64,000 nucleotides of DNA from assembly GCA_944359055.1 (NCBI GenBank), contig CALVSO010000002.1, positions 5,935 through 69,934 of the forward strand, written 5' to 3'. The notes under the pieces were generated by a model. The model saw only the letters and a list, made by a program, of their open reading frames with translations, had not been told where the DNA came from and made no database searches. Shown here piece by piece: positions 1-64,000 of the stretch. A program made the translations under genes and the position numbers. Source of the DNA: an uncultured Bacilli bacterium. Its GTDB lineage: Bacteria > Bacillota_I > Bacilli_A > RF39 > UBA660. Position 1 is the stretch's first letter, and the number at the start of each line of letters is the position of its first letter.

Positions 1-13
1 CCATTACAATAAT

Positions 14-38
14 AAATGTCAAGTATTACTTGACATTT
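14..38. promoter_or_regulatory. Perfect 12-bp inverted repeat (aaatgtcaagta-t-tacttgacattt) containing a TTGACA hexamer. Likely the terminator of an upstream gene, or an operator.
   Basis: Palindrome read directly from the sequence, followed by an AT-rich tract. The window edge prevents context. Confidence 0.35.
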
Positions 39-254
39 ATTTAATATTAATATATAAAATCGTTATTGCTTTAAAAGATATTAATATTTTTAAAATTATT
101 TGGGATGTTTACAATAAATATTTATAATGTAATAATAGATAAAATAAAATCTAATTAAGTTCATATTATGATAATAGTCATTTTAAAAATTCTATAAATA
201 TATACATTTGTACTCAATAATGGTATAATTAAATAAAATTAAGTGGTGATAAAA

Positions 255-1205
255 ATGAAAAAAGTTGTTGTGTTAGGCGGTGGAACAGGATTATCTACTC
301 TACTTCGTGGATTAAAACAATTCCCTGTTGATATAACTGCTATAGTAGCAGTATCTGATGATGGAAGAAGTACTGGTAAATTAAGGCAAGAATTTAATGT
401 TCCTGCTGTTGGTGATATCAGACAGGTTATAATTGCTTTGTCAGAAACTGAACCTTTATTTAAAAAATTATTAAATTATAGATTTAAAACGAATAGTGAT
501 TTAAATGGTCATGCTTTAGGAAATTTGTTACTTACTGGTCTTATAAATGTTTCAGGAAATCTATCTACTAGTATTGAATCGTTAGGTAAAATTTTAAATT
601 TAAAAGGTAAAGTGTTACCTTTAACTGAAGACAATGTAATATTAATGTCAAAAATGGAAGATGATTCTATTATTGAAGGTGAACACAATATTACAGAAAG
701 TAATAAAAATATTAAAGAAATTTTTTATAAGGAAAAACCTAAAGTATTAGATGAAGTTATATATGAAATAGAACATGCTGATTTAATTATATTAAGTATG
801 GGTAGTTTATACACTAGTTTATTGCCTAATTTAATATGTGATGAAGTAAAAGTTGCTATTGATAATAGTAAAGCTGATGTTATGTATGTTTGCAATATCA
901 TGACACAACCTGGAGAAACTGACGATTATAAAGCTAGTGATCATATAAAAACAATAAATAAATATTTAAATAATAAAAAAGTTAATGTTATTGTTGTTAA
1001 TAATGGTAAAGTAACAAAAAAAATAAAAGAAAAATATCTATCAATGGAACAAAAAGATCAAGTTATATATGATAAAGAAGAATTAAAAAAATTAAATTTA
1101 AAGATAATAGCTGATAATTTTATAAAAGTTGAAGATGATATTTTAAGACACAATATAGCTAAATTAGGATTTCACATTTATTCATATTTATTAAAGGGTG
1201 ATTAA
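255..1205 (+). CDS. yvcK: Gluconeogenesis factor / UPF0052 (CofD-like) protein YvcK
   Basis: N-terminal VVVLGGGTGLSTLLRGLK and VSDDGRSTG motifs. ATG at 255 sits behind RBS aagtggtga; the ORF track used an upstream GTG. The gene is followed by whiA, as in Bacillus. Confidence 0.85.
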   Translation: MKKVVVLGGGTGLSTLLRGLKQFPVDITAIVAVSDDGRSTGKLRQEFNVPAVGDIRQVIIALSETEPLFKKLLNYRFKTNSDLNGHALGNLLLTGLINVSGNLSTSIESLGKILNLKGKVLPLTEDNVILMSKMEDDSIIEGEHNITESNKNIKEIFYKEKPKVLDEVIYEIEHADLIILSMGSLYTSLLPNLICDEVKVAIDNSKADVMYVCNIMTQPGETDDYKASDHIKTINKYLNNKKVNVIVVNNGKVTKKIKEKYLSMEQKDQVIYDKEELKKLNLKIIADNFIKVEDDILRHNIAKLGFHIYSYLLKGD

Positions 1206-1207
1206 TT

Positions 1208-2101
1208 ATGTCGTTTACAAGTACAGTAAAAAATGAAGTAAGTAAATTAGAAATAAATAATATAGAAAAAATTGCAGAATTAAATGCTATTTTAGCTAAT
1301 AATGCCATTTTAGAAGATAATATAATAAAAATAACTACTGAAAATGCTAGTGTATCTAGAAGTATATTTAATTTAATTAAAGATTTATATCATGTAATAC
1401 CAAATATTATTGTTAGAAGAAGCTTAAATTTTAATAAAAAATATTTGTATATTTTACACATAAAAAACAAAAATATTGATATTTCTAATAAAATACCTGA
1501 AGATTATATTATTGACGATGATGAATCAGTAAGAGCATATTTAAGAGGCGTATTTTTGATGAGTGGTTCGATTAATGATCCCAAAACATCAAGATATCAT
1601 TTGGAATTTTTGGTAAATGATGAAAAGTATGCTTATTTTATAAATGATTTATTAAATAAATATAATTTAAATAGTAAGGTTTTAAAAAGAGAAACTAAAT
1701 ATATGATATATATTAAAGAAGCTGAAAAAATAAGTGATTTTTTAAGAATAATAAATGCTTATAATGCAGTTATGTATTATGAAGATATAAGAATATATAG
1801 AGATCACAAAAATATGACTAATAGATTAAACAATTGTGAACAGGCAAATGTTGATAAAGTAATTGAAACAGCAAGTAAACAATTAAAAGATATTGAGTTA
1901 ATAAATCAAGTTGGTTTAGACTTGTTAGATGAAAAAGAACAAATAGTAGCTTTATACAGATTGAAATATAAAGATGTTTCTTTGTTAGAATTAAGTGAAA
2001 TAATTTCAATGGAAACAGGTAAGAAAATCACTAAATCGGGTATTTATCATAGGTTTAAAAAAATAAGTGAATTAGCCGACAAATTAAAAGAGAAAATGTA
2101 A
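1208..2101 (+). CDS. whiA: DNA-binding protein WhiA (sporulation/cell-division regulator)
   Basis: 297 aa with LAGLIDADG-like middle region (RAYLRGVFLMSGSINDP) and a C-terminal HTH. Conserved yvcK-whiA synteny. Confidence 0.85.
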   Translation: MSFTSTVKNEVSKLEINNIEKIAELNAILANNAILEDNIIKITTENASVSRSIFNLIKDLYHVIPNIIVRRSLNFNKKYLYILHIKNKNIDISNKIPEDYIIDDDESVRAYLRGVFLMSGSINDPKTSRYHLEFLVNDEKYAYFINDLLNKYNLNSKVLKRETKYMIYIKEAEKISDFLRIINAYNAVMYYEDIRIYRDHKNMTNRLNNCEQANVDKVIETASKQLKDIELINQVGLDLLDEKEQIVALYRLKYKDVSLLELSEIISMETGKKITKSGIYHRFKKISELADKLKEKM

Positions 2102-2140
2102 TTTCTCTTTTTATTATTTTAATTTTATAGTATAATTAAT

Positions 2141-3130
2141 ATGGGTGATTTTATGGAAGAAATCTTTAATTCATTAACGCAACTTATAAAAGAACACAAT
2201 TCTATATTAATAATGACTCATAGAAACCCTGATTTTGATGGTATGGGCTCTGCTTTGGGGTTACAACAAATTATTAATAGTTTTAAAAAAGAAAGTTATA
2301 TTTGTATAAATAATAGTGAAAAAAATAGTTCACTAAAAAAAAGCTATGATTTAATTAAAGAAAATAATTTATATTTTAATACAGTAAAAAAAACTAATGT
2401 TGAAAAGTTAATTAATGACGATACTTTATTAATTATTTTAGATACTCATAAAAAAGAAATGACAGAAATTCCTGAATTGGTTGATAAAGTTAAAAATATT
2501 ATTGTGATTGATCATCATATTAAAAGTAAAGATCATATAAACGATATAAATTTAAGTTATATTAATTCTGGATTATCAAGTACTGTAGAATTTATGGCAA
2601 ACTACATTAAGTATTTAAATAAGCAAATAGATCCCCTATTCGCGACTATAATGTTAGTTGGATTAGAAATAGATACGAATAATTTTAGATTGAAAACTAC
2701 AGATAAAACTTATGAAGCAGCTGCCTTCCTATCTAAGTTAGGTGCGGATAATATTTTAAAGCAAGAATTATTGCAAGAAAACAAAGAAATATATATTAAA
2801 AGGCAAAAATTAGTAGAAAAAAGTTTTATGATAAATCAGAATATGACATTGTGTATTTTGGACAATAAAATATATGAAAATAAGGACTTAGCTGCTATAG
2901 CTGAAGAATTGTTACAATTTGAAAATGTTGAAGCTTCATTTGTAATAGGCAACATATCTAAAAATATAGTTGGTATAAGTGCAAGATCAATTGGAAAAAT
3001 AAATGTTGAAGAAATAATGGCTAAATTAGGTGGCGGTGGACATTATACAGAAGCTGCTACTCAAATAAAAGAAAAAACTATAAAAGAAGTACAAGAACTT
3101 TTATTAAATGTTCTAAAGGAGGAAAAATGA
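2141..3130 (+). CDS. DHH/DHHA1 family phosphoesterase (NrnA-like oligoribonuclease / pAp phosphatase)
   Basis: Motifs DHH (IDHHI) and GGGH (DHHA1). Located upstream of rplI-dnaB, like the yybT locus, but lacks the GdpP N-terminal domains. Confidence 0.7.
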
Positions 3131-3564
3131 AAGTAATATTCCTAAAAGATTTAAAAGGACAAGGTAAAAAAGGTGAAATAAAAGAAGTAAAAGATGGGTA
3201 TGGTAATTTTTTAATAAAAAATAATGTTGCTTCACTTGCTAATGAATCTAATTTAAAACATTATAATACAGTTAAATCTAAGCAAGAATTAGAAAAAAAT
3301 TTATTTATTAAAGAATGTGAAAAATTAAAAGAACAATTAGAAAAATTAAAAATAAATATTAAAGTAAAAGTTGGTACACAAGATAGAGTATTCGGTAGTG
3401 TTAGTACTAAACAAATCGTAACAGAATTAAAAAAATTAAATTATGATATTGATAAAAACAAAATAAAATTAGATCATCCATTATCTAGTTTAGGTACTCA
3501 TGTTGTAAATGTTGAGTTACATAAAAAAGTAATAGCTAATATAAAAATTAATTTAGTAAAGTAG
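3127..3564 (+). CDS. rplI: 50S ribosomal protein L9
   Basis: [25 protein letters not shown] is the canonical L9 N-terminus. RBS aaggagg. Confidence 0.92.
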
Positions 3565-3571
3565 GTGAATT

Positions 3572-4924
3572 ATGCAAGAAAAAACTATACCTCATAGTAT
3601 TGAAGCTGAACAAGCGGTCTTAGGATCGATGTTTTTAACTAAATATGCTTTACAAAAAGGTATTGAAAGTTTAAATGAAAATTTATTTTATTTAGATAGT
3701 CATAGTAAAATATTTTCAGTTATAAGAGATTTAGCTGAAGCAAATAAACCAATAGATATAATGACCGTTAGTGAAGAATTAAAAAGAAGGAATTGGTTAA
3801 ATACTATTGGTGGTATTGAATATTTAACTACTGTTGCTAGAAGTGTTCCTACTGCTGCTAATATAGAAGAATATATTAAAATAGTTGAAGAAAAAGCTAT
3901 TTTAAGAAGATTAATAGATGAAGCTACTAATATAGTAACAGATGCTTATAATTCAAATAATAGTATTAATGATATTTTAGATAATGCTGAAACAAAAATA
4001 TTAAATGTTGTTAAAACAAGAAAAGGTACAGAATTTAGAAGTATTCAAGATGTTTTATTTAAAACACAAGCAGATTTAGAAAAAATATCTAAAAATAAAG
4101 GTGAAATGACTGGTATTTCCACAGGTTTTTATAAATTAGATAAAATTACTTCTGGATTACATCCTCATGAACTAATTATTATAGCAGCTCGTCCTGGTAT
4201 GGGTAAAACTGCTTTCGCACTTAACCTTGCTACTAACATAGCTATGAATGGTAAAACTGTTGCCTTATTTAATATGGAAATGAGTGCAGAACAATTAGTA
4301 ATGAGAATGTTAGCTTCAGTTGGACAAATATTTGGTGACAAATTAAAAAGTGGTAATTTAAAAAATGAAGATTGGAAACGAATAAATGAAGCTATTAGTA
4401 GATTAGCTGAAACTAAAATGTATATCGATGATACATCAGGTATGACAATTAGTGAAATAAGAGCCAAATGTCGTAGATTAGCCTCTATGAAAGATGGATT
4501 AGATATTATTATCATCGATTATTTACAGTTAATTCAAGGTTCGGATAGATATAAAGGAAACAGAGTTCAAGAAGTAACTGAAATATCTAGAAGTTTAAAA
4601 ACTTTAGCAATGGAATTAAAAGTTCCAGTTATTGCGTTATCTCAATTATCAAGAAGTGTTGAAGGAAAAGGAAGAAAAGATAATAGACCAATATTAAGTG
4701 ATTTAAGGGAATCTGGTTCTATTGAACAAGATGCTGATATTGTTGCTATGCTCCATCGCGAAGACTATTATGATAGAGAAGCTAGAATCGATGAAAATAC
4801 AAGTAGAACAACATTAATTATTGCTAAGCATCGTAATGGACCTGTAACAGATATCCCACTTATTTTTAAAACTAATACTAGTACATTTAATTCAGTTGAT
4901 GAAAGTATGGAAGGTGACGTATGA
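3572..4924 (+). CDS. dnaB: Replicative DNA helicase (DnaB family; DnaC in Bacillus nomenclature)
   Basis: N-terminal IPHSIEAEQAVLGSM, Walker A ARPGMGKT, 450 aa. Confidence 0.92.
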   Translation: MQEKTIPHSIEAEQAVLGSMFLTKYALQKGIESLNENLFYLDSHSKIFSVIRDLAEANKPIDIMTVSEELKRRNWLNTIGGIEYLTTVARSVPTAANIEEYIKIVEEKAILRRLIDEATNIVTDAYNSNNSINDILDNAETKILNVVKTRKGTEFRSIQDVLFKTQADLEKISKNKGEMTGISTGFYKLDKITSGLHPHELIIIAARPGMGKTAFALNLATNIAMNGKTVALFNMEMSAEQLVMRMLASVGQIFGDKLKSGNLKNEDWKRINEAISRLAETKMYIDDTSGMTISEIRAKCRRLASMKDGLDIIIIDYLQLIQGSDRYKGNRVQEVTEISRSLKTLAMELKVPVIALSQLSRSVEGKGRKDNRPILSDLRESGSIEQDADIVAMLHREDYYDREARIDENTSRTTLIIAKHRNGPVTDIPLIFKTNTSTFNSVDESMEGDV

Positions 4925-6525
4925 AAAAAATAGGATCGATAGTAATAAGTTTAATATTAGGAATAATTTTATTTTTCTTTTGTTTTGGATATAGTAAGAA
5001 TAATTACCCTAATGTATTATATAATGTTTATTTAGATGGTGAATATTTAGGTACAATTGATTCAAAAGAAAAATTACAAAATTACATTGATGAAAATACC
5101 GAACATTTAATTAATATAAAAGATATTACTAAAACATATTGTGAAGATGAAAAAAAATTAGAAGAAATTATTAAAGATGAAGAAATAAAAGAATTAATGG
5201 ATAATAGTAAAGATATTAAGTACTATGAAAAAGATAATAAAAAATGTATGGACATTATAATTGAAGATGGTGAAACAATTGAAAAAATATATTCACCTAA
5301 CGGATTAAACATTGAAAAAGTTTTAACTTATAATGGTGAATTAATTAACATAGAAGATATTTATTCAAAGATTATTGATTTAAAATCTTTCACAGTTAAA
5401 GGATATCAATTTACTGTTAATAATGAAGATAAAAATGAATATTTATATGTTACAAATAAAAGCATTTTTGAAGAAGCTGTAAATTCTTTAATTTCAACTT
5501 ATGTTGGTAAAGATGATTATAAAGCTTATTTAGAAGATAATCAATTGAAAATAGAAACAGTTGGATCTTTAATTGAGAATGTTTATATTGAAGAAAATAT
5601 TACTGTTAAGGAAACTCAAATATCAATAGATAATAAAATTTTTACTAATAGTGATGAATTAACACAATTCTTATTGTATGGTAATAATCCAATTACTACA
5701 ACATATAAAGTAAAAGAAAATGAAATGATTGAAGATATAGCGCGTAATAATAAAATCAGTAATCAAGAGTTTTTAATATCAAATCCTAAATATCGTGATG
5801 AAAATAGTTTGATTTCTGAAGGGACAGAAGTTTTAATTAAAGAAACTAATCCTCAATTGAGTGTTGTAGTTGAGAAATATATTGTTGAAGACAAAGTTAG
5901 TGAATTTAAAACTATTTATCAATATGATGAAAATGAGTTGTTAGGATATGAAAAAACAATTCAAGAAGGAGAAAATGGATTAGAAAGAATTAGTCAAAAA
6001 CAAAAGATTGTTAATGGTGATATTGCTTTCGTTGAACCTGTTGGCAAAGAAATATTAAAAAATAAAGTTGATGAAATTGTTATAAAAGGTGAAAAAAGAA
6101 TTCCTAATGTCGGAGATTTAAGTAATTGGGAATGGCCTAGTGAAAGTGGTTGGGTAATTTCAACAAATTATGCTTGGCGTATTCAACCAATTACTGGTGA
6201 ACGTGAATTCCATGCTGCTTTAGATATCGCTGGTACCGGATATAATTCTCCAGTTTATTCTGCTAATAATGGAACAGTAATTACAAAAGAATATCGTTAT
6301 GATTTTGGTAATTATATTGTAGTAAATCATAATAATGGTTACTATACTTTATATGCTCATATGAATAAATTTATGGATGGCGTTAATGTTGGAGATACTG
6401 TTGCCCGTGGTCAACAAATTGGTTATGTAGGTACTACTGGATATTCAACAGGACCTCACATTCACTTTGAAGTATGGAAAGATTGCAAATATTGTAGAAT
6501 CAATCCATGGAGTATATACGAATGA
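4921..6525 (+). CDS. Membrane-anchored M23 family metallopeptidase with a LysM-like domain
   Basis: N-terminal TM helix. C-terminal HAALDIAG...HIHFEV M23 motifs. LysM-like segment IEDIARNNKISNQEFLISNP. Confidence 0.75.
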   Translation: MKKIGSIVISLILGIILFFFCFGYSKNNYPNVLYNVYLDGEYLGTIDSKEKLQNYIDENTEHLINIKDITKTYCEDEKKLEEIIKDEEIKELMDNSKDIKYYEKDNKKCMDIIIEDGETIEKIYSPNGLNIEKVLTYNGELINIEDIYSKIIDLKSFTVKGYQFTVNNEDKNEYLYVTNKSIFEEAVNSLISTYVGKDDYKAYLEDNQLKIETVGSLIENVYIEENITVKETQISIDNKIFTNSDELTQFLLYGNNPITTTYKVKENEMIEDIARNNKISNQEFLISNPKYRDENSLISEGTEVLIKETNPQLSVVVEKYIVEDKVSEFKTIYQYDENELLGYEKTIQEGENGLERISQKQKIVNGDIAFVEPVGKEILKNKVDEIVIKGEKRIPNVGDLSNWEWPSESGWVISTNYAWRIQPITGEREFHAALDIAGTGYNSPVYSANNGTVITKEYRYDFGNYIVVNHNNGYYTLYAHMNKFMDGVNVGDTVARGQQIGYVGTTGYSTGPHIHFEVWKDCKYCRINPWSIYE

Positions 6526-7262
6526 AAGTATCAGTTTTAGCTTCGGGTTCTAAAGGAAATTCAACGTATATAGAAACTAATAATACAAAAGTATTGATAG
6601 ATGCTGGAATGAGTAATTTATATATTGAAAAAAAATTAATATTATTGGGAGTAAATCCTGATGATATTAATTTTGTCTTCATAACTCATACTCATACGGA
6701 TCATGTTGCAGGATTAAAAGTTTTTATAAAAAAACATCATCCTAAAGTCTTTTTAACATTAGATATGTACAATGAATTAAAAGATATATTAAATGACTAT
6801 GAAATATTAGAATCTGAAATAATATTAAATGATTTAATTGTTGATTATTTCAAAACATCACATGATACTGATTCAGTTGGTTATATATTTAAAAATAATG
6901 ATAAAGAAATTGTTTATGTAACTGATACCGGATATATAAATATTAAGAATTTAAAAAAATTAAATAATAAAGATTTATATATTTTTGAAAGTAATCATGA
7001 TATTGAAATGCTTATGAATAATCCTAATTATCCTTATCAAATTAAGCAAAGAATATTAGGAGATAAAGGTCATTTATCTAATAATCAATGTAAAGAATAT
7101 TTAAATAAAATAATTGGTGATAAAACTAAATATATTGTTTTAGCCCATTTATCTGAACAAAATAATGATCCATCTTTAGCTCTAAATAATTTAAATGATA
7201 TAAAAAATATTAAAATAATGATTGCTACTCAAAATGAAAGTACTGAGTTGATAGAAGTATGA
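6522..7262 (+). CDS. MBL-fold metallo-hydrolase (YycJ/WalJ-like)
   Basis: HTHTDH motif. MKVSVLASGSKGN start overlaps the upstream stop as ATGA; the track used ATG 6507. Followed by rlmH, as in Bacillus. Confidence 0.75.
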   Translation: MKVSVLASGSKGNSTYIETNNTKVLIDAGMSNLYIEKKLILLGVNPDDINFVFITHTHTDHVAGLKVFIKKHHPKVFLTLDMYNELKDILNDYEILESEIILNDLIVDYFKTSHDTDSVGYIFKNNDKEIVYVTDTGYINIKNLKKLNNKDLYIFESNHDIEMLMNNPNYPYQIKQRILGDKGHLSNNQCKEYLNKIIGDKTKYIVLAHLSEQNNDPSLALNNLNDIKNIKIMIATQNESTELIEV

Positions 7263-7690
7263 TAAAAATAATATGTGTCGGAAAATTAAAAGAAAAATAT
7301 TTAGTTGATGCTTGTTTAGAATATACTAAAAGAATAAGTAAATATACTAAAATAGAAATAATTGAATTAAAAGATAGTAATATTAAAGAAGAAAGAGATA
7401 ATATTTTAAAGTATATTAATAAAGAATTTATAATAACTCTTGAAATAGAAGGAAATATGTTAGACTCCCCTACTTTAGCCCGTAAAATAGATAACATATT
7501 TTTAACTAATCCCAATATTACTTTTATAATTGGTGGTTCAGATGGATTGCATGAAGATATAAAAAAAATAAGTAATTATAAATTATCTTTTTCTAATTTA
7601 ACTTTTCCTCATCAATTATTTAGAGTTATGTTATTAGAACAAATATATCGAAGTTTTAAAATTTTAAATAATGAAACTTATCATAAATAA
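7259..7690 (+). CDS. rlmH: 23S rRNA (pseudouridine1915-N3)-methyltransferase RlmH (SPOUT)
   Basis: MIKIICVGKLKEKYL...FIIGGSDG SPOUT signature, 143 aa. Confidence 0.85.
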   Translation: MIKIICVGKLKEKYLVDACLEYTKRISKYTKIEIIELKDSNIKEERDNILKYINKEFIITLEIEGNMLDSPTLARKIDNIFLTNPNITFIIGGSDGLHEDIKKISNYKLSFSNLTFPHQLFRVMLLEQIYRSFKILNNETYHK

Positions 7691-7970
7691 ATTTTAAAAC
7701 TTTTTTTATTTAAAATATGCTATTGCTTTAAAAAAACATAAATAAAAAACAAGTTTTTGATAAAAAGGCAAAATGCCCCTTTCCCCATATGAAGATACAT
7801 GAGAATAAACTTGTTTATTATGTTCAACTGTATAATATTGAATCTTATAATTCTAACGTGAAAAACTTAATTTTTATTAAGAAAAGGACTTATATAGGTC
7901 GGCCTTTTTTCTGACAGTTGAAATTTGTAAATGTTATTATATATTAGTTTTAGAAAGTTTGCAAGTTAGG

Positions 7971-8000
7971 TTGCGGACGCAGTCTGCCGTATGATATAAT
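7971..8000 (+). promoter_or_regulatory. Sigma-A type promoter for the kinase operon (TTGCGG-18-TGaTATAAT, extended -10)
   Basis: Hexamers read from the sequence. RBS gaggag lies 8 nt before ATG 8030. Confidence 0.5.
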
Positions 8001-8029
8001 ATTATTATAAAAGGTAGTGAGGAGTAAGT

Positions 8030-10192
8030 ATGAAAAAGAAATTGTGGGGAGTATGGGAACTGGAAGAAAAGATAGGAACCGGTTCTTTTGGGACAGTTTA
8101 TAAAGCTAGGAAAACTGAATTAGGAAAAGATTTTTATGCTGCTATAAAACATATTTCTTTTCCTAAAGATGAGGAAGAATTAGAAGAAATAAAAAGAGAA
8201 GGAAATGTAATTTCTATTGATAGTATAAGAGATTATTATAAAGATACAATTGATGATTTGATAAAAGAAATAGAAATAATGTATGAATTACGTGCTAATA
8301 AGAATATAGTTGATTATCAAGATCATTTAATAATTGAAAAAGAAAATAAATTAGGCTATGATGTTTACATTAGAATGGAATTATTAACTCCTTTAGATAA
8401 ATACATAGAAGGTAATAAAATCGATGAGGAATTAGTAACAAAAATAGGTGTTGATATATGTCAAGCATTAGAAGTATGTAAAACTCATCATTTACTTCAT
8501 CGAGATATCAAACCGGCAAATATCTTTGTTGATGATAATGGTACATTTAAATTAGGTGATTTTGGTGTTGCTAAAAAATTAGAAAAAACAACTCTTAACA
8601 TGAGTAAAAAAGGCACGTTTAATTATATGGCACCTGAGATTTATAAAGGAAAAATTGCTGATATTAGAAGTGATATTTACTCATTAGGAATTGTTATGTA
8701 TCGCTTATTAAATAATAATAAAGCACCTTTTATTGATAAAAATATGACATTAGTTAAAGCATCTGATAATGAAACAGCTTTAATGAAAAGAATGTCTGGA
8801 GAATTAATTCCTCCTATAGAAGGTATAAGTCAAAAACTTCAAACTATAATATATACCGCTTGCAGTTATGACAAAAATAATCGGTATGATGATCCTGATA
8901 TAATGCGAAAAGATTTATTAAAATCAGATGATAAATATGAAAGAAAATTTTCTGATGAGTATGACAAAACAGTATCAATTTATGAAGATTATGATAAAAC
9001 AGTATCGATTTATGATAAAGAAACACCAAATGAAAAAAATATTAAAGCAGATTTATTTATACCTAATAATTCTGATGATGAACTAAGAGATAGAATAAGA
9101 AGAATAATTGAAGAAGAAAGAAATAATGAAAGACCAAAATATGATGTTGAGGTTTATTATGAACAATTAAATAAAAAAATGCCATTATTAAGTTTTTTAT
9201 TATCCTTTGCTTTAGCAATTTTACTATTTGTACCTATATCATATGTGGTAAATTTAACAAATTTAAATTATGATATAATGGATATTATGTATAATAGTGA
9301 ATTGTTTAAAAGTGAAATAGGTATATTAATAGTGTTTTGCTTTATAACTTTAGTAGCATTTTTAATATCTATAACAGGTAAAAAACAATATAAAAATTCT
9401 AAAAAATTATATATTATAAATATGATATTATTAATTATTCAAGCAATTTTATTTTATAATAAAAGATTTAATGTTAATGTATTATATATTTGTTATTTTA
9501 TAATTACATTTATTTTGTATATTCTTCCATATAAATGGAATTTAAAATTAGAACAATTAAAAGTTGAAAAAGATAGTATTGATTATTATAAAGAAAAAAA
9601 TAAAAAATTAAATCAAATTTACAATAAAGAAGAAAAAGTAAATAAAAAAATCTACATATTTATAGGATTACTTTTTGTTGTTTCTATAACATTTGCATTT
9701 TTACCTTTTGAAAGTCAAAGTAATAAAAATTTAAAAGATAATTATGTGAAAATTATAACTGATTATATAAATTTAAGAGATGAACCATCATATTCAGGTG
9801 ACATAATTGGAATAGTTTATCAAGATGAAGTTTATAATATTTTAAGTAGTATAGATTCTAATAAAATTGTTTGGTATGAAATTGAAATGGAAAATGGCAA
9901 AAGAGGATATTTAACTAGTGGCTATAATCATGAATATATAGATGCTATAATAAAAAACAAACAAGTTGATAGGTTAGAGGTTATAAATGATTATATTAAT
10001 GTTAGAGAAGACGCTAATACAACATCTAATAGTTTAGGACAAGTTTATAAAGGAGAACAATATGATATTTTAGAAATAATCAAAGGGGATTATTATTATT
10101 GGTATAAAATATTATACGATGGTAAAGAAGCTTATATAGCTAGCCCAAAAGGTAACGAATATGTAAAATTAATGGGTGATTATAATGATTAG
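8030..10192 (+). CDS. Eukaryotic-like Ser/Thr protein kinase: N-terminal kinase domain, 5 TM helices, two C-terminal SH3b (SH3_3) domains
   Basis: Hanks motifs: GTGSFGTVYKA...AIK (ATP site), HRDIKPANIFV (catalytic loop), DFG and APE. Hydrophobic helices in aa ~385-545. Two copies of the NVR-x-PS-G...WYEI SH3b pattern. Confidence 0.85.
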   Translation: MKKKLWGVWELEEKIGTGSFGTVYKARKTELGKDFYAAIKHISFPKDEEELEEIKREGNVISIDSIRDYYKDTIDDLIKEIEIMYELRANKNIVDYQDHLIIEKENKLGYDVYIRMELLTPLDKYIEGNKIDEELVTKIGVDICQALEVCKTHHLLHRDIKPANIFVDDNGTFKLGDFGVAKKLEKTTLNMSKKGTFNYMAPEIYKGKIADIRSDIYSLGIVMYRLLNNNKAPFIDKNMTLVKASDNETALMKRMSGELIPPIEGISQKLQTIIYTACSYDKNNRYDDPDIMRKDLLKSDDKYERKFSDEYDKTVSIYEDYDKTVSIYDKETPNEKNIKADLFIPNNSDDELRDRIRRIIEEERNNERPKYDVEVYYEQLNKKMPLLSFLLSFALAILLFVPISYVVNLTNLNYDIMDIMYNSELFKSEIGILIVFCFITLVAFLISITGKKQYKNSKKLYIINMILLIIQAILFYNKRFNVNVLYICYFIITFILYILPYKWNLKLEQLKVEKDSIDYYKEKNKKLNQIYNKEEKVNKKIYIFIGLLFVVSITFAFLPFESQSNKNLKDNYVKIITDYINLRDEPSYSGDIIGIVYQDEVYNILSSIDSNKIVWYEIEMENGKRGYLTSGYNHEYIDAIIKNKQVDRLEVINDYINVREDANTTSNSLGQVYKGEQYDILEIIKGDYYYWYKILYDGKEAYIASPKGNEYVKLMGDYND
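8960..9019 (+). repeat. Tandem 30-nt repeat (2 copies) encoding YDKTVSIYED / YDKTVSIYDK in the kinase juxtamembrane linker
   Basis: Direct repeat read from the sequence. Confidence 0.6.
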
Positions 10193-10874
10193 AAAATGTT
10201 ATTTCGTAAGTAATAAAGGTAATAGAATAAATAATGAAGATAAATTTCAAATCAATAATTTTTCATCTGTTGGCAAAGATGAAATGGGTAAAAAAATAAT
10301 CTTAAATAATGCTTTAATTACTGTAAGTGATGGCATGGGTGGCGAAGAATATGGAGAACTTGCTTCGTTAATTGTTACTAAAGAATTAGCTAGATTATAT
10401 AATAAAAAATTAAATACTAAAAAAATGTTAGAAAATATAATTAATACTAATAATTTAGTCGTTTCAAAAATGAATGAAAAAAAATGTAGGATTGGGGCAA
10501 CATTAGTAAGTGCAATTATTAAAAAAAATACTATTGATATCTACAACGTTGGTGATAGTAGAGCTTATTTATATTCTAATAAATTGATTCAACTAACAAA
10601 AGATCATGCTACTAATAATGGACTAACGCAACATATGGGAATGAATGTAGAAGATGGAGTAATAGAACCTTTTGTTATTGAAAATATAAGTATTAAAAAG
10701 AATGATTATTTATTGTTATGTAGTGATGGTCTTTATAATATGGTAAATAATGAAGAAATTGAAAAAATATTAAATTCAAAACAAAAAGAAATGAATAAAT
10801 GCCAAAATTTTTTAGATTGTGCTTTAAAAAATGGTGGAAAGGATAATATTACATTTTTATTAATAAAGTTTTAG
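10185..10874 (+). CDS. PP2C-family Ser/Thr protein phosphatase
   Basis: VSDGMGG and CSDGL motifs, about 230 aa. Overlaps the kinase 3' end. ATG 10185 preferred over the GTG 10176 used by the track. Confidence 0.8.
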   Translation: MIRKCYFVSNKGNRINNEDKFQINNFSSVGKDEMGKKIILNNALITVSDGMGGEEYGELASLIVTKELARLYNKKLNTKKMLENIINTNNLVVSKMNEKKCRIGATLVSAIIKKNTIDIYNVGDSRAYLYSNKLIQLTKDHATNNGLTQHMGMNVEDGVIEPFVIENISIKKNDYLLLCSDGLYNMVNNEEIEKILNSKQKEMNKCQNFLDCALKNGGKDNITFLLIKF

Positions 10875-10883
10875 GTGGTATAT

Positions 10884-13217
10884 ATGGATGAATACGAAAA
10901 AACAGTCAGTTGTTATGAAGATAAAAAAATTAAGATAGAAAGTAATGAATCATTTTATTTAACAATTATAAATGATGATAAAATTGAAACTTATAATCTA
11001 AATGATTTTAATTCTTCTCAAATAACTTTTGGAAGAAAAGATGATAATGATATTGTTATCGATTCAATGTTGATATCTGGTCATCATGGTTATTTTAATA
11101 TAGTTGATGATGAAATATATATTATTGATGATAACAGTACTAATGGAATATTTTATAATGGTAAAACAATAAAAGAGCAAAAACTTTCTGATCGTGATAT
11201 TTTTAAAATTGATAATCCTAAAGAGCCCTTAAATAAAGGGGTTATGTTTATTTTGTCTTTAAATGAAAAAAAAGTAAATTGGGATTCTTATGATTTAAGT
11301 AAAAAAGAAACTATAACAATAGGAAGAGATAATTCATGTGATATTGTTTTAAGACATGTTGGTGTTTCTAAAAAACATGCGATTATAACGAAAAAAGATA
11401 ATAAATATTTTATTAAAGATAATGATAGTACTAATAATACTTCAGTTAATGGTGAAATAATAAGTAATCAAATTAAATTAAAAGAAAAAGATGTAATATT
11501 AATTACTAATTCATTATTTATCTATTCATTTGGAAGACTTATTTATCAAACTTTTAATGAAGGTGTAAAAGTTGAAGCATATGATATTGTAAAAACAGTT
11601 GCTACTAAAGGTGGAACTAAAGATATTTTAAAACATATTAGTTTAGAGATTAAACCTTCTAATTTTGTTGCCTTAGTAGGAGGGTCTGGTGCTGGTAAGA
11701 GTACTTTCATGAATAGTATTAGTGGTTTTTCTAAACCAACAAGTGGTAATGTGTTAGTTAATGGTGTTGATTTATATGATAATTATTCAGTATTAAAAAA
11801 TATAATTGGATATGTTCCTCAACAGGATATAGTTTATACAAATCTAAGACTTTATGATATGTTAAAATATGCTGCTGATTTAAGGATGCCTGAAGACTCA
11901 ACTGATGAGGAAAAGGAAATCCAAATAGCTAAAGTTTTAGATATAGTAGATTTAACAGAACATAAAGATACTTATATAAGAAAATTATCAGGTGGTCAAA
12001 GAAAACGAGCAAGTATAGCGGTAGAATTGATAGCAGATCCAACTTTATTTTTCTTAGATGAACCAACAAGTGGTTTGGATCCTGGTACTGAAAGAAGTAT
12101 TATGAAAACACTAAAAAACATGTCTGAATCAGGAAAAACTGTAATATTAGTTACTCATACAACATTGAATTTGCACTTATGTGATATGGTTGTTTTTATA
12201 GGTCGTGGTGGTAAATTATGTTTTGCTGGAAAACCAAATGATGCGTTAAAATTTTTTGGAGTATCTGATTTTGTTGATATTTATACATATATAAACAATG
12301 ATTCAGATAGTTGGAATAGTAAGTTTTTAAATTCAGAGTATTATAATCCTGTTTTTGAAAAACAAACTGAAAGAGTAGATGATACTACTAATGTTAATAA
12401 AAAATCTTTTATAAAACAATTTATTACTTTAACAACAAGATATTTAAAATTAATAATAAATGATAAACAACGATTAGCGCTTCTTTTATTACAAGCTCCA
12501 ATTATTTCATTTTTATTAAGTTTAGTTACTAATAGTGGTGTTTTTAAAAATTATGATGATACAAAAGCAATATTATTTTCTTTATCATGTTCTTGTATTT
12601 GGTTAGGAATTTTAAATTCAATTCAAGAAATATGCAAGGAAAAAGTTATTTTAAAAAAAGAATATATGGCTGATTTGAAGTTATCGTCATATATATGTTC
12701 CAAATTAATTGTCCAGTCTTTATTAGCATTTATTCAATCATTTATATTAATAACTGTTTATGCTATGTTAGTTGAATTTCCATCGGAAAGTTTAATAATA
12801 AATCCTTATTTTGATTTTTTAATTATTTCAACAATAACAATTATTTCTGCAGCAAGTTTAGGAATATTAATATCTAGTATTGTCAAAGATGCAAATATAG
12901 CAATGTCAGTTGCTCCATTAATTTTAGTTCCACAATTATTATTTTCTGGAATGTTATTTGAACTTAAAGATTTTTCTTCTTTTATTTCTAATTTTGTATT
13001 ATGTAGATTTAGTGTTTCAGCTTTGGGTACCACTTTAGATTTAAATAACATGCCTAATAAGATTTTTGTATTAGGATTTGTAAGAGAAGCCGAAGATTAT
13101 TTTAATTATACTTCTAGTCATTATTTTATTATGCTATTAGTATTACTTGGTATGAGTTTATTAATGATAATTGGTTCATATATAGTTTTAAGAAAAGAGT
13201 TAGATAATAGAAAATAA
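10884..13217 (+). CDS. ABC exporter with two N-terminal FHA domains, an ABC ATPase domain and a 6-TM ABC-2 permease (Rv1747-like architecture)
   Basis: FHA signatures: ITFGRK...GHHGYF...STNGIFYNG and ITIGRD...VSKKHA...STNNTSVNG. Walker A GGSGAGKST, signature LSGGQRKRASIA, Walker B LFFLDEPTSGLD, six C-terminal TM helices. ATG 10884 behind RBS aggtgg; the track used GTG 10875. Confidence 0.85.
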   Translation: MDEYEKTVSCYEDKKIKIESNESFYLTIINDDKIETYNLNDFNSSQITFGRKDDNDIVIDSMLISGHHGYFNIVDDEIYIIDDNSTNGIFYNGKTIKEQKLSDRDIFKIDNPKEPLNKGVMFILSLNEKKVNWDSYDLSKKETITIGRDNSCDIVLRHVGVSKKHAIITKKDNKYFIKDNDSTNNTSVNGEIISNQIKLKEKDVILITNSLFIYSFGRLIYQTFNEGVKVEAYDIVKTVATKGGTKDILKHISLEIKPSNFVALVGGSGAGKSTFMNSISGFSKPTSGNVLVNGVDLYDNYSVLKNIIGYVPQQDIVYTNLRLYDMLKYAADLRMPEDSTDEEKEIQIAKVLDIVDLTEHKDTYIRKLSGGQRKRASIAVELIADPTLFFLDEPTSGLDPGTERSIMKTLKNMSESGKTVILVTHTTLNLHLCDMVVFIGRGGKLCFAGKPNDALKFFGVSDFVDIYTYINNDSDSWNSKFLNSEYYNPVFEKQTERVDDTTNVNKKSFIKQFITLTTRYLKLIINDKQRLALLLLQAPIISFLLSLVTNSGVFKNYDDTKAILFSLSCSCIWLGILNSIQEICKEKVILKKEYMADLKLSSYICSKLIVQSLLAFIQSFILITVYAMLVEFPSESLIINPYFDFLIISTITIISAASLGILISSIVKDANIAMSVAPLILVPQLLFSGMLFELKDFSSFISNFVLCRFSVSALGTTLDLNNMPNKIFVLGFVREAEDYFNYTSSHYFIMLLVLLGMSLLMIIGSYIVLRKELDNRK

Positions 13218-13241
13218 ATTGTAAGAAATTACAATTTTTTT
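13217..13241 (+). terminator. Intrinsic terminator after the FHA-ABC gene
   Basis: aattgtaa-gaaa-ttacaatt hairpin followed by a T7 run. Confidence 0.6.
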
Positions 13242-13299
13242 GTATTTTAAGCAGGAATTTGATTTGTTTTTGTCGTATATAACTAGTAGGAGGTAAAAC

Positions 13300-14124
13300 A
13301 TGTCAAAGTTTTATACAGCAAAATATGAATCAGTTTTTATGTATTCAGCAGTAAAACATCCAAAAATATTAAAAAAATTAATTGAACAAATATTAAATAA
13401 AAAATATAATGAATTTATTGTATTAAATCCTAATTTAATAAAAGATAATATACATAATATAGGTCAGAAATTAGATTTATTAATTAAAGCAAATGATGAA
13501 TATATAAATGTAGAATTAAATTCTAAATATAACAAATACATAAAAGAAAGAAATTTATTATATGTATTTAAGTTATGTTTGGATAAAAGTGAAAAAGATA
13601 AACAAACATTAAAGGGTAATGTTAGGCAAATAAATATAAATTTTGGAAGAAAAAGTAAAGGAATAGAAGATATAGCGGTAGTAAATTTAACTGATAATAA
13701 AAAATTGACAACAAAAATAGAAATAAAGAATTTAAATGTAGACTTTTATACAAAAAAATATTATAATAATTATAAGTTAACAAAAGAAGAAGAGTTATAT
13801 ACTATGTTAGGATTAGCATTAGAAGAACTAGAAAAATTAAGTGAAAGGAATGATATAGTGAAAGAATTTAAAGAAAGTGTAGAAGAAGCTAATAAAGATG
13901 AATTAGTAGTAAAATGGTTTACTCCAGAACAAGAACGAGAAATGCGAGAAAATTATATAAAAAGTGAAGCTGAAGAAAAAGGTATGAAAAAAGGAATAAA
14001 AAAAGGTAAATTAGAAGGAATATTGCAAACTGCTAAAAATATGCTAGAAGCAAACATGAATATTGAAACAGTATCAAAATTAACTGGTTTATCTGTAAAG
14101 AAAATAAAAGATATGTTACTATAA
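13300..14124 (+). CDS. Rpn family recombination-promoting nuclease / putative transposase (PD-(D/E)XK, YhgA-like)
   Basis: N-terminal FMYSAVKHPKILKKLIEQIL...LDLLIKANDEYINVELNS core. C-terminal KGMKKGIKKGKLEGILQ...ETVSKLTGLSVKKIKDML tail typical of the family. Strong RBS aggagg. Confidence 0.6.
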   Translation: MSKFYTAKYESVFMYSAVKHPKILKKLIEQILNKKYNEFIVLNPNLIKDNIHNIGQKLDLLIKANDEYINVELNSKYNKYIKERNLLYVFKLCLDKSEKDKQTLKGNVRQININFGRKSKGIEDIAVVNLTDNKKLTTKIEIKNLNVDFYTKKYYNNYKLTKEEELYTMLGLALEELEKLSERNDIVKEFKESVEEANKDELVVKWFTPEQEREMRENYIKSEAEEKGMKKGIKKGKLEGILQTAKNMLEANMNIETVSKLTGLSVKKIKDMLL

Positions 14125-14162
14125 TATTGGTTTTGTGTTATACTAATTATAGGAGTGATAAA

Positions 14163-14873
14163 ATGATTGAAACACCACATATTAAATGTAATAAAGAAGA
14201 TATTTCAAATATTGTTTTAATGCCAGGAGATCCTTTAAGAGCTAAATTTATAGCAGAAACATATTTAGAAGATTATAAATTAGTTAATAGTGTAAGAAAT
14301 ATGTTAGCTTATACTGGTTATTATAAAGGTAAAAAAATAACAGTTTTTTCATCAGGTATGGGTATGGCTAGTATGGGAATATATTGTTATGAATTGTATA
14401 AATTTTTTGATGTAAAATATATAATTAGAATTGGTTCTTGTGGAAGTAATAATAAAGATATAAAATTGTTAGATACTATTTTATCTACTTCAAGTTATAC
14501 TGAAACTAATTTTAGTTATACATATAGTTCTATAGATGTTCATGAAGTTGAATCTAGCAATTATTTAAACAATATTATTTTAAATAAAGATAATACGATT
14601 AAAAAAGGTAAAACTGTTTGTAGTATGGTATTTGATGCTTATATGGAAAATAGGGATGAATATAATAAAAGATTGCCTAAAGATATTATTGCTAGCGAAA
14701 TGGAAGCTTTTGCCTTATTTTATATAGCTAAAATGTTAAAAAAAGAAGCTACATGTTTACTTACTGTATCTGATTCATTATATGATGATACTAAAATTAG
14801 TTCTAGTGATAGACAAAATAATTTAAAACATATGATAGAAGTTGCACTAGAAGCAAGTTTGGAGGTTTTATAA
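14163..14873 (+). CDS. deoD: Purine nucleoside phosphorylase, DeoD type
   Basis: MIETPHI...VLMPGDPLRAKFIAE...SSGMGMAS motifs. ATG 14163 behind RBS aggagtga; the track start 14127 is less likely. Confidence 0.85.
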   Translation: MIETPHIKCNKEDISNIVLMPGDPLRAKFIAETYLEDYKLVNSVRNMLAYTGYYKGKKITVFSSGMGMASMGIYCYELYKFFDVKYIIRIGSCGSNNKDIKLLDTILSTSSYTETNFSYTYSSIDVHEVESSNYLNNIILNKDNTIKKGKTVCSMVFDAYMENRDEYNKRLPKDIIASEMEAFALFYIAKMLKKEATCLLTVSDSLYDDTKISSSDRQNNLKHMIEVALEASLEVL

Positions 14874-15235
14874 TGGAATTAATGGATAAAGCTATTGAAG
14901 CTAAAAAAAATTCATATAGCCCCTACTCTCATTTTAAAGTTGGAGCTGCCTTACTTACTAAAGATGGTAAAATATTTACGGGATGTAATATAGAAAGTGT
15001 ATCTCATACACCTACTTGTTGTGCTGAAAGAACTGCTTTTTTCAAAGCTATAAGTGAAGGATATAAAGAATTTGAAGCTATTGCAGTAAGTGGTGATACA
15101 GAATATTGTTATCCTTGTGGCGTATGTCGCCAAGTTATGAATGAATTTTGTGATAAAAATTTTAAGATTTATGTTGGAGATAAGGAATATACTTTAGATG
15201 AATTATTACCCTATTCTTTTGATTTGGAGAAATAA
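14873..15235 (+). CDS. cdd: Cytidine deaminase
   Basis: CAERTA and PCGVCRQ zinc-binding motifs, 120 aa. Confidence 0.9.
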   Translation: MELMDKAIEAKKNSYSPYSHFKVGAALLTKDGKIFTGCNIESVSHTPTCCAERTAFFKAISEGYKEFEAIAVSGDTEYCYPCGVCRQVMNEFCDKNFKIYVGDKEYTLDELLPYSFDLEK

Positions 15236-15237
15236 CT

Positions 15238-16503
15238 ATGAGAATGTATGACATAATAGAAAAGAAAAAAAACAAATTATCTTTAACTAAAGAAGAAATT
15301 GAATTTTTTGTTAATGGTTATGTTGATAATTTAATACCAGATTATCAAGTATCAAGTTTATTAATGGCTATTGTTTTAAATGGTATGAATGATTTAGAAG
15401 TAACTAATTTAACTTTAGCTATGGCTAATTCTGGGGATAAATTAAATTTAAATTTTAATGCTGTGGATAAACATTCAACTGGTGGTGTTGGAGATAAAAC
15501 AACTTTAATTATTACACCAATAGTTGCATGTTTAGATTGTAAAGTAGCTAAAATGAGTGGTAAAGGATTAGGTTATACTGGAGGAACTATTGATAAATTA
15601 GAATCTATACCGGGATTTAAAGTACAATTAAGTGACGAAGATTTTATTAATCAAATAAATAACATTAATTTAAGTGTTATAAGTCAAACTAAAAATATAG
15701 CTCCAGCTGATAAAAAAATTTATGCTTTAAGAGATGTAACTGCGACAGTAGAAAGTATTCCTTTAATAGCTTCTAGTATTATGAGTAAAAAAATAGCAAG
15801 TGGTGCTAAAAATTTAGTATTAGATATTAAGGTTGGTAGTGGTGCTTTTATGAAAAATATAAATGATGCTACTAAATTAGGTGAAACTATGGTCAACATT
15901 GGTAAGAATGCTTCTATTAATACAGTTGCAATTTTATCTAATATGAACGAACCATTAGGTAATAATATTGGAAATAATTTAGAAGTATTAGAAGCTATTG
16001 AAGTATTAAAAAATAATGGTCCTAAAGATTTAACTGATATATGTATTGAACTAGCTACATACATGGTTAGTATTACTAAAAGTATTGATTATAATGATGC
16101 TAAAGATAAAGTAATAGAAGTATTAAAAAGTGGTAAGGCATTAGATAAATTTTATCAATTAATTAAATATCAAGGTGGAGATATTTCTAAATTAAATCAT
16201 AATTCAAAATATGAATATAAAGTATATTCTAAAAAATGCGGTTATATTACTAAAATGGATACTGCTAAAATAGGTAAAATAAGTTGCATGTTAGGTGCAG
16301 GACGAGTTAAAAAAGAAGATATAATTGATTATAATGCAGGTATTGTTTTAAATAAAAAAATAAATGATTATGTTAATGATAAAGATTTGTTATGTACTTT
16401 ATATACTGATAAAGAAATTGATTTAAGTAATGAATATTTGGATAGTATTGAAATATCTGATAATAAAGTTGATAACAATTTAATATTAGGAGTAATTAAA
16501 TGA
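15238..16503 (+). CDS. pdp: Pyrimidine-nucleoside (thymidine) phosphorylase
   Basis: DKHSTGGVGDKTT motif, 421 aa. Confidence 0.9.
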   Translation: MRMYDIIEKKKNKLSLTKEEIEFFVNGYVDNLIPDYQVSSLLMAIVLNGMNDLEVTNLTLAMANSGDKLNLNFNAVDKHSTGGVGDKTTLIITPIVACLDCKVAKMSGKGLGYTGGTIDKLESIPGFKVQLSDEDFINQINNINLSVISQTKNIAPADKKIYALRDVTATVESIPLIASSIMSKKIASGAKNLVLDIKVGSGAFMKNINDATKLGETMVNIGKNASINTVAILSNMNEPLGNNIGNNLEVLEAIEVLKNNGPKDLTDICIELATYMVSITKSIDYNDAKDKVIEVLKSGKALDKFYQLIKYQGGDISKLNHNSKYEYKVYSKKCGYITKMDTAKIGKISCMLGAGRVKKEDIIDYNAGIVLNKKINDYVNDKDLLCTLYTDKEIDLSNEYLDSIEISDNKVDNNLILGVIK

Positions 16504-16964
16504 AAGATGTAGTTAATAAATTAATAAATTTAAATAAAACAATATCTACAATGGAATCTTGTACTGGTGGTTTTCTAGCTAGTTCAATAACTAATATAGA
16601 TGATTCTAGTAAAGTATTTAAATTTGGATCTGTTACTTATTCTAATGAATATAAAATAAAAATGGGTGTAGATAGTAATATAATTGATAAATATACTGTT
16701 TATAGTATGGAAACAGCTAATGCAATGAGTAAAGCTATATGCTCTTTTACTAATTCTTCATATGGTGTAGGAATAACTGGAAAATTAAATAAACAGGATG
16801 ATAGTAATCCATATGGGTCAAATAATATTGTTTATGTAAGTATTTATGATAAAGAAAAAAATCATAACTATACTATGACTATTGAAGATTTAATTGGTGA
16901 TAGAGAATCGATGAAACAACAAATAATTGATAGAATTGTTATTTTATTAAAAAATATTGTATAA
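16500..16964 (+). CDS. CinA C-terminal domain protein / nicotinamide-nucleotide amidohydrolase PncC-like
   Basis: MESCTGGFLAS motif, 154 aa. Confidence 0.75.
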   Translation: MKDVVNKLINLNKTISTMESCTGGFLASSITNIDDSSKVFKFGSVTYSNEYKIKMGVDSNIIDKYTVYSMETANAMSKAICSFTNSSYGVGITGKLNKQDDSNPYGSNNIVYVSIYDKEKNHNYTMTIEDLIGDRESMKQQIIDRIVILLKNIV

Positions 16965-17004
16965 ATTTATAAATAAATAATCAATATTAATTTAGGTGAT
17001 AAAA

Positions 17005-17523
17005 ATGAAAAAATTAATATTGATTATTTTTTTAATTATTTTGTTTTATGAATGTATAGGGCATGTGTCTAGTTTAGCTATTCCTGATGATGCTTTAAGA
17101 ATTAGAGTTATTGCTAATAGTAATTCAGAGTATGATCAAGAAATCAAAAAAATAGTAAAAGAAAATATTCAATATAAAATGTATGAACTATTAAAAAATA
17201 CTAAAGGTGTAGATGAAGCAAGAAGAATTATTAATAATAATTTAGATAATATTGAAGATGATGTTAAAACTACTTTACAATTATTAGATTATGAATTAGG
17301 ATATGATATTAATTTTGGATTAAATTACTTTCCTAGTAAAGAATATAAAGGAATTACTTATGATGAAGGTTATTATGAGTCATTAGTTATTACATTAGGA
17401 GAAGGTAAAGGTGATAATTGGTGGTGTGTTTTATTCCCTCCTTTATGTTTATTAGAAGCAGAAGAAAGTACTGAGGTAGAATATACTTCATTTGTAAAAG
17501 AACTACTAGATAAATATTTATAA
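17005..17523 (+). CDS. spoIIR: Stage II sporulation protein R (SpoIIR)-like signalling protein
   Basis: Signal/TM N-terminus. LRIRVIANSNSEYDQEIKKIVKE and GDNWWCVLFPPLC match conserved SpoIIR blocks. ATG 17005 behind RBS aggtga. Confidence 0.65.
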   Translation: MKKLILIIFLIILFYECIGHVSSLAIPDDALRIRVIANSNSEYDQEIKKIVKENIQYKMYELLKNTKGVDEARRIINNNLDNIEDDVKTTLQLLDYELGYDINFGLNYFPSKEYKGITYDEGYYESLVITLGEGKGDNWWCVLFPPLCLLEAEESTEVEYTSFVKELLDKYL

Positions 17524-17553
17524 ATTATGCTATAATGTATTTAGGGTGGTAAT

Positions 17554-20055
17554 ATGATTCGAGAAGTAGAAAATGGAATAACAAAAATTGATGATAGAGT
17601 AATTGAGAACAATCAAATAAAAAGTGTAAAAATACCAGAAAGTGTAGTAGAGATAGGTAAATGTGAATTTAGTACTAAGAGAATAACGAAAGTGGAAATA
17701 GCAGAAGGTGTAACAAAAATTGGACCCTGGGCATTTGCGAACAATTTAATAACAAGCATAAGAATACCAGGAAGCGTAGTCGAAATAGGCGAAAGTGCAT
17801 TTAGACGTAATAAAATAACGAAAGTAGAGATAGCAGAAGGTGTAACAAAAATTAGATCCCTAGCATTTGAGGACAATCAAATAACAAGTGTAATAATACC
17901 AGAAAGTGTAGTTGAAATAGGCAGGAGTGCATTTGAGAATAATCAAATAACAAGCGTAATAATACCAAGAAGCGTAGTTGAAATAGGCGAAAGTGCATTT
18001 AAGCACAATCAAATAACAAGCGTAATAATACCAGAAAGCGTAGCCAAAATAGGTTATAGTGCATTTGATCACAATCAAATAACAAGTGTAATAATACCAG
18101 AAAGCGTAGTCGAAATAGGTGAATTTGCATTTAGAAACAATCAAATAACAAATGTAAAAATACCAGGAAGTGTAGCCAAAATAGGGTATGGTGCATTTAT
18201 GGGTAATCAAATAACAAGTGTAATAATACCAGAAAGCGTAGTCGAAATAGGTGAATTTGCATTTGAGAATAATCAAATAAAAAGTGTAAAAATACCAGAA
18301 AGCGTAGTCAAAATAGGCAAAAATGCCTTTTGTAATAATCAAATATCGGAAATAGAAATAGCAGAAGGTGTAATCGAAATAGGCTTTCTTGCATTTTTTG
18401 ATAATCAAATAACAAGCGTAAGAATACCAGAAAGCGTAGCTAAAATAGGCAAAAGTGCATTTGCTCACAATCCGTTAACAAATATTTATCTTCCTAAAAA
18501 GATATCAACAGTTTCTATGAGTTCATTTGATGATTGTAATTTAAAAGAAATGACTTTTTACAGTACATTAAAAAACATATCAAGTGATTACAATTATTCC
18601 GATAATAGTTTTCGTGAAATAGAAGAAATTACAATAATAGAAGCGGATTATAAATATTTAACTTATTTTGAAGAAAAAATGTTAGGATTTTTTCCTAATG
18701 TAAAAAAAATAAATTTAAAAAATTTCTTGGTAGATTTATTTGATGTAAAAGAGGTGAATTTTTCAAATCCAAATGTAAAAATAAATATTCAAAACGTTAT
18801 TATAGATAATAGCGGTGTAAAAAATATAACAAATAAATTTAACTTATCTCAAGAAACTTTAGAATTAATTATGCAAATTTATGAAGCAATCAATTTATTT
18901 CCTGTCAAAAAACAAATAGAAGCGGCTTTCATTTTAAAAGAGATAATTAATAACTATGAAAAAAATATTTCTAAGAATGAACCTCAATTTGATTTAAAGC
19001 AAACCTCAAACTTTTCATTAGAAGTTGATAATAAAGATTTAAAAAGTATAGAAATTCAAATGATTGTTTCTCTTCAATCTTTGCTTTATAATTTGAATAG
19101 CCAAAGTCAATCCATAAAAGATTTAGAAAAACTAAAAAAATATATTAATATATTGAAAGAACTAGAAGAACCTGATAATGATATTGAAAATAAGATAAAA
19201 AAAATTTTAGAAATTTCTAAAAAACTAAATTTTGAAAAAAGTAGTGACTACTTAAAAGATTTGATTTCTAAAACTGAACAAGAAATTGTATCTTCGATTA
19301 ATTTTGATTTGTCGATAAAATTAGTATATACAGATTGTATTTTAGAATTGGAAAATAAAATTAATAATATGTATGAAAAATATAGTCAAATATGGAAAAA
19401 AATCAAACCATATTTCGAATTGAAAGAACAGTTAACTAAAGGTGATTTTGCCAACATTAAGGAAATTAAAAATGTCTTAAATAGGTTAGACAGTTTCACG
19501 AAAAACAAATATGACAAAATTTTAAATAAATTAGAAGAAGACTTTATTACAAAAATTAATGATTGTATAGAAATAACAAAAAATAATAAGGAAGCTGATT
19601 CGATTAATGAATTGAAAACGGAATTTAAAAATCAATTAAATCCAATTTTGGTTGAACTAAAAGAAGATGCTTTGAAATATGAAAGAAATGGTAAATTATT
19701 GAATGAGCTTAAGCAATCTTTAAATATATTAAAAAACGAAAATGTAGATGAAGTCGATGGCTCTATATATGAAACAGTTGTTGATATTAAAGGATTAACT
19801 CAAAATTTAAATAAAAATGAAAGAGAACAAACAAATTTAGAAGTAGAAAATATTATTATTAAATGGTTAAAAATTGTACAAGAAAATAATTACGGGGAAT
19901 TAGTAAAAAAATATAAAGAAGAAAGACCTGATTTAGAAATATCTAATTCTATATTAATAGTTCACTTAATAATATTAGATGATTTATTAAAAGTAAAAGA
20001 TTATATTAATTCATATTTAGAAAATAAAAAAGAATATGATAGTTTTAAAAAATAG
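17554..20055 (+). CDS. BspA-type leucine-rich repeat (LRR_5) protein with a long K/E/N-rich coiled-coil C-terminal half. No signal peptide.
   Basis: About 14 tandem 22-aa repeats I[TK]SVxIPESVVEIGxxAFxxNQ, then about 520 aa of low-complexity helical sequence. Confidence 0.75.
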   Translation: MIREVENGITKIDDRVIENNQIKSVKIPESVVEIGKCEFSTKRITKVEIAEGVTKIGPWAFANNLITSIRIPGSVVEIGESAFRRNKITKVEIAEGVTKIRSLAFEDNQITSVIIPESVVEIGRSAFENNQITSVIIPRSVVEIGESAFKHNQITSVIIPESVAKIGYSAFDHNQITSVIIPESVVEIGEFAFRNNQITNVKIPGSVAKIGYGAFMGNQITSVIIPESVVEIGEFAFENNQIKSVKIPESVVKIGKNAFCNNQISEIEIAEGVIEIGFLAFFDNQITSVRIPESVAKIGKSAFAHNPLTNIYLPKKISTVSMSSFDDCNLKEMTFYSTLKNISSDYNYSDNSFREIEEITIIEADYKYLTYFEEKMLGFFPNVKKINLKNFLVDLFDVKEVNFSNPNVKINIQNVIIDNSGVKNITNKFNLSQETLELIMQIYEAINLFPVKKQIEAAFILKEIINNYEKNISKNEPQFDLKQTSNFSLEVDNKDLKSIEIQMIVSLQSLLYNLNSQSQSIKDLEKLKKYINILKELEEPDNDIENKIKKILEISKKLNFEKSSDYLKDLISKTEQEIVSSINFDLSIKLVYTDCILELENKINNMYEKYSQIWKKIKPYFELKEQLTKGDFANIKEIKNVLNRLDSFTKNKYDKILNKLEEDFITKINDCIEITKNNKEADSINELKTEFKNQLNPILVELKEDALKYERNGKLLNELKQSLNILKNENVDEVDGSIYETVVDIKGLTQNLNKNEREQTNLEVENIIIKWLKIVQENNYGELVKKYKEERPDLEISNSILIVHLIILDDLLKVKDYINSYLENKKEYDSFKK
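17605..18481 (+). repeat. Array of about 14 near-identical 66-nt tandem repeats encoding the LRR units
   Basis: Visible nucleotide-level periodicity (ataacaagygtaataataccagaaagcgtagtygaaatagg...). It generates spurious antisense ORFs. Confidence 0.8.
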
Positions 20056-20102
20056 TATTGCTTACTATTTTTTTTTATTATATAATTGATATGGTGAGAA
20101 TT

Positions 20103-21431
20103 ATGGATAAAGTATATGATGAATTACTCAATAGATTAAATATAAAATATGGTGATGCAGTAGTAGTAGGTGTATCTGGTGGACCTGATTCTATGGCATT
20201 ATTACATTTATTAATTAGATTAAAAAAAGCTTTGGATTTACAAATAATATGCGCTCATGTTAATCACAATACAGGAAGAAAAGGTCAATTTGAAGAACAA
20301 AAATTTGTTGAAGATTATTGTAAAAAAAATAGTGTTATATTTGAAACTATGACAATTGAAAAGTATGGAGATGATAATTTCCACAATGAAGCAAGAACAA
20401 TTAGATATAGTTTTTTTAATAGTTTAATAAAAAAATATAATGCGAAATATTTGTTTACAGCTCATCATGCCGATGATTTAATGGAAACTATTTTAATGAG
20501 AATTGTAAGAGGCTCAACTTTAAAAGGATATAGTGGTTTTTCAAAAACTGTTAAAATGGATAATTACTATATAATAAGGCCTTTAATTGAAGTTACTAAA
20601 GATCAAATAATTGCTTATTTAAATAAAAATAAAATTAAATATATGCAGGATTCATCTAATACTAAAGATGTTTATACGAGAAATAGATTTAGAAAATATA
20701 TTGTTCCAGAATTTAAAAAAGAAGATAAATTAGTTCATGAAAAGTTTTATAAATTTAGTAAGGTTTTATTAGAGTATAATGATTATATCGATAAACAAGT
20801 TAAGAAAAAATATAATAAAATATGTCCTGATAATGTTTTAAATATTGAAGAATTCAAAAAAGAAGAGGAATTAATTCAAACTAAAATTATTTATATGATG
20901 TTAGAAAAAATGTATCAAGATGATTTAATGTTAATAACTGATAAACATTGTGAAATAATTCATAATTTAGTATTATCTAATAAAGCTAATGCAACTATTC
21001 ATTTGCCTAATAATATTGGTGCTATTAAATCATATAATACATTGGAGCTAACCAAACTAGAAATTAAAAATAATATATATGAAATTCAAATAGAAGAATA
21101 TTTAAATTTACCAAATGGTAAAAATATTGAAAAAATTAAATCTTCTAAATCTGATGATAACAATATTTGTAGATTGGATTCAAACTCAGTTAAGTTACCT
21201 TTATATGTTCGTAATCGTCACGATGGTGATAAGATGACTGTTAAAGGAATGTTAGGTAGAAAAAAAATATCTGATATATTTATTGATTGTAAGATTTCAA
21301 TGAAAGATAGAGAACTATGGCCTGTGGTATGTGATAGTGATGATAATATAATTTGGTTGCCAGGGTTAAAAAAATCTAAATTTTGTTTAGAAAAAGAAGA
21401 AAAGTATGATATAATACTTAAGTACTATTAA
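20103..21431 (+). CDS. tilS: tRNA(Ile)-lysidine synthetase
   Basis: PP-loop VGVSGGPDSMALL. Start MDKVYDELL at 20103 preferred over the track's 20058. Confidence 0.8.
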   Translation: MDKVYDELLNRLNIKYGDAVVVGVSGGPDSMALLHLLIRLKKALDLQIICAHVNHNTGRKGQFEEQKFVEDYCKKNSVIFETMTIEKYGDDNFHNEARTIRYSFFNSLIKKYNAKYLFTAHHADDLMETILMRIVRGSTLKGYSGFSKTVKMDNYYIIRPLIEVTKDQIIAYLNKNKIKYMQDSSNTKDVYTRNRFRKYIVPEFKKEDKLVHEKFYKFSKVLLEYNDYIDKQVKKKYNKICPDNVLNIEEFKKEEELIQTKIIYMMLEKMYQDDLMLITDKHCEIIHNLVLSNKANATIHLPNNIGAIKSYNTLELTKLEIKNNIYEIQIEEYLNLPNGKNIEKIKSSKSDDNNICRLDSNSVKLPLYVRNRHDGDKMTVKGMLGRKKISDIFIDCKISMKDRELWPVVCDSDDNIIWLPGLKKSKFCLEKEEKYDIILKYY

Positions 21432-21443
21432 AAGGAGGAAATT

Positions 21444-23396
21444 ATGAATAAAAAAGATGTAAAAAAAGGATTATTACCATATTTGGTTTTATTTATAGTA
21501 ATGCTTGGAATTCTTTATTTCTTTAATTTATCTAATACTAAAGTAAATCAATTTACTTATGATCAATTTATAACTCATATGGATAATAAAGAAATAACAG
21601 AAATATCTATTACACCACGTAGTAGTGCGGGTGTATATGAAATAAGAGGTAAATTAAATAATTATGGTGAAAATGAAACATTTTATTTAAAAGTGCCTTT
21701 ATCTAATGAAGTTATAGCTAAAATATTAAATGCTGAAGAAAATTATGATTTCAAAATAGCTACTTCATCAGATCCTGATTCAAGTGCATTATTATTATTT
21801 ATTTTAAATGTACTACCTATGATTATTATTTTAGGTGTTGGATTTTATTTTGTAACTAGACAAATGGGCGCTGCTAACAAATCAATGGATTTTGGTAGAA
21901 GTAAAGCTAGACTTAGTGAACAAAATAATAAAGTAACATTTAAAGATGTTGCTGGATTGGATGAAGAAAAAGAAGAAGTTGCTGAATTAATTGATTTCTT
22001 AAAAAGTCCTAAAAAATTCCAAAGATTAGGTGCTAGAATACCTAAAGGTGTTTTATTAGTAGGTCCTCCAGGAACCGGTAAAACATTATTAGCTAAAGCT
22101 GTTGCTGGTGAAGCTAATGTACCATTTTATTATATAAGTGGTTCTGAATTTGTTGAATTGTTTGTCGGTGTTGGAGCATCTCGTGTAAGGGATATGTTTA
22201 AACAAGCAAAACATAATGCGCCATGTTTAATCTTTATTGATGAAATAGATGCAGTAGGACGTCAAAGAGGTGCTGGCTTAGGTGGCGGTCATGATGAAAG
22301 AGAACAAACATTAAATCAATTATTAACTGAAATGGATGGTTTTGGAGCTAATGAAGGAATTATAATTATTGCTGCTACAAATAGACCAGATGTTTTAGAC
22401 CCAGCTCTTTTAAGACCAGGTAGATTTGATAGACAAGTTCAAGTTAATTTACCAGATGCTAAGGGAAGAGAAGAAATATTAAATGTTCATGCCAAAGGTA
22501 AAACTTTCTCTAAAAATGTTTCTTTAAAAAATATATCTGAAAGAACAGTGGGATTTAGTGGTGCTGATTTGGAAAATTTACTTAATGAAGCTGCTTTGCT
22601 TGCTGTTAGAAGAAATAAAGAAAGTATATCTATGTTAGAGATAGATGAAGCTCATGATAGAGTATTGATGGGACCAGCTAAAAAATCTAAAAAATATACT
22701 GAAAATGACAAGAAATTAGTAGCTTATCATGAAGCAGGTCATGCGGTATTAGGTATTAAATTAGATGGTGCTAATGATGTTCAAAAAATAACTATTATTC
22801 CACGTGGTTATGCTGGTGGATATACAATGATGTTACCTAAAGAAGAAAGATTTACTGCTACTAAACAAGAATTATTAGAACGTATTATTGGTTTGTTAGG
22901 TGGTAGAGTTGCTGAAGAATTAGTATTTAATGAAATAACTACTGGGGCTCATAATGATTTTGAACAAGCTACTAAGATAGTTAGATCAATGGTAACTGAA
23001 TACGGTATGAGTTCATTAGGTCCACTTCAATTAGAACAACAAGAAGGTAGTGTTTTTCTAGGTAGAGATTATAATAAATCACGTAATTTCTCTGGTCAAG
23101 TTGCTTATGAAATCGATCAAGAAATGCGTAAAATCATGGATGATTGTTATAAAAAAGCAACAAAAATAATTAAAGAAAATAGAGATTTATTAGATTTAAT
23201 AGCAAATACTTTAATTTCTAAAGAAACTTTAACAAAAGAGGAAATAGATTATTTAGTAGAACATAAATGTTTACCTCCAGAGGAAGAAGAACCAACTTTA
23301 GAAGAATTAAAAAATATTGCTAAAGAATTAAAAATTAAAGGTTATACTAAAATGACCAAAGAAGAACTAAAAGATGCAATAGAAACTAAAGAATAA
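21444..23396 (+). CDS. ftsH: ATP-dependent zinc metalloprotease FtsH with a C-terminal Rho_N/SAP-like tail
   Basis: Walker [18 protein letters not shown] zinc site. C-terminal [28 protein letters not shown]. Confidence 0.93.
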
Positions 23397-23493
23397 TTAT
23401 CTTTAGTTTTTTAAATTTAATTTTTTTGCATGAACTACTACCTAATTAGATTAAAATGTGATAAAATAGTATTTGTAGAAAAATGGTGATGTT

Positions 23494-24279
23494 ATGGGTA
23501 GAGTTATAGCTTTAGTAAATCAAAAAGGTGGAGTTGGAAAAACTACTACTAGTATAAATTTATCTGCATCTTTAGGTGTATTAGGAAAAAAAGTATTATT
23601 AGTTGATTTGGATAGTCAAGGAAATAGTACAACAGGTGTGGGTATAAGTAAAAGCTCTCATGAAAAAACTATTTATGATTTAATAGTTGATAGAGCTAAT
23701 TTAGATGAAGTTATAATTAAAACAAAGTTTAAAAATTTATATATTATACCTGCTTCAATAAATTTAGCAGGAGCAGATATTGAATTGATGGAAAGAAGTA
23801 GAATTGATCATAGTTTTAATAAATCAAGCCAACTAAAAAAATACTTAGATGTTGCGAAAGAAAAGTTTGATTATATTATTATTGATTGTCCACCTTCTTT
23901 AGGTATTTTAACAACGAATGCACTAGCTGCTGCAAATAGTGTTATTATACCAGTACAATGTGAATTTTTCGCACTAGAAGGAATTACACAATTACTTCAA
24001 TCTATTTTGTTTATTCAAAGAGATTTAAATCCTGCTTTGGATATTGAAGGAGTATTATTAACTATGTTAGATAGTAGAACTATTTTAGGATTAGAAGTTG
24101 TTGAAGAAATAAAAGCATACTTTAAAGAGAAAGTATATGATACAATTATACCTAGATTAATTAAAATATCTGAGGCACCAAGTCATGGTAAACCAATACT
24201 TGCATACGATCCTAAAAACAGAGGAACTATGGCTTATTTAAATTTAGCTAAAGAGGTGATTGATCACGATGGAAAATAG
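23494..24279 (+). CDS. parA: Chromosome partitioning ATPase ParA/Soj
   Basis: NQKGGVGKTTT deviant Walker A. Confidence 0.88.
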   Translation: MGRVIALVNQKGGVGKTTTSINLSASLGVLGKKVLLVDLDSQGNSTTGVGISKSSHEKTIYDLIVDRANLDEVIIKTKFKNLYIIPASINLAGADIELMERSRIDHSFNKSSQLKKYLDVAKEKFDYIIIDCPPSLGILTTNALAAANSVIIPVQCEFFALEGITQLLQSILFIQRDLNPALDIEGVLLTMLDSRTILGLEVVEEIKAYFKEKVYDTIIPRLIKISEAPSHGKPILAYDPKNRGTMAYLNLAKEVIDHDGK

Positions 24280-25141
24280 AAAAAGAGCTTTAGGTAGAGG
24301 CTTAGAACAATTGTTTAATAGTGAAAATTTGGATTTTGAAAATTTTGAAAAGCAAATATATGAAACAACTCCTAAAGATGAAATAGTTGAAATTAATTTG
24401 GATGAGATTAGACCTAATCCTCATCAACCTAGAAAAGTTTTTAAGGAAGATGCTTTAAATGAATTAGCCAGTTCAATAAAGAAGAATGGTGTTTTTCAAC
24501 CTATTATTGTTAAGAAAAGTATTAAGGGTTATGATTTAGTTGCTGGTGAAAGAAGATTTAGGGCTTCTAAATTAGCTGGTTTAACTACTATTCCTGCAAT
24601 TATAAGGGATTTTAGTGAAGAACAAATGATTGAAATAGCACTACTTGAAAACTTACAAAGAGAAAATTTAAATGTTATTGAAGAAGCCTTAGCTTATAAA
24701 TCAATGATTGAAAAATTAAATTTAACTCAAGAGGAATTAAGTGTTAAAGTTAGTAAAAGTAGAAGTCATATTACTAATATTTTAGGGTTATTAAGATTAC
24801 CTGAAGAAATTCAAAATATGATTATAAATAATGAATTAACTATGGGTCATGCTAGGGTATTAAGTAAACTAGAAGACCAAAATAAAATGTTAGAATATGC
24901 TAAAATGATAAAAGAAAATAAGTTACCAGTAAGAGAGACTGAACAAATTACTAACAATGAAGAAAGAAAAGTAAAAATAAAGAAGCATACTAATGATAAT
25001 AATGAATATAGGTATGTTGAAGATTTATTAAGAGATAAATTAGATACTAAAATTAAAGTAAAAGATAAAAAAGTAATTATATCTTTTACTAATGTTGCAG
25101 ATTTAAATAGAATATTAGAAATTTTAAATGTAAAAGAGTGA
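24269..25141 (+). CDS. parB: Chromosome partitioning protein ParB/Spo0J
   Basis: ALGRGLEQL N-terminus and GERRFRA ParB box. ATG 24269 overlaps the parA stop. Confidence 0.85.
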   Translation: MENRKRALGRGLEQLFNSENLDFENFEKQIYETTPKDEIVEINLDEIRPNPHQPRKVFKEDALNELASSIKKNGVFQPIIVKKSIKGYDLVAGERRFRASKLAGLTTIPAIIRDFSEEQMIEIALLENLQRENLNVIEEALAYKSMIEKLNLTQEELSVKVSKSRSHITNILGLLRLPEEIQNMIINNELTMGHARVLSKLEDQNKMLEYAKMIKENKLPVRETEQITNNEERKVKIKKHTNDNNEYRYVEDLLRDKLDTKIKVKDKKVIISFTNVADLNRILEILNVKE

Positions 25142-25145
25142 TAAA

Positions 25146-25946
25146 ATGGAAAAGGTATTAGAAGTATTATTATCTAAAGAGGTTATTGGTCCTATTATAA
25201 CTATTATTATAATGTTTGTATTATATAAAGTTATAAGAAGAATTATAGTAAGAGTTTTTAATGTTAGAACAAAAAAGATAAAGCAAAAGAAACAAGTTAC
25301 TTTAATGAATTTTTTTATTAATGTTTTAAGGGTAATAACTTTAATAATTACGGCTTTAATTATATTAGAAATATATGGTTTTAAAACTAGTACTATTGTT
25401 GCTTCATTAGGTGCTGTTACTGTTGTTATTGGGTTAGCTTTCCAAGATATTTTAAAAGATTTTATTGCTGGTATATCTTTTATATTTGAAGATAGTTATA
25501 ATGTTGGTGATTGGGTAACTATTAATGATTTTAAAGGTGAAGTAATAAGTATTGGTATGAAAACTACTAGAATAAGAGCTTATGAAGGTGAAATATTAAT
25601 TATTAATAATGGATCTATTACACAGGTTATTAATCATACAGCAGCTAATTCATTAGCTATTGTTGATGTTAATGTTTCTTATGATTCTAATATCGATAAG
25701 GTAGAAAAAGTTTTAAATGAATTATGCCAAAATATTAAATTAGATAACTTAAAAGGTAATATTGAAGTATTAGGTATTGAATCTTTAGGTGATAGTGCTA
25801 TTACTTTTAGAATTACGGCAGAAGTAGAAGCTGGTACACAGTATAGTACACAAAGAAAAATAAGAAAAGAAGTTAAATTAATATTAGATAAAAATAATAT
25901 TGAAATACCTTATAATCAATTGGTGGTACATAATGAAAGAGTATAA
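25146..25946 (+). CDS. Small-conductance mechanosensitive channel (MscS family)
   Basis: Three TM helices followed by the MscS beta-domain (GDWVTINDFKGEV...). Confidence 0.75.
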   Translation: MEKVLEVLLSKEVIGPIITIIIMFVLYKVIRRIIVRVFNVRTKKIKQKKQVTLMNFFINVLRVITLIITALIILEIYGFKTSTIVASLGAVTVVIGLAFQDILKDFIAGISFIFEDSYNVGDWVTINDFKGEVISIGMKTTRIRAYEGEILIINNGSITQVINHTAANSLAIVDVNVSYDSNIDKVEKVLNELCQNIKLDNLKGNIEVLGIESLGDSAITFRITAEVEAGTQYSTQRKIRKEVKLILDKNNIEIPYNQLVVHNERV

Positions 25947-26115
25947 ATTAGGAAGTATTGTTACAATGAAAAAAGATCATCCTTGTGGTACTAATGAATT
26001 TGAAGTTGTAAGAGTCGGTGCCGATATAAAGATTAAATGTTGCAAGTGTGGAAGAACAATTATGTTACCAAGAATAGAGTTTAACAAAAAATTAAAGAAA
26101 ATAATTAGTATATAG
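25933..26115 (+). CDS. DUF951 family small protein
   Basis: MKEYKLGSIVTMKKDHPCGTNEFEVVRVGADIKIKCCKCGR matches the DUF951 pattern that follows mscS in Bacillus-type loci. Confidence 0.55.
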   Translation: MKEYKLGSIVTMKKDHPCGTNEFEVVRVGADIKIKCCKCGRTIMLPRIEFNKKLKKIISI

Positions 26116-26125
26116 GGAGGATTTT

Positions 26126-27625
26126 ATGTCGAAAAAAAAGCAACCGAAATTATTGTCACCTGTAATAACTATGTGTATATTAATTTTAATAGCTCTAATT
26201 ACTAGTAGTTTTTTAGCTATTATTAATTTTGATGGAACTCAAACTACCATTGAAAATGGCATGTTAGAGACATCAATAATAGTTGTTAAAAATATTTTTT
26301 CTAAGGAAGGTTTAATATATTTATTTAGTAATATTATAACAAATTTTACATTGTTAGAACCTTTTGTATTAATAATTCTTTCTTTAATGGCGATAGGTAT
26401 TTTAAAAGAAAGTGGATTATTAAAGCATTTATTTGAACCTTTAAAAAAATTAAAACCAAATGTTTTAACTTTTATAGTTGTTTTTATAAGCGTTATATCA
26501 TCAATAGTTGGTGATTATAGTTATATAATTTTATTACCTTTAGTAGCTGTATTATATCAGTATGTTAATAAAAGTCCCGTTTTAGGAATTATAACAGTTT
26601 TTTTAGGTATAACTTTAGGATATGGAACTGGCATTTTTTATAACTATAATGATTATGCTTTAGGAGTATTAACCGAAGCAGCTGCAGTTATTGATGTTGA
26701 TCCATCATATAAATTTAATTTATATTCAAATTTGTATATCATGACTGTTAGTAGTGTAATTGTAACATTTTTAATTACTACTTTAATAGAAAAGTTTTTG
26801 AGTAAGAAAATTGCTACTACAGTTAAATATGATGATGATATTAAAACATCTAACAAAGCGTTATTATTTTCTATTATAAGTTTAATTATTTGCATTATTC
26901 CAATATTTATAATGATAATGCCTAATGGTATTTTATTGGATAATACACAAACAAAATATGTAGCTAAATTATTTAGTGCTAATGCTCCATTTAATTTATC
27001 ATTTATGTATTTATTTTTAATGATAATGGCTATTGTTGGATTGGTATATGGGTTTGTAAGTAAAAACTTTAAGAATAATCATGAATTTGGTTGGTCATTT
27101 ACTAAACAATTTGATAATATTGGGTATTTATTTGTTTTAATGTTTTTATCTTCAATTTTAATAGGAATTATTAATTGGACAAATTTAGGAACAGTAATTG
27201 CTAATAATTTAATTTCTATAATTAGTTTATTTGATTTTACTGGTATTCCTTTAATTGTTGTTTCATTTATATTTATAATACTTATGAGTATTTTAATACC
27301 TGGAAGTTTAGAAAAATGGGCATTAATTTCACCTATTTTAGTACCTTTATTTATGAGAGGAAATTTAACTCCAGATTTTGCTCAATTTGTATTTAAAGCA
27401 GCTGATAGTGTTGGTAAAATATTAACCCCTTTATTTGTTTATTTTATTGTTATGTTAGGATTCGTTCAAAAATATAATAAAAATGAAAATAAAGTTACAT
27501 TATTTAATACTGTTAAATTAATATGGCCAATTATTATTACAATGATTATATTCTGGTTATTGATATTAATTATTTGGTATATAGCAGGATTACCATTAGG
27601 GATTGATACTTTAGCTACTATGTAA
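26126..27625 (+). CDS. AbgT-family transporter (about 13 TM)
   Basis: N-terminal blocks (KEGLIYLFSNIITNFTLLEPFVLIILSLMAIGILKESGLLK; VVFISVISSIVGDYSYIILLPLVAV) resemble the AbgT/MtrF family. 499 aa, polytopic. Confidence 0.55.
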   Translation: MSKKKQPKLLSPVITMCILILIALITSSFLAIINFDGTQTTIENGMLETSIIVVKNIFSKEGLIYLFSNIITNFTLLEPFVLIILSLMAIGILKESGLLKHLFEPLKKLKPNVLTFIVVFISVISSIVGDYSYIILLPLVAVLYQYVNKSPVLGIITVFLGITLGYGTGIFYNYNDYALGVLTEAAAVIDVDPSYKFNLYSNLYIMTVSSVIVTFLITTLIEKFLSKKIATTVKYDDDIKTSNKALLFSIISLIICIIPIFIMIMPNGILLDNTQTKYVAKLFSANAPFNLSFMYLFLMIMAIVGLVYGFVSKNFKNNHEFGWSFTKQFDNIGYLFVLMFLSSILIGIINWTNLGTVIANNLISIISLFDFTGIPLIVVSFIFIILMSILIPGSLEKWALISPILVPLFMRGNLTPDFAQFVFKAADSVGKILTPLFVYFIVMLGFVQKYNKNENKVTLFNTVKLIWPIIITMIIFWLLILIIWYIAGLPLGIDTLATM

Positions 27626-27653
27626 ATTCAAGTTTAAAATACTTGAATTTTTA
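27625..27653 (+). terminator. Intrinsic terminator after the transporter gene
   Basis: aattcaagt-ttaaaat-acttgaatt 9-bp stem plus a T5 run. Confidence 0.6.
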
Positions 27654-27703
27654 TTAGTAAATATGCAATATTGTAAAATATATAACAAAAAACTATGTTT
27701 GAA

Positions 27704-27732
27704 TTGACAAATATCTGTTCGTATGGTATATT
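27704..27732 (+). promoter_or_regulatory. Near-consensus sigma-A promoter (TTGACA-17-TGgTATATT) driving the Panacea/toxin pair
   Basis: Hexamers and spacing read directly. RBS gggagg before ATG 27753. Confidence 0.6.
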
Positions 27733-27752
27733 GAAATCGGGAGGCAGGTAAT

Positions 27753-28211
27753 ATGGAAAAAATTGATAACATTGCGAAATGGTTTATAAATGAAATTTCT
27801 CCAGACCCATTAAAATTGCAAAAATTATTATATTTTGCGCAAGGTATTTCATTTTGTTTTAATGATGAAGAATTATTTGACGAAGAATTAGAAGCTTGGG
27901 TTCATGGACCTGTTAATAGTAATATATATTTTAAATATCGTGAATATATTTACAATCCAATAAATTTAAAATATCAAATTCCAAATTTTTCTCAAAAAAC
28001 ACTTCAAGTGTTAGAGTATGTGCGAGATAATTATGGCAAATATGATGCAAAATATTTAGAAGAAATAACTCATAATCAATATCCATGGCAGTTTGCAAGA
28101 GAAGGATTAGATCCAGATGAACGAGATAATAAAATAATTCCTAAAGAGGTTATTGCTGAATACTTTGTTAGCCTCATGTTACAACCAAATAGTGAGGAAT
28201 GGGATAAATGA
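27753..28211 (+). CDS. Panacea-domain (DUF4065, SocA-like) antitoxin
   Basis: MEKIDNIAKWFI...PLKLQKLLYFAQGISFCFNDEELFDEELEAWVHGPV is the characteristic DUF4065/Panacea N-terminal block. Confidence 0.7.
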   Translation: MEKIDNIAKWFINEISPDPLKLQKLLYFAQGISFCFNDEELFDEELEAWVHGPVNSNIYFKYREYIYNPINLKYQIPNFSQKTLQVLEYVRDNYGKYDAKYLEEITHNQYPWQFAREGLDPDERDNKIIPKEVIAEYFVSLMLQPNSEEWDK

Positions 28212-28582
28212 TTGGTGAAGTATGGTATTATAAGGCAAAATTACCTAATAGTGATGGATATAAAGCACGACCAGTATTAGTAATTGGAACAGATGCTAAT
28301 AATAATTTATTATATACTGATATTCACTATGTGATTATTTCTTCATCAGCTGCAATTGGAATATATGATGTCATTATTGATGAAGAAACTGCTAAGCAAA
28401 TTAATTTACTTCGTAAATCTGTTATTAAAACAACAAAGATATATACTGGCCCTAAAAATTTGTTTGAACGAAAACTTGGTACATTACCAGATGAGTTAAA
28501 ACAAGAATTTGTAAAGAAGTATCAAGAATATCAAAATCAATTAATTAACGATTTTATTACTAATGAGTTCGTAAACAATTGA
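28208..28582 (+). CDS. MazF/PemK-fold putative toxin, translationally coupled (ATGA) to the Panacea gene
   Basis: GEVWYYKAKLP...KARPVLVIGTD...YVIISSS aligns with MazF blocks GDLIWVDF...HRPAVVLSP...CVPCTTQ, including the Arg. Confidence 0.5.
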   Translation: MIGEVWYYKAKLPNSDGYKARPVLVIGTDANNNLLYTDIHYVIISSSAAIGIYDVIIDEETAKQINLLRKSVIKTTKIYTGPKNLFERKLGTLPDELKQEFVKKYQEYQNQLINDFITNEFVNN

Positions 28583-28649
28583 TTTTTTTATGTCTTGTTT
28601 TAAAATTAATAAAATGGTATACTATATAAGTATTTGAAGAGGTGATTAT

Positions 28650-29750
28650 ATGGCTTTAACAGCTGGAATAGTAGGTTTACCAAATGTTGGGAAAAGTACA
28701 TTGTTTAACGCAATAACAAAACAAAATATTTTGGCGGCTAATTATCCATTCGCTACTATTGAACCAAATGTTGGTGTAGTAATAGTACCAGATAAAAGAT
28801 TAGATTTTTTAAATAATCTATATCAACCTAAAAGTTTAGTGCCTACAGCTTTTGAATTTACTGATATAGCAGGTTTAGTAAGTGGTGCTTCACAAGGAGA
28901 AGGATTAGGTAATAAATTTTTATCTCATATAAGAGAAGTAGATGCAATAGTAGAAGTAGTAAGATGTTTTGAAAATAAAAATATTATTCATGTAGAAAAT
29001 ACTGTTGATCCAATTAGAGATATTGAAATAATTAATGTAGAACTTGTATTAGCTGATTTAGAAGTTGTAGAAAATAGATTAAATAGAATTGGTAAGAAAG
29101 CAGCTATGTCTAAAGATAAGGAAACAATTAAAGAGGTTGAATTATTAAATAAAGTAAAAGATAATTTAATTAAAAATTTTCCTTTAAGAAGAATGGAATT
29201 TGATAAAGAAGAATTAAAAATTTTAAAACCATTTAATTTTTTAACTTTAAAACCAATTATATATATGACTAATGTTAGTGAGGAAGATTTATTAAATAAA
29301 AATAATCCATACGTTATAAAAGTTGAAGGATACGCTGAAGCTGAAAATGCTAAGGTAATTAAAGTGTGTGCTAAAATAGAAGCAGAATTAAGTGATTTAA
29401 ATGAAGAAGAAAAAACAATATTTTTAAATGATTTAGGAATTGAAGAAAGTGGTTTAAATAAATTAATTAAAGCTACATATTCTTTATTAGGACTTCAAAC
29501 ATTCTTTACTGCTGGAACTGACGAAGTAAGAGCTTGGACATTTAAAAAAGGTATGAAAGCTCCAGAATGTGCTGGTATTATTCATACTGATTTTGAAAAA
29601 GGATTTATTAAAGCTGAAATATTTAGTTACTATGATTTAGAAAAATATGGTGACGAAAAATCTGTTAAAGAAGCAGGTAAGGTAAGATTAGAAGGTAAAG
29701 AATATTTAATGCAAGATGGCGATATTTGTTATTTTAGATTTAATAAATAA
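28650..29750 (+). CDS. ychF: Ribosome-binding ATPase YchF
   Basis: GIVGLPNVGKSTLFNA, TGS domain, 366 aa. Confidence 0.92.
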   Translation: MALTAGIVGLPNVGKSTLFNAITKQNILAANYPFATIEPNVGVVIVPDKRLDFLNNLYQPKSLVPTAFEFTDIAGLVSGASQGEGLGNKFLSHIREVDAIVEVVRCFENKNIIHVENTVDPIRDIEIINVELVLADLEVVENRLNRIGKKAAMSKDKETIKEVELLNKVKDNLIKNFPLRRMEFDKEELKILKPFNFLTLKPIIYMTNVSEEDLLNKNNPYVIKVEGYAEAENAKVIKVCAKIEAELSDLNEEEKTIFLNDLGIEESGLNKLIKATYSLLGLQTFFTAGTDEVRAWTFKKGMKAPECAGIIHTDFEKGFIKAEIFSYYDLEKYGDEKSVKEAGKVRLEGKEYLMQDGDICYFRFNK

Positions 29751-30224
29751 AGTAGCTATAATATCGATTATAAATAATATAATTAAGGCATAAGTAAAAT
29801 ATTTAGGTATTTTACTTATTATTTTATCTAATAAAGGTTTGATATAATATATTAAAATAATACTACTTAATCCCCAAATAATAGACATTTCTAAAGCAAT
29901 ATATTTACCAATATTAAATTTATAATTAGTATAATCCCAAAATGTTATATCAAAAATATATTCAATTAAATAACCACCAATTGCTTCAATTATTGTCAAG
30001 ATAAAACTACAACTAATAAACAATAATATTACTTTTAATATTTTATTTAAATTGAATTTAGTAATATATTTGTTTATTAAAAAAATTATAATAGTTCCGA
30101 TTCCGTAAACTGGTGTCCACCATCCGAATAAAATACCGCTATTACTTTTTATTATAAATGTTTCTATTAAGTGACCAATAAAAGATAAAATAAAAAAATA
30201 ATTTAAATAGTACATTATAATCAC
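29706..30224 (-). CDS. Hypothetical small polytopic membrane protein (4-5 TM)
   Basis: Hydrophobic ORF on the minus strand. Its 3' end overlaps ychF by 45 nt. Confidence 0.4.
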   Translation of the reverse strand: MIIMYYLNYFFILSFIGHLIETFIIKSNSGILFGWWTPVYGIGTIIIFLINKYITKFNLNKILKVILLFISCSFILTIIEAIGGYLIEYIFDITFWDYTNYKFNIGKYIALEMSIIWGLSSIILIYYIKPLLDKIISKIPKYFTYALIILFIIDIIATLFIKSKITNIAILH

Positions 30225-30304
30225 CTTTTATTAGTTTAATCAATTATGAAAAAAAACATTGACATTAACTTATAATTAATATATAATTAATTTGAGGTGA
30301 ATTT

Positions 30305-30751
30305 ATGAATATAATAGAAATAGCCAAAAAATATAATTTAATAAAAGAATTAAAAGATATAGATATAGTAGAAGATAACTCAATATATTTAAATGAAGAA
30401 AAAAGTAATTATAATTTTAAATATAATACTGGTGATATTGTATTTGTTAAAAAATATAATTATAATGATGGAACAAATGGTTCTAATCATTTATTTTTAA
30501 TAATTGAAGATAATTATATAGTTAGTATGGATTATTTTTGTCTACTAATATCTTCACAATTAGATAAATTAAAATATGATACAAATTTATTTTTAGCTAA
30601 AGATAACAAAAATAAATTAAAAAAGGATAGTATAATAAAATTAGATAGTATATATAGAATTGAAAATGAAGATATATTATTTAAGGTTGGTGAAGTTACA
30701 CAAGAAAAATTAAATATGTATCGTGATACATTTATAAAAATATATAGTTAA
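30305..30751 (+). CDS. Hypothetical protein with a divergent MazF/PemK-like fold and about 40-aa N-terminal extension
   Basis: GDIVFVKKYNY...HLFLIIED...CLLISSQ...KVGEVTQEKLNMY aligns to MazF blocks but lacks the conserved Arg. Good RBS gaggtga. Confidence 0.4.
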   Translation: MNIIEIAKKYNLIKELKDIDIVEDNSIYLNEEKSNYNFKYNTGDIVFVKKYNYNDGTNGSNHLFLIIEDNYIVSMDYFCLLISSQLDKLKYDTNLFLAKDNKNKLKKDSIIKLDSIYRIENEDILFKVGEVTQEKLNMYRDTFIKIYS

Positions 30752-30854
30752 ACTATTTACAAATTAAAATAAGTTTGTTATAATCTTAAGCGAGTAAGAA
30801 ATTTACTCCTTGCTTTTATTTATAAAAGCCAATAGTCCATAAGGAGGTGTTAGA

Positions 30855-31145
30855 ATGCGTAAATATGAAATTATGTTTATAGCAAGACCAACTTTATCTG
30901 AAGAAGAAAAGAAAAATGTTATTGCTAAATTTTCTAAAATTTTAACAGATAATAAGGCTACTATAACTGGTGAAAAAGATATGGGACAAAGAGAATTAGC
31001 TTACGAAATTAAAGATTTCAAATCAGGTTTCTATTATGTTATTACTCTTGAAGCTAATGATGATGTAGCTATTAGTGAATTTGATAGACAAGCTAGAAAT
31101 TCACAAGACATCATTCGTCATTTGATTACAAAAATCGAAGACTAA
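30855..31145 (+). CDS. rpsF: 30S ribosomal protein S6
   Basis: MRKYEIMFIARP N-terminus. Confidence 0.92.
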   Translation: MRKYEIMFIARPTLSEEEKKNVIAKFSKILTDNKATITGEKDMGQRELAYEIKDFKSGFYYVITLEANDDVAISEFDRQARNSQDIIRHLITKIED

Positions 31146-31154
31146 GGAGGAAAT

Positions 31155-31607
31155 ATGAATAGAGTTTTATTAGTAGGAAGATTAACTGCTAAGCCAGAAT
31201 TAAGATATACTAATTCTAATTTACCATATACTCGTTTTTCTGTAGCAGTAGATGGTATTCCAAGTGCCAATGGAGAAAGAAGAACTGACTTCATTAATAC
31301 AGTTGCATGGAGAAAACAAGCAGAAAATATTTGCCAATATTTGGATAAAGGTAGTTTAGTTTCTGTTGAAGGAAGACTTCAAACAAGTAATTATACAGAT
31401 AAAGATGGTAATAAAAGATATTCAATGGATGTGCAAGCAGATAATGTAAGATTTTTAGAATCTCGTGCTCAAGCACAAGGTAGGGCAAATAATGTATCTA
31501 CTACTCCATATGATTTCCAACAACCATCTAATGATGTTAATATCGATAATGATCCTTTTGCTGATTTCGGTGATAGCGTATCAATCGATGATAACTTTTT
31601 AGATTAA
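31155..31607 (+). CDS. ssb: Single-stranded DNA-binding protein
   Basis: MNRVLLVGRLT...acidic tail DDNFLD... with a terminal DF motif region. Confidence 0.9.
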   Translation: MNRVLLVGRLTAKPELRYTNSNLPYTRFSVAVDGIPSANGERRTDFINTVAWRKQAENICQYLDKGSLVSVEGRLQTSNYTDKDGNKRYSMDVQADNVRFLESRAQAQGRANNVSTTPYDFQQPSNDVNIDNDPFADFGDSVSIDDNFLD

Positions 31608-31619
31608 GGAGGAATATAA

Positions 31620-31838
31620 ATGGCTGAATTTTATCGTAAAAAGAAAAAAGTTTGCCAAATGTGTGCTGGTAAAGATGTTGATTATAAAGACGTTGAAACT
31701 ATCAAAAGATACATAAGTAATGAAAAAGGTAAAATTTTACCTCGTAGAATTACTGGTGCATGTGCAAAACATCAAAGACATATAGCTAATGAAATTAAAA
31801 AAGCTCGTTTTATGGCTTTAATTCCATTTACAAAATAG
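31620..31838 (+). CDS. rpsR: 30S ribosomal protein S18
   Basis: Conserved RRITG...KHQR motif. Confidence 0.92.
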
Positions 31839-31880
31839 TAAATGGTTTTTTTGTAACATATATGAAGAGGGTGAATAAAT

Positions 31881-33995
31881 ATGGAATTATTGTCTCCTGC
31901 TGGTGATTTTGAGAGTTTAAAAGCTGCCATATTAGGTGGTTGTGATGCAGTATATTTGGGTGGAAAATTATTTGGAGCTAGAGCTTTTTCAAATAATTTT
32001 AATAATGAAGAATTAATTGAAGCAATTAAATATGCTCATTTATATGGAGTTAAAGTATATGTAACTGTAAATACTTTAATATATGAAAATGAAGTAGATA
32101 AATTTATGAACTATGTAGAATTTTTATATAAAAACAATGTTGATGCTTTAATTATTCAAGATATTGGAATGATGGATTTAATTAGAAAAACTTTTCCTTT
32201 ATTAGAGCTACATGCATCAACTCAAATGCATATTCATAATTTAGAAGGCGTTAAGTTAGTAGAAAGTTTAGGTTTAAAACGAGCTGTTTTAGCAAGAGAA
32301 ACACCAATTGAATTAATTGAAGAAATTAAAAAAAATACTGATATAGAATTAGAAATATTTGTTCATGGGGCTTTATGTGTAAGTTATTCTGGACAATGCT
32401 TATTTAGCAGTCTAATTGGTAATCGAAGTGGTAATCGAGGAAGTTGTGCAGGTAGTTGTAGACAAAAATATAATTTATTAGTTGATGGCAAAAAAGTTAA
32501 TAAAGATAATTATCTGTTAAGCTGTAAAGATTTATGTACTATTGAAGATATTGGTAAATTGATTGATATTGGTGTTGACAGCTTTAAAATAGAAGGTAGA
32601 ATGAAATCTCCAGAGTATGTTTATTTAGTTACTAAATTATATAGACAAGCAATAGATTCTTATGTTGCTGGTAAAGAAGTTAAAATAGATTTAACAGAAT
32701 TAAAAAAAATATTTAATCGTGAGTATACTAAGGGATTTTTATTTAATGAAATAAATATTGTAAATGAATATCGACCAAATCATTTAGGAGTAGAAATAGG
32801 AAAGGTAATAAAATCACAAAATAATTATGTTGATATATTATTAACAGATGAATTAAATATAAATGATGGTATAAGATTTATTAATAATGATGTTGGTTTT
32901 ATAGTAACACAAATATTTAAAAATAAAAAAAGAATAAATAAAGGAAATATTGGCGATGTAATATCTATTTATTGTAAGGATAAGGTATCTGGTAATGTAG
33001 TTAAAACTTACGATTATTTATTGAATAAAAAAATAGATGATATTTTAAAAATAAATAAAAAAATAAACATTAAAGGCAATTTAGAAGTTTATATTAATAA
33101 TAAAATTAAATTAGAAATTACTGATGGTAAAAATGATGTTGTATTATATGGTAATGTAGTTAATGAAGCTATTAATAGTCCGATATCTTTTGATAGAATA
33201 AAAGAACAATTAAATAAACTAGGTAATACTATATATGAATTTGAAGAATTAAATATTGTTGGTGATTCTAATATATTTATTCCAATTAAAGAATTAAATG
33301 ATATAAAAAATAAATTTGTTAATTTGTTAAATGAAAAAAGATTATATAAATATGAATATGTAAAAAAAGAATATAGTATTAATTTGCCTGACTTCCCTAA
33401 AGAAAAAAATTACAATATTTTAATTAATGATATAAAAGATTATGATAAAAATAGTAATTACAAATATATTTATATGAATGAAAATTTATATAATAAAATA
33501 GATGATACTAGAAAAGTATTAAGACTAGATCGTGTAATTGAAAGACATAAAGAATATAATAAAAAATTATTAGTAGGTGAATTAGGTAGTTTAATATATA
33601 AAGATATATTAAGTGATTTTTCATTTAATGTTACTAATTCCTATTCCGTAGCATTTTTACATAGTAATAACGTTAAACAAATATGTTTATCTTATGAATT
33701 AACTGATACTCAAATTAAAAATATAATTGATGCATATCATAATAGATATCATAAACATCCTAATTTAGAGTTAGTTGTATATGGTAATTTAGAAGCAATG
33801 GTATCTAAATATAACATTAATAAAAAATATAATGTTAGTAATTCAATATTAGAAGATAGATTTAAAAATAAATATCCGATCGTTATTAAAAATGATTTAA
33901 TGCATATATATGATTATAAAAAAAGAAATTATCAAGATCATAATAAATATTTTGAAATGGGTATTAATAATTTAAGGTATAATAAAGACGTATAA
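31881..33995 (+). CDS. Peptidase U32 family protein (collagenase-like, long form with a C-terminal extension)
   Basis: MELLSPAGDFESLKAAILGGCDAVYLGG and E..H..GALC motifs. Confidence 0.8.
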   Translation: MELLSPAGDFESLKAAILGGCDAVYLGGKLFGARAFSNNFNNEELIEAIKYAHLYGVKVYVTVNTLIYENEVDKFMNYVEFLYKNNVDALIIQDIGMMDLIRKTFPLLELHASTQMHIHNLEGVKLVESLGLKRAVLARETPIELIEEIKKNTDIELEIFVHGALCVSYSGQCLFSSLIGNRSGNRGSCAGSCRQKYNLLVDGKKVNKDNYLLSCKDLCTIEDIGKLIDIGVDSFKIEGRMKSPEYVYLVTKLYRQAIDSYVAGKEVKIDLTELKKIFNREYTKGFLFNEINIVNEYRPNHLGVEIGKVIKSQNNYVDILLTDELNINDGIRFINNDVGFIVTQIFKNKKRINKGNIGDVISIYCKDKVSGNVVKTYDYLLNKKIDDILKINKKINIKGNLEVYINNKIKLEITDGKNDVVLYGNVVNEAINSPISFDRIKEQLNKLGNTIYEFEELNIVGDSNIFIPIKELNDIKNKFVNLLNEKRLYKYEYVKKEYSINLPDFPKEKNYNILINDIKDYDKNSNYKYIYMNENLYNKIDDTRKVLRLDRVIERHKEYNKKLLVGELGSLIYKDILSDFSFNVTNSYSVAFLHSNNVKQICLSYELTDTQIKNIIDAYHNRYHKHPNLELVVYGNLEAMVSKYNINKKYNVSNSILEDRFKNKYPIVIKNDLMHIYDYKKRNYQDHNKYFEMGINNLRYNKDV

Positions 33996-34103
33996 AATAT
34001 GTCTTTTTTTGTAAAATTAGGCCACATATTAGATGAAATAAGGCTGTTATTTATAATAACATTTTTCTTTTTGAAAAAAATTAATAAAAATGCAAAAAAA
34101 CGC

Positions 34104-34132
34104 TTGATTTTCATATATTTTTATTGTATAAT
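34104..34132 (+). promoter_or_regulatory. S10 operon promoter (TTGATT-17-TATAAT)
   Basis: Read from the sequence. Confidence 0.5.
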
Positions 34133-34262
34133 TTTGAATGTGTGACTGCGGTGATGTGCAAGGTTGCCGATACACCAGGTTAAGTTGAAAATAATTTAAA
34201 AGGTAAATCGGGTTATTTGCTCGGAGCGAGTCTATACGTGATATAGGCGAAGGGAGGATATT
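34133..34262 (+). promoter_or_regulatory. GC-enriched structured 5' leader of the S10 operon (candidate r-protein autoregulatory element)
   Basis: Local GC far above background (gtgtgactgcggtgatgtgcaaggttgccgatacaccagg...gctcggagcgagtc), with several short complementary segments. Confidence 0.3.
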
Positions 34263-34571
34263 ATGTCTAAAGAAAAAATTCGTATTAGGTTGAAAGCATT
34301 TGAACACAAATCATTAGATAAGGCTTGTGCGAAAATAGTTGAAACAGTTAAAAGAACTGGTGGAGAAGTTTCAGGACCAATTCCACTACCAACTGAAATC
34401 GAAAAAATTACTATCTTAAGAGCTGTTCACAAAGACAAAGATAGTCGTGAACAATTCGAAAAAAGAACACACAAAAGACTAATTGATATCAAAAACCCAA
34501 GTAAGGAAACTATTGAGGCATTAACTCATTTAGATATTCCAAGTGGTGTTGATATTCAAATTAAAATGTAG
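34263..34571 (+). CDS. rpsJ: 30S ribosomal protein S10
   Basis: [14 protein letters not shown]... Confidence 0.95.
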
Positions 34572-34583
34572 GAGGAGAAAAAT

Positions 34584-35318
34584 ATGAAAGGAATCTTAGG
34601 TCGTAAAATTGGAATGACGCAAGTATTTACAAAATCTAATAAAGTAGTTCCAGTAACAGTTATTTCTGTAGAACCAAATGTGGTAACACAAATTAAGACT
34701 AAAGAAAATGATGGTTACGAAGCAATCCAATTAGGTTTTGATACAAAACGTGAAAAGTTAGCGACAAAAGCTTCAGTTGGACATACCAACAAAGCAAACA
34801 CTACACCTAAGCGCTTCTTTAAAGAAATTAGAGGTGTAGATATTAACAATTATTCTTTAGGTCAAGAAATCAAAGCTGATATTTTTGAAGCAGGAGAAGT
34901 TGTTGATGTAACAGGAACTACTAAAGGTAAAGGGTTCCAAGGTGTTATTAAAAGACACAATCAATCAAGAGGACCAATGGGACATGGTTCACATTATCAC
35001 AGAAAACCAGGTTCAATGGGTACAATGAGACCAATGCGTGTTTTCAAAGGTAAAAAATTACCAGGACACATGGGTACATTAACTGTAACAATTCAAAACT
35101 TAGAAATCGTTGCTGTTGATTTAGAAAATAACTGTATTTTAGTAAAAGGAAACGTTCCAGGAGCTAAAGATAGTTTAGTAATTATTAAATCTGCTGTTAA
35201 AGCAAACGGTAAAGTTAATCCAAGTGATGAATTAGTATCTTATGAAGAAGTTGTAATGGCTGAAGATACAACAGAAAAAGCAGAATTAGAACCTGCCGCT
35301 GAAAGCGAGGAGGCATAA
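34584..35318 (+). CDS. rplC: 50S ribosomal protein L3 (with an acidic C-terminal extension)
   Basis: [15 protein letters not shown]. Confidence 0.95.
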
Positions 35319-35319
35319 T

Positions 35320-35937
35320 ATGGAAAAATTACAAGTATTAAATACTAAAGGTGAAAAAGTTAGCGATATCAAATTAAACAAAGAAATTTGGGGAATTGAA
35401 CCAAATGACGCTGTTTTATATGATGCATTAAGATTAGCTAGAAATAACTTTAGACAAGGTACTGCTGATACTAAAACAAGAAGTGAAGTATCAGGTGGAG
35501 GTAGAAAACCTTGGAGACAAAAAGGTACAGGTAGAGCTAGACAAGGATCAACTAGAGCTCCACATTGGCCAGGAGGTGGCGTAGTATTTGGACCACATCC
35601 AAGAAGTTATGCTATCAAAATGAATAGAAAAGAACGTCGTTTAGCTTTAAAATCAGCTTTAGCTTATAAAGCAATTGAAAGCAAATTAATCGTTTTAGAT
35701 AAATTAGAAGTATCTAATAAAACAAAAGATTTCAAAGAAATTTTAAAATCATTAAACTTAACTAAAAAAGTTTTAGTAGTTGTAGATGAATTAACAGATG
35801 AATTAGTATTAAGTTCAAGAAACTTAAATAATGTATTATTATTAAGTGTTGATGAAGTAAATACTTACGATGTTGTTTATGCAGATACAATGGTAATTAC
35901 TGAAAAAGCAGTTAAGAAATTAGAGGAGGTGCTTTAA
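35320..35937 (+). CDS. rplD: 50S ribosomal protein L4
   Basis: GGGRKPWRQKGTGRARQGS. Confidence 0.95.
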   Translation: MEKLQVLNTKGEKVSDIKLNKEIWGIEPNDAVLYDALRLARNNFRQGTADTKTRSEVSGGGRKPWRQKGTGRARQGSTRAPHWPGGGVVFGPHPRSYAIKMNRKERRLALKSALAYKAIESKLIVLDKLEVSNKTKDFKEILKSLNLTKKVLVVVDELTDELVLSSRNLNNVLLLSVDEVNTYDVVYADTMVITEKAVKKLEEVL

Positions 35938-36215
35938 TGCAAAACTATAGAGATATTATTAAAGGCCCAATCATGACTGAAAAATCAAATGATTTAGCTC
36001 AAAAAAATATAGTAACATTAAGCGTTGATCCAAAAGCTAACAAAATACAAATTAAACAAGCTGTTGAAAAAGTTTTCAATGTTAAAGTTGAAAGTGTAAA
36101 TACTGTAACAGTAAGACCAAGAAAAAAAAGAGTTGGTAAATATACTGGTTACACAAACAAAGTTAAAAAAGCTATTGTTAAATTAAAAGATGGAAGTTCA
36201 ATTGAACTAAACTAA
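35937..36215 (+). CDS. rplW: 50S ribosomal protein L23
   Basis: [10 protein letters not shown]. Confidence 0.93.
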
Positions 36216-36228
36216 TAAGGAGGAAACT

Positions 36229-37059
36229 ATGGCAGTTAAAACATATAAAGCAATGACTAATGGAACTCGTGGTATGTCAAAATTAGTTAATGACGAAATC
36301 ACAAAAACAACTCCAGAAAAATCATTGACTATTACCTTAACTAAAAAAGGCGGACGTAATAATCAAGGTAGAATAACTGTTAGACATCGTGGTGGTGGAG
36401 CAAAAAGAAAATATAGAATTATCGATTTCAAAAGAAATAAAGATAATGTTATTGGAACAGTTGCTTCAATCGAATATGATCCAAACAGAACAGCAAATAT
36501 CGCTTTGATTAACTATGCTGATGGTGAAAAAAGATACATAATTGCTCCTAAAGGATTAAAAGTTGGTATGCAAATTGAATCAGGAGAAAATGCTGATATC
36601 AAAGTTGGAAACAACTTACCACTTAGCAAAATTCCAGAAGGAACAATGGTACACAATGTTGAATTAAAAGCTGGTAAAGGTGGACAATTAGCAAGATCAG
36701 CTGGTAGTTCAGTACAAATCTTAGGATTTGAAGGAAAATATGCTTTATTAAGATTAACAAGTGGCGAAGTTAGAAAAGTAATAGCTACTAATAGAGCTAC
36801 AGTTGGTGAAGTAGGAAACGAAGATCACGAATTAGTTAGTATCGGTAAAGCAGGAAGAAAAAGACATATGGGTATTAAACCAACCGTTCGTGGATCAGTT
36901 ATGAACCCTAACGATCACCCACATGGTGGTGGTGAAGGTAGAGCTCCAATCGGTAGAAAAGGTCCAGTTACACCTTGGGGTAAACCAGCACTTGGTTATA
37001 AGACTCGTAAAAATAAAAAAGCTAGCGACAAGTTAATAGTACGTCGTCGTAAAAAATAA
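36229..37059 (+). CDS. rplB: 50S ribosomal protein L2
   Basis: [14 protein letters not shown]. Confidence 0.95.
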
Positions 37060-37076
37060 TTGAAAGGATTGATTAG

Positions 37077-37349
37077 ATGGCAAGAAGTCTAAAAAAAGGT
37101 CCATTCGTTGATGAAAGCTTAATGAAAAAAGTTAAAGCAGTTAACGAAAGTGGGAAAAAAGAAGTTATTAAAACATGGTCTCGCCGTTCAACAATTTTTC
37201 CTGAATTTATTGGACACACATTTGCTGTTCATAATGGTAAAGAATTCATTCCTGTTTATGTAACAGAAGATATGGTTGGACATAAATTAGGTGAATTCGC
37301 ACCAACACGTAAATTTGGTGGACATGGCGATAATAAAGATACTAAATAG
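37077..37349 (+). CDS. rpsS: 30S ribosomal protein S19
   Basis: [12 protein letters not shown]. Confidence 0.95.
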
Positions 37350-37372
37350 TATTAAAGAAGGGAGAGTATCAA

Positions 37373-37708
37373 ATGGAAGCAAGAGCTATCGCTAAAAACG
37401 TAAGAATAGCCCCTCGTAAAGCTCGTTTAGTTATAGATTTAGTTCGTGGCAAAAGTGTAGCAGAAGCAGAAGTAATCTTATCTAATTTAAATAAAGAAGC
37501 TGCAAGACTAATTAAAAAAGTATTAGTATCTGCTACAGCTAATGCTACTAATAATCTAGGATTAAAAGTAGAAGATTTAAAAGTTAAAGAAGCCTACATT
37601 GATGAAGGCTTAGTAATGAAAAGAATGAAATTTGGTTCTCGTGGACATGTAGATCCAATTAAAAAGAGAACAAGCCACATTACAATCGTTGTAAGTGATA
37701 ATAAATAA
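37373..37708 (+). CDS. rplV: 50S ribosomal protein L22
   Basis: [20 protein letters not shown]. Confidence 0.94.
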
Positions 37709-37725
37709 AGAAAGGTGGGAAAAAC

Positions 37726-38406
37726 ATGGGTCAAAAAGTTAGTCCAATAGGACTTCGTATCGGCATCAATAAAAAATGGGAATCTACTTGGTATGCAGGT
37801 AATAAAGATTTCGCAAAATACATTAAAAATGATGATACAATTCGTAAATTTTTATTCAAAAAATTAAAAGATGCATCAGTAGCTAGTATCCTAATTGAAA
37901 GAACAGCCAAAAAGACCGATGTAATTATCAATACTGCTAAACCTGGCGTAGTTATAGGCCATGGTGGAGAAGAAATTGAAAAATTAAAGAAAGAATTAAG
38001 TAAATTAGTTGGTGAAGATATTCAAATCTCAATTATGGAAGTTAAAAAACCAGATTTAGTTGCTGCATTAGTTGCAGAAAATATCGCTCATCAAATTGAA
38101 AACCGTGTTTCATTCAGAATTGCTCAAAAAAGAGCTATTAGAAATGTAATGAAAGCCGGAGCAAAAGGAATCAAAACTGCTGTTTCAGGAAGACTTGGTG
38201 GTGCTGATATGGCAAGAACTGAAGGTTATACTGAAGGTATGATTCCATTACATACTTTAAGAGCAGATGTAGATTATGCACATAAAGAAGCTAATACAAC
38301 TTATGGAAAAATCGGAGTTAAAGTATGGATTTATAAAGGTGAAATTTTAAAAGCATCTGATGATAAGGGAGGTATGAAAGATGGCCGTAATACCAAAAAG
38401 AACTAA
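37726..38406 (+). CDS. rpsC: 30S ribosomal protein S3
   Basis: [18 protein letters not shown]. Confidence 0.95.
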
Positions 38407-38809
38407 GTATAGACGTCCTCATAGATTACCTTATGATGGATTAGCTAAAGGTAATACAGAATTACACTTTGGTGAATATGGATTACAAGCTATGGAAGGA
38501 GCTTGGATCACACAACAACAAATCGAAGCAGCTCGTGTTGCTATGACTCGTTATATGAAACGTGGAGGAAAAGTATATATCAATATTTTCCCACACTTAT
38601 CATTAACTAGAATACCTCTAGAAACTCGTATGGGTAAAGGTAAAGGTCAACCAGAAATGTGGGTTGCAGTTGTTAAGAAAAACAAAATTTTATTCGAAAT
38701 AACTGGTGTTTCAGAAGAAGTTGCTAGAGAAGCATTAAGACTTGCAATGCACAAATTACCAATTAAATGTAAATTTGTAAAAAAGGATGGTGAAAAACGT
38801 GAAAACTAA
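38381..38809 (+). CDS. rplP: 50S ribosomal protein L16
   Basis: IPKRTKYRR...RMGKGKG. RBS aagggagg. Confidence 0.93.
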
Positions 38810-38993
38810 AGATATTAGAGAAATGTCAACAGAAGAATTAAACAAAAAAATCGAAGAATATAAAGAAGAATTATTCAATTTACGTTTTAGCCAAGCAACT
38901 GGAAATCTTGAAAAACCTTCAAGAATCAAAGAATTAAGAAAGTTAGTCGCTAAAATGAAAACTATTATTCGTGAACGCGAACTTAATGATTAG
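38799..38993 (+). CDS. rpmC: 50S ribosomal protein L29 (GTG start inferred; the track used ATG 38787)
   Basis: (M)[19 protein letters not shown] is the typical L29 N-terminus. RBS spacing favours GTG 38799. Confidence 0.85.
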
Positions 38994-39002
38994 GAGGTAA
39001 CT

Positions 39003-39257
39003 ATGGAAAATAGACGTGAATTAATTGGTAAAGTTGTTAGTAACTCATGTGATAAAACAATCACAGTATTAGTAGAAACATATAAAAAAGATAGCAAATA
39101 TGGAAAACGTGTTAAATATTCTAAAAAATATGCTGCACATGATCCAAAAAACGAAGCAGTCGTTGGTGACACTGTTCGAATAGAGGAAACAAGACCATTA
39201 TCAAAAACTAAACGTTATAGATTAGTTGAAGTGGTAGAAAAAGCAATTATCTTATAA
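39003..39257 (+). CDS. rpsQ: 30S ribosomal protein S17
   Basis: [14 protein letters not shown]...[18 protein letters not shown]. Confidence 0.94.
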
Positions 39258-39276
39258 TTGATAAGGAGGATTAATT

Positions 39277-39645
39277 ATGATTCAACAAGAAAGTCGTCTT
39301 AAAGTTGCCGATAACTCAGGTGCAAGAGAAATCTCTGTAATTAGAGTTTTAGGTGGCAGCAAAGTTAAGACAGGAAATATTGGTGATATAGTTGTTGGAA
39401 CTGTAAAAAATGCTACTCCTAACGGAACAGTTGGTAAAGGAAAAGTTGTCAAGGCTGTTGTTGTTAGAAGTAAATTCGGATTAAGACGCGAAGATGGTTC
39501 TTATATTAAATTCGATGATAATGCTTGCGTTATTATTAAAGATGATAAGAGTCCAGTTGGAACTCGTGTTTTCGGTCCAGTAGCACGTGAATTACGTGAT
39601 AAAGATTTCATGAAAATTGTATCACTAGCAAAAGAAGTGTTATAG
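39277..39645 (+). CDS. rplN: 50S ribosomal protein L14
   Basis: [18 protein letters not shown]. Confidence 0.95.
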
Positions 39646-39654
39646 GAGGAAACT

Positions 39655-39963
39655 ATGAAATTAAAAACAGGAGATAAAGTAGTTGTTATCGCCGGAAAGA
39701 GTAAAGGTAAAGAAGGAACTATTATTAAAACTTTAAAAAACGAAAACAAAGTAGTTGTTGAAGGCGTTAATATGGTTAAAAAACATCTTAAACCAAACGG
39801 TCAAGAATCTGGATCTATCGTTGAAAGAGAAGCTCCAATCGATGCTTCAAATGTTATGATATTAGATCCAAAAACAAAAAAACCTACTCGCATAGGCCAT
39901 ACTACCAATAAAGCAGGAAAAAAAGTTAGAGTTGCTAAAAAATCTAACGAAAATCTTGATTAA
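39655..39963 (+). CDS. rplX: 50S ribosomal protein L24
   Basis: [19 protein letters not shown]. Confidence 0.94.
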
Positions 39964-39977
39964 GGAAGGAGGGTATT

Positions 39978-40517
39978 ATGAACCGCCTAAGAGAAAAGTA
40001 TAATAACGAAATTGTAAAAGAATTACAATCAAAATATAATTATAAAAGTGTTATGGAAGTTCCAAAATTAGATAAAATAGTTGTTAATATGGGTGTTGGA
40101 GATGCTTCACATAATAGTAAAATGTTAGAAGCAGCTATGAAAGATTTAGAAATTATTACAGGTCAAAAACCAGTTGCAACTAAAGCTAAAAAAGCTATAG
40201 CAGGATTTAAAATTAGAGAAGGTCAAGCTATCGGATGTAAAGTAACATTACGTGGAGAAAATATGTATAACTTCTTAGATAAATTAATTAGTATTACATT
40301 ACCACGTGTAAGAGATTTTAGAGGATTATCTAATAAATCATTCGATGGACGTGGAAACTATACATTAGGTTTAACTGAACAATTAATATTCTCTGAAATT
40401 AACTATGATGATGTAGTAAAAGTAAGAGGTATGGATATTGTATTCGTAACAACTGCTAAAACTAATGAAGAAGCTCATGATCTATTAAAAGGTTTTGGAA
40501 TGCCATTTAAAAAATAG
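39978..40517 (+). CDS. rplE: 50S ribosomal protein L5
   Basis: [13 protein letters not shown]...[12 protein letters not shown]. Confidence 0.95.
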
Positions 40518-40526
40518 GAGGAGATT

Positions 40527-40712
40527 ATGGCTAAAAAAAGCATGATTATTAAAGCTAGTCGTAAGCCAAAATTCAAAGTTCGTAAATATACAAGATGTAG
40601 TATTTGTGGAAGACCACATGCTGTACTTAAAAAATATGGAATTTGTAGAATTTGCTTTAGAGAATTAGCTTACAAAGGACAAATACCAGGTGTTAAAAAA
40701 TCAAGTTGGTAA
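40527..40712 (+). CDS. rpsZ: 30S ribosomal protein S14 type Z (zinc-binding)
   Basis: 61 aa, CSICGRPH...CRICFRE. Confidence 0.93.
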
Positions 40713-40727
40713 GAAAAGGAGGATTAT

Positions 40728-41120
40728 ATGGTAACAGATCCAATCGCAGATATGTTAACTCGTATTCGTAATGCGAATACTATGCGATATAAAGAAGTTG
40801 AAATACCTTCATCAAAAGTAAAAGTTGAAATAGCTAAAATCTTAAAAAATGAAGGATTTATCAACGATTATAAAATTAAGAAAAATAATGTTCAAGATAT
40901 TATTGTCTTAAGTTTAAAATATAATAACAAAGAAAGAGTTATTACAGGATTAAAGAGAATATCTAAACCAGGATTAAGAGTATATGCTAAATCTGAAGAA
41001 ATACCAAGAGTATTAAATGGATTAGGTATTGCTATTATATCTACATCAAAAGGAATTATGACAGGTAAAGATGCTAAAGCTGCTAACTTAGGTGGCGAAG
41101 TATTAGCTTACATTTGGTAG
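40728..41120 (+). CDS. rpsH: 30S ribosomal protein S8
   Basis: [17 protein letters not shown]. Confidence 0.95.
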
Positions 41121-41135
41121 AAAGGAATTGATACA

Positions 41136-41666
41136 ATGAGTCGTATAGGAAATAAAATATTAACCCTTCCTAGTAACGTAACTTTAACAGTTGATGGTAA
41201 CAAAGTAACAGTTAAAGGACCAAAAGGTGAACTTTCTACTGAAATTAATAAACATATAACTGTTGAAGTAAATGAAAATCAAGTAGTTGTTAAAAGAGAT
41301 AATGATAACTACAAAAATTTTCACGGTACTGCTAATGCTAATATTAAAAATATGATTATTGGTGTTAGTGAAGGATTTGAAAAAAAATTAGAAGCAGTTG
41401 GAGTTGGATATCGTTTTAATTTAAAAGGTAACAACTTAGTAGTAACTGCTGGTTATTCTCATCCAGTTGAAGTAAGTATTCCAGATGGAATCAAATTAGA
41501 AGTTCCAAGTAATACAGAATTATTTGTAAGAGGAGCTGATAAACAACTAGTTGGAGAATTCGCAGCTAACGTTCGTAAAATTAGACAACCAGAACCATAC
41601 AAAGGAAAAGGTATTCGTTATACTGATGAACACATTATCCGTAAAGTTGGTAAGAAAGCTGCTTAA
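41136..41666 (+). CDS. rplF: 50S ribosomal protein L6
   Basis: MSRIGNKILTLPSNVTLTVDGNKVTVKGPKGEL. Confidence 0.95.
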   Translation: MSRIGNKILTLPSNVTLTVDGNKVTVKGPKGELSTEINKHITVEVNENQVVVKRDNDNYKNFHGTANANIKNMIIGVSEGFEKKLEAVGVGYRFNLKGNNLVVTAGYSHPVEVSIPDGIKLEVPSNTELFVRGADKQLVGEFAANVRKIRQPEPYKGKGIRYTDEHIIRKVGKKAA

Positions 41667-41690
41667 TATTAGATAAAAGGAGACGTTAAA

Positions 41691-42053
41691 ATGATTAAAA
41701 AAGAATCAAGAAATGTTGCCCGTGTTGCTAGACATACTCGTGTTAGAAACAAAGTAAAAGGTACTAGTGAATGCCCAAGATTAAATGTATTTAGAAGTAA
41801 TAGCAACATTTTTGCTCAAATCATTGATGATACTAAAGGTGTAACTTTAGTTAGTGCTTCTTCAATCGATAAAGAACTTAAATTAGAAAATGGTTCAAAT
41901 ATCGAAGCAGCTACTAAAGTAGGAGAACTTTTAGCTAAAAGAGCAAATAAATTAAAAATTACAAAAGTACAATTTGATAGAGGGGGATACCTTTATCATG
42001 GACGTGTAAAAGCATTAGCTGATGCAGCACGTGCAAATGGATTAGAATTTTAA
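41691..42053 (+). CDS. rplR: 50S ribosomal protein L18
   Basis: [18 protein letters not shown]. Confidence 0.94.
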
Positions 42054-42063
42054 GGAGGGAATT

Positions 42064-42567
42064 ATGGAAAAAACTAAAAGAGAACCACGCCCAAAACAAT
42101 TTGATGAAGAAATTATCAATATTGGTCGAGTTACAAAAGTAACTAAAGGTGGTCGTCATTTCCGTTTTTCAGCTACTGTAGCAGTAGGAGATCGTAAAGG
42201 TCGCGTTGGAATTGGAACAGGTAAAGCTAATGAAGTACCTGATGCAATTAAAAAAGCTGTTGCAGCTGCTACTAAAAACGTAGTTAGTGTATCAGTTGTT
42301 AATGGAACAATCCCACATGAAGCAACTGGTGTAGAAGGAGCTAGTAAGATTTTACTTAAACCTGCTTGTGAAGGTACTGGAGTTAAAGCTGGTGGTGCTG
42401 TAAGAGCAGTAGTAGAATTAGCTGGTGTTAAAAATATCTTATCTAAATCACTTGGATCAAATACAAAAGTTAATATGGCTTATGCTACATTAAAAGCATT
42501 AAGATCACAAAGAACAGTTGAAGAAGTTGCTAAATTAAGAGGAAAAAAAGTTGAGGAGATAATGTAA
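42064..42567 (+). CDS. rpsE: 30S ribosomal protein S5
   Basis: [20 protein letters not shown]. Confidence 0.95.
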
Positions 42568-43010
42568 TGAAACTACATACAATGCAACCAAACGAAGGTG
42601 CTACAACTACAAGAAAACGTGTAGGACGTGGACCAGGTAGTGGATTAGGAAAAACTAGTGGTAAAGGTCATAAAGGACAAAACGCTCGTTCAGGCGGTGG
42701 AGTAAGACCAGGTTTTGAAGGTGGACAATTACCTTTATTCCGTAGATTACCAAAAAGAGGATTTAGTAACGCTAGATTTAAAACTAGATATGCAACTATT
42801 AACTTAAGTGATTTAAATAGATTTGAAGATGGAGCAGTTGTTACTCCAGAATTATTAAAAGAAATGGGATTAATTAAAAATCAATTAGATGGTATTAAAG
42901 TATTAGGTAATGGTAAATTAACTAAAAAATTAACTGTAAAAGCACATAAATTTTCTAGTAGTGCACAAAGAGAAATTGAAAGTAATGGTGGAAAAACAGA
43001 GGTGATTTAA
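42567..43010 (+). CDS. rplO: 50S ribosomal protein L15 (directly overlapping the rpsE stop; no L30 gene in between)
   Basis: [32 protein letters not shown]. Confidence 0.94.
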
Positions 43011-43011
43011 A

Positions 43012-44280
43012 ATGTTTGCAACTATTAAGCAAATATTTAATGCAAAAAATAAGGATATTCAAAAAAGAATATTATTCACCTTAGCTTGTTTATTTGTCTT
43101 TGTACTAGGAAAAGCAATAATTGTTCCGGGTATTGATAAATATCAATTAGGTGTAACGAATTTAGAATTTTTTCAATTAATTAATATCATAGGTGGTGGC
43201 GCTTTAGGGCAATTTTCTATATTTGCTTTAGGTGTAATGCCTTATATTACTGCATCAATTATTATTCAAATCTTAGCAATGGATATCGTCCCTTATTTGT
43301 CAGAATTAAAAAAACAAGGTGGTACAGGAAGAAACGAATTAAATAAAATAACTCGTATTTCTGGTATTGCTTTAGCTTTTGTTCAAGGATATGTTTATTC
43401 ATTTGCTTTCTTAGGAAGTGCTGGTAGTGGGATATTAAATATTGAATATTTACAATTTGCTTTAGTTTTAACAGCAGGAACTTGTTTATTATTATGGATA
43501 GGTGATCAAATTACTGCTAAAGGAATTGGCAATGGTATTTCTTTAATTATCATGGCTGGTATTATATCAAGCATGCCAACAATGTTTGCTACTGCATTTA
43601 ATGATTTAACTCAAAATTCATCTATAATAGGAATTTTATTGTTTATATTATATATTATAGTTTATGTTGCTATTACAATAGGTGTTGTATATGTTGAAGG
43701 CGCAGAAAGAAGAATTAATGTCCAATACGCTAATAAATCAAATAGTTCATTTGGTGGTAGACAAAACTATATTCCATTTAAACTAAATTCTGCAGGTGTT
43801 ATGCCGGTAATTTTCTCTTCAGCATTAATATCAATACCATCATTTATAGCATCATTTGTTAAAAATGATTCGTTTACAAATTTTGTTAAACAATATTTGT
43901 TAATGAATACTCCTATTGGATTTTCATTATATATAATTTTAATATTTGTATTTGCTTATTTTTATACGTTTATGCAAATTAAACCAAGTGAAATGAGTGA
44001 AAATTTAAATAAAAATGGTGGATTTATTCCAGGGGTAAGACCGGGTAAGGAAACTACTGAATATATAAGTTATGTAATTAGTAGAATTACAATTGTAGGA
44101 GCATTATTTTTAGCTATCTTAGCTGGTATTCCTGTTCTATTTGGTTTAATTCCAGGATTATCTCAAAATGTATCAATTGGTGGAACAGGATTATTGATTG
44201 TTGTAGGTGTTGCTTTAGAAACTTACAAACAATTAGAAAGTCAATTACAAAGTAGAAGTTATAGAAAAGGAAGAAGATAA
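43012..44280 (+). CDS. secY: Preprotein translocase subunit SecY
   Basis: 10-TM protein in the canonical position after rplO. GIMPYITASII motif. Confidence 0.95.
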   Translation: MFATIKQIFNAKNKDIQKRILFTLACLFVFVLGKAIIVPGIDKYQLGVTNLEFFQLINIIGGGALGQFSIFALGVMPYITASIIIQILAMDIVPYLSELKKQGGTGRNELNKITRISGIALAFVQGYVYSFAFLGSAGSGILNIEYLQFALVLTAGTCLLLWIGDQITAKGIGNGISLIIMAGIISSMPTMFATAFNDLTQNSSIIGILLFILYIIVYVAITIGVVYVEGAERRINVQYANKSNSSFGGRQNYIPFKLNSAGVMPVIFSSALISIPSFIASFVKNDSFTNFVKQYLLMNTPIGFSLYIILIFVFAYFYTFMQIKPSEMSENLNKNGGFIPGVRPGKETTEYISYVISRITIVGALFLAILAGIPVLFGLIPGLSQNVSIGGTGLLIVVGVALETYKQLESQLQSRSYRKGRR

Positions 44281-44927
44281 TGAGAGATATAATTTTAATA
44301 GCTCCTCCAGCTGCTGGTAAAGGAACTCAAGCAAAATTATTGTCTTCAAAATATCAAATACCTCATATTTCTACAGGAGATTTATTAAGAGCAGCTACTG
44401 GTGAGTTGGGCGATATAGTTAAAAAGACAATGGAAAGTGGATCTTTAGTATCTGATGATTTAGTATTAAAACTTTTAGAAGAAAGAATTACTAAGGAAGA
44501 TTGTCAAAATGGATATATTTTAGATGGTTTTCCACGAAATGTTTCTCAAGCTGAAAGCTATATGAAATTATTAGAAAAATTAAATAAACCACTTGGAGAT
44601 GTAATTTATTTAGATGCTTCTAAAGAAGTTACTCAAAAAAGAATTGTTGGAAGACTTACTTGTCCAACTTGTGGTGCTGTATATAATGATCAAATTGATG
44701 AAAGTAAACCAAAGAAATTTGGGACTTGTGATAAATGTAATGGACCTTTAAGTAAAAGAAGTGATGATAATTTAGAAACTTTTGAAAAAAGGTATCAAAC
44801 ATTTATGAATGAAACTTATCCATTATTAAATTATTTTAAAAATAAAGGTAAATTATTTACTGTAGGTAGTGGTATAAGTAAAGAAAGAACTTTAAATGAA
44901 ATTGAAAAGATAATTAATCGAGGTTAA
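44280..44927 (+). CDS. adk: Adenylate kinase (zinc-lid type)
   Basis: IAPPAAGKGTQA P-loop. CPTCG...CDKCNG lid. Confidence 0.95.
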   Translation: MRDIILIAPPAAGKGTQAKLLSSKYQIPHISTGDLLRAATGELGDIVKKTMESGSLVSDDLVLKLLEERITKEDCQNGYILDGFPRNVSQAESYMKLLEKLNKPLGDVIYLDASKEVTQKRIVGRLTCPTCGAVYNDQIDESKPKKFGTCDKCNGPLSKRSDDNLETFEKRYQTFMNETYPLLNYFKNKGKLFTVGSGISKERTLNEIEKIINRG

Positions 44928-44929
44928 AT

Positions 44930-45670
44930 ATGATTAAATCAAGTGAAGAAATAGAATTATTAAAAATTGCAGGGCAAATAGTTGGTGATACCCATAATTA
45001 TTTAAAACAATTTATTAAACCAGGTATTACTACTAAAGAATTAGATAAACTTGCTTATGATTATATTATAAGTAGAGATGCTACTCCTTCATTTTTAAAC
45101 TACGAAGGTTATCCTGCTTCTATTTGTACTTCGGTTAATGAAGAAGTAGTTCATGGTATTCCATCTGATAGAGTATTACAAGAAGGAGATATTATTTCAA
45201 TAGATATCGGTGCTTGTTATAAAGGCTATCATGGTGACTCTGCTTGGAGTTATCCAGTTGGAAATATTAGTGAAGAAAAAAAATATTTGTTAGAACATAC
45301 TGAAAAATCTTTATATGAAGGTTTAAGTGTTATTAAACCAGGTATGAAGATTGGTGATATCGGTTATGCTATTGAACAGTATGCATTAAAACATAAATTA
45401 GGTGTGGTTAAAGAATTAGTTGGACATGGTGTTGGTAAACATTTACACGAATCACCAGATGTTCCAAACTATGGAAGAAAAAACACAGGAATGACTTTAA
45501 GAAAAGGTATGGTTATTGCTGTGGAACCAATGCTTAATTTAGGAACTGCAGATATTTATATTTTAGATGATGATTGGACTATCATCACTGCTGATGATAA
45601 ACCATCTGCCCATTTTGAACATACAATTGTGGTTACTAAAGATGGGTATGAAATCTTAACAAAGAGGTGA
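44930..45670 (+). CDS. map: Type I methionine aminopeptidase
   Basis: Metal ligands in GHGVG and EHT contexts, 246 aa. Confidence 0.93.
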
Positions 45671-45674
45671 TATA

Positions 45675-45890
45675 ATGGCTAATAATGATGTTATAGAAGT
45701 TGAAGGTAAAGTAATCGATGTTTTACCTAGAAATGAATATAGGATTGAATTAGAAAACAAACTTACTGTAATTGCTCGCGTTTCTGGTAAAATCCGAATG
45801 AACAAGATTCGCATTTTAACAGGTGATACAGTAGTTGTTGAACTTTCACCATACGATTTAACACGCGGGCGAATTACTTACCGAAAATAG
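45675..45890 (+). CDS. infA: Translation initiation factor IF-1
   Basis: S1-like 71-aa protein, [14 protein letters not shown]. Confidence 0.95.
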
Positions 45891-45904
45891 TAGGAGGGAA
45901 TATT

Positions 45905-46018
45905 ATGAAAGTAAAACCATCAGTTAAAAAAATGTGTGATAAATGTAAGATAATCAGACGTAAGGGAAAAGTATATGTTATATGCTCTAACCCTAAACAC
46001 AAACAAAGACAAGGTTAA
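45905..46018 (+). CDS. rpmJ: 50S ribosomal protein L36 (below the ORF-track size cut-off; found by reading the infA-rpsM gap)
   Basis: Translates to [37 protein letters not shown], 37 aa. RBS aggagg. Confidence 0.9.
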
Positions 46019-46032
46019 TAGGAGGTGTTTAT

Positions 46033-46398
46033 ATGGCACGTATTAAAGGTGTAGATATACCAGATAATAAAAGAATTGAAATCGCATTAACTTATATTTA
46101 TGGAATTGGTAGAAATTTATCAAACCAAATTTTAAAGGATGCTAATGTTGATATTAATAAAAGAGCAAAAGATTTAGATACTGATGAATTAGCTAGAATT
46201 CGTGACGAAGTTAACAAATATACTACTGAAGGTGATTTAAGACGTGAAGTTAGTATGAATATTAAAACTAAAATGGAAATCAATAGTTATCAAGGAACTC
46301 GTCATAAAAAAGGTTTACCTGTAAGAGGACAAAGAACTAATAGAAATGCTCGTACTCGTAAAGGTAAAGGTAAAGTAGTAGCTAATAAGAAAAAATAA
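46033..46398 (+). CDS. rpsM: 30S ribosomal protein S13
   Basis: [26 protein letters not shown]. Confidence 0.95.
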
Positions 46399-46420
46399 TG
46401 CTTTAAAAGGAGGTTAAATT

Positions 46421-46804
46421 ATGGCTTATAAAGCAAGAAAAAGAAAAGTTAAAAAGAATGTCCCAGAAGGGAAAGCATATATTCATTCAACTTTTAATAA
46501 TACAATTGTTTCAATAAGTGATATGGATGGAAACGTAATTAGTTGGGCTTCTGCTGGAACTTTAGGTTTCAAAGGAAGTAAAAAATCTACTCCATTTGCT
46601 GCAGGTATGTCTGCTGAAGCTGCAGGTAAAGCTGCTGCTGATATGGGAATGAAAAAAGTAGAAGTATATGTTAAAGGATTGGGTTCAGGTAGAGAAACAG
46701 CAATTCGTTCATTACAAACTGCTGGATTAGAAATTACATCTATTTCTGATGTAACACCAATTCCACACAACGGATGCCGTCCACCAAAACGTCCAAGAGG
46801 ATAA
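46421..46804 (+). CDS. rpsK: 30S ribosomal protein S11
   Basis: [16 protein letters not shown]. Confidence 0.95.
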
Positions 46805-46823
46805 TTAAAAGGAGGATTAATAG

Positions 46824-47774
46824 ATGCTAAAATTTGAAAAACCAACATATAAAATAACTGAATATGTTGAAAATAATAATTATGGAAAATTTGAACTTGA
46901 ACCACTTGAAAGAGGTTTCGGAACTACTTTAGGTAATGCTTTAAGAAGAGTTATGTTATCAAGTATGCCAGGAAGTGCTATTGTAGCTGTTAAAATAGAT
47001 GGCGTTATGCATGAATTTCAAGCTGTTGATGGTATAGTAGAAGATGTAACTTCAATTATATTAAATTTAAAAAGTATTGTAATTAAAAATAATACAGAAG
47101 AAGATAAAGTATTACATTTACATGCTGATACTGAAGGAGTTGTAACAGCTGGAGATATTGAAACTGATTCCGATGTTGAAATTATTAACAAAGACCAAGT
47201 TATTGCTACTTTAGCTAAAGGTGGTAAACTTGATATGGAATTAATAGTAAGCAATGGTAGAGGTTATGTTCCAGGTAATGAAAATAAGAAATTCATTGAA
47301 AATAACAAAATCGGTTATATTCCAATTGATGCTTTATATTCTCCAATTGAAAGAATTAGTTATGAAGTAGATAACGCTCGTGTTGGTCAAGATGCTAATT
47401 ATGATAAATTAATATTAAGTGTTTATACAAATGGTTCTTTAAGACCAGAGGAAGCTATAGCTTTAGGCTCTAAAATTTTAATTGAACATTTAAATGTTTT
47501 GTTAGATTTGAGTGATATAGCTGATATGACTGGTATTATGTCTGCTAAAGAAGAAGATAGTAGATTAAAGAAATTAGAAACTCCAATCGAAGATTTAGAG
47601 TTCTCTGTAAGAGCATTTAATTGTTTAAAAAGAGCTAATATTAATACTTTAGGTGATTTAACAGCAAAATCAGAACTTGAAATGATGAAAATACGTAATT
47701 TAGGTAAGAAATCATTAAAAGAAGTTATTGATAAGATTAAAGGTATGGGACTTAGATTCCGTGAAGAAGACTAG
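46824..47774 (+). CDS. rpoA: DNA-directed RNA polymerase subunit alpha
   Basis: N-terminal dimerisation domain plus alphaCTD (LEFSVRAFNCLKRANI). Confidence 0.95.
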   Translation: MLKFEKPTYKITEYVENNNYGKFELEPLERGFGTTLGNALRRVMLSSMPGSAIVAVKIDGVMHEFQAVDGIVEDVTSIILNLKSIVIKNNTEEDKVLHLHADTEGVVTAGDIETDSDVEIINKDQVIATLAKGGKLDMELIVSNGRGYVPGNENKKFIENNKIGYIPIDALYSPIERISYEVDNARVGQDANYDKLILSVYTNGSLRPEEAIALGSKILIEHLNVLLDLSDIADMTGIMSAKEEDSRLKKLETPIEDLEFSVRAFNCLKRANINTLGDLTAKSELEMMKIRNLGKKSLKEVIDKIKGMGLRFREED

Positions 47775-47784
47775 GAGGTAATTT

Positions 47785-48141
47785 ATGGCTTATAGAAAAT
47801 TAGGACGTACTAATAAACATAGAAAAAGTATGCTAGCTAATTTAACTAAAGACTTAATCATAAATGAAAAAATTACTACAACAGAAACAAGAGCTAAAGA
47901 AGTTCGCAAATTTGTTGATAAAATGATTTCATATGGTAAAAAAGGTACTTTAGTATCACGTAGACAAGCTTTAGCATTCTTACATAACGATAACGAAGCA
48001 GTTAAAAAAGTATTTGATGTTTTGGCTCCTCGTTACGCTAAACGTAATGGTGGATACACTAGAATATTAAAACTTGATGAACGTCGTGGTGATGATGCGT
48101 TAATGGTTATTTTAGAATTAGTTGAGGAAGATGCAAAATAA
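47785..48141 (+). CDS. rplQ: 50S ribosomal protein L17
   Basis: [20 protein letters not shown]. Confidence 0.95.
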
Positions 48142-48155
48142 TGCATCTTTTTTGA
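48128..48155 (+). terminator. Intrinsic terminator of the alpha operon
   Basis: aagatgca-aaataa-tgcatctt 8-bp stem plus a T6 run. The rplQ stop codon lies in the loop. Confidence 0.7.
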
Positions 48156-48256
48156 TTAAGTAAAAAAACTTCAATTTGGAAGTTTATAAATAATGTTATT
48201 GATTAATTTAATTATCAATTACATGTATATATTTTAATATATAATTTTAAATAAAA

Positions 48257-48289
48257 AACCAACAATTAAATTTGATTTAACTGTTGGTT
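48257..48289. terminator. Bidirectional hairpin (13-bp stem with 1 mismatch) flanked by an A-run and a T-run. Terminates the minus-strand small membrane gene.
   Basis: aaccaacaattaa-atttga-ttaactgttggtt. The minus-gene stop codon lies inside the hairpin. Confidence 0.5.
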
Positions 48290-48646
48290 TTCAATTTTTT
48301 GTTCTTTAATCATTAAAACAGAAGAAACTATAATTAAGATTAATCCTAGCATACTTAAATAAAATCCTACTTCTATTTGAACAAGATTACTATGTTCAAA
48401 TTTGCTAAATACATTGAATAAGTCATATAATGTTATTCCAATACATAATAAACTAGATATCAAAGTAATTATTGGCTTTTTTTTGAAAATAAAAATAGCA
48501 CAAATAATTAAACCAAATAAAACTATTTTTCCATCACCTTCAAAAAAATTTATTTTAACAAATAATAAATTTAAAAATGGTAAAAATAATCCTAATCCAG
48601 CCATGGCACATCCTATGTACCCAAGAACATCTTTTTTCACTCCCAT
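48266..48646 (-). CDS. Hypothetical small membrane protein (4 TM)
   Basis: 126-aa hydrophobic ORF, the only clear minus-strand gene near the r-protein cluster. Flanked by terminators. Confidence 0.45.
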   Translation of the reverse strand: MGVKKDVLGYIGCAMAGLGLFLPFLNLLFVKINFFEGDGKIVLFGLIICAIFIFKKKPIITLISSLLCIGITLYDLFNVFSKFEHSNLVQIEVGFYLSMLGLILIIVSSVLMIKEQKIENQQLNQI

Positions 48647-48767
48647 ACAATCCTTTTTATAAGAATATAAAAAAAGAATAAAAATGTAAACAAATTTAAA
48701 TAAAAATATTAAAAAAGTTGTTACATGTAAAAAAATTTAGTATAATTATACATAGTGGGGTGGTAGG

Positions 48768-49523
48768 ATGAAAGCATTAATAACTGGTGCATCTAGTGGA
48801 TTAGGTGCGGAATTTGCTAAAATTTTAAGTGACAAAGGTTATGATTTAATATTAGTAGCTAGAAGAAAGAAAAAAATGGAAACACTAGCTAAGCAGTTAA
48901 AAACTAATGTCAAAATAATTGAATTAGATATATCTAGTACATATAATTGTATGAAATTATACGATGAAGTAAAAAAAGAAAAAATTGATATATTAATTAA
49001 TAATGCAGGATTTGGTTTGTTTGGTAAATTTAATGATACAAAATTAGATAGTGAATTAGATATGATTGATTTAAATATAAAAACTGTACATACTTTAACC
49101 AAATTATTTTTAAAAGATTTTAAAAAAAGAGATTCTGGTTATATATTAAATGTTGCTTCAGCAGCTGCTTTTTTACCAGGCCCTTTAATGAGCACTTATT
49201 ATGCTACTAAAGCTTATGTTTTACATTTAACATTAGCGATTAATGAAGAATTAAAAAAAGATAGTTCTAATGTCTATATAGGGGCATTATGTCCAGGTCC
49301 TGTAGATACTGAATTTAATAAAGTAGCTAAAGTTAAATTTAATTTACCAAGTTTAACTAGTAATTATGTTTGTGAATATGCTATTAAAGAAATGTTTAAA
49401 AATAAATCAATAATTATTCCTGGTGTAAAGACAAAAATAGGTATTTATTTATCAAAAATACTACCTACAAAATTAAAATTAGGAGTAAGTTATAAAATAC
49501 AGGAGTCAAAAGATAAGTGTTAA
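48768..49523 (+). CDS. SDR-family short-chain dehydrogenase/reductase
   Basis: ITGASSGLG Rossmann motif. YATKAYV catalytic Tyr-x3-Lys. Confidence 0.8.
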   Translation: MKALITGASSGLGAEFAKILSDKGYDLILVARRKKKMETLAKQLKTNVKIIELDISSTYNCMKLYDEVKKEKIDILINNAGFGLFGKFNDTKLDSELDMIDLNIKTVHTLTKLFLKDFKKRDSGYILNVASAAAFLPGPLMSTYYATKAYVLHLTLAINEELKKDSSNVYIGALCPGPVDTEFNKVAKVKFNLPSLTSNYVCEYAIKEMFKNKSIIIPGVKTKIGIYLSKILPTKLKLGVSYKIQESKDKC

Positions 49524-49593
49524 TATTTAACATTTTCTTTTTTTATTTGAAAAATAAGGCATTTTATAATATAATATTAGGTGGTGATGTATT

Positions 49594-50391
49594 ATGATTA
49601 CTATTCGAAATTTAACTTTTAAATATCGTACCAAAGATATATTTGATAATGTAGATTTGGATATAGAAAAAGGTAAAATAACATCTATTATTGGGCCTAA
49701 CGGAAGTGGGAAATCTACTTTAGTAAAAATATTAGTTGGATTATATAGATATAATGGGAAAATAGAAATAAACAATATTCCTTTATTAAAGGATAATAGA
49801 AAAGAAATAAGAAAAAGTATAGGTGTCGTATTTACAAATCCAGATAATCAATTTGTTGCAGAAACGGTTATGGATGATATTGCATTTACTTTAGAAAATA
49901 TGAATTATAAAAAAATTGATATTAGAAAAAAAATAGAAGAAGTATCTAAATACTTAGGTATTTATGACATATTAGAATGTAATCCACATGATTTAAATAG
50001 TAATCAAAAACAATTGGTTAGTTTAGCTTCTGCTTTAGTTCACGATCCTAAAATATTAATATTAGATGAAGCATTAACCATGTTAGATCCTTATGATAAA
50101 GAAAAAATATTAAAGATATTAAAAGAATTAAATAGTAAAGGATTAACTATTTTAAATATTAGTCATGATATTGAAGATACATTAATAAGTGATAAAATAT
50201 ATGTTTTAGATAAAGGTAAAATAGTTTTAAGTGGAACAAAAGAAGAAGTTTATAAAGAAGAAGATAAATTACATAAATTAGGATTTGAGTTACCTTTTAT
50301 GGTAGAATTATCTAATCGCTTAATGTTTTATGATTTGATTGATCATGTTATTTATGATATGGAAGAGATGGTGGATATTTTATGGAAGTAA
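49594..50391 (+). CDS. ecfA1: Energy-coupling factor transporter ATPase EcfA1
   Basis: Walker A GPNGSGKST, 265 aa. Position after rplQ as in Bacillus (ybxA). Confidence 0.85.
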   Translation: MITIRNLTFKYRTKDIFDNVDLDIEKGKITSIIGPNGSGKSTLVKILVGLYRYNGKIEINNIPLLKDNRKEIRKSIGVVFTNPDNQFVAETVMDDIAFTLENMNYKKIDIRKKIEEVSKYLGIYDILECNPHDLNSNQKQLVSLASALVHDPKILILDEALTMLDPYDKEKILKILKELNSKGLTILNISHDIEDTLISDKIYVLDKGKIVLSGTKEEVYKEEDKLHKLGFELPFMVELSNRLMFYDLIDHVIYDMEEMVDILWK

Positions 50392-51227
50392 AATTTAATC
50401 ATGTATTTTATGTTTATAATGAAAAAACACCTCTTTCTAAAATGGTTTTAGGTGATATAAATGCTACTTTTAAAGAAGGTAAAATAACTAGTATTATGGG
50501 TAAAAGTGGTAGTGGTAAGACTACTTTAATTGAACTTATAAATGCTTTAATAATTCCTACTAAAGGTAATATTCAAGTCGGAAGTAGAGTTATTAGTAAA
50601 ACAAGAAAAATTAAAAACATTAATAATTTAAGATATAAAATAGGATTGGTATTTCAAGTCCCTGAAGAACAATTTTTTTGTAAAACAGTTAAAGAAGAAA
50701 TTGAATTTGGAATGAAATATTTTAATAAATCAGTTAAAAGTATTCAAAAACATATAAGTGATGCTTTGATTATGATGGGATTAGACGATAGTTATTTAAA
50801 TAGGAATCCTTTTACTTTAAGTAGTGGAGAAATGAGAAAAGTTGCTATTGCTTCTGTTTTAGCTTTTAATCCTAAAGTAATCATATTAGATGAACCTACT
50901 ATTGGTTTAGATAATAAAAGTAAAGAAAATTTAATTAAAATCATTAAATTACTTAAAAATAGATATAAAAAAACTATTATTGTTGTAAGTAATGATACTG
51001 ATTTATTATTAAAAATAAGTGACCATGTTATTTTACTAGACAAAGGTAAAATTGTATTAGAAGGAAATAAGTATGATGTTTTTAAACAAGATATTGAAAA
51101 ATATAGTTTAAAAAGACCTAAAATAATTGAATTTGAACAATTAGTTTTAGAAAAAAAAGGAATAAAAATTGGGTATCGTGATGACATTAATGATTTAATG
51201 AAGGATGTGTATCGTTATGTTAAATAA
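50382..51227 (+). CDS. ecfA2: Energy-coupling factor transporter ATPase EcfA2
   Basis: Walker A GKSGSGKTT, signature LSSGEMRKVAIA. Confidence 0.85.
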   Translation: MEVKFNHVFYVYNEKTPLSKMVLGDINATFKEGKITSIMGKSGSGKTTLIELINALIIPTKGNIQVGSRVISKTRKIKNINNLRYKIGLVFQVPEEQFFCKTVKEEIEFGMKYFNKSVKSIQKHISDALIMMGLDDSYLNRNPFTLSSGEMRKVAIASVLAFNPKVIILDEPTIGLDNKSKENLIKIIKLLKNRYKKTIIVVSNDTDLLLKISDHVILLDKGKIVLEGNKYDVFKQDIEKYSLKRPKIIEFEQLVLEKKGIKIGYRDDINDLMKDVYRYVK

Positions 51228-51969
51228 AGTAATGATAGGTAGATATTATCCGATTGATTCTTTAGTTCACAAAATGAATCCTTTAGCTAAAATAATATGT
51301 GTGTTATTATTTATTATAATGAGTTTTTTAACTTTTGATATAAGATTTAATGTTTTATTATTAGTTTTATTAGTGCTTATGTTATGTAATACTAAAGTAC
51401 CATTTAAAATTTATTTTAAAACTATATTTAGTATTAAATGGTTATTATTATTTATATTAATTATTAATTTAATTGTTGGTAGCAATTTGGAAGTAACAAT
51501 TATAACTATGTTTAGATTGATATTTGTTGTTTTATATACATCAATTTTAACTTTAACAACACCACCAACTGAAATTACTTATGGTTTAGAAAAATTGTTT
51601 TTACCTTTAAAATTAATTGGAATCCCTGTTAATAAAATGGCTTTATCTATCAGTTTAGCTTTAAGATTTATTCCAACTATAATTGATCAAGGAAATAAAA
51701 TTATTAAATCTCAAGCGAGTCGTGGTATCGATTATTATAATTCTAATTTAAAGGGTAAAATATTAGCTATAAAATCTTTAATAATTCCTATGTTTGTTTT
51801 AAGTATTAAAAAGGCTGATGATTTAGCTGATTCAATGGAAGTAAGATTATATAATGTTAATAGTAAAAGAATTAATTTTAGACAAAATAGATGGCATTTT
51901 TATGATACATTTTTAGTATTAATGCATTTAGGTTTATTTATTTTAATTATGAAGGAAGTTGTATTATGA
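51217..51969 (+). CDS. ecfT: Energy-coupling factor transporter transmembrane component EcfT
   Basis: Polytopic. YYPIDSLVHKMNPLAKI N-terminus is typical of EcfT/CbiQ. ATG 51217 preferred. Confidence 0.8.
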   Translation: MLNKVMIGRYYPIDSLVHKMNPLAKIICVLLFIIMSFLTFDIRFNVLLLVLLVLMLCNTKVPFKIYFKTIFSIKWLLLFILIINLIVGSNLEVTIITMFRLIFVVLYTSILTLTTPPTEITYGLEKLFLPLKLIGIPVNKMALSISLALRFIPTIIDQGNKIIKSQASRGIDYYNSNLKGKILAIKSLIIPMFVLSIKKADDLADSMEVRLYNVNSKRINFRQNRWHFYDTFLVLMHLGLFILIMKEVVL

Positions 51970-52706
51970 GGTATTTAATTACATTTAGTTATGATGGTTC
52001 AAAATTTAAAGGTTATCAAAAGCAACCTAGATTGAAAACTGTACAAGGAGAAATAGAAAAAGCTTTAAAAGAATTGAGTGGTAAGGATATTTCAATATCA
52101 GGTTCAGGTAGAACAGATGCAGGTGTTCATGCTTTAAATCAAAAGGCTCATTTTGATTTAGATATGAATATTACATGTGATAAGTTACAAAAAGCGTTAA
52201 ATAGTTTTTTAAAAGATTATATTTATATTAAAAGAGTGGAAGAAGTAAGTGAAGATTTTCATGCTAGATTTAATGTTTCTGCTAAAGAATATATTTATAA
52301 AATAAATATGGGTGAATATAGTCCAATAGAAAAAGATTATATTTATCAATATAATAAAAAATTAGATTTAGTTGAAATGGAAAGAGCTTTAAAATATTTA
52401 GAAGGAACTCATGATTTTAAATCATTTTCAAAAGCAGATGAAGAAAAAGAAGATTTTACTAGAACTATTATTCAGACTAATTTAATTAGAAATGTTAAGG
52501 ATGTTAATAGATTCATTATTTCTTTTTTGGGTACTGGTTTTTTGAGATATCAAGTAAGAAATATGGTTGGTCTATTAATTGAAATAGGTGAAGGCAAAAG
52601 AAAAAGTGAAGAAGTATTAGATATATTAGAAGCTAAAGATAGAAGAAAAGCTGGTATTACTGCGCCACCTGAAGGATTATATCTTAAAGATGTTTTTTAT
52701 AAATAA
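51966..52706 (+). CDS. truA: tRNA pseudouridine(38-40) synthase TruA
   Basis: ISGSGRTDAGVHALNQ catalytic Asp motif. Confidence 0.88.
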   Translation: MRYLITFSYDGSKFKGYQKQPRLKTVQGEIEKALKELSGKDISISGSGRTDAGVHALNQKAHFDLDMNITCDKLQKALNSFLKDYIYIKRVEEVSEDFHARFNVSAKEYIYKINMGEYSPIEKDYIYQYNKKLDLVEMERALKYLEGTHDFKSFSKADEEKEDFTRTIIQTNLIRNVKDVNRFIISFLGTGFLRYQVRNMVGLLIEIGEGKRKSEEVLDILEAKDRRKAGITAPPEGLYLKDVFYK

Positions 52707-52733
52707 AAAGTTAACAAAAAACATATAATTTCA

Positions 52734-52762
52734 TTGACAAATATATGTTTTTTTTATATAAT
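52734..52762 (+). promoter_or_regulatory. Consensus sigma-A promoter (TTGACA-17-TATAAT) for rplM-rpsI
   Basis: Read directly. Confidence 0.6.
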
Positions 52763-52839
52763 TAATAGCGGTACATTAATTTATTCCCACATTTAATGAA
52801 TCTTGGGACAATTCATTATTTGGAAGAAAGGAAAATAAT
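52763..52839 (+). promoter_or_regulatory. rplM 5' leader with a hairpin (aatgaat-cttgggaca-attcatt); candidate L13 autoregulatory leader
   Basis: Inverted repeat read at 52795-52817. Firmicute rplM leaders are known cis-regulators. Confidence 0.3.
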
Positions 52840-53268
52840 ATGAAAAATTCTTATATGCAAAGAAAAGAAGATGTAGTAAGAGATTGGTGGGTAATCGATG
52901 CTGAAGGTGAAAATTTAGGTCGTTTAGCTACTAAAGTTGCTACAGTATTACGTGGTAAACACAAACCAACTTATACTCCACATATTGATGGTGGTGATAA
53001 CGTTATCATAATTAATGCTAGTAAAATTAATTTAACTGGTAATAAATTAGATGATAAAATCTATTACAATCATAGTGGATATACTGGTGGATTAAGAGAA
53101 AGAACTGCAAGAACTATGCGTGAAGATTATCCTGTAGAAATGATTGAAAGAGCTGTAAAAGGTATGTTACCAAAAGGAAGATTAGGTAGACAAATGTATA
53201 AAAAATTATTTGTTTATGCTGGAAGCGAACATCCACATATGGCTCAAAAACCAAAGGAAATGAAATAG
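52840..53268 (+). CDS. rplM: 50S ribosomal protein L13
   Basis: [19 protein letters not shown]. Confidence 0.94.
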
Positions 53269-53277
53269 GAGGAATTT

Positions 53278-53691
53278 ATGGAAAAGAAAATATATCTTGG
53301 TACTGGTAGAAGAAAATCTTCTGTAGCTCAAGTTAAAATGACTTCAGGTAGCGGTAAAATTACTGTTAATGGTCGTGATGTTAGAGAATTCTTCCCATAT
53401 GAAACTAATGTTATGGATTTAATGCAACCATTAGTAGCTACAAATAACGAAAAAACATTCGATATTGATGTAAAAGTTAATGGTGGCGGTTTTACAGGTC
53501 AAACAGGAGCAATCAGATTAGGAATTACAAGAGCTTTATTAGAATATGATAAAGTAAATGAAGAATCAGAAAATAGTTATCGTAAAGTTTTAAAAAGAGC
53601 TGGTTTTGTAACTAGAGACGCAAGACAAAAAGAACGTAAGAAACCAGGATTAAAAGCAGCTCGTCGTGCACCACAATTTAGTAAAAGATAA
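53278..53691 (+). CDS. rpsI: 30S ribosomal protein S9
   Basis: C-terminal ...[16 protein letters not shown]. Confidence 0.94.
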
Positions 53692-53717
53692 TCAAGTATT
53701 TACTTGGTTATTTTTTT
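53691..53717 (+). terminator. Probable intrinsic terminator after rpsI
   Basis: atcaagta-tt-tacttggt stem plus a T7 run. Confidence 0.45.
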
Positions 53718-53745
53718 GTGTTAAAATTGATTTGGTGGTGATTTT

Positions 53746-55125
53746 ATGGAAAATATTTCACAAATAACTGATATGTTAGAGCTTGAAATAGAAAAATTTA
53801 AATCTGACAAAGATGAATTAGAACAAGCAAAAACTTTAAATGATTTATATGAAGATATTATTAGTTCAGCTGGTGATATAAATAAAATAATAAACAACAA
53901 AGAAGCTATTTTAATAATATTAGATACATTTGATAAAGATATCGCTCTACAATTATCAAAAAAACTGGTTTTAATTCAATGGTATCAACAAAAGAATTTG
54001 ATAGATTTAGATGAATATAAGAATGCTATTAAAATTGTAAATAATTTATTTGGTAAAATAATTAGAAAAAATGAAGAAATAAAAGACAAAATTGCCGATT
54101 TAAATAAAAGGATAAATGCCAACAAAGGCAAAATAAAATTATTTGAAATTACTTTAAAAAAAATAAAATATAAACAATATATACCATATAAAATTGTTAA
54201 ATTTTTAGATAATTTTTTTCAAGAAAAAGAAATTTCACAAATTGAACAAATTAAATTTTTAGAAATTATAAATATATATAATAGAAATATATACGAAAAG
54301 ATTCATCATTATTCTCCAAGTTATAAAAATGAAGTTTTAGATATGTTATCATTTGGATTTGAAATAATTGAAGATAATAGTCTTGATTATAATCAAGACA
54401 TTGCTAAGAAAGCAGATCTCCATTATTCTCTTTTAAAATATCAAGATGATTTTAAACAATATTTTGAAGAAATTAGGCAAGAAATATTAAACGAAAATGA
54501 TTTAAAATTGTTTTTTATAATAATGATTCAAAAGTTACAAGAGCAGATACTTGAAAATATTACATTAATTAAAGATAAAGATTTCTATGTCGATCTGGAT
54601 ACAAAAAAAGAAATTGTTAATGAATTTAAAAGATTAACGAGTCTATCTCTAAAATTTAGAAAAGAATATTTTAATATTATTAGTAAAGATGATGAAGTTG
54701 TTGAAACATCTGATATAAAAGTAATTTTTGCTCAAGATTCAAATGGTAAAACATATTTTTTAAAGGATTTAAAAAATATCAATAATGAATATTTACCAAA
54801 AGTTTTAGATTTAATTACATCATTAATTAATGGTACACTAACAAATAAAAATATTGAGGGTTTTACATCTCTTTACAAAGATTTTAGAAAATTAAAAGAT
54901 GATCAAATAAGAATTGTCTTACATCCAATTAATCCTAAACTTTATTGTATAATGGGGGTTGGAGTAAAAAAGAATAATACAGGTAATATTATATATAAAA
55001 CTTTATGTGGAAGAAAATATCCAACAAATGAAACAGAAATATCTAGATTACTTGAAAGTAGTGATAATGATTTAGAATATATTGAACAATATATTATGGA
55101 AAACAAAAGGAAGGGAAATAGATGA
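53746..55125 (+). CDS. Hypothetical K/E/N-rich helical protein with a RelE/ParE-like C-terminal region
   Basis: C-terminus ...FRKLKDDQIRIVLHPINPKLYCIMGVGVKKNNTGNIIYK resembles the RelE/ParE beta-strand core (yRivY.vd...v.il.vGhRk..Y). No other recognisable motif. Confidence 0.45.
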   Translation: MENISQITDMLELEIEKFKSDKDELEQAKTLNDLYEDIISSAGDINKIINNKEAILIILDTFDKDIALQLSKKLVLIQWYQQKNLIDLDEYKNAIKIVNNLFGKIIRKNEEIKDKIADLNKRINANKGKIKLFEITLKKIKYKQYIPYKIVKFLDNFFQEKEISQIEQIKFLEIINIYNRNIYEKIHHYSPSYKNEVLDMLSFGFEIIEDNSLDYNQDIAKKADLHYSLLKYQDDFKQYFEEIRQEILNENDLKLFFIIMIQKLQEQILENITLIKDKDFYVDLDTKKEIVNEFKRLTSLSLKFRKEYFNIISKDDEVVETSDIKVIFAQDSNGKTYFLKDLKNINNEYLPKVLDLITSLINGTLTNKNIEGFTSLYKDFRKLKDDQIRIVLHPINPKLYCIMGVGVKKNNTGNIIYKTLCGRKYPTNETEISRLLESSDNDLEYIEQYIMENKRKGNR

Positions 55126-55316
55126 TAGAATATTTATTAAAAGAATTACTTGATATGAATGTATCTAATGAAGATTTTGATGAAAAATACTATATATTAT
55201 TAAAAAATGTAAGTCAAATGAGTAGTGAACAATTACAAAAACTTAAACAAATTGTTTTGAAAAAATTAGAGTATGATTCAGGAATTTATGAACGAGAAGC
55301 AGAAAGGACAAAATAA
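55122..55316 (+). CDS. Hypothetical 64-aa protein, translationally coupled on both sides
   Basis: ATGA overlaps with the upstream gene and with ldh. Confidence 0.35.
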   Translation: MIEYLLKELLDMNVSNEDFDEKYYILLKNVSQMSSEQLQKLKQIVLKKLEYDSGIYEREAERTK

Positions 55317-56218
55317 TGAATAAGATAGTTTTAATTGGATGCGGTAATGTTGGTATGAGTTATGCTTATGCTTTATTAAATCAAAATACTAATGTAAATG
55401 AATTGGTTTTAATTGATTTAGATAAAGAAAGAGTGGTAGGCGAAGTAATGGATTTAAATCATTGTTTAGCTTTTGCACCAAATAAAATTGATATTAAAGC
55501 AGGTAGTTATGAAGATTGTAAAAATGCTACTATAGTAGTTATTGCAGCTGGTGCAAATCAAGAAAAAGGTGAAACAAGAATGGATTTAATCTATAAAAAT
55601 AGTAAAATCTTTAAAGATATTGTTACTAAAGTTATGGATAGTGGTTTTAATGGTATTTTTTTAGTAGCTACTAATCCATTAGATGTAATGACATATTTAA
55701 CATGGAAATATTCTAATTTACCTACTAATAAAATAATTGGATCAGGCACTAGTTTAGATACATCAAGACTAAGATATATGATAGCAGATAAATTAGAAAT
55801 TAGTCCTAAAAATGTTCATGCTTATGTTATTGGGGAACATGGTGATTCAGAGTTTGTTCCTTGGAGTAATGCCAATATAGGACTACAAAATATTAAAGAT
55901 TATTTAAATGATAATGAATTAAATGAAATTTACTTAAATGTTAAAAATGCTGCTTATGAAATAATCAACAGAAAAGGTGCTACATACTATGGAATTGGTA
56001 TGTGTTTAGTTAGAATTACAAATGCTATTTTAAATAACGAGAATAGTATTATAACAGTGTCAACTTATGATGAAGAAAATAATATTTTTATTGGATTGCC
56101 AGCTATTATTAATAAAAATGGAATTAAAGGTAAGATATTTGTTAATTTAACAGATGAAGAAACTAAAAAATTACAAGATTCAATCAATGTAATTAAAGAG
56201 GCTATATCTAGACTATAA
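55316..56218 (+). CDS. ldh: L-lactate dehydrogenase
   Basis: IVLIGCGNVGMSYA NAD motif, GEHGDS catalytic His. Confidence 0.88.
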   Translation: MNKIVLIGCGNVGMSYAYALLNQNTNVNELVLIDLDKERVVGEVMDLNHCLAFAPNKIDIKAGSYEDCKNATIVVIAAGANQEKGETRMDLIYKNSKIFKDIVTKVMDSGFNGIFLVATNPLDVMTYLTWKYSNLPTNKIIGSGTSLDTSRLRYMIADKLEISPKNVHAYVIGEHGDSEFVPWSNANIGLQNIKDYLNDNELNEIYLNVKNAAYEIINRKGATYYGIGMCLVRITNAILNNENSIITVSTYDEENNIFIGLPAIINKNGIKGKIFVNLTDEETKKLQDSINVIKEAISRL

Positions 56219-56291
56219 GTTGACAGGGAAAAAATATTTTTCTTGACTAAGAAGTTTCATGATAATATAATTTTTATTAGAGGCGATTAAA

Positions 56292-57443
56292 ATGATCAAT
56301 AGAATTATATTAAATGAAACTTCTTATTTTGGTTATGGGTCAAGAAGTGTATTAAAAGATGAGATAAAAAAAAGAAGATATAAAAAAGCTTTAATAGTAA
56401 CGCAAGAAAATATTTTAAAAAATGTTACTGATAAAGTATTACAAGTATTAGAAGGATTTGAATACGAATTATTTATGGAAATAAAACCAAATCCAACTAT
56501 AAAAAATGTTAAAGATGGTGTTAGTAAATGTAAGGAAATTAATGCTGATTATATTATTGCTATTGGTGGTGGATCAGTTATTGATACTGCTAAAGCAATT
56601 GGTATTATTATGACTAATCCTGAATTTAGTAATGTTGTTTCTTTAGATGGTACTGCAGAAACAAAAAATAAGTCATTACCTATTATAGCTATTCCAACTA
56701 CTGCTGGAACTGCAGCAGAAGTAACTATTAACTATGTTATAACTGATGAAGAAAGAGTTAAAAAAATGGTATGCGTTGATCCTCATGATATTCCTGTTTT
56801 ATCAATTATTGATCAAGAATTAATGATGGAAATGCCTAAAATGGTAGCTGCTTCTACTGGTATGGATGCTTTAACTCATGCTATTGAAGGATTTATTACT
56901 AAAGCTGCTTGGGAAATGACCGATATGTTTCATTTAGAAGCAATTAAATTAATATTTAATAGTATTGAACAAGCGGTAAATGAAAAAGATAAAAAAGCTA
57001 TTGAAAATGTAGGATTAGGTCAATATATAGCCGGTATGGGATTTTCTAATGTAGGTTTAGGCTTAGTTCATGCTATGGCTCATCCATTAGGAGCTTTATA
57101 TGATACACCACATGGTATAGCTAATGCAGTTATTTTACCTTATGTAATAGAATATAACTCTAATGTTTGTTATGATAAATTAAAAGAAATAGCTAAAGCT
57201 ATGAATTTAGAAGTTGATAATTTATCTAATGAAGAAGTAGCTAGTAATATAGTAAATTCTATTAAAGAAATGAATAAAAAATTAGGTATTCCTTCTAATT
57301 TAAAAGAATTAAATGCTTCTTTAAAAGATATGGATTGGCTAGCTAATGCTGCTTATAATGATATTTGTTTAGGTGGTAATCCAAAAGAAGCTAGTGTTGA
57401 AAATATTAAAAAAATATACGAAAGAATATATGAGGGGATTTAA
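56292..57443 (+). CDS. Iron-containing (group III) alcohol dehydrogenase (lactaldehyde/propanediol oxidoreductase-like)
   Basis: GGGSVIDTAKA motif and His-rich metal site (HAMAHPLGA). Confidence 0.82.
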   Translation: MINRIILNETSYFGYGSRSVLKDEIKKRRYKKALIVTQENILKNVTDKVLQVLEGFEYELFMEIKPNPTIKNVKDGVSKCKEINADYIIAIGGGSVIDTAKAIGIIMTNPEFSNVVSLDGTAETKNKSLPIIAIPTTAGTAAEVTINYVITDEERVKKMVCVDPHDIPVLSIIDQELMMEMPKMVAASTGMDALTHAIEGFITKAAWEMTDMFHLEAIKLIFNSIEQAVNEKDKKAIENVGLGQYIAGMGFSNVGLGLVHAMAHPLGALYDTPHGIANAVILPYVIEYNSNVCYDKLKEIAKAMNLEVDNLSNEEVASNIVNSIKEMNKKLGIPSNLKELNASLKDMDWLANAAYNDICLGGNPKEASVENIKKIYERIYEGI

Positions 57444-57480
57444 AATCTCCTTTTATTTATGGTATAATTAATAAAGGTGA
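57437..57480 (+). repeat. Copy 1 of a 44-bp terminator-hairpin/extended -10/RBS module (gatttaaaatctccttttatttatggtataattaataaaggtga)
   Basis: Identical copy at 57933-57976. Each copy lies 4-8 nt upstream of an ATG. Confidence 0.7.
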
Positions 57481-57484
57481 TAAG

Positions 57485-57898
57485 ATGCAAATATTAAAAA
57501 ATATAAAATTAAATAATATAAATTATTATGCAGTAATCGAATTAGAATATAAGCAATCAGAAAACAAATTGCCAGTATTACGTCTTAAAAATTACAAAGA
57601 TGGTTATTGGGATAGCGGAGATTGTTCAATTTTAATTGAAAAAATTGAAGAAAATTATTCATCAAAAAAAGCACATCAATATGATAATAATATTGCTTAC
57701 ATGGCTGATATTTTATATATATATGATAGAATGCCTTTTATAAGTGGTGTAAAAGACATTAACATTTCTAATAATATGATATCTGAAGAATCATATATTT
57801 CAAAAGAAGAAATAGAAAAATATATTAAAGAATTTGATGTAAAAATGAATTATATTGATAATTTTAAATTAAGTGATTCTAGGACTTGGAAATTTTAA
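57485..57898 (+). CDS. Hypothetical 137-aa protein flanked by the duplicated module
   Basis: No recognisable motif. Preceded by TGgTATAAT and RBS aaaggtga. Confidence 0.45.
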   Translation: MQILKNIKLNNINYYAVIELEYKQSENKLPVLRLKNYKDGYWDSGDCSILIEKIEENYSSKKAHQYDNNIAYMADILYIYDRMPFISGVKDINISNNMISEESYISKEEIEKYIKEFDVKMNYIDNFKLSDSRTWKF

Positions 57899-57932
57899 TA
57901 TATTCATTTTAAAAACTAAAATTGTAAAAGGA

Positions 57933-57976
57933 GATTTAAAATCTCCTTTTATTTATGGTATAATTAATAAAGGTGA
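57933..57976 (+). repeat. Copy 2 of the 44-bp module
   Basis: See copy 1. Confidence 0.7.
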
Positions 57977-57980
57977 TTTT

Positions 57981-58853
57981 ATGTTGTTAAGTAATGAATG
58001 GATTGATTATGAATGTTTAAGTGCTGGTAATGGTGAAAAATTAGAAAGATGGGGTAATGTAATTTTAAGAAGACCCGATCCTCAAGCAATGTGGCCTATT
58101 AAAAATAGTAATTTATGGAATAATATAGATGCTTTTTATCATCGTTCTAATAAAGGTGGAGGTTATTGGGAATATAAAAAACAATTACCTGATCATTGGA
58201 TAATAAAGTATAAAGATTTGAAGTTTAAAGTAAGTCCTACTAATTTTAAACACACAGGATTATTTCCTGAACAAGCAGCCAATTGGGATTTTTCAATTAA
58301 TAAAATAAAAAATAGTAAAAGAAAAATTAAAGTTTTGAATTTATTTGCTTATACAGGTGGAGCAACTATGGCAGCAAGTTATGCAGGAGCTGATGTTGTT
58401 CATGTTGATGCATCTAAAGGTATGGTTGAATGGGCAAAAGAAAATATGAAATTATGTGGATTAGAAAATAATAAAATAAGATTTATTGTGGATGATTGCT
58501 TAAAATTTGTACAAAGAGAATTTAGAAGAGGAAATAAATATGATGTAATTATTATGGATCCTCCTAGTTATGGAAGGGGTCCTAATGGTGAAATGTGGAA
58601 GTTTGAAGACAATTTATATAATTTAATTAATGAATGTTTAAAAATATTAAGTGATGAACCATTATTTTTCTTAATTAATGCCTATACAACTGGTATATCA
58701 AGTACAGTTTTATATAATATTTTAAAAACTACTTTAGAAAGTAAATATAAAGGAAAAGTTATTGCTGGAGAAATTGGGTTACCTATTAAAGATAATAATT
58801 TAGTTTTACCTTGTGGTATATATGGAAGATGGGAAAATGAAGATACTATATGA
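57981..58853 (+). CDS. Class I SAM-dependent RNA methyltransferase (RlmI/YwbD-like)
   Basis: FAYTGGATMAAS...DAS (SAM site) and DPPSYG motif. ATG 57981 follows the RBS in the repeated module. Confidence 0.7.
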   Translation: MLLSNEWIDYECLSAGNGEKLERWGNVILRRPDPQAMWPIKNSNLWNNIDAFYHRSNKGGGYWEYKKQLPDHWIIKYKDLKFKVSPTNFKHTGLFPEQAANWDFSINKIKNSKRKIKVLNLFAYTGGATMAASYAGADVVHVDASKGMVEWAKENMKLCGLENNKIRFIVDDCLKFVQREFRRGNKYDVIIMDPPSYGRGPNGEMWKFEDNLYNLINECLKILSDEPLFFLINAYTTGISSTVLYNILKTTLESKYKGKVIAGEIGLPIKDNNLVLPCGIYGRWENEDTI

Positions 58854-59478
58854 AGATAATCATTTATTAGTAGTTGTAAAACCAGTTAATGTTCCAGTTT
58901 GTGAAGATGAATCTAAAGATGAAGATTTATTAAATATGTTAAAAAAGTATTTAAAAGAAAAATATAATAAACCAGGAAATGTTTATTTAGGGTTAGTCCA
59001 CAGATTAGATAGACCTGTAAGTGGTGTTATGGTATTTGCTAAAACTAGTAAAGCAGCTTCAAGATTAAGTGAACAAATAAGATTAAATAAGTTAAAAAAA
59101 GAATATCACGCTATAGTTATTGGTAAAGTTGATAAAGGTATCTATAAGGATAATTTATTAAAAGATAAAAAAACAAATATAACTAAAGTAGATAAAAATG
59201 GAAAAGAATCAATTTTAGAATATGAATTAGTAAAATATGTTAATAATTATTCATTAGTAAAAATTAATTTAAAAACAGGAAGATCACATCAAATAAGAGT
59301 TCAATTTTCATATCATAATCATCCATTGGTAGGAGATAATAAATATAATAAAATAGAAGTAAAAAAAATCCCTGTTTGTTTATTTGCTAATAAATTAACA
59401 TTTTATCATCCAATAACAAAGGAAGAATTAGTTTTTGAAGAACCATTACCTAATTATTATCCTTGGAACTTATTTTAG
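58837..59478 (+). CDS. RluA-family pseudouridine synthase (short form lacking the S4 domain)
   Basis: HRLDRPVSGVMVFAKT catalytic Asp motif. Confidence 0.8.
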   Translation: MKILYEDNHLLVVVKPVNVPVCEDESKDEDLLNMLKKYLKEKYNKPGNVYLGLVHRLDRPVSGVMVFAKTSKAASRLSEQIRLNKLKKEYHAIVIGKVDKGIYKDNLLKDKKTNITKVDKNGKESILEYELVKYVNNYSLVKINLKTGRSHQIRVQFSYHNHPLVGDNKYNKIEVKKIPVCLFANKLTFYHPITKEELVFEEPLPNYYPWNLF

Positions 59479-59564
59479 ACACAAAAGTGTCTAATTTTTT
59501 AATATTTGACAAAACAACTTTAAATAAAATTTATTTATGGTAAAATAATTATTTGAGGTATATT

Positions 59565-60932
59565 ATGAAGAAGATAGTTATCATAGTTGTTATAAGTTTT
59601 ATTATTTTATTATATTTATTTACTTTAAAAATAAATATAACTGTGAATAGTGATAATGTTAAAGTATTTGATAATTATAATGAAGATATATCAAGCTGTT
59701 TAGAAGATATATTTGGTTTTTGCTTGTTCAAATTACCAGTTAATATAGAAGGTAATGTTGATACTAATGTAATTGGTAATTATAAAATTACATATGAATC
59801 AAAAATATTATTTAAAAATAAAAAAATAGAAAAAGAAATAAAAGTTTATGATGATGAACCTCCAGTTATTACTGTGGATAAAGATGTAATTGAGTCTTGT
59901 CCAAATAAAAATGGTGATATTACATATAAAGCTGTGGATAATTATGATAATGATATAACTGACAAAGTAACTAAAGAAGTAATTGATAATAAATATGTTT
60001 TGAAAGTTAGTGATAGTTCAAATAATGAAACTATTTTAGAAATACCAATAGAATATAAAGATAATGAAAAACCAACAATAAAATTAAAAGGATCTAGTAT
60101 AGTTTATTTGAAAATTGGTGAAAAATATAATGAATATGGTTATACTGCTATTGATAATTGTTTAGGCGATATAACTAATAGAGTAAAGATAAGTGGTAAT
60201 GTTGATAGCAATAAAGCAGGAAAATATACTATAACATATTCAGTATCTGATGATTTGAATAATAAAATTGAAGTCACTAGAACAGTTTATGTATATAATA
60301 AAAATCCTGATATTCCAGTAGGAGATAAAGTAATTTATTTAACATTTGATGATGGTCCAAGTAGTTATACTAATACTTTATTAGATACATTAAAAAAATA
60401 TAATGTAAAAGCTACATTTTTCGTAACTAGTAATGGAAGTGATTCAACAATTAAAAGAGCTTATCAAGAAGGACATAGTATAGGAATTCATAGTTATAGT
60501 CATAAATATAACGAAATATATAAAAGTGAAGAAGCGTTTTTTAAAGATGTAGACAAAGTTAATAATAGAATAAAAAGAATAACAGGAGAATATAGTCGTA
60601 TTTTAAGATTTGCTGGTGGTAGTTCTAATACTGTAAGTAGATTTAATAAAGGAATAATGAGTAGATTATCTAAAGAAGTTGAATTAAGAGGTTATAAATA
60701 TTTTGATTGGAATGTTTCTTCATCTGATACAATTACAAATGATTCAAATAAAATAGCTAATAATGTTATAAAAAGTTTAAGAAAAGGAAATAATGTAGTA
60801 TTACAACATGATACAAAATATGGAAGTGTCAAAGCAGTAGAACAAATAATTCAATATGGATTATCACATGGATATGTATTTGCTTCATTAAATGTAACCA
60901 GTCCAACAGTGCATCATGCTATTAATAATTAA
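59565..60932 (+). CDS. Membrane-anchored polysaccharide deacetylase (NodB domain, PdaB-like) with N-terminal Ig-like domains
   Basis: TFDDGP and HSYSH motifs. N-terminal TM helix. Confidence 0.75.
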   Translation: MKKIVIIVVISFIILLYLFTLKINITVNSDNVKVFDNYNEDISSCLEDIFGFCLFKLPVNIEGNVDTNVIGNYKITYESKILFKNKKIEKEIKVYDDEPPVITVDKDVIESCPNKNGDITYKAVDNYDNDITDKVTKEVIDNKYVLKVSDSSNNETILEIPIEYKDNEKPTIKLKGSSIVYLKIGEKYNEYGYTAIDNCLGDITNRVKISGNVDSNKAGKYTITYSVSDDLNNKIEVTRTVYVYNKNPDIPVGDKVIYLTFDDGPSSYTNTLLDTLKKYNVKATFFVTSNGSDSTIKRAYQEGHSIGIHSYSHKYNEIYKSEEAFFKDVDKVNNRIKRITGEYSRILRFAGGSSNTVSRFNKGIMSRLSKEVELRGYKYFDWNVSSSDTITNDSNKIANNVIKSLRKGNNVVLQHDTKYGSVKAVEQIIQYGLSHGYVFASLNVTSPTVHHAINN

Positions 60933-61036
60933 TAGTTTAAATAATAAAAAAATTTTATACATGCATGTAATTTAGATGAAAAAAATTCTAACCAGATTAA
61001 TTTTTTAGATACTATATAAGTGAAAGGTGATTAATT

Positions 61037-61510
61037 GTGGATAAAATCTATGATAAATATTATTATAAAATATATTATTGGGCTATAAAGAAAACAAAGA
61101 ATAAAGAAGATGCAGAAGATTTAACTAATAATGTTTTTTTAGCTATCTTTGAATATTTAAATAAAAACATTAATATAGAAAAAATAGATAATTTAATATG
61201 GAAAATTGCTTATAATTTATGGTGCACCAAAGCAAAAAAATATATTAAAGAAAAGAACAATGTTGCTCTTGAAGAAGATTATCAAATCGGGTATAAAACT
61301 GATATGATAGATAAAATAATATATAAGGAAATTATAAATAATTTAGATGTAATAGGTTTAACTTCAAAAGAAAAAGTTTCATTTGAAATGTATTATATTA
61401 ATGACCTTTCAATAAAAGAAATAAGTAAAGAATTAAATACTAAAGAGGCAAATATAAAATTTTATTTATATAGTGCTAGAAATAAGATAAAGGAGAGATA
61501 TTATGAATAA
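61037..61510 (+). CDS. Sigma-70 family (ECF-like) RNA polymerase sigma factor
   Basis: Region 2 (EDAEDLTNNVFLAIFEY) and region 4 HTH (LSIKEISKELNTKEANIKFYLYSARNKIK). Confidence 0.7.
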   Translation: MDKIYDKYYYKIYYWAIKKTKNKEDAEDLTNNVFLAIFEYLNKNINIEKIDNLIWKIAYNLWCTKAKKYIKEKNNVALEEDYQIGYKTDMIDKIIYKEIINNLDVIGLTSKEKVSFEMYYINDLSIKEISKELNTKEANIKFYLYSARNKIKERYYE

Positions 61511-62201
61511 TTTGAATTTAGACAAATATTTAAATATTACTAACGCTGAAAAAATAAAAAAAGGATTAGAAAATTATATACCATTATATCCGATGTTAAG
61601 AGTAGAAAATAATAAATTATATGTTGGCGTAATGATAACAGCAGAAGAGGATAATGTTTGGAGTAGTACCGCACAAGTAAAACCAGAATATTGGGTATTA
61701 ATAGATATTAATAATGATAATATATTAGAATTTAATAAAACTAGTGATAAAGATTTTATTATTGGATCTTTAATTCCAAAAAATATAGATAATAAACAGC
61801 AAGAATTATCAAAATATACAATTGAAAAAACATTACAATATAAAAATTATTTAATTAATGACATTAAAAATGAGGAATTACCACTACAAAAAAAATTATC
61901 ATCTATACTTGGTAAAGAAATAGAAATTGATAATGAAAAAGTAAACATAAATGATTACTTATTATCAAATTTAGAAGAAGATATAACAACTAAAGTAAAT
62001 GAATTAATAAATATACTTATCCAATCTAAATATGGCTCAATTACTTTCTATTATGATAATCTTTATTCACAAATCATAAATGAGTATAAAAATATTGGTA
62101 CTATTAATAATGATAAAATTAAATTATGTATGGAAATTATGAATAATTATTATGATGGAGTGATTGGAATAGATAATTTCTTTAATATTAGTGAGTATTA
62201 G
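61503..62201 (+). CDS. Hypothetical protein co-transcribed with (and overlapping) the sigma-factor gene
   Basis: ATGA overlap. No TM and no recognisable motif. Confidence 0.4.
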   Translation: MNNLNLDKYLNITNAEKIKKGLENYIPLYPMLRVENNKLYVGVMITAEEDNVWSSTAQVKPEYWVLIDINNDNILEFNKTSDKDFIIGSLIPKNIDNKQQELSKYTIEKTLQYKNYLINDIKNEELPLQKKLSSILGKEIEIDNEKVNINDYLLSNLEEDITTKVNELINILIQSKYGSITFYYDNLYSQIINEYKNIGTINNDKIKLCMEIMNNYYDGVIGIDNFFNISEY

Positions 62202-62293
62202 ATATGAATTAGAAATTTAAGTTAAATTATTTAACAGAATCGTAATTAGTAGATTTATCTACTTTTTTTCATATATTTAAATAGGTGAAATAT

Positions 62294-62950
62294 ATGAAAA
62301 ATAAGATATTTTATTTATTATTGTTTTTAATAAGTCTATATACTATTGGAATAATTAATGCTTTAAATTTACCTTTATTAGGAAAAGTTATATATATAGA
62401 TCCAGGTCATGGAGGAACGGATCCAGGGGCTATATACAATGATTTATTTGAATCAAATTTGAATTTACAAATAAGTTTAAAAATTCAAACTGAACTAGAA
62501 AAAAATGGAGCAATAGTTTACTTAACTAGATATGGTGATTATGATTTATCTGTTAAAAACGCAATAAATAGAAAAAGAAGTGATTTATCTAGAAGAGCGA
62601 ATATAATAAATGATTCAAAAGCTGATATATATTTATCAATTCATTTAAATTCAGATGTATCTAGTACGTGGCAAGGAGCTCAAGCATTTTATGATATAGT
62701 AAACGATAAAAATGAAGTAATAGCTAAAATAATGCAAGAACAATTTAAAATAGATTTAAAAACTAATCGTGAATATAAACAAATAAATGATCATTATTTA
62801 TATCAAAGAGTAAAAATACCAGGCGTTTTATTAGAAGTTGGATTTATATCAAATCCTAATGAAAGATATTTATTAAAACAAGATAATTATCAAAAAAAAA
62901 TTGCTAATAGCATAAAAAACGGATTAATCAATTATTTTACACAAATTTAA
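62294..62950 (+). CDS. cwlD: N-acetylmuramoyl-L-alanine amidase (Amidase_3), CwlD-like germination-specific amidase
   Basis: IYIDPGHGGTDPGA and ADIYLSIHLNS motifs with an N-terminal TM helix. ATG 62294 behind RBS aggtga. Confidence 0.72.
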   Translation: MKNKIFYLLLFLISLYTIGIINALNLPLLGKVIYIDPGHGGTDPGAIYNDLFESNLNLQISLKIQTELEKNGAIVYLTRYGDYDLSVKNAINRKRSDLSRRANIINDSKADIYLSIHLNSDVSSTWQGAQAFYDIVNDKNEVIAKIMQEQFKIDLKTNREYKQINDHYLYQRVKIPGVLLEVGFISNPNERYLLKQDNYQKKIANSIKNGLINYFTQI

Positions 62951-63007
62951 AATTTAATCTTGTAAAAAAATGTTAAAAATGGTATCATTATTCTAGAGGT
63001 GGAAATT

Positions 63008-64000
63008 ATGGACGAGAATTATAGCTATACAGAGTACAATGAAGAAAAAAATAGAATTCCATGGCTTAGAATTCTAATATCATTTTTAATTTTAGTAGTA
63101 GGAGTAATTATAGTATTATTACTATTAAGAGCATGCGGTAAACCAGTTTTAAGAGATGATCTAATTGAAGCAGCAAAGGATTATTATGAAAAATATCCAG
63201 AATTATTGCCAAGTGAAGTTGGTGAATGTTTTATTGTGACATTAGATCAGTTAGAAAAAGAAGGATTAATCAAAGTTAGTAATTATGAAACATGTGATAA
63301 AACTAATACTTATGTAACAGTTTGTTACCTAGAAAGTAAAACATATCACTACTCAGCAAATTTAGATTGTGAAAATGAAGATAATAATTATGGTATGTGG
63401 CAAGATGGTGATGAATCTGATATTACAGAAGATTCAGATATTAGATTCAAATTTTTAGGTGAAGAAAAACAAACAGGAACTAAATATTATTATCCAAATG
63501 ATTTAACTGATGCTTCAAAAGTAATTGAGTATTATGCTAGTATACCTAAAACTGGATATAGTGGCAAAGAAGATGAACAAATAGGATATAAATGGTATAC
63601 TGAAAAAACAGTAAATAATTATTGGAATAATGGTGGATATTCATCAACTCAACCAGAAGGATATCCAACCAAAGGAAGTAGTACCACTGTAACTAAATAT
63701 TCAGATACAAAGCCAAGCGAAGCAAGTTATAGAAAAATTGAAACGTCAACTTTATATAGATATCAAGTTTTAGGAACTGAGGCACATTGGTGTCATGCAA
63801 AAGGTGATGAAAATAAAGTAACTCTTACATATGGTGAATGTGGTGGTGAATATCCAATTGAATTTTTAACTGTTTATATGTGTATGAATGATCCTAACGA
63901 TAAAGGTAGTGTTGAACAAAAAGTATGTGAGGATTTTACTGATTGGAGCAATAAAAAATGTACTGATTCATCTACTATAAATTGTGAAACAAAAACTGGA
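63008..64000 (+). CDS. Partial (3'-truncated by the window) membrane-anchored, Cys-rich extracellular protein of unknown function
   Basis: RBS agaggtgg. N-terminal TM helix (RILISFLILVVGVIIVLLLL). Open frame to the window end. Confidence 0.5.
   Translation, partial: MDENYSYTEYNEEKNRIPWLRILISFLILVVGVIIVLLLLRACGKPVLRDDLIEAAKDYYEKYPELLPSEVGECFIVTLDQLEKEGLIKVSNYETCDKTNTYVTVCYLESKTYHYSANLDCENEDNNYGMWQDGDESDITEDSDIRFKFLGEEKQTGTKYYYPNDLTDASKVIEYYASIPKTGYSGKEDEQIGYKWYTEKTVNNYWNNGGYSSTQPEGYPTKGSSTTVTKYSDTKPSEASYRKIETSTLYRYQVLGTEAHWCHAKGDENKVTLTYGECGGEYPIEFLTVYMCMNDPNDKGSVEQKVCEDFTDWSNKKCTDSSTINCETKTG

Follow-up and report, generated by a model that had tools for sequence, protein, structure and literature searches.

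The only FHA-containing ABC exporter on which our literature search found experimental work is the mycobacterial protein Rv1747; no Firmicute example was retrieved, as a first, sequence-only reading of the DNA described here had supposed. Rv1747 is phosphorylated and positively regulated by the kinase PknF, its phospho-acceptor threonines (T150 and T208) lie in or beside a long linker between its two FHA domains, and mycobacterial FHA domains prefer a hydrophobic residue at the pT+3 position (PMC3138270). [quoted passage not shown] The proposed cargo is the PIMs, a mycobacterial cell-envelope glycolipid (PMC5549992).

Two other systems bear on what follows. GarA (Rv1827), which we compare together with OdhI, is a small soluble metabolic regulator whose FHA domain follows an unstructured N-terminal extension. 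The extension contains an ETTSVF site, confirmed by us in the GarA sequence, and phosphorylation turns the protein off (PMC5448819). In the Firmicute PASTA kinase-PP2C pairs of the PrkC/PrpC group (Stk1/Stp1, PknB/PstP), the Hanks kinase sits in the membrane, carries a wall-binding sensor on the outside and has its partner PP2C phosphatase encoded in the same operon. The locus described here shares this plan, with a putative wall-binding sensor. Juxtamembrane threonine autophosphorylation is known for the PASTA kinases of this group (PrkC/Stk1/PknB). Here, we compare these systems with a kinase-phosphatase-exporter locus that is probably a Firmicute variant of the PknF/Rv1747 system, and no new kind of system, since its kinase and exporter share a short threonine motif.

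Layout of the locus

Within the window, by which we mean the whole 64-kb stretch of DNA analysed, positions 8030-13217 are filled by three intact genes running in the same direction (ORFs at 8030-10192, 10176/10185-10874 and 10875/10884-13217, plus strand; Table 1). The host is a gut Firmicute with very AT-rich DNA. Public metagenome gene calls on a 224-kb contig contain all three proteins (720/229/777 aa) in the same context, an agreement from which it follows that the cassette contains no frameshift. The genes had been read as consecutive and overlapping; consecutive they are, and the kinase and PP2C genes overlap by 8 nt (ATGATTAG), but this is the only overlap among the three, the true start of the ABC gene being the ATG at 10884, 9 nt past the PP2C stop, where it is preceded by a ribosome-binding site. 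Public gene calls place the start there too, and homologous proteins have matching N-termini.

The 8-nt overlap, the 9-nt gap and a terminator-like hairpin found only past the third gene are all signs of an operon. This hairpin (RNA fold -7.1 kcal/mol, z -2.25) was missed by a consensus terminator scan because its stem has fewer than three G-C pairs. Upstream, a 340-nt gap separates the kinase gene from rlmH, and an Rfam search found no element in it. The promoter suggested earlier does consist of recognizable sequence elements but lacks statistical support, because consensus matches are at chance level in such AT-rich DNA (51 promoter-like matches found vs 59 expected in shuffled sequence). 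The cassette is surrounded by housekeeping genes and has the base composition of its surroundings. A gene of the PD-(D/E)XK nuclease family lies directly downstream.

Table 1. Features of the kinase-phosphatase-exporter locus (positions in the window; aa, residues of the encoded protein)
Feature	Position	Strand	Details	Basis
Candidate promoter	7971..8000	+	TTGCGG (7971-7976), 18-nt spacer, extended -10 TGaTATAAT (7992-8000)	read from sequence
Hanks-type Ser/Thr kinase gene	8030..10192	+	720 aa; RBS GAGGAG at 8018-8023	ORF, Pfam, public calls
Kinase catalytic domain	8057..8911	+	aa 10-294	Pfam Pkinase, E 3e-43
Two juxtamembrane DKTVSIY repeats	8963..9013	+	aa 312-318 and 322-328; candidate phospho-sites T314, T324	
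Five-helix TM region of kinase	9194..9706	+	aa 389-559	hydropathy, AF2 helices
Two extracellular SH3b (SH3_3) domains	9752..10147	+	~aa 575-632 and 651-706	Pfam, E 1.6e-20
PP2C (PPM) phosphatase gene	10185..10874	+	229 aa	Pfam PP2C, E 1e-16
FHA-FHA-ABC ATPase-ABC-2 permease gene	10884..13217	+	777 aa; RBS AGGTGG at 10873-10878	
Disordered N-terminal tail of exporter	10887..10919	+	DEYEKTVSCYE; candidate phospho-site T7 (nt 10902-10904)	
FHA-1	10950..11264	+	aa 23-127; G50-R51, S65-x-x-H68, N87-G88 conserved	
FHA-2	11283..11552	+	aa 134-223; G147-R148, S162-x-x-H165, N189 conserved	
ABC nucleotide-binding domain	11571..12329	+	aa 252-399 (Pfam match)	Pfam ABC_tran, E 3e-29
ABC-2/ABCG-type membrane domain	12408..13208	+	elbow helix and 6 TM	Pfam, hydropathy, AF2
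Terminator-like A/U-rich hairpin	13216..13241	+	9 bp, then U7; directly 3' of ABC stop	

The three proteins

All catalytic motifs of the kinase are intact (GxGxxG, AIK, HRD, DFG and APE), and its activation-loop threonines T187/T188 (LEKTT) are invariant among 18 orthologues. Among solved structures, the kinase domain is nearest to Firmicute Stk1/PknB-type kinases, with the S. aureus kinase domain 4eqm the nearest of all in a PDB search, and PknF is not among the solved-structure matches at E <= 1e-20. The protein nevertheless differs from the PrkC/PrpC group in several respects: a Pfam search finds no PASTA domain, as had been noted from the sequence, and to that description we can add a membrane region of five TM helices and a pair of extracellular SH3b domains; the kinase gene precedes that of the phosphatase, again as first read; the operon also encodes a dedicated FHA effector; and the NCBIfam equivalog scores fall far under their cut-offs (148 bits vs 450 for the kinase, 142 vs 230 for the Stp1/IreP phosphatase). 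The TM helices and SH3b domains, together with the motif repeats described below, also set the kinase apart from PknF. Its five-helix region corresponds to no Pfam family, even in a lenient Pfam scan, and the odd number of helices would place the C-terminus outside the cell; most orthologues have a single SH3b domain, while the clade of the window has two. The phosphatase and the PP2Cs of the sister operons considered below, with which it shares 48% and 43% of its residues, are, as far as sequence comparison goes, orthologous.

The claim that two FHA domains, an NBD and a TMD are joined in one ORF, next to a kinase and a PP2C, was borne out by Pfam domain searches and by an AF2 model of the exporter (pLDDT 84.9, pTM 0.78) that agrees with the Pfam and TM assignments. 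The two FHA stretches (Pfam E 6e-33), both with the residues for phospho-Thr binding conserved, are connected in the model by a conserved, ordered linker of ~6 residues; FHA-1 matches the structure of Rv1747 FHA-2 (6cah) at E 1.5e-6 and is itself matched by the GarA FHA domain at about 1e-4. The NBD motifs are intact (Walker A 266-273, Q-loop 312-313, LSGGQ 368-372 and Walker B 388-393), and the membrane domain (Pfam ABC2_membrane, aa 515-703, E 4e-18) has six hydrophobic TM segments. The best Foldseek matches in the PDB are ABCG2, ABCG1, ABCG5/G8 and plant AtABCG25, at a target-normalised TM-score of ~0.8 and ~22% identity, and these proteins likewise have the NBD before the TMD, a six-helix membrane domain and an elbow helix; as modelled, the exporter fold is ABCG-type. 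Eukaryotic ABCG proteins lack FHA domains, whereas the protein of the window is bacterial and proposed to be kinase-regulated.

A threonine motif shared by kinases and FHA effectors

The kinase and the exporter are probably linked by a short motif, (D/E)KTVSxY, present twice in the kinase juxtamembrane segment (T314 and T324) and once at the exporter N-terminus (T7). A six-frame translation of all 64 kb yields these three matches, every one in the kinase or the exporter, and none in any other protein of the window. At the DNA level the kinase copies form a tandem repeat of 30 nt (8949-9015); they belong to a segment (aa 302-369) that is disordered in its AF2 model; residues 1-20 of the exporter have a pLDDT below 40. 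All 16 close kinase orthologues carry between one and four tandem copies, with T324/S326 invariant, and the pT+3 residue of the candidate sites is I, V or C.

A different FHA protein (FHA, Zn-ribbon and TM), again beginning with this motif, adjoins the same kinase-PP2C pair in sister operons. The six effector genes identified next to this kinase family, that of the window included, all start in this way, whether they encode FHA-ABC proteins (L085, L091) or the Zn-ribbon type (L087-L090), and residues 1-129 of the exporter, spanning the motif and FHA-1, are 46% identical to the L088 Zn-ribbon effector (E 3e-30). At the level of sequence, (D/E)(K/R)TVSxY is common to the disordered kinase juxtamembrane segment and to the disordered N-terminus of the FHA effector, of either type, that is encoded after the kinase-PP2C pair.

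A possible phospho-switch and its alternatives

The arrangement is closer to GarA/OdhI than to Rv1747, in that a disordered N-terminal T-(T/V)-S-(V/I)-(F/Y) site stands just before an FHA domain (ETTSVF vs KTVSCY/KTVSIY), where by analogy it would be the target of a Hanks kinase and then be bound by its own FHA domain; the likely phospho-acceptor is the exporter EKTVSCY, mirrored by the kinase DKTVSIY repeats. The whole appears to be a GarA-type phospho-switch placed at the N-terminus of an exporter with the ABCG fold. Unlike in GarA, the module continues into a second FHA domain and an exporter (in the sister operons, into a membrane protein with a Zn-ribbon), and the kinase also repeats the motif; switch behaviour is here inferred.

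On balance we favour a three-gene phospho-signalling operon controlling a homodimeric ABCG-fold exporter. The kinase would read a cue, which we guess to be cell-wall-derived, through its SH3b domains and five-TM module, and autophosphorylate its activation loop (LEKTT) and its repeats (T314, T324), on which the exporter FHA domains would dock. T7 would then be phosphorylated by the kinase and bind back on FHA-1 (or FHA-2), either in cis or on the other subunit of the dimer, a candidate contact that AF2 models, being made without phospho-Thr, cannot show. Such a GarA/OdhI-like intramolecular switch would free the kinase, give the FHA module a new position with respect to the ATPase and alter transport activity, with PP2C resetting both sites. 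Going by the ABCG fold and by the precedent of Rv1747, we would guess that the cargo is a lipid or glycolipid of the envelope, or another amphipathic molecule.

A kinship with Rv1747/PknF had been proposed from the outset and holds for the architecture (one polypeptide that combines a pair of FHA domains at its N-terminus with an ABC ATPase and a membrane domain of the ABC-2 type), for a Hanks kinase gene that is co-transcribed or at least adjacent, and for the conserved FHA residues and hydrophobic pT+3; the comparison covers architecture, kinase linkage and FHA matches. A plain orthologue, in which inter-FHA threonines are phosphorylated and intra- or intermolecular FHA binding activates envelope glycolipid export in the way proposed for M. 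tuberculosis (PMC3138270, PMC5549992), is nonetheless unlikely, despite an identical domain order and kinase adjacency and the FHA-1 match to 6cah. The short, ordered inter-FHA linker leaves no room for sites of the T150/T208 type, and here the kinship fails, the candidate T7 lying instead in the N-terminal tail. The Rv1747 phospho-peptides are unlike the motif of the window, a PP2C belongs to this operon and is absent from pknF-Rv1747, the kinase domain is, among solved structures only, closer to Stk1-type than to any mycobacterial kinase, and PIMs are, to our knowledge, not known from Firmicutes.

Less probable again is a reversed flow of information, in which the transporter would do the sensing, in the manner of Bce-type flux sensing, and its FHA domains would recruit and modulate a kinase acting on other proteins. 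Docking on multivalent kinase repeats is possible whichever partner regulates, and the N-terminal acceptor motif is missing from many ABC homologues; against this, the SH3b domains give the kinase an extracellular sensor of its own, the 64-kb window holds no further motif-bearing protein, and a kinase acting on FHA effectors fits better than a transporter sensing for the kinase because non-transporter effectors beside the same kinase-PP2C pair carry the motif too. An anti-phage module like MADS or PD-T4-6, with the ATPase as partner, is effectively refuted, since the PADLOC matches (mad6, PD-T4-6 and mad3) to kinase and ATPase are limited to generic catalytic domains, NCBIfam MADS6 scores 96 bits vs a cut-off of 460, the methyltransferase and other MADS components are absent, the third gene encodes an entire membrane exporter of the ABCG fold, and, the adjoining nuclease-family gene aside, neighbours and composition are those of the housekeeping surroundings.

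How far the favoured kinase-to-exporter switch extends can be gauged from the FHA-ABC family, which is not rare: it has thousands of members, many from Firmicute genomes, and is abundant in Firmicutes, Cyanobacteria, Chloroflexota and further phyla. The motif is enriched ~20-fold in neighbour kinases relative to non-kinase ORFs, and is found in 8/30 from Firmicutes vs 0/33 from other phyla. An N-terminal copy is present in 6/45 diverse ABC relatives, and the cis-switch is not a general mechanism of the family, because most close ABC homologues lack such a copy; the step shared more widely may be docking on the motif of the kinase. FHA-ABC genes are recurrently linked to Hanks kinases, which usually adjoin them (within 7-kb flanks at 20/30 Firmicute and 28/50 other-phylum loci), and in Firmicutes often also to PP2C (15/30 vs 3/50). 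Gene order differs between loci, with pp-kin-abc, kin-pp-abc and abc-kin all seen.

Genes, boundaries and surroundings of the cassette

Three co-directional ORFs occupy 8030-13217 of the forward strand, where the sequence-only reading had placed a signalling cassette resembling that of mycobacterial Rv1747 and its kinase PknF, and they encode a Hanks-type Ser/Thr kinase, a PP2C phosphatase and a transporter of the FHA-ABC type. Profile searches bore out the proposed domains: Pfam Pkinase covers residues 10-294 of the kinase, which also has two C-terminal SH3_3 matches, PP2C is matched in the phosphatase at 61.8 bits against a cut-off of 20.3, and two FHA stretches, ABC_tran and ABC2_membrane all lie within one exporter polypeptide. 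The exporter ORF is uninterrupted by any frameshift, and public gene calls give the matching protein. Identical proteins of 720, 229 and 777 residues, in the same context, are found on several further metagenome contigs, one of them 224 kb long, so the single long ORF of the exporter is not a sequencing artefact. The original observation was real, and its description correct.

Coordinates of the cassette, its candidate signals and the alternative effector genes of sister operons
Feature	Position	Detail
Candidate promoter	7971-8000	TTGCGG-18-TGaTATAAT, read from sequence
Kinase gene	8030-10192	
PP2C gene	10185-10874	start ATG 10185; 8-nt overlap with kinase stop
Exporter gene	10884-13217	start ATG 10884, preceded by AGGTGG, 9 nt past PP2C stop
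Terminator-like element	immediately 3' of exporter stop	9-bp A/U hairpin then U7 (RNA folding)
FHA+Zn-ribbon effector gene	L087:7718-8746	beside orthologous kinase-PP2C pair
FHA+Zn-ribbon effector gene	L088:7671-8720	beside orthologous kinase-PP2C pair
FHA+Zn-ribbon effector gene	L089:7691-8767	beside orthologous kinase-PP2C pair
FHA+Zn-ribbon effector gene	L090:4185-5153	beside orthologous kinase-PP2C pair

The exporter start agrees both with public calls and with the N-termini of homologues, while the A/U-rich terminator, which escaped a consensus terminator scan, is supported by folding. Consensus promoter-like matches occur at or below chance level in this AT-rich DNA, and the promoter from which the cassette had been proposed to be transcribed thus stays unproven. 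Rfam at gathering thresholds returned no RNA family in all 64 kb, and a search at E <= 1 of the 340-nt gap upstream of the cassette gave nothing credible; a match to a Dianthovirus 3'UTR was rejected, scoring 17.5 bits where the gathering threshold is 100. The composition of the cassette is unremarkable in a window of about 24% GC with uniform skew.

On public contigs the cassette follows genes for DnaB, M23/G5 peptidase, metallo-beta-lactamase and RlmH, and is itself followed by a PD-(D/E)XK family gene and those for nucleoside salvage, CinA and SpoIIR. Upstream, after DnaB, window positions 4921-7690 encode a peptidoglycan hydrolase of M23/G5(/LysM) type, a YycJ-like metallo-beta-lactamase and RlmH. 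This stretch is reminiscent of where the Bacillus walRK-yycHIJ / rlmH region ends, with the two-component genes out of view. Directly downstream of the cassette terminator, at 13300-14124, lies the PD-(D/E)XK nuclease-family 'transposase' gene (PDDEXK_2, E 1e-8), which is also present in public contigs; nothing was seen that connects it to the cassette. Beyond it, 16996-20055 encodes a homologue of SpoIIR, pointing to a spore-former, and then an LRR_5 repeat protein of 833 aa; at about 34000-48000 the GC content climbs from about 24% to about 30-33%, the ORFs there fitting, by size alone, a ribosomal-protein / SecY / Adk / Map / RpoA cluster.

A shared threonine motif in kinase and effector

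The catalytic motifs of the kinase, namely G16-G21 (GxGxxG), K40 (the VAIK Lys), H157-R-D, D177-F-G and A201-P-E, are intact by pattern search and invariant across orthologues, and the closest solved structure to its catalytic domain is S. aureus Stk1/PknB (4eqm). PASTA kinases (PrkC/Stk1/PknB) carry extracellular PASTA repeats, whereas this kinase, in which Pfam matched no PASTA domain, has five TM helices and two SH3b domains, the latter being the two SH3_3 matches at its C-terminus; the 5-TM region matched no Pfam family even at lenient E-values. The phosphatase has the metal-binding motifs SDGMGG, VGDSR, CSDGL and GKDN in its sequence and alignments. Judged by NCBIfam profiles, the pair appears nearest to the Stk1-PASTA kinase and Stp1 families, yet its scores fall far below their cut-offs, NF033483 giving the kinase 148 bits against 450 over the catalytic region alone and the Stp1 equivalog giving PP2C 142 bits against 230.

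The disordered juxtamembrane region of the kinase (...DEYDKTVSIYEDYDKTVSIYD...) and the N-terminus of the exporter (MDEYEKTVSCYED) share the motif (D/E)KTVSxY, which in the exporter (residues 1-12, MDEYEKTVSCYE) forms a Thr-x-Ser-hydrophobic-aromatic site just upstream of an FHA domain. In a six-frame translation of the entire 64-kb window the pattern has three matches, two in the kinase and one in the exporter. Both stretches are predicted to be disordered by AF2, with pLDDT <40 for exporter residues 1-20 (model mean 84.9) and <50 for kinase residues 302-369. The activation loop of the kinase, LEKTT, offers its invariant T187/T188 in the same local context as the TVS motif. As far as the searched literature shows, such a matching kinase/exporter phospho-motif is previously undescribed.

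The 16 close orthologues of the kinase, which share its catalytic-5TM-SH3b architecture at 45-96% identity, all carry between one and four tandem copies of (L)(D/E)KTVS(I/V)Y, spaced by about 10 residues, with T324 and S326 invariant throughout. More distant Clostridia kinases that neighbour FHA-ABC genes have versions of the D(R/K)TVSVR(H/K)AP type; the motif is present in 8/30 of the neighbour kinases from Firmicutes versus 0/33 from other phyla, and it is about 20-fold commoner in kinases than in non-kinase ORFs. At the DNA level, a 30-nt tandem repeat at window positions 8949-9015 (2.2 copies, 86% match) encodes the DKTVSIY repeats of the kinase. Two kinases that are 84-96% identical to it (P0121 and P0122) have three copies rather than two, so the copy number varies between near-identical strains.

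The exporter motif is not universal, being found at the N-terminus of just 6 out of 45 close but diverse ABC homologues, and at three loci (L005, L014 and L086) the partner kinase keeps the juxtamembrane motif beside an ABC homologue that has no N-terminal copy. Contigs encoding kinase orthologues were also looked up. On four of these (L087-L090) the kinase and PP2C genes are followed by one for a 320-360-aa protein with an FHA domain, Zn-ribbon(s) and one TM helix, with no ABC transporter in any of the four operons, and all four FHA proteins start with MEEE(F/L)(E/D)(K/R)TVS(I/V)Y. A further sister operon (L091) has the FHA-FHA-ABC version, starting ...DDIYEKTVSNY, and another (L085) runs PP2C, ABC (start MDKFEKTVSSF) and a kinase with LDRTVSL; in total, the motif stands at the start of six of the six effectors beside this kinase family. 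Residues 1-129 of the window exporter and 1-124 of the L088 FHA+Zn-ribbon protein are 46% identical (E 3e-30), and the PP2Cs of the window and the sister operons are 43-48% identical. What is conserved is therefore a unit of kinase, PP2C and 'motif + FHA' module, to which an output domain that varies by lineage is attached.

The FHA+Zn-ribbon effectors form an uncharacterised family. Besides the N-terminal motif EE(L/F)(D/E)(K/R)TVS(I/V)Y, each has a single FHA domain, between one and three Zn-ribbons and a single TM helix; the extracellular C-terminus is a conserved domain of some 110 aa (NLPxKVD...YNSExDQKLR), and Pfam has no family covering this C-terminal part. When the motif+FHA-1 module was searched against 1.84 billion representative proteins (6140 matches at E <= 1e-3), the best 150 matches held no third effector type, and those starting with the motif were the FHA+Zn-ribbon family and one fragment. 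In a related lineage, a wall hydrolase with Big_2, SH3_3 and Peptidase_M15 domains (L086:9561-11222, minus strand) adjoins an ABC-kinase pair, a further SH3b/cell-wall association near the module.

A candidate phospho-switch and its alternatives

Both FHA domains of the exporter retain their pThr-binding residues (G50/R51, S65/H68 and N87/G88 in FHA-1; G147/R148, S162/H165 and N189 in FHA-2), which are invariant or at least 90% conserved among 45 homologues. The catalytic motifs of the ATPase are intact by pattern search, and the NBD precedes a six-helix ABC-2 membrane domain (Pfam ABC2_membrane) in the layout of ABCG / ABC-2 (type V) exporters; NBD and TMD together have the ABCG half-transporter fold, with a Foldseek target-normalised TM-score of about 0.8 to ABCG2, ABCG1 and ABCG5/G8, and the top NCBIfam match is TIGR00955 (ABCG/White-type subfamily), under its cut-off. 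The disordered N-terminal T-x-S-hydrophobic-aromatic site followed by an FHA domain is an arrangement shared with GarA/OdhI, the GarA sequence ...VETTSVFRADF... having been checked in PDB 2kfu, and GarA is switched off by phosphorylation in its unstructured N-terminal extension, as summarised in PMC5448819, which cites Nott et al. 2009.

We propose that a signal sensed by the SH3b domains and 5-TM module would activate the kinase, which would autophosphorylate its DKTVSIY repeats and so create a docking site for the FHA domains of the exporter. T7 of the exporter would then be phosphorylated by the kinase and compete to occupy the FHA pocket, either in cis or across the dimer; its binding may move the FHA module with respect to the ATPase and alter transport in either direction, with PP2C resetting the system. 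The same (D/E)KTVS(I/V)Y motif, in tandem in the juxtamembrane arm of the kinase and once more at the start of the adjacent FHA effector, an ABCG exporter here and a Zn-ribbon membrane protein in sister lineages, would be a self-matching address label in a portable, plug-in phospho-switch, in which kinase-bound and self-bound FHA states compete and the repeat copy number (two versus three in near-identical strains) tunes valency; we advance this reading tentatively, at slightly less than even confidence.

An alternative in which the transporter acts as the sensor is less consistent with the sister operons, which swap in a non-transporter effector. A plain Rv1747-like mechanism, with regulation through sites between the FHA domains, has the architecture in its favour: as in Rv1747, two N-terminal FHA domains, an ABC ATPase and an ABC-2 membrane domain share one polypeptide, and a Hanks kinase is encoded in the same operon. 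Rv1747, for which PIM glycolipids are the suggested cargo (PMC5549992), is phosphorylated by the co-operonic PknF at T150 and T208, residues that lie between the FHA domains or just before them, and its function is positively regulated by phosphorylation (PMC3138270); the FHA constructs used, 1-120 and 202-310 (PMC3138270), imply a long inter-FHA linker, in or beside which these sites lie. Unlike this, the window exporter has a linker of about six residues, between the last strand of FHA-1 (residues 119-127) and the first of FHA-2 (134-137), and this region is conserved and ordered (pLDDT 64-83 in the AF2 model). With the FHA domains so few residues apart, the defining regulatory feature of Rv1747 is absent and its mechanism is contradicted here. 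A direct comparison of Rv1747 FHA-2 (PDB 6cah) with FHA-1 of the exporter, covering this domain alone, gave E 1.5e-6, and a protein database queried with the 66-aa 6cah segment returned only fragments of up to 113 aa. Phage defence of the MADS / PD-T4-6 type is rejected because the PADLOC and NCBIfam matches cover generic kinase/ATPase catalytic domains only (MADS6 96 bits against a cut-off of 460), the partner genes being absent.

For the preferred switch, the shared motif yields concrete and cheaply testable predictions on how, in gut Firmicutes, a Ser/Thr kinase targets its effector, specifying the candidate phospho-sites T7 of the exporter and T314 and T324 of the kinase, as well as particular FHA residues, and it suggests that GarA-style intramolecular switching is not restricted to Actinobacteria.

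Distribution of FHA-ABC exporters and their kinases

The FHA-ABC family is very large, with 7998 of 8000 scored candidates at E <= 1e-10; among the matches listed, which include examples named from Bacilli and Herbinix MAGs, 120 of 120 have FHA, ABC_tran and ABC2_membrane, and species-representative genomes encode at least 519 relatives. FHA-bearing ABC exporters are very common: Firmicute relatives occur in Lachnospiraceae, Acutalibacteraceae, Eubacterium, Blautia, Coprococcus, Faecalicatena contorta and Lutispora, and others in Cyanobacteria, Chloroflexota, Myxococcota, Acidobacteriota and further phyla. The cassette is a Firmicute version of an already known type of system and reveals no new class. 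Of the earlier interpretation, the architecture and the kinase linkage stand, whereas rarity and closeness to Rv1747 were overstated, given the size of the family and the short linker. The experimental work found in a literature search was confined to Rv1747/PknF, with no study of a Firmicute FHA-ABC protein, and C. difficile CD2148 was rejected as a characterised relative, being monocistronic with no FHA partner mentioned. All that is known of the mechanism of these exporters stems from a single mycobacterial protein, and the window exporter does not conserve its regulatory linker.

When 80 loci (30 Firmicute and 50 from other phyla) were searched with the kinase and PP2C of the window, a Hanks kinase, often adjacent and on the same strand, was found in the flanks of 48 (20/30 and 28/50, respectively), and PP2C at 15/30 versus 3/50; gene order varied (pp-kin-abc, kin-pp-abc, abc-kin). 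Linkage to a kinase thus characterises the family in general, and PP2C inclusion is mostly a Firmicute trait. At four loci from related Clostridia (L009, L010, L050 and L083) a single FHA-ABC gene is surrounded by two or three Hanks kinase genes, and every one of these kinases bears a TVSVR-type motif, which suggests that several kinases feed one exporter.

Follow-up and report, generated by a model that had tools for sequence, protein, structure and literature searches.

The window, by which we mean the whole 64-kb stretch of DNA analysed, carries genes for a Hanks-type Ser/Thr kinase, a PP2C-type phosphatase and an FHA-FHA-ABC half-transporter (hereafter the exporter), the PP2C start codon overlapping the kinase stop (ATGATTAG). 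Pfam reproduced the domain assignments of the sequence-only reading: Pkinase and two SH3_3 domains, PP2C, and two FHA domains with ABC_tran and ABC2_membrane. Public gene calls give an identical 777-aa exporter product, and the public protein P0001 is 100% identical to it. The features are as follows.

8030-10192, forward strand: Hanks-type Ser/Thr kinase gene, 720 aa (ORF; Pfam Pkinase E=3e-43, SH3_3 E=1e-18; AAIKH with the VAIK-type Lys, HRD and DFG read in the translation)
8057-8911, forward strand: kinase catalytic domain, aa 10-294 (Pfam PF00069)
8954-8986, forward strand: first linker copy of the motif, DEYDKTVSIYE (D309-E319), with Thr314 (8969-8971) as the predicted phospho-acceptor; conserved throughout the cognate kinases
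8987-9016, forward strand: second linker copy of the motif, DYDKTVSIYD (D320-D329), with Thr324 (8999-9001) as the predicted phospho-acceptor; tandem repeat of 30-nt period
9194-9706, forward strand: five predicted TM segments, aa 389-407, 430-448, 457-475, 482-500 and 541-559 (suggested by a Kyte-Doolittle scan only)
9752-10144, forward strand: two SH3_3 domains (Pfam PF08239, two stretches; start approximate; best stretch aa 656-705, nt 9995-10144)
10185-10874, forward strand: PP2C-type Ser/Thr phosphatase, 229 aa (Pfam PP2C E=1e-16; gene call in L013)
10873-10878, forward strand: Shine-Dalgarno AGGTGG, 5' of the exporter start codon (sequence reading)
10884-13217, forward strand: FHA-FHA-ABC half-transporter, 777 aa, Rv1747-like architecture (Pfam FHA x2, ABC_tran, ABC2_membrane)
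10887-10922, forward strand: exporter copy of the motif, DEYEKTVSCYED (D2-D13), within an N-terminal tail predicted to be disordered, with Thr7 (10902-10904) as the predicted phospho-acceptor
10953-11261, forward strand: FHA domain 1, aa 24-126 (signature GR51...S65..H68...N87; AlphaFold2 beta-sandwich, pLDDT 87-96; alignment A1)
11283-11552, forward strand: FHA domain 2, aa 134-223 (GR148...S..H165...N; Pfam best stretch 144-207; AlphaFold2)
11628-12071, forward strand: ABC nucleotide-binding domain, aa 249-396 (Pfam PF00005; PDB matches to ABCA/ABCB/ABCG NBDs)
12417-12983, forward strand: ABC-2 type membrane domain, aa 512-700 (Pfam PF01061)

The kinase consists of a cytoplasmic catalytic domain, a juxtamembrane linker, five predicted TM helices and an extracellular part with two SH3_3 domains. 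Since the predicted TM segments are odd in number, the C-terminal SH3_3 domains should lie outside the cell, and the pair is presumed to be an extracellular sensor or a cell-wall-binding part. In the exporter, the position of the Shine-Dalgarno fixes the motif at the extreme N-terminus.

Read directly, the kinase linker contains DEYDKTVSIYE-DYDKTVSIYD, which matches the exporter start MDEYEKTVSCYED. The stretch DEYDKTVSIYEDYDKTVSIYDKE corresponds to kinase residues D309-E331 (nt 8954-9022), and MDEYEKTVSCYEDKK opens the exporter at the ATG at 10884. A tandem 30-nt repeat had been placed at 8960-9019; Tandem Repeats Finder recovers the same feature but with slightly different limits, 8949-9015 (30-nt period, 2.2 copies, 86% matches). 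The pattern KT[VIL]S.[YF] occurs at three sites only in all six frames of the window, two in the kinase linker and one at the exporter start. Exporter residues 2-13 align to the kinase with a best ungapped BLOSUM62 score of 55, which was reached by 0/5000 shuffles of the kinase (mean 18.8, SD 3.7, maximum 38). The runner-up, an unrelated peptide in the six-frame translation of the whole window, scored 26, and no further similar peptide was found in that translation. At the DNA level, the exporter copy matches kinase copy 1 at 27/36 nt; among the 10 residues that are identical, 4 are encoded by different codons, one of them a serine that is TCA in one copy and AGT in the other. The earlier description of near-identical peptides over diverged DNA is confirmed by these counts. 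The proposal of selection on the peptide, as opposed to recent copying of the DNA, is also supported, since the DNA has diverged and the pairing of kinase linker and FHA-protein N-terminus recurs in other operons, including with a different effector.

All 21 kinases that adjoin related FHA-ABC or FHA/zinc-ribbon genes contain one to five copies of (D/E)K-T-(V/I)-(S/G)-(I/V/L)-(Y/Q), so the motif is not a local accident. Variants include EKTLSIYD, NKTISIYD, DKTVSIQE, EKTVGIYE, EKTVSVYN, DRTVSLAD, DKTESIYS, GKTISIYD and VTIGIYD. The nearest kinases (61-67% identity) have one to three tandem copies with an 11-aa period, in which the KTVS(I/V)Y core is found in 21/21 copies and the spacers vary. 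The core is conserved among kinases at 34-43% catalytic-domain identity, and the motif is kept despite varying gene orders and extracellular domains (SH3_3, Cys-rich repeats, PASTA). The juxtamembrane linkers of the cognate kinases are otherwise divergent, leaving the motif as the sole conserved island, and position +3 is Ile, Val or Leu in 21/21; this pattern fits an FHA docking or autophosphorylation site. Moreover, the Thr is invariant in 43/43 tabulated kinase-linker copies and five strict N-terminal copies, and it is also present in the looser N-terminal variants. In six frames of about 379 kb of related loci, the loose motif was found only in kinase linkers and FHA-protein N-termini, apart from one spurious match.

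The sequence-only reading had further argued that a Thr followed at +3 by Ile or Cys suits FHA domains. The cognate kinases fit this, but Cys is not typical, and in more distant Clostridia kinases +3 varies (P, M, N, Q), although these retain the T-V-S core and have an aromatic residue at +4. The 'pT-x-x-I' argument alone is therefore weak, and other positions, or a different reader, may account for recognition.

The FHA-protein copy has a different distribution from the kinase copy. In 6/6 operons with PP2C it stands at the very N-terminus, some 12-17 residues ahead of the FHA domain, and it was found in 0/12 of the PP2C-less operons examined. A Fisher test gives a naive p of about 5e-5, or about 0.008 when counted as about 4 versus 5 independent lineages, a correlation based on few independent lineages. 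Equivalent N-terminal copies are present in P0006, P0008, L018, L023, L024 and L037, some of them on a second effector type, an FHA/zinc-ribbon membrane protein beside a kinase and PP2C. For example, the L018 kinase has three DKTVSVY copies and its FHA/Zn-ribbon protein begins MMFMEDELEKTVSVYS; the corresponding proteins of L023 and L037 begin MEEELDRTVSVYS and MEEEYDKTVSIYD, respectively. In these three, the Val or Ile at +3 agrees with that of the protein's own cognate kinase. Across the exporter and FHA-protein copies +3 is C, S, V or I. The Cys of the window's exporter and the Ser of P0008 are no classic FHA preference, which we count against an FHA reading of the exporter tail. By these comparisons the FHA-protein copy is a lineage-specific addition that tracks the operon-encoded PP2C. 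Conservation in orthologous operons, proposed earlier as a check, is thus seen for the kinase copy and not for the exporter copy. The latter is missing from most orthologous exporters compared, so a self-binding step cannot be general.

The GR...S..H...N phosphothreonine-binding signature is intact in both exporter FHA domains. FHA domain 1 aligns to Rv1747 FHA-2 and GarA with conserved GR, SxxH and NG, and the profile of alignment A1 (exporter N-terminal region) matches GarA and OdhI in its FHA1 portion with E of about 1e-9 to 1e-10. AlphaFold2 models both domains as confident beta-sandwiches joined by a linker of less than 10 residues; residues 1-17 have a pLDDT below 50 and are predicted to be disordered. 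It gave no docked conformation of the tail, as expected for an unphosphorylated tail, and its output carries no contact information.

The comparative data indicate that the shared motif is a selected signalling element. We consider that (D/E)-(K/R)-T-V-S-(I/V/C)-(Y/F)-(D/E) is probably a short linear phospho-threonine signalling motif common to the kinase and the exporter, serving in linker docking, tail capture and reset by PP2C, and that it most likely works, by analogy, like the mycobacterial kinase/FHA phospho-switches PknF-Rv1747 and PknG-GarA. A cell-envelope signal sensed via the extracellular SH3b domains would activate the kinase, which would autophosphorylate its juxtamembrane tandem repeats at Thr314 and Thr324. 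The phosphorylated repeats would dock the exporter FHA domains, of which the homodimer has four, and hold the exporter at the kinase. The kinase would then phosphorylate Thr7 in the disordered tail; as tail and linker have the same sequence, one kinase specificity and one FHA specificity would suit both. The pThr7 could be bound by the exporter's own FHA domain, in cis or across the dimer, in competition with the kinase sites, and this capture may switch the exporter's activity or its assembly, by analogy with GarA/OdhI and Rv1747. Finally, the operon PP2C would dephosphorylate both sites and reset the system. The Thr phosphorylation, the FHA binding and their sequence in time are inferred, as are the transported substrate and the direction in which transport would change. 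Each step has precedents on record, described below.

A rather unlikely alternative is that the motif is a mere preferred substrate sequence of the kinase family, unread by FHA, used for linker autophosphorylation and as a substrate site on the exporter; the effect of phosphorylation would come from charge or conformation, and the targets of the FHA domains would lie elsewhere. The acidic residues upstream of the Thr and the hydrophobic +3 resemble the general substrate preference that Prisic and colleagues are said to have described in 2010 for mycobacterial Hanks kinases. The variable +3 of distant kinases is compatible with it, as is P0181, a motif-bearing kinase with PP2C and no FHA gene within 8 kb, which we count against our explanation together with P0215, a kinase without a clear motif that adjoins FHA-EssC. 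Similarly, phosphorylation of the StkP juxtamembrane region is at work in a genus that reportedly has no FHA domains (PMC12077195). However, in the loci covered here, N-terminal copies are confined to FHA proteins, always directly upstream of FHA and in two effector architectures; every kinase adjoining an FHA-ABC or FHA/Zn-ribbon gene has the motif, and both FHA domains keep the canonical pThr-binding residues.

It is improbable that the motif works in docking or assembly independently of phosphorylation (for PP2C docking, kinase dimerisation or an unknown partner) and that its presence on both proteins serves to recruit a third factor. The strict co-occurrence of the N-terminal copy with PP2C would also fit a phosphatase-docking motif, and the strongly conserved aromatic +4 and acidic flanks lie outside canonical FHA rules, but kinases of PP2C-less operons keep the motif, which therefore cannot be solely a docking site for the operon PP2C, and the invariance of the Thr points to a phospho-acceptor. 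That the likeness is a functionless by-product of DNA history, with slippage creating the tandem repeat and an earlier duplication or gene conversion carrying a copy to the exporter start in a low-complexity, AT-rich genome, is hardly credible: the 25.6% GC, the D/E/K/Y-rich sequence, the true 30-nt repeat and the differing copy number among relatives would suit it, but the comparative data already largely refute it, given the shuffling result, the 9/36 differing nucleotides with synonymous and Ser-codon-class changes, the core conserved among divergent kinases and the independent recurrence on FHA/Zn-ribbon proteins.

For the phospho-switch that we favour, the closest known system is PknF-Rv1747 of Mycobacterium tuberculosis, with the same two N-terminal FHA domains, NBD and ABC-2 type membrane domain and a Hanks kinase in the exporter's operon; the window's FHA domain 2 gives a profile match to Rv1747 FHA-2 (6cah) with E=2e-11. 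FHA-1 of Rv1747 has been proposed to recruit the kinase and to bind the transporter's own pThr sites (PMC3138270), the same logic as proposed here. In Rv1747, a long disordered inter-FHA linker carries the acceptors T150/T208 (T152/T210 in another numbering), whereas the window's exporter has its short linker and a predicted acceptor at the extreme N-terminus. In addition, the docking and acceptor sites here share one explicit motif, which the kinase carries as a tandem repeat, the operon includes PP2C, and the host belongs to a low-GC lineage of uncultured gut Bacilli rather than to the actinobacteria.

In the PknG / PknB - GarA (OdhI) switch of Actinobacteria, GarA likewise has a disordered N-terminal tail with a Thr acceptor shortly upstream of FHA, and its ETTSVF (PMC8546545) shares the pattern T-x-S-hydrophobic-aromatic with KTVS(I/C)Y. 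Autophosphorylation sites in a disordered extension of PknG recruit the GarA FHA domain (PMC8546545), as we propose for the window's kinase, and the phosphorylated GarA tail then binds its own FHA domain, according to Nott et al. 2009. GarA itself is small and soluble and regulates TCA-cycle enzymes, whereas the module is fused here to an ABC exporter and, among relatives, to a membrane protein with a zinc ribbon. The docking sites of PknG show poor conservation and bear no resemblance to the GarA acceptor motif, while the window's kinase and substrate motifs are nearly identical.

The phosphorylated juxtamembrane region of PknB binds FhaA (Rv0020c; summarised in PMC12077195), which is the docking arrangement we propose for the membrane kinase of the window. 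FhaA is a soluble or scaffold protein, whereas the FHA partner here is an ABC exporter. To our knowledge, no tandem conserved motif has been described for PknB-FhaA, and we know of no matching acceptor motif on FhaA. Finally, in type VI secretion a triad of Hanks kinase, PP2C and FHA protein (PpkA - PppA - Fha1 / TssL) controls a membrane machine (background in PMC5995506). The window's operon has the same triad. We are aware of no report of a shared kinase/substrate motif in that pathway. It is proteobacterial and has a different effector, the T6SS, and its homology to the window's system is confined to domains.

The kinase and the exporter that share the threonine motif are encoded, together with a PP2C phosphatase, in a three-gene operon on the + strand whose genes overlap or adjoin one another.

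Genes of the operon and their products
8030-10192, + strand: Hanks-type Ser/Thr kinase, 720 aa; Pkinase domain at aa 10-294 and two C-terminal SH3_3 domains
10185-10874, + strand: PP2C phosphatase; its ATG overlaps the kinase stop
10884-13217, + strand: FHA-FHA-ABC half-transporter (the exporter), 777 aa; Pfam 2 x FHA, ABC_tran and ABC2_membrane

At 10185-10192 the kinase gene runs 8 nt into the PP2C gene (ATGATTAG), which suggests translational coupling. The exporter starts 9 nt past the PP2C stop and has its own ribosome-binding site (AGGTGG, 10873-10878). This Shine-Dalgarno sequence and independent public gene calls (P0001, a public protein of 777 aa) fix its start at ATG 10884, and the motif therefore lies at exporter residues 2-13. 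Read from the translations, the Lys, HRD and DFG motifs of the kinase are intact, and the metal-binding motifs DGMGG and DN are present in the PP2C. Five transmembrane segments were predicted in the kinase by a hydropathy scan, which would place the SH3_3 domains outside the cell. A word-indexed protein search with kinase aa 1-377 missed the window's own 720-aa kinase and gave a best match of 67% identity; the protein is called on the public contigs L013-L016, and the miss stems from the limits of the candidate filter and has no biological meaning.

The kinase linker from D309 to E331 reads ...SDEYDKTVSIYEDYDKTVSIYDKE... and the exporter N-terminus MDEYEKTVSCYEDKK. Tandem Repeats Finder reports the linker repeat at 8949-9015, with a 30-nt period, 2.2 copies and 86% matches. 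Across the six-frame translation of all 64 kb, the pattern KT[VIL]S.[YF] was found in three places only, namely the two linker copies and the exporter N-terminus. Aligned ungapped with BLOSUM62, exporter residues 2-13 score 55 against the kinase, while 5000 shuffles gave a mean of 18.8 (SD 3.7, maximum 38) and the next-best unrelated peptide of the window scores 26. The match between kinase and exporter is far beyond chance.

Related loci were collected by a genome scan (L001-L012), a metagenome scan (L032-L038) and exact-protein look-ups; the scans, made with the N-terminal alignment, yielded just 12 genome and 7 metagenome loci, a comparative sample that is small and partly redundant. Exporter homologues are numerous at 50-57% identity in the protein search, and a kinase adjoins the exporter in 17/21 related exporter loci with usable flanks, the loci lacking one being L004, L010, L025 and L033. 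The usual arrangement is exporter then kinase, with no PP2C and with a kinase that has one transmembrane helix and Cys-rich extracellular repeats. The catalytic domains of these kinases are 34-43% identical to that of the window kinase. Every one of them carries the motif, about 10-40 residues past the end of the catalytic domain (for example EKTLSIYD, NKTISIYD, NKTVSIYD, DKTVSIQE, EKTVSIQE, DKTISIQE and EKTVGIYE, or EKTLGIYE, EKTVSVYN, DRTVSLAD, NDKTISIYD, GKTISIYD and VTIGIYD), and in an alignment of the kinase linkers it is the sole conserved island. The closest kinases (61-67% identity, same SH3_3 architecture) have one to three tandem copies with an 11-aa period, as in DELDKTVSIYEDELDKTVSIYQDELEKTVSIYD; the core KTVS(I/V)Y is retained in 21/21 copies and the spacers vary. 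Beside another FHA-ABC exporter, a PASTA-type kinase has three YDKTESIYS copies and two degenerate ones. Given this variable copy number in related kinases, the tandem duplication in the window is one case of a recurrent change in the copy number of a selected motif. The kinase copy is the conserved element. As a kinase-based control, an FHA neighbour was found for 5/6 motif-bearing kinases (P0129, P0126, P0132, P0139, P0208 and P0181) and for 1/2 motif-less ones (P0215 and P0149), a set so small that the comparison is uninformative.

The sequence-only reading had looked to orthologous operons for conservation of the motif. This holds for the kinase copy, but the N-terminal copy is missing from most orthologous exporters, and it was found in only about 4 of 150 diverse representatives of FHA1-like domains. 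Whenever the copy is present, it occupies the very N-terminus; its Thr is residue 5-10 of the protein and precedes the first FHA strand by 12-17 residues. It is conserved in the proteins P0006 and P0008 and at the loci L018, L023 and L037. The exporter P0006 (92% identical) begins MDEYEKTISCYEE and P0008 (56% identical) begins MDKFEKTVSSF; variant exporter N-termini are MDNEQTVLYKE, MDNNKTVIYKE, MDEKTTFYRED and MEEGTIIYSE. The motif recurs in the same setting on another kind of effector: the gene order in L018 and L023 is SH3_3 kinase (with 3 x DKTVSVY), PP2C and an FHA/zinc-ribbon/TM protein, the last having the N-terminus MMFMEDELEKTVSVYS or MEEELDRTVSVYS, respectively. L037 has a PP2C followed by an FHA/zinc-ribbon homologue starting MEEEYDKTVSIYD. 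The residue at +3 from the motif Thr in these FHA/zinc-ribbon copies (Val or Ile) agrees with that of the cognate kinase.

All loci were scanned for PP2C by HMM. Where it is present, the FHA protein has an N-terminal Thr motif in 6/6 operons (window, L018, L023, L037, L019 and L024); where it is absent, a clear N-terminal copy was found in 0/12 exporter-kinase operons. The naive Fisher p for this association is about 5e-5, and about 0.008 when some 4 versus 5 independent lineages are counted. The exporter copy is a lineage-specific, modular feature that goes with PP2C. Over some 379 kb of related loci (six frames), a loose form of the motif was found only in kinase linkers, at FHA-protein N-termini and in one spurious short ORF. 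Regex matches of the 'TVSGYHAE' type inside FHA domains were discarded, being the FHA SxxH signature and not the motif. A protein search with a profile of the motif plus FHA1 returned only short proteobacterial FHA proteins and was uninformative on the motif. At L004, L025 and L033, whose exporters have the variant N-termini MDEKTTFYRED, MEEGTIIYSE and MDERTTFYRED, the available flanks contain neither a kinase nor a PP2C; either the partner genes lie elsewhere, or a distal kinase serves the tail.

Exporter residues 1-260 were modelled with AlphaFold2 (mean pLDDT 80), which does not extend to phospho-dependent docking. Residues 1-17 are predicted to be disordered (pLDDT < 50), and FHA1 (24-126) and FHA2 (134-223) are confident beta-sandwiches. 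The linker between them spans some 7 residues (the strands stop at 126 and begin again at 134), and neither the window pattern scan nor the loose scan found the motif in it. The GR...S..H...N(G) signature is kept in both FHA domains, and in FHA1 (R51, S65, H68 and N87) it aligns with Rv1747 FHA-2 and GarA. Profile matches to Rv1747 were obtained with 6cah (FHA-2, E=2e-11) and 6ccd (FHA-1, E=9e-6); FHA domains are similar generally, and these matches do not establish orthology. In FHA2 (window 11430-11460, about aa 183-192), the window exporter and P0006 have STNN versus the canonical STNG of the orthologues, the Asn being kept and the Gly lost.

The best-supported mechanism is a five-step model, and there is documented precedent for every step. 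The activated kinase would autophosphorylate its linker threonines, and the phosphorylated sites would dock the FHA domains of the exporter. The kinase would then phosphorylate the identical motif in the disordered tail of the exporter, and the phospho-tail would be caught by an exporter FHA domain, in cis or within a homodimer, with a change in activity or assembly. Finally, the PP2C would reset the system. Phosphorylation, FHA binding, the pairing of FHA domains with sites, whether transport is raised or lowered, and what the exporter carries are all inferred. As to precedent, PMC8546545 describes how PknG, through its autophosphorylated disordered extension, brings in GarA/OdhI by the FHA domain, after which the N-terminal ETTS motif of GarA/OdhI is phosphorylated. 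The phosphorylated GarA tail binds GarA's own FHA domain (Nott et al. 2009, as reported in citing papers), and the phosphorylated juxtamembrane region of PknB binds FhaA (as summarised in PMC12077195). The GarA acceptor SDEVTVETTSVFRADFL follows the same T-x-S-hydrophobic-aromatic pattern as KTVSIY.

The motif might instead be mainly a substrate consensus of the kinase, a reading that we consider improbable. The sequence-only reading had argued for FHA recognition from the residue at +3. That argument is borne out by the kinases linked to FHA-ABC or FHA/zinc-ribbon genes, where +3 is I, V or L, but it weakens for the exporter copies, which have C or S, and for distant Clostridia kinases (DKTVSPFD, DKTVSMFGE, ENTVSVFD and DKTVTNFDD), in which +3 varies while T-V-S and an aromatic residue at +4 persist. 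That the motif is a phospho-independent docking element is less probable still. A neutral DNA history of the resemblance is essentially excluded: the nucleotide sequences of kinase copy 1 and the exporter copy have indeed diverged, as was noted from the sequence, with 27/36 nt identical and different codons at 4/10 identical residues, including a TCA/AGT serine switch.

The exporter invites comparison with two known types. Like Rv1747, it is a half-transporter with two N-terminal FHA domains, an NBD and an ABC-2 type membrane domain, and a Hanks-type kinase lies in its operon. The Rv1747 acceptors lie in a long disordered inter-FHA linker, whereas the candidate acceptor in the window is at the N-terminus and the inter-FHA linker is short. 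The exporter has the architecture and operon setting of the Rv1747 type and lacks its defining feature, the acceptors in the inter-FHA linker. With GarA/OdhI, it shares the canonical pThr-binding residues of the FHA domain (Arg of GR, Ser and His of SxxH, Asn of NG) and a disordered N-terminal tail having a conserved Thr motif before that domain (T-x-S-hydrophobic-aromatic, as in GarA ETTSVF). GarA, however, is a small stand-alone protein that binds TCA-cycle or glutamate enzymes through its FHA domain, and the module here is fused to an ABC exporter or, in L018 and L023, to a zinc-ribbon membrane protein. On the kinase side, the conserved Thr motifs lie in the juxtamembrane linker and are predicted docking sites. 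The regulatory module of the exporter probably operates in the manner of GarA/OdhI, and it does not belong to the GarA family. In the library searched, no paper was found on the motif or on Firmicute FHA-ABC/kinase/PP2C operons. The principle is already established. New are a docking motif and an acceptor motif that are nearly identical, kinase linkers with tandem arrays, the strict association with PP2C, and the host, an uncultured low-GC lineage of gut Bacilli.

If the five-step model is true, sequence alone has predicted three phosphosites (Thr314 and Thr324 of the kinase, Thr7 of the exporter) and the domains that read them, in an uncultured gut lineage of Bacilli. Firmicutes would then share the kinase/FHA/exporter logic known from M. 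tuberculosis (PknF-Rv1747, PknG-GarA), and more explicitly so, since one peptide serves as docking site and acceptor site. This near-identity would offer a direct, testable model for how an FHA substrate passes from the kinase to itself. A simple rule would also follow for matching orphan Firmicute Ser/Thr kinases to FHA partners by sequence: a T-V-S-hydrophobic-aromatic motif in the linker, the same motif at the N-terminus of the FHA protein, and the presence of a PP2C. The prediction is clean, testable and backed by comparison, and it would not surprise a specialist.

More tentatively, and with the odds rather against it, the motif (D/E)-K-T-V-S-x-(Y/F)-(D/E) could be a general 'FHA address code' of a large Firmicute family of membrane Ser/Thr kinases. 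Tandem linker copies would recruit a nearby FHA machine (ABC exporters, zinc-ribbon membrane proteins or the type VII secretion ATPase EssC). Where the FHA protein has an identical N-terminal copy and a PP2C is co-encoded, the system would be a self-competing hand-off switch (docking on the kinase, phosphorylation, self-binding and release), and copy number (1-5) would tune valency and possibly clustering, as described for Rv1747. Clostridia kinases with the linker motif were observed inside type VIIb secretion loci (L022 8001-12421, DKTVSLFD / DKTVSPFD; L029 1-9944, 2 x ENTVSVFD), alongside WXG100 and YukD genes, a PP2C and an EssC ATPase that bears FHA. A link from kinases to the FHA domains of T7SS EssC is therefore another possible role of the motif.

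The window operon has a mosaic look: the kinase and PP2C have their nearest relatives (61-67%) in pairs serving FHA/zinc-ribbon proteins, and the exporter most resembles exporters that have an unrelated Cys-rich-repeat kinase behind them and no PP2C. Gene orders differ among the window, L001-L012, L018 and L023 (kinase-PP2C-exporter, PP2C-exporter-kinase and exporter-kinase). FHA1 is 41-49% identical to the FHA domain of the zinc-ribbon proteins and 41-54% to FHA1 of other exporters, identities that favour neither side on a module swap bringing the motif and FHA1 from FHA/zinc-ribbon operons onto the exporter. Directly downstream of the operon, at 13300-14124, lies a gene for a PD-(D/E)XK_2 'nuclease family transposase' (Rpn-like; Pfam PF12784, E=1e-8). 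An 833-aa LRR_5 (BspA-like) protein with highly regular repeats of about 20 residues is encoded at 17554-20055, and this repeat is the probable source of the long antisense ORFs at 17613-18468, as artefacts.

Follow-up and report, generated by a model that had tools for sequence, protein, structure and literature searches.

BspA-type leucine-rich repeat (LRR) proteins are taken almost by default as surface adhesins. What, then, is the role of an 833-aa LRR protein that belongs to a small signal-less family and carries an undescribed helical domain? We addressed this question for the gene found between spoIIR and tilS in a 64,000-nt stretch of DNA from an uncultured Bacilli bacterium (the window).

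An LRR head and a helical domain in a single ORF

The gene is a real 833-aa ORF that joins an LRR_5 head to a novel helical domain (Table 1). The concern that the array might be an assembly artefact keeps some ground, in that three cluster members are ORFs starting inside or just after it, but exactly the same 833-aa protein is present on six public contigs from two projects, identically assembled. The position between spoIIR (Pfam Spore_II_R, 133 bits) and tilS given by the first-pass annotation was confirmed, and the surroundings consist of core housekeeping genes, forming neither a defence nor a pathogenicity island. No secretion-system genes appeared in the annotation of the neighbourhood, no Rfam family matched anywhere in the window, and a second copy of the LRR or helical module was not found elsewhere in it. 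The GC content of the helical part (0.21) equals the local value, while the rise to 0.31–0.32 in the repeat array is due to the repeat codons; recent horizontal acquisition, judged by composition, was therefore rejected. Both antisense ORFs, suspected from the start of being spurious, are periodic read-throughs of the array.

Table 1. Coordinates of the LRR gene, its parts and its polymorphic segments within the window
Feature	Position	Strand	Basis or remarks
LRR_5/helical ORF	17554..20055	+	ORF call, Pfam, identical protein on 6 public contigs
Truncated first LRR unit, aa 1-20, without signal peptide	17554..17613	+	
Regular LRR units (n=13, 66 nt / 22 aa), aa 21-306	17614..18471	+	Tandem Repeats Finder, unit alignment
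Degenerate LRR turns and beta/alpha cap, aa 307-420	18472..18813	+	AF2, allele alignment; kept across alleles
All-helical domain, conserved, aa 421-833	18814..20052	+	14 helices, predicted serial three-helix-bundle-like packing; matches no known family
Putative RBS GGGTGG, 4 nt 5' of ATG	17544..17549	+	Read from sequence; conserved in L001-L003
Extended -10-like box TGcTATAAT between spoIIR and the LRR gene (30-nt spacer)	17528..17536	+	Promoter scan; consensus match only
Four-unit block of 264 nt that allele L010/P0030 lacks	17794..18057	+	In register; 9-nt microhomology AGTGCATTT at junction
Segment absent from close relative L009 (promoter-like box and nearly whole ORF)	17525..20047	+	3-nt AAA microhomology at junction
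A7 tract, A6 in L001 lineage	19905..19911	+	Frameshift giving a 793-aa product without terminal helix
Spurious antisense ORF, 87 aa	17613..17876	-	Periodic translation; one antisense frame of the unit has no stops
Spurious antisense ORF, 202 aa	17860..18468	-	22-aa periodic YFDYAFWYYYTCYLI-type translation, confined to array

To characterize the head, we examined its repeats and predicted fold. Pfam LRR_5 (PF13306) matches in four stretches (E=9.6e-81, 268.4 bits against a cut-off of 27.7), and the AF2 solenoid resembles BspA-type crystal structures, Foldseek pairing it with 4fs7, 4cp6 (PcpA), 4fd0, 4gt6 and 4h09 at a probability of 1.00 (E 1e-8 to 1e-5); the assignment to the BspA type is thus well founded. 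The 22-residue register reported earlier for the N-terminal ~300 aa (QITSVIIPESVVEIGESAFxxN) holds across 13 regular units, preceded by a truncated unit and followed by degenerate ones. What had been described as about 14 near-identical 66-nt repeats stands as to period, with Tandem Repeats Finder reporting 13.0 copies of 66 nt (score 660; higher-order periods 132 and 198), but not as to near-identity: pairwise DNA identity between units averages 70% (range 41–94%), and matches at period 66 amount to 71%. Exact in-register repeats reach at most 60 nt (offset 132). Within the unit, positions 2, 7, 11, 14 and 19 are invariant and positions 6, 12, 16, 17, 20 and 21 hypervariable. In the AF2 model (pLDDT 80–95 over aa 160–400) the beta-solenoid and its cap run on to about aa 420, with strands to aa 418 and one inserted helix at 366–379 (pLDDT 65–93 in the region of aa 307–420).

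Beyond the cap, AF2 predicts 14 helices of 10–43 residues, with loops between them, folded back on one another over ~410 aa (aa 421–833; pLDDT 86). The 500-aa coiled-coil tail initially described therefore gives way to ~100 aa of degenerate LRR and cap followed by a 410-aa multi-helix bundle; as modelled, the helices form a bundle or rod and not a single long coiled coil. From 16 divergent helical domains (22–51% identity) a coherent fold is confidently predicted. Their invariant or near-invariant columns hold one Pro, one Asn and otherwise hydrophobic or aromatic residues, and the alignment conserves no Cys, His, Ser, Asp or Glu; we therefore read the protein as non-enzymatic.

The helical domain is new to description and without relatives in Pfam, the PDB or phages. 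Models of Pfam, NCBIfam, PADLOC and PHROGs match the LRR part alone, a sequence-profile search of the PDB gave nothing at E<0.2, and no relatives were found in phages or plasmids (tblastn), IMG/VR or BFVD. On the same tblastn and IMG/VR results, and since the PHROG matches cover only the LRR, a phage or plasmid origin was rejected; so were SH3BP5, KMP-11, CNOT1 and DUF5767 as relatives, their matches being sub-threshold and compositional. The likeness to spectrin-like or BAR-like bundles (EzrA 4uxv, I-BAR 2d1l, designed 3-helix bundles), which extends over 80–218 of 414 residues at 5–13% identity, reflects a generic resemblance between helical proteins, not homology. The domain matches only 23 of 1.84 billion representative proteins, all of them signal-less LRR_5 fusions. 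A profile search of 5.8 billion proteins, limited by a word filter that AT-rich sequence saturates, contributed no more than P0014 and P0024. In the literature on LRR_5/PF13306 we found no paper describing the combination of LRR_5 with a helical domain.

Absence of export and anchoring signals

An in-frame TAG lies four codons upstream of the ATG (17542–17544), so that the ORF cannot be extended N-terminally and a revised start codon that would uncover a signal peptide is ruled out. The N-terminus, MIREVENGITKIDDRVIENN, is hydrophilic and showed no hydrophobic core on hydropathy inspection. The absence of a signal peptide, noted at the outset, is thus upheld by hydropathy and motif inspection, which likewise revealed no transmembrane (TM) segment, LPXTG or Cys lipobox in the 833-aa protein; over 19 residues the Kyte-Doolittle score peaks at 1.62, within a bundle helix that contains Asp. 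LRR_5 is the only domain that Pfam recognises, with no anchoring module. By contrast, the neighbouring SpoIIR starts with a positively charged, hydrophobic stretch resembling a classical signal sequence. The lack of signals extends to the homologues: in the ~23 of 29 listed that have their N-terminus present, no signal peptide, lipobox, TM segment, LPXTG or wall-binding module was seen.

These features, together with the lack of secretion genes nearby, argue against a classical BspA-like surface or secreted adhesin or antigen that would use an unrecognised export route and vary to escape immunity or phages. In favour of such a role, the surface protein PcpA (4cp6) and Bacteroides and Faecalibacterium 'cell surface' LRR proteins have the same LRR_5 fold, and most Trichomonas BspA-like proteins are likewise without a predicted TM domain or signal peptide (PMC2843621). 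The similarity to HupY/LrrG is partial: NCBIfam NF047961 matches the LRR only, with 174.9 bits where the cut-off is 1250, and the internalin model NF033189 reaches 39 bits against 1600 for a protein that has no signal peptide. Ancient allelic diversity, in-frame repeat loss, a homopolymer frameshift and paralog mosaics (see below) are typical of surface antigens. On balance, we consider the adhesin rather unlikely.

A hypervariable, dispensable locus

The LRR gene is a sharply bounded, hypervariable and dispensable locus that is present in some relatives and absent from others. Flanking proteins are 94–100% identical (87% for TilS in L008), as opposed to 41–53% for the LRR protein. At the DNA level, L002 is 92–99% identical in the flanks and 60–75% identical in the LRR gene, and the switch in identity falls only a few codons from the start and, at the other end, in the last ~150 nt (19813–19962, 81%). 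The gene shows dS of 0.73–0.90 and dN of 0.32–0.38, versus 0.09–0.24 and at most 0.02 in same-species flanks. The resulting dN/dS of ~0.43, against 0.05–0.16 in the flanks, is no proof of positive selection because dS is near saturation in this DNA of 21–23% GC. In the close relative L009, whose flank proteins are 95–98% identical, spoIIR runs straight into tilS, leaving an empty site. Finally, the homopolymer tract near the 3' end is A6 in three contigs, and the truncated C-terminus of the L001 lineage is common to P0001, P0027 and P0029. This hypervariable, presence/absence nature, the main feature of the locus, does not figure in the first-pass annotation.

Could the gene simply be decaying or near neutral, its divergence reflecting relaxed constraint only? 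Whole-gene loss, the frameshift lineage and the raised dN/dS would fit, but every allele class keeps an intact ORF of 635–833 aa in DNA of 19–26% GC, the helical domain retains a coherent fold, predicted with confidence from the 16 divergent sequences, and the LRR scaffold positions are invariant, variation being confined to exposed positions. We regard decay as highly improbable.

Gain, loss and conversion of repeat units

The array had been expected to vary in repeat number, and comparison of copy number across alleles bears this out. The 745-aa allele L010/P0030 is without exactly four units (11 versus 15), and its remainder is 99.4% identical (778/783). Since the units are 66 nt long, such a change alters the length of the protein and not its reading frame. 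More distant alleles have from ~2–3 to ~7 recognisable units. Near-identical alleles thus differ both in repeat number (15 versus 11 units) and in homopolymer length (A7 versus A6), the polymorphism by which contingency loci are recognised.

Units resemble one another more within an allele (54% identity, maximum 95%) than between alleles (37–40%, maximum 59%), and two multi-nucleotide strain differences recreate strings found in neighbouring units; these are conversion tracts. Between two strains of 99% identity, all seven changed array codons are non-synonymous. The ratio of non-synonymous to synonymous changes is 8:2, whereas 11 flanking genes give 32:62 (Fisher p=0.012); the array side of this comparison rests on 10 changes, and some of these are conversion tracts and hence not independent. 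DGR-type mutagenesis was rejected as a source of this variation: Pfam finds no reverse-transcriptase domain in the ~25 window ORFs before 37 kb, and the strain differences are not adenine-specific.

Family members elsewhere and the link to sporulation

The relatives that carry the gene are very AT-rich, gut-type bacteria. Distant family members occupy loci other than spoIIR-tilS, and mosaic arrays of tandem paralogs occur in other taxa. P0017 and P0022 carry a C-terminal extension with no Pfam or PDB match.

A sporulation or spore-surface protein would be co-transcribed with spoIIR or laid on the spore from the mother-cell cytoplasm, and by the latter route an 'adhesin' would need no signal peptide. 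Coat and exosporium proteins indeed lack signal peptides and evolve fast. In the five related lineages examined, 29–30 nt (33 nt in L008) separate the gene from spoIIR upstream and no terminator intervenes, and the L013 member is close to spoIVFA/FB-like genes. However, L009 retains spoIIR and tilS while the LRR gene is cleanly lost, and the L004–L007 members have no sporulation neighbours within the DNA examined. Furthermore, the upstream element resembles a vegetative, sigma-A-like extended -10 box: TGnTATAAT is kept in L001–L003 and in the more divergent L008, a similar box stands 17–25 nt upstream of the ATG at the unrelated family loci L014 and L013, and no sigma-E, -K, -F or -G-like motifs were recognised by eye upstream of the gene. 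The sporulation or scaffold role suggested earlier had been drawn from adjacency to spoIIR alone, and the empty site, the distant members at other loci and the vegetative-like box speak against it; a spore protein appears very unlikely.

A proposed role in recognition

The reading that we favour, plausible though tentative, is a non-enzymatic two-module binder without a Sec signal, in which a variable LRR head is coupled to a constant helical rod and which is encoded by an accessory gene under arms-race or balancing selection. Its divergence is far greater than that of the surrounding housekeeping genes and therefore marks it as a probable fast-evolving recognition protein. The first module would be a BspA-type (LRR_5) beta-solenoid of ~18 turns, whose solvent-exposed unit positions (6, 12, 16, 17, 20 and 21) may form a variable recognition surface. 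The second, the conserved ~410-aa helical-bundle rod, would be the constant part and probably serves oligomerisation, docking or spacing. Specificity might change by three routes: whole 66-nt units could be gained and lost, units could exchange sequence by gene conversion, and the entire allele could be replaced by recombination in the near-identical spoIIR and tilS flanks. Besides these, the gene would occasionally be inactivated by frameshift or deleted. The LRR face may bind a fast-changing foreign partner such as a phage, host or competitor molecule, and the protein would act from the cytoplasm, or outside the cell only non-classically, for example via lysis. To our knowledge, characterised bacterial LRR_5 proteins are all exported, so that a cytoplasmic role would be atypical, which counts against this binder.

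A more specific proposal is an intracellular sensor or decoy of the innate-immunity type, directed against phages or mobile elements, whose LRR would recognise an invader protein and whose rod would oligomerise to block it. The protein is signal-less, accessory, hyper-divergent, present or absent between strains and found in paralog arrays; cytoplasmic bacterial LRR domains exist (Chlorobium Roco is among the PDB matches); and an antitoxin-like SocA_Panacea ORF lies 8 kb from the gene. Nevertheless, it has no NTPase, nuclease, TIR or other effector domain, it lies outside a defence island, and the helical domain has no invariant polar residues of the kinds listed above; searches of PADLOC-DB 2.0 with five family members returned 0 families at E<=0.1. 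LRR sensors are also rare among described bacterial defence systems. We judge the sensor or decoy unlikely. The broader suggestion that LRR_5 proteins with a helical rod make up an unrecognised family of germline-variable cytoplasmic recognition proteins, acting as innate-immunity-like sensors or decoys in ultra-AT-rich spore-forming Bacilli, is decidedly unlikely; such a family would draw its diversity of specificity from shuffled LRR units, mosaic paralogs and balanced allelic polymorphism. The diversification logic would be analogous to that of plant NLR or VLR receptors, from which the LRR_5-helical proteins differ in having no known effector domain.

Should the target of the protein be identified, it could disclose a novel non-classical path to the surface or spore, or else a novel type of recognition protein working inside the cells of uncultured gut Firmicutes. 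In practical terms, the locus can serve to type strains and is known to cause trouble in short-read assembly.

Comparison with known systems

The BspA-type surface proteins (Tannerella BspA, PcpA 4cp6, Streptococcus agalactiae LrrG/HupY, and the gut Bacteroides/Firmicutes proteins 4fs7, 4gt6 and 4h09) have the 22–23-residue repeat and the solenoid fold in common with the 833-aa protein. Unlike it, they have signal peptides or anchors, and none of them contains the 410-aa helical domain. A parallel in signal content is the BspA-like family of Trichomonas vaginalis, a large LRR_5/TpLRR family of great structural diversity with 911 members, of which only 193 have a TM domain and most have neither TM domain nor signal peptide (PMC2843621). 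In that eukaryotic family nothing corresponds to the helical domain, and the kinship is limited to the LRR class.

In layout, the protein is like Shigella IpaH and Salmonella SspH-SlrP, which also combine a variable-length LRR head with a conserved all-alpha C-terminal module, form paralog families and have no Sec signal. IpaH9.8 is among the Foldseek matches, through its LRR; an NEL-type catalytic Cys (CxD) has no counterpart, as no invariant or near-invariant Cys occurs in the 16 helical domains and Pfam gives no NEL match.

In population behaviour, the LRR_5-helical family shows a signature usual for antigens, receptors and immunity genes, made up of divergent alleles at one fixed site, presence or absence of the gene, changes in unit number, conversion tracts and paralog mosaics. 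The GBS alpha C/Rib, PspA/PspC and M proteins are Sec-exported and wall-anchored or choline-bound, and their repeats are not LRRs. They nevertheless undergo in-frame loss and gain of units, maintain ancient divergent alleles at fixed sites between conserved genes and are mosaic, and these properties are shared by the LRR gene and its family.

Architecture of the LRR gene and its product

The LRR gene, preceded by the ribosome-binding site GGGTGG, had been described in the first-pass annotation as about 14 near-identical 66-nt repeats followed by a 500-aa coiled-coil tail. Tandem Repeats Finder recovered the 66-nt array, but the units are not near-identical: mean pairwise DNA identity between units is 70%, the best pair reaches 94%, and no exact in-register repeat is longer than 60 nt (offset 132). 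Periods 132 and 198 outscored 66, which suggests that two- and three-unit blocks were duplicated. Degenerate units come after the regular ones, and NCBIfam adhesin and internalin models matched the product only partially, far under their cut-offs. Two antisense ORFs were, as anticipated, spurious, both being periodic artefacts of the array. GC is 0.31–0.32 over the array (window 17500–18500) against 0.21–0.23 on either side; a foreign origin for this bump was rejected, as it stems from the codons used for conserved Pro, Gly, Ala and Ser.

In a full-protein AlphaFold2 model (4 sequences, pLDDT 72.6) the solenoid, with its degenerate turns and cap, extends as far as about aa 420, and the remainder is all helical. 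A model of this helical domain built with 16 family sequences (pLDDT 86.3) contains 14 helices of 10–43 residues with loops between them, so that the proposed tail is predicted to be a bundle or rod and not a continuous coiled coil. Foldseek matched the LRR part only, and the crystal structures it hit are of BspA type, among them 4fs7, PcpA 4cp6, 4gt6 and 4h09; in agreement, a PDB sequence search gave no match past aa 348. Apart from one Pro and one Asn, the columns that are invariant or near-invariant across the 16 aligned helical domains hold hydrophobic or aromatic residues, which argues against an enzyme. An in-frame TAG four codons 5' of the ATG makes an N-terminal extension impossible, so the reported absence of a signal peptide survives start-codon revision; no TM segment, LPXTG motif or lipobox was found in the product. 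SpoIIR, encoded directly upstream, has at its N-terminus a hydrophobic segment with positive charge that resembles a classical signal sequence. Altogether, the results show that the protein is modular and apparently non-catalytic, combining a variable LRR head with a constant helical rod and lacking a Sec signal. We consider a role as intracellular sensor or decoy quite unlikely.

Coordinates of features in the window, its LRR-gene product and related loci
Feature	Position	Strand	Remark
Ser/Thr kinase with C-terminal SH3_3 domains, PP2C phosphatase, FHA-domain ABC transporter fusion	window 8030-13217		fusion has two FHA domains, ABC ATPase, ABC-2 permease
PD-(D/E)XK (PDDEXK_2) transposase-like ORF	window 13300-14124		amid housekeeping genes
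Segment missing at L009	window 17525-20047		promoter-like box and nearly whole ORF
TGcTATAAT box	window 17528-17536		within 30-nt spacer after spoIIR
LRR gene	window 17554-20055	+	833-aa product
Repeat array	window 17603-18463		period 66 nt, 13.0 copies
Segment missing at L010 (P0030)	window 17794-18057		exactly 264 nt, four units
A7 run	window 19905-19911		A6 at L001 5827-5841
Promoter-like pair TTGCTT...TATAAT	within window 20056-20102		kept in empty-site relative
tilS start	window 20058 (TTG, as listed) or 20103 (ATG)		ATG agrees with gene calls in L001 and L008
SocA/Panacea antitoxin-like ORF	window 27753-28211		amid housekeeping genes
Truncated LRR unit	aa 1-20	+	before 13 regular units
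Regular 22-aa LRR units (n=13)	aa 21-306	+	in-register reading
LRR_5, BspA type	aa ~20-350		Pfam, 268 bits vs cut-off 27.7
Non-tilS sequence downstream of LRR gene	L003 2384-2582		unrelated; begins with terminator-like hairpin
Three tandem family paralogs	L004 (GCA_964600615.1) 3653-10220
spoIIR, then tilS leader	L009 4900-4960		site without the gene
Distant member P0017	L013 1174-3717		847 aa

Divergence is confined to the LRR gene

The gene order pdp-cinA-spoIIR-[LRR gene]-tilS-ftsH is common to three other loci (L001, L002 and L008). At a fourth, L003, the spoIIR 3' end lies directly upstream of the LRR gene, and the non-tilS DNA downstream implies that the locus is rearranged there. The window is an origin-proximal core region (dnaB, parAB, ssb, ribosomal proteins), also by r-protein operon content. 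Over window 1–64000, the + strand carries 50 of the 52 ORFs of at least 150 aa, and GC skew stays positive across the profiled 12–26 kb. Rfam gave no family at gathering score in the 64-kb window, and neither a tRNA nor an r-protein leader was detected.

Against this shared background, divergence is confined to the LRR gene. Across pdp/cinA/spoIIR, and once more in tilS, L002 shares 92–99% DNA identity with the window, but 60–75% in the LRR gene, switching within a few codons of its start and within its last ~150 nt. Protein identities follow suit: 96–100% for the flanks and 50% for the LRR gene at L002, 98% and 43% at L003, and 87–96% and 41% at L008. By Nei-Gojobori, dS is 0.73–0.90 and dN 0.32–0.38 in the LRR gene, as against 0.09–0.24 and at most 0.02 in same-species flanks. 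This contrast implies alleles much older than their flanks, or imported, and no simple drift. We consider neutral decay of the gene very improbable. The LRR gene behaves like an arms-race or balanced-polymorphism locus, a population-genomic pattern that is clear and testable. We tentatively favour, with a little less than even confidence, a binding protein of variable specificity whose external partner changes fast. Specificity would then be determined by the LRR surface, with the helical rod as an oligomerisation or docking module.

Variation within the array

Seven LRR-gene products cluster at 90% identity or more. The predicted repeat-number variation was found among them: P0030 lacks four units, in register, at a 9-nt microhomology, while its remainder is identical to the window at 778 of 783 positions. 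De Bruijn graph collapse would probably not explain this loss, the 9-nt overlap being too short. The worry that the array is an assembly artefact was partly borne out. The 15-unit form is reproducible, since 6 contigs from two projects encode exactly the window protein, but three of the seven members start inside the array or just after it, at what look like breaks in the assembly; the array is therefore difficult to assemble. A6 replaces A7 in the L001 lineage (P0001, P0027 and P0029, on three separate contigs), giving a 793-aa product without the conserved terminal helix, possibly a natural null or phase-like variant.

The window and L001 are 99.1% identical. The seven array codons that differ between them all carry non-synonymous changes, at unit positions 5, 6, 16, 17, 20 and 21, and N:S is 8:2 as compared with 32:62 for eleven genes of the flanks (Fisher p=0.012). 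Two multi-nucleotide changes recreate 21–24-nt strings of neighbouring units, which indicates gene conversion. Unit identity within the window allele averages 54% (maximum 95%) versus 37–40% (maximum 59%) with other alleles' units, and this greater within-allele likeness points to lineage-specific amplification. Core positions 2, 7, 11, 14 and 19 are invariant; the bulk of the variation falls at positions 6, 12, 16, 17, 20 and 21.

Loss of the gene, expression and the sporulation question

A metagenome pattern scan with the conserved spoIIR 3' end found a site without the gene, L009 (ERZ1643251 NODE-1998), whose flank proteins are 95–98% identical to those of the window. Its junction carries a 3-nt microhomology (AAA), and spoIIR ends 8 nt ahead of the tilS ORF when that is called from the upstream TTG; the distance to the likely ATG start is 53 nt. 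Presence of the gene in the more distant L008 makes deletion the simplest account of L009, and the LRR gene is therefore dispensable.

The TGcTATAAT-type box is kept in L008 although the spacer downstream has diverged, and in L014 and L013 similar boxes precede family genes by 17–25 nt. In DNA of 21–23% GC a promoter scan gave 46 promoter-like sites versus 45.5 expected, and the spacer box is weak evidence for a vegetative-type promoter over a sporulation sigma factor. No terminator was found between spoIIR and the LRR gene, so read-through is possible. The spore or sporulation association put forward earlier keeps its adjacency to spoIIR, but the link is one of position only: a relative that keeps spoIIR has lost the gene, the neighbourhoods of other family members differ, and no sporulation-type promoter motif was recognised upstream. 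We consider a spore-associated protein improbable. As the distant L013 member lies near spoIVFA/FB-like genes, the family may nevertheless be confined to spore-formers.

The family beyond the locus

The helical domain is rare: a word-indexed search matched 3 proteins in 5.8 billion, and an exhaustive HMMER scan gave 23 matches in 1.84 billion representatives. The sole named genome match is a MAG labelled 'uncultured Bacilli bacterium', and all family loci are very AT-rich (19–28% GC). Almost all recovered members carry N-terminal LRR_5-like units, their number ranging between roughly one or two and about 15; in P0014 the cap alone is left, and in P0015 Pfam did not detect LRR_5. No signal peptide was seen in any recovered member whose N-terminus is present.

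Other lineages carry the family as tandem paralog arrays. The L004 copies are mosaic, with blocks of 97–100% identity beside blocks of 55–78%: copies a and b are 97–100% identical over nt 900–1800, and b and c 99% over the first 150 nt. This array is flanked by potABCD/ygjV-like genes and by speD/OTCase/agmatine-deiminase genes. At L005 three adjacent full-length copies follow a 508-aa ORF that is truncated where the contig stops and was not counted as a family member. In P0017 the C-terminus is extended by about 200 extra aa, for which Pfam and PDB gave no match; its gene is upstream of a radC-mreC-...-M23/M50 (spoIVFA/FB-like)-rplU-rpmA-obg cluster.

Comparison with known systems

The LRR-gene product shares its LRR_5 repeat class with the BspA/PcpA/HupY adhesins but fails the defining features of these and of internalins, namely export signal, anchor and model cut-offs. 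We consider a non-classical surface or secreted adhesin unlikely. In at least one eukaryote BspA-type proteins without a signal are common, as the Trichomonas BspA-like family shows (PMC2843621). The closest architecture is that of the IpaH/SspH effectors, which likewise combine a variable LRR with a conserved helical domain, form paralog families and lack a Sec signal, whereas the LRR-gene product has neither their catalytic Cys nor their fold.

Follow-up and report, generated by a model that had tools for sequence, protein, structure and literature searches.

A candidate Panacea–PemK toxin–antitoxin cassette between abgT and ychF in an uncultured Bacilli bacterium

Layout of the locus

In the window, by which we mean the whole 64,000-nucleotide stretch of DNA analysed here, two overlapping genes lie between the gene of an AbgT-family transporter and ychF, within the origin-proximal parAB...rpsF-ssb-rpsR region. 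The first, panA, encodes a 152-residue Panacea protein and the second, panT, a 124-residue protein of the PemK/MazF family, below also referred to as the toxin, with the stop codon of panA and the start codon of panT sharing the letters ATGA. Together with the surrounding signals, the locus comprises the following elements, in 5' to 3' order.

27624..27655, + strand: terminator-like hairpin of abgT, with a 10-bp A/U-rich stem, a 7-nt loop and a U-rich tail
27704..27732, + strand: sigma-70-type promoter, TTGACA-17-TATATT, with an extended -10 TG at 27724-27725 (11/12 match)
27740..27744, + strand: panA ribosome-binding site GGAGG, 8 nt before the ATG (read from the sequence)
27753..28211, + strand: panA, predicted standalone Panacea antitoxin of 152 residues (Pfam PF13274)
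28194..28198, + strand: toxin Shine-Dalgarno sequence GAGGA, 9 nt before the toxin ATG and within the codons of the PanA tail (S-E-E-W)
28208..28582, + strand: panT, predicted PemK/MazF-family toxin of 124 residues (Pfam PF02452)
28595..28623, + strand: promoter of ychF itself, with a weak -35 TTGTTT, a 17-nt spacer and an extended -10 TGgTATACT (read from the sequence)

Both neighbouring genes are intact, as AbgT (499 residues) and YchF (366 residues) show full Pfam coverage under translation table 11. An alternative code in which TGA specifies tryptophan, which would lengthen PanA, was rejected based on these two intact proteins and on the end position shared by the PanA homologues.

The hairpin following abgT reaches -8.5 kcal/mol in RNA folding, with z = -3.28 relative to shuffled sequences, and is missing from a scan for consensus terminators since its stem holds fewer than three G-C pairs. 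Directly after it comes the panA promoter, 20 nt 5' of the ATG. The preliminary description of this DNA had singled out TTGACA-17-TGgTATATT as a near-perfect promoter driving the pair, a view that holds for the position and conservation of the element, but not for its match to consensus, which alone is at the level of chance in DNA of 25% GC. Specifically, the 64 kb contain seven sites with at least 11/12 matches, where Markov shuffles give 7.0 +/- 2.4, and two that also carry the TG, where 0.3 are expected. The promoter is retained in three orthologous loci (L013, L014 and L007, the last with TTGACA-17-TGaTATTAT) whose spacers have otherwise diverged, and this conservation reaches orthologous loci down to 68-72% protein identity. 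Hence, we accept the element as the operon promoter based on placement and conservation.

At the other end, no terminator was found between the toxin gene and ychF, the segment 28575-28650 folding no better than shuffles (z = +1.14), so that read-through from the two-gene unit into ychF is possible. Comparison of the orthologous loci revealed no conserved operator in the promoter, and a repeat search across the unit gave nothing convincing, whether as direct repeats at its flanks, as inverted repeats or as an operator palindrome. Rfam returned no match at E ≤ 0.1 over 25000-32500.

The two proteins and their conservation as a module

The 124-residue protein is recognised by the Pfam PemK_toxin model PF02452 (E = 1.2e-8; score 35.5 bits, cut-off 23.1; alignment spanning positions 3-100 of the 109 in the profile) and by PHROG 1936, 'MazF-like growth inhibitor', of the category 'moron' (E = 3.3e-9). 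A profile built from 43 toxin homologues and compared to PDB sequences retrieved MazF6 of M. tuberculosis, EndoA of B. subtilis, MoxT of B. anthracis and S. aureus MazF at E-values from 4e-6 to 2e-4, with MazF6 and EndoA scoring best at about 4-5e-6. In agreement, the AlphaFold model (pLDDT 93.7, pTM 0.84) adopts an SH3-like beta barrel followed by a long C-terminal helix (residues 95-123), and the best 50 Foldseek matches to the PDB are all MazF, with probability 1.00 and TM-scores of 0.61-0.81, led by 5hkc (E = 4.8e-7) and 4mdx (E = 8.5e-7).

The arginine of the presumed active site is in place. R21, located in KARPVLVIG, aligns with the arginine of the RP motif in EndoA and MazF-mt3 ('VRPVLVIQ' / 'RRPVLVIQ'); the catalytic arginine of B. 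subtilis MazF, located in the beta1-beta2 region, is reportedly R25. MazF proteins carry a catalytic threonine or serine at the end of strand 3, T48 in B. subtilis MazF and T52 in MazF-mt3. In the toxin model, a run of three serines, S45-S46-S47, occupies the end of strand 3, and HMM alignments position T48 of EndoA at I44, one residue before S45, and T52 of MazF-mt3 at S47 or A48. Among the 43 homologues, R21 and S45 are invariant and S47 is conserved in at least 90%. The toxin subfamily is compact: out of 1.84 billion, only 19 representatives score E ≤ 1e-10, and the next matches, after a gap, are generic MazF.

PanA matches the Pfam model SocA_Panacea (PF13274) across the entire profile, positions 1-113 of 113 (E = 1.1e-17; score 65.4 bits, cut-off 25.7), as well as PHROG 1281 (E = 8e-39). 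It is a standalone protein, devoid of an N-terminal DNA-binding or accessory domain and of any further Pfam match. Neither the AlphaFold model, searched with Foldseek, nor the sequence, searched with phmmer, has a significant counterpart in the PDB. The model is confident overall (pLDDT 93.0), dropping to 69/53 over the last 12 residues.

These assignments bear out what the preliminary description had read from the letters, namely a DUF4065/Panacea signature in the 152-residue frame and, overlapping it by ATGA, a 124-residue MazF/PemK-like protein with the conserved arginine, a Ser/Thr-rich strand (S45-S47) and a C-terminal helix. In the Pfam search that it had suggested, both reading frames score above the curated cut-offs, and the shorter one carries toxin similarity.

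PanA has 201 homologues, and an alignment of PanA homologues places the most conserved stretch of the protein outside the Pfam domain, in a C-terminal extension with R116, GLDPDER at 118-124, K127, I134, Y137-F138, Q144-P145 and W150. The final ten residues (143-152) form an acidic tail of low model confidence that includes the conserved tryptophan. Judging from this sequence pattern, we propose that the C-terminal extension and the acidic, tryptophan-containing tail may contact the toxin, and the conservation peak hence provides a concrete hypothesis for the site of neutralisation. As the Shine-Dalgarno sequence of the toxin overlaps the codons of the EEW tail, their conservation may in part act at the RNA level.

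The two genes constitute a conserved two-gene module. The 23 contigs examined that hold an exact copy of the toxin share a single neighbourhood, in the order ftsH, parA, parB, mscS, DUF951, abgT, panA, pemK, ychF, CmpB-like, second PemK-like, rpsF-ssb-rpsR. More distant homologues (53-68% identity) are found in unrelated contexts, including folD/PPDK, a toxin–antitoxin island in a Defluviitaleaceae MAG, a prophage end and a position beside an MqsR-HTH-Panacea system, and a Panacea gene lies directly upstream in five out of five. With one genome taken per species, the gene directly upstream of the toxin is an intact panA in 37 of 39 genomes and a panA remnant in the other two, and PanA or its remnant is also directly upstream in six further metagenomic or viral loci. 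The hosts of the 39 loci are nearly all uncultured Bacilli, Clostridia, Oscillospiraceae and 'Tenericutes' MAGs from gut or termite gut. The junction is tight throughout, with a gap of -4 in 14, -1 in 25 and 0 to +2 in 3 of the 42 loci that could be scored, and the identities of PanA and the toxin to the window proteins co-vary (r = 0.91, a value not corrected for phylogeny).

Both genes are under purifying selection, with dN/dS of 0.10-0.13 for PanA and 0.02-0.13 for the toxin relative to close orthologues, and 0.3-0.4 for both genes relative to L007.

A second, orphan PemK-like protein is encoded nearby (30305..30751), which has no BLASTP similarity to the window toxin. The notion that PanA obligately neutralises this protein in trans was rejected, as each occurs without the other: L054 has the second gene but not the pair, and L007 the pair but not the second gene.

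Origin and mobility of the cassette

The preliminary description had placed the pair in a housekeeping neighbourhood, between a transporter gene and ychF. The flanks are confirmed, but the copy itself is an insertion. In a related species (L054, AbgT 71% identical), abgT and its hairpin are followed by 80 bp and then ychF, and the pair is absent; the 80-bp spacer carries the ychF promoter (TGaTATACT...AGAGGTGATTAAATG) as in the window. The pair is also absent from a more distant relative (L056). Judged by the empty abgT-ychF site of the related species, about 0.9 kb (roughly 27656-28590) has been inserted here as a cassette, with the abgT hairpin marking its left edge and the ychF promoter its right edge.

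At least seven related genomes at species level (L007, L012-L017) have kept the cassette between abgT and ychF. Synonymous divergence between the window and L013 amounts to 0.20/0.27 for the cassette and 0.87 for ychF, and this lower divergence of the cassette compared to its ychF flank suggests recent exchange. Base composition offers no clear foreign signature, as the GC content of the cassette (0.24-0.31) is set against 0.22-0.28 in the flanks, and the window holds no tRNA usable as an integration site.

Related pairs elsewhere sit among phage genes. At a prophage end (L010), a holin and an amidase are followed by two small ORFs, PanA-PemK and a recombinase; in an IMG/VR contig (L058), a holin and an endolysin precede PanA-PemK; and in the Streptococcus prophage Javan252 the lysis genes are followed by PanA and then PemK. 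In L039, an amidase lies before the pair, which adjoins ychF there too. PanA homologues at 35-40% identity are present in 79 phage records, several of them following lysis cassettes. Collectively, we consider that the PanA-PemK family probably spreads as a phage-borne 'moron'. No phage genes are found in the flanks of the window copy. The filled and empty sites, combined with the lysis-cassette location in prophages, document movement of the cassette into core, origin-proximal regions of reduced genomes.

Proposed role and relation to known systems

Based on these analyses, we propose that the locus is probably a chromosomal PanAT-type (type II) toxin–antitoxin cassette of an uncultured gut bacterium from the Bacilli/Mycoplasmatota lineage, close to Candidatus Faecisoma, in which an RNase-type toxin is sequestered by a standalone Panacea protein. 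Transcription from the single promoter would yield a bicistronic mRNA, from which panA is presumably translated first, with translation of the toxin coupled to it through the ATGA overlap and the internal GAGGA, an arrangement that would keep the antitoxin in excess. The toxin may operate as a ribosome-independent, sequence-specific endoribonuclease using Arg21 and a serine at the end of strand 3 (S45-S47), and when free would arrest translation. PanA, in turn, is predicted to bind the toxin directly and hold it inactive. The preliminary description had put forward a candidate PanAT pair with a promoter of its own, a reading that agrees with the profile, fold and comparative evidence, from which we infer RNase activity, toxicity and direct PanA-toxin binding. 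Biologically, the cassette is likely to serve in addiction or in abortive infection against phages. The autoregulation usual for type II systems is left unexplained by this mechanism, since PanA has no recognisable DNA-binding domain.

The preliminary description had regarded the antitoxin-first order and the pairing with an mRNA-interferase-like toxin as unusual. However, both are already catalogued by Kurata et al. 2022 (PNAS 119:e2102212119, PMC8832971), who report PemK as one of the toxin domains that occur together with Panacea. In their Dataset S1, the clusters T5, T6, T8 and T9 are EndoA/PemK/MazF-like, all in 'A|T' order and with gaps such as -1 and -4 (PMC8832971). Cluster T9, 'PemK_toxin superfamily', combines standalone PanA ('noNTD') with many gaps of -4 and occurs in Firmicutes, Fusobacteria and Listeria phage B025, examples being Streptobacillus ratti, Blautia hydrogenotrophica, Enterococcus hermanniensis, B025 gp27/gp28 and the Streptococcus henryi prophage Javan252 (PMC8832971). 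The window pair hence adds to the known PanA-PemK pairing and is not a new combination. In functional terms, the PanTs of P. moraviensis (T6) and B. ruminantium, predicted by HHpred to be EndoA/PemK/MazF-like, specifically inhibit protein synthesis and are neutralised by their PanA, and validated PanA antitoxins form complexes with their toxins (PMC8832971). In the same study, two MazF-like candidates of T5 failed validation, and the sole T9 member assayed, gp28 of Listeria phage B025, was 'not toxic' in E. coli (PMC8832971). Ernits et al. 2023 (PMC10440598) describe direct neutralisation of toxins by standalone Panacea and suggest that the domain acts as a sensor. A literature search covering 2022 onward retrieved no subsequent study of PanA-MazF pairs.

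Alternatively, the pair may primarily be a phage-borne module for defence or superinfection exclusion (abortive infection), in which PanA would act as a sensor that frees the RNase upon infection, the window copy being a stranded prophage moron. We regard this as possible, if on the doubtful side. The location of family members directly after holin or endolysin genes at the ends of prophages and viral contigs (L010, L058, Javan252), and the amidase in L039, is as expected for such a module, yet the window copy itself is free of flanking phage genes. Likewise, PanA homologues occur in the 79 phage records, several behind lysis cassettes, whereas tblastn with the toxin returned nothing from collections of 50,697 phage records and 72,556 plasmids, and its subfamily is represented in IMG/VR by one contig only. 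The 'moron' category of the PHROG match to the toxin, the sensor role put forward by Ernits et al. (PMC10440598) and the lower divergence of the cassette than of its flank towards L013 are compatible with defence, but none of the three proteins searched, PanA and the toxin among them, matches a PADLOC defence model. This alternative concerns the biological role and is compatible with a toxin–antitoxin mechanism.

It is also conceivable, though decidedly unlikely, that growth inhibition by RNA cleavage is not the function of the PemK-fold protein, which would be inactive or restricted to a narrow substrate, and that the two proteins form a non-toxic complex with another role. The outcome for B025, the sole T9-type PanA-PemK pair tested, would fit, but the arginine of catalytic type is invariant and the Ser-rich end of the strand conserved among the 43 homologues, and in two divergent relatives in which no PanA is found in the 160-350 nt upstream, the toxin arginine is replaced by K or E. 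The manner in which the locus decays also bears on this point. L049 and L050 combine an intact PanA with a toxin disrupted by frameshift or truncation, the direction of decay expected for a toxin–antitoxin pair, and in L048 both genes are truncated, so that the toxin has decayed in three genomes that keep PanA or a PanA remnant. Conversely, the L034 MAG has an intact toxin beside a panA broken by an in-frame stop and a frameshift, which, unless it stems from an assembly error, hints that the toxin is tolerable without its antitoxin. The stable maintenance of the cassette beside essential genes in the seven or more related species-level genomes would also fit, but the purifying selection on both genes and the conserved stop/start coupling, typical of toxin–antitoxin pairs sensitive to stoichiometry, argue against this reading.

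A type VI mechanism, in which the Panacea protein delivers the toxin to ClpXP for degradation instead of sequestering it, appears highly improbable, for although SocA is the protein in which Panacea was originally recognised and the NCBIfam SocA equivalog model NF047745 matches PanA weakly (E = 8.6e-15), the score of 54.9 bits falls far below the cut-off of 190, the partner has a MazF fold and is no SocB-type DnaN-binding toxin, and the PanA antitoxins that have been validated associate stably with their toxins in complexes (PMC8832971).

Returning to the PanAT-type cassette as the preferred reading, we note a more elaborate scenario that we consider unlikely as a whole. A temperate-phage moron would serve as an abortive-infection switch, in which a MazF dimer is neutralised by the invariant C-terminal extension and acidic tryptophan-containing tail of PanA, acting as a convergent mimic of the C-terminal tail of MazE, and the toxin is released upon a phage cue; this switch would have been captured next to oriC in a Faecisoma-like lineage, where it reads through into ychF. 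If true, it would be the first functional PanAT of the T9 type and the first tractable case of how a Panacea core blocks a MazF-fold RNase.

In conclusion, a PanAT pair was recognisable here from reading the sequence alone, and the analysis adds to the published class a sharply defined PanA-PemK subfamily from uncultured gut bacteria that, clustered at 90% identity, comprises about 170 toxin clusters and 200 antitoxin clusters, the two always occurring as a pair. Toxicity is so far on record for none of the Pfam-positive (T9-type) PanA-PemK pairs, and the very conserved window family is therefore a good candidate for such a test. The significance is modest, and current understanding is not overturned.

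Compared to known systems, the window pair is closest in layout to the T9 PanATs, with which it shares a standalone PanA, the antitoxin-to-toxin order, the frequent -4 overlap, the PemK_toxin domain, a host range in Firmicutes and Fusobacteria, and the association with prophages. The Javan252 toxin aligns with the profile of the window family at an hhalign probability of 83% (E = 9e-6), with K-x-RPVLI and ISS motifs common to both, and the Javan252 PanA is 38% identical to the window PanA. The window toxin differs in that its subfamily is compact and distinct, with nearly all members coming from uncultured gut and termite-gut MAGs. The P. moraviensis and B. ruminantium pairs similarly combine a Panacea antitoxin with an EndoA/PemK/MazF-like toxin, in P. 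moraviensis also in A|T order with overlapping genes. However, their toxins have no CDD or Pfam match and are detected by HHpred only, whereas the window toxin passes the Pfam PemK threshold, and the host phyla differ. With SocAB, the type VI system of Caulobacter, the window pair has in common the Panacea/DUF4065 domain of the antitoxin, but PanA scores below the SocA equivalog cut-off and the toxin is unrelated to SocB. Finally, canonical MazEF/PemIK systems such as EndoAI-EndoA share the toxin fold, the RP-arginine motif, the antitoxin-first operon and translational coupling with the window pair, in which the antitoxin is instead an all-helical Panacea protein, different from MazE/PemI of the AbrB or RHH type.

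Divergence of the cassette and insertions beside ychF

In comparison with L013 (3546..4372), an orthologous locus that retains the pair beside ychF, the PanA-PemK cassette of the window (27753..28582) displays dS values of 0.20 and 0.27, as opposed to 0.87 for the adjacent ychF. The much lower divergence of the cassette relative to ychF suggests that it has recently been recombined or transferred between species. For the orthologous loci L014 and L007, the divergence values of the cassette resemble those of the flank.

In a distant 'Clostridia bacterium' MAG (L039, 3537..5503), with a toxin that is 53-57% identical, the pair is located directly upstream of ychF, with hrcA as the right neighbour past ychF and an Amidase_2/PG-binding protein to the left, in place of abgT. 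This arrangement could reflect recurrent insertion at ychF or, alternatively, coincidence. At the orthologous locus L017 (4598..5839), the toxin gene and ychF are separated by an inserted gene for an AAA_14/DUF4143 ATPase, and the intergenic space adjoining ychF thus seems to take up insertions repeatedly.

A second PemK-like ORF in the window

The window also holds an orphan PemK-like gene with its own promoter:

30259..30287, promoter of the orphan gene, TTGACA-17-TATAAT, a perfect 12/12 match
30305..30751, orphan PemK-like ORF of 148 aa, Pfam PF02452 (E 4.6e-8)

The GC content around this ORF, 0.16-0.17, is the lowest of the region, and no antitoxin ORF is located beside it. The encoded protein carries an N-terminal extension of 42 aa, and the catalytic V/R-R position of MazF is replaced by N-H. 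The orphan gene is present in L054, a related species that lacks the PanA pair, and is absent from L007, where the pair is found. Its family is narrow, comprising 65 clusters, most of them at least 83% identical; Candidatus Faecisoma merdavium is the named source of one of them. A distant Clostridium MAG (L042) carries a PanA-PemK pair with a 119-aa homologue of the orphan 1.6 kb downstream.

Altered toxins, a broken antitoxin gene and clustered systems

The invariant Arg is replaced by K or E in two divergent toxin relatives from a single sample of origin (L059, 161..553, and L060, 354..722; 45-47% identical), and no PanA-like sequence was detected in the 160-353 nt available upstream of them. 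In the MAG L034 (689..1496), panA contains an in-frame TAA and a frameshift upstream of an intact toxin gene. This order of decay is the reverse of the usual one, and therefore represents either an error in MAG assembly or evidence that the toxin is tolerable without its antitoxin.

In the metagenomic contig L011 (2540..3817), the PanA-PemK pair is preceded, at a distance of approximately 0.7 kb, by a second Panacea system consisting of an MqsR toxin, an HTH protein and a 198-aa Panacea protein, and the contig hence contains two PanAT-type modules in one cluster.
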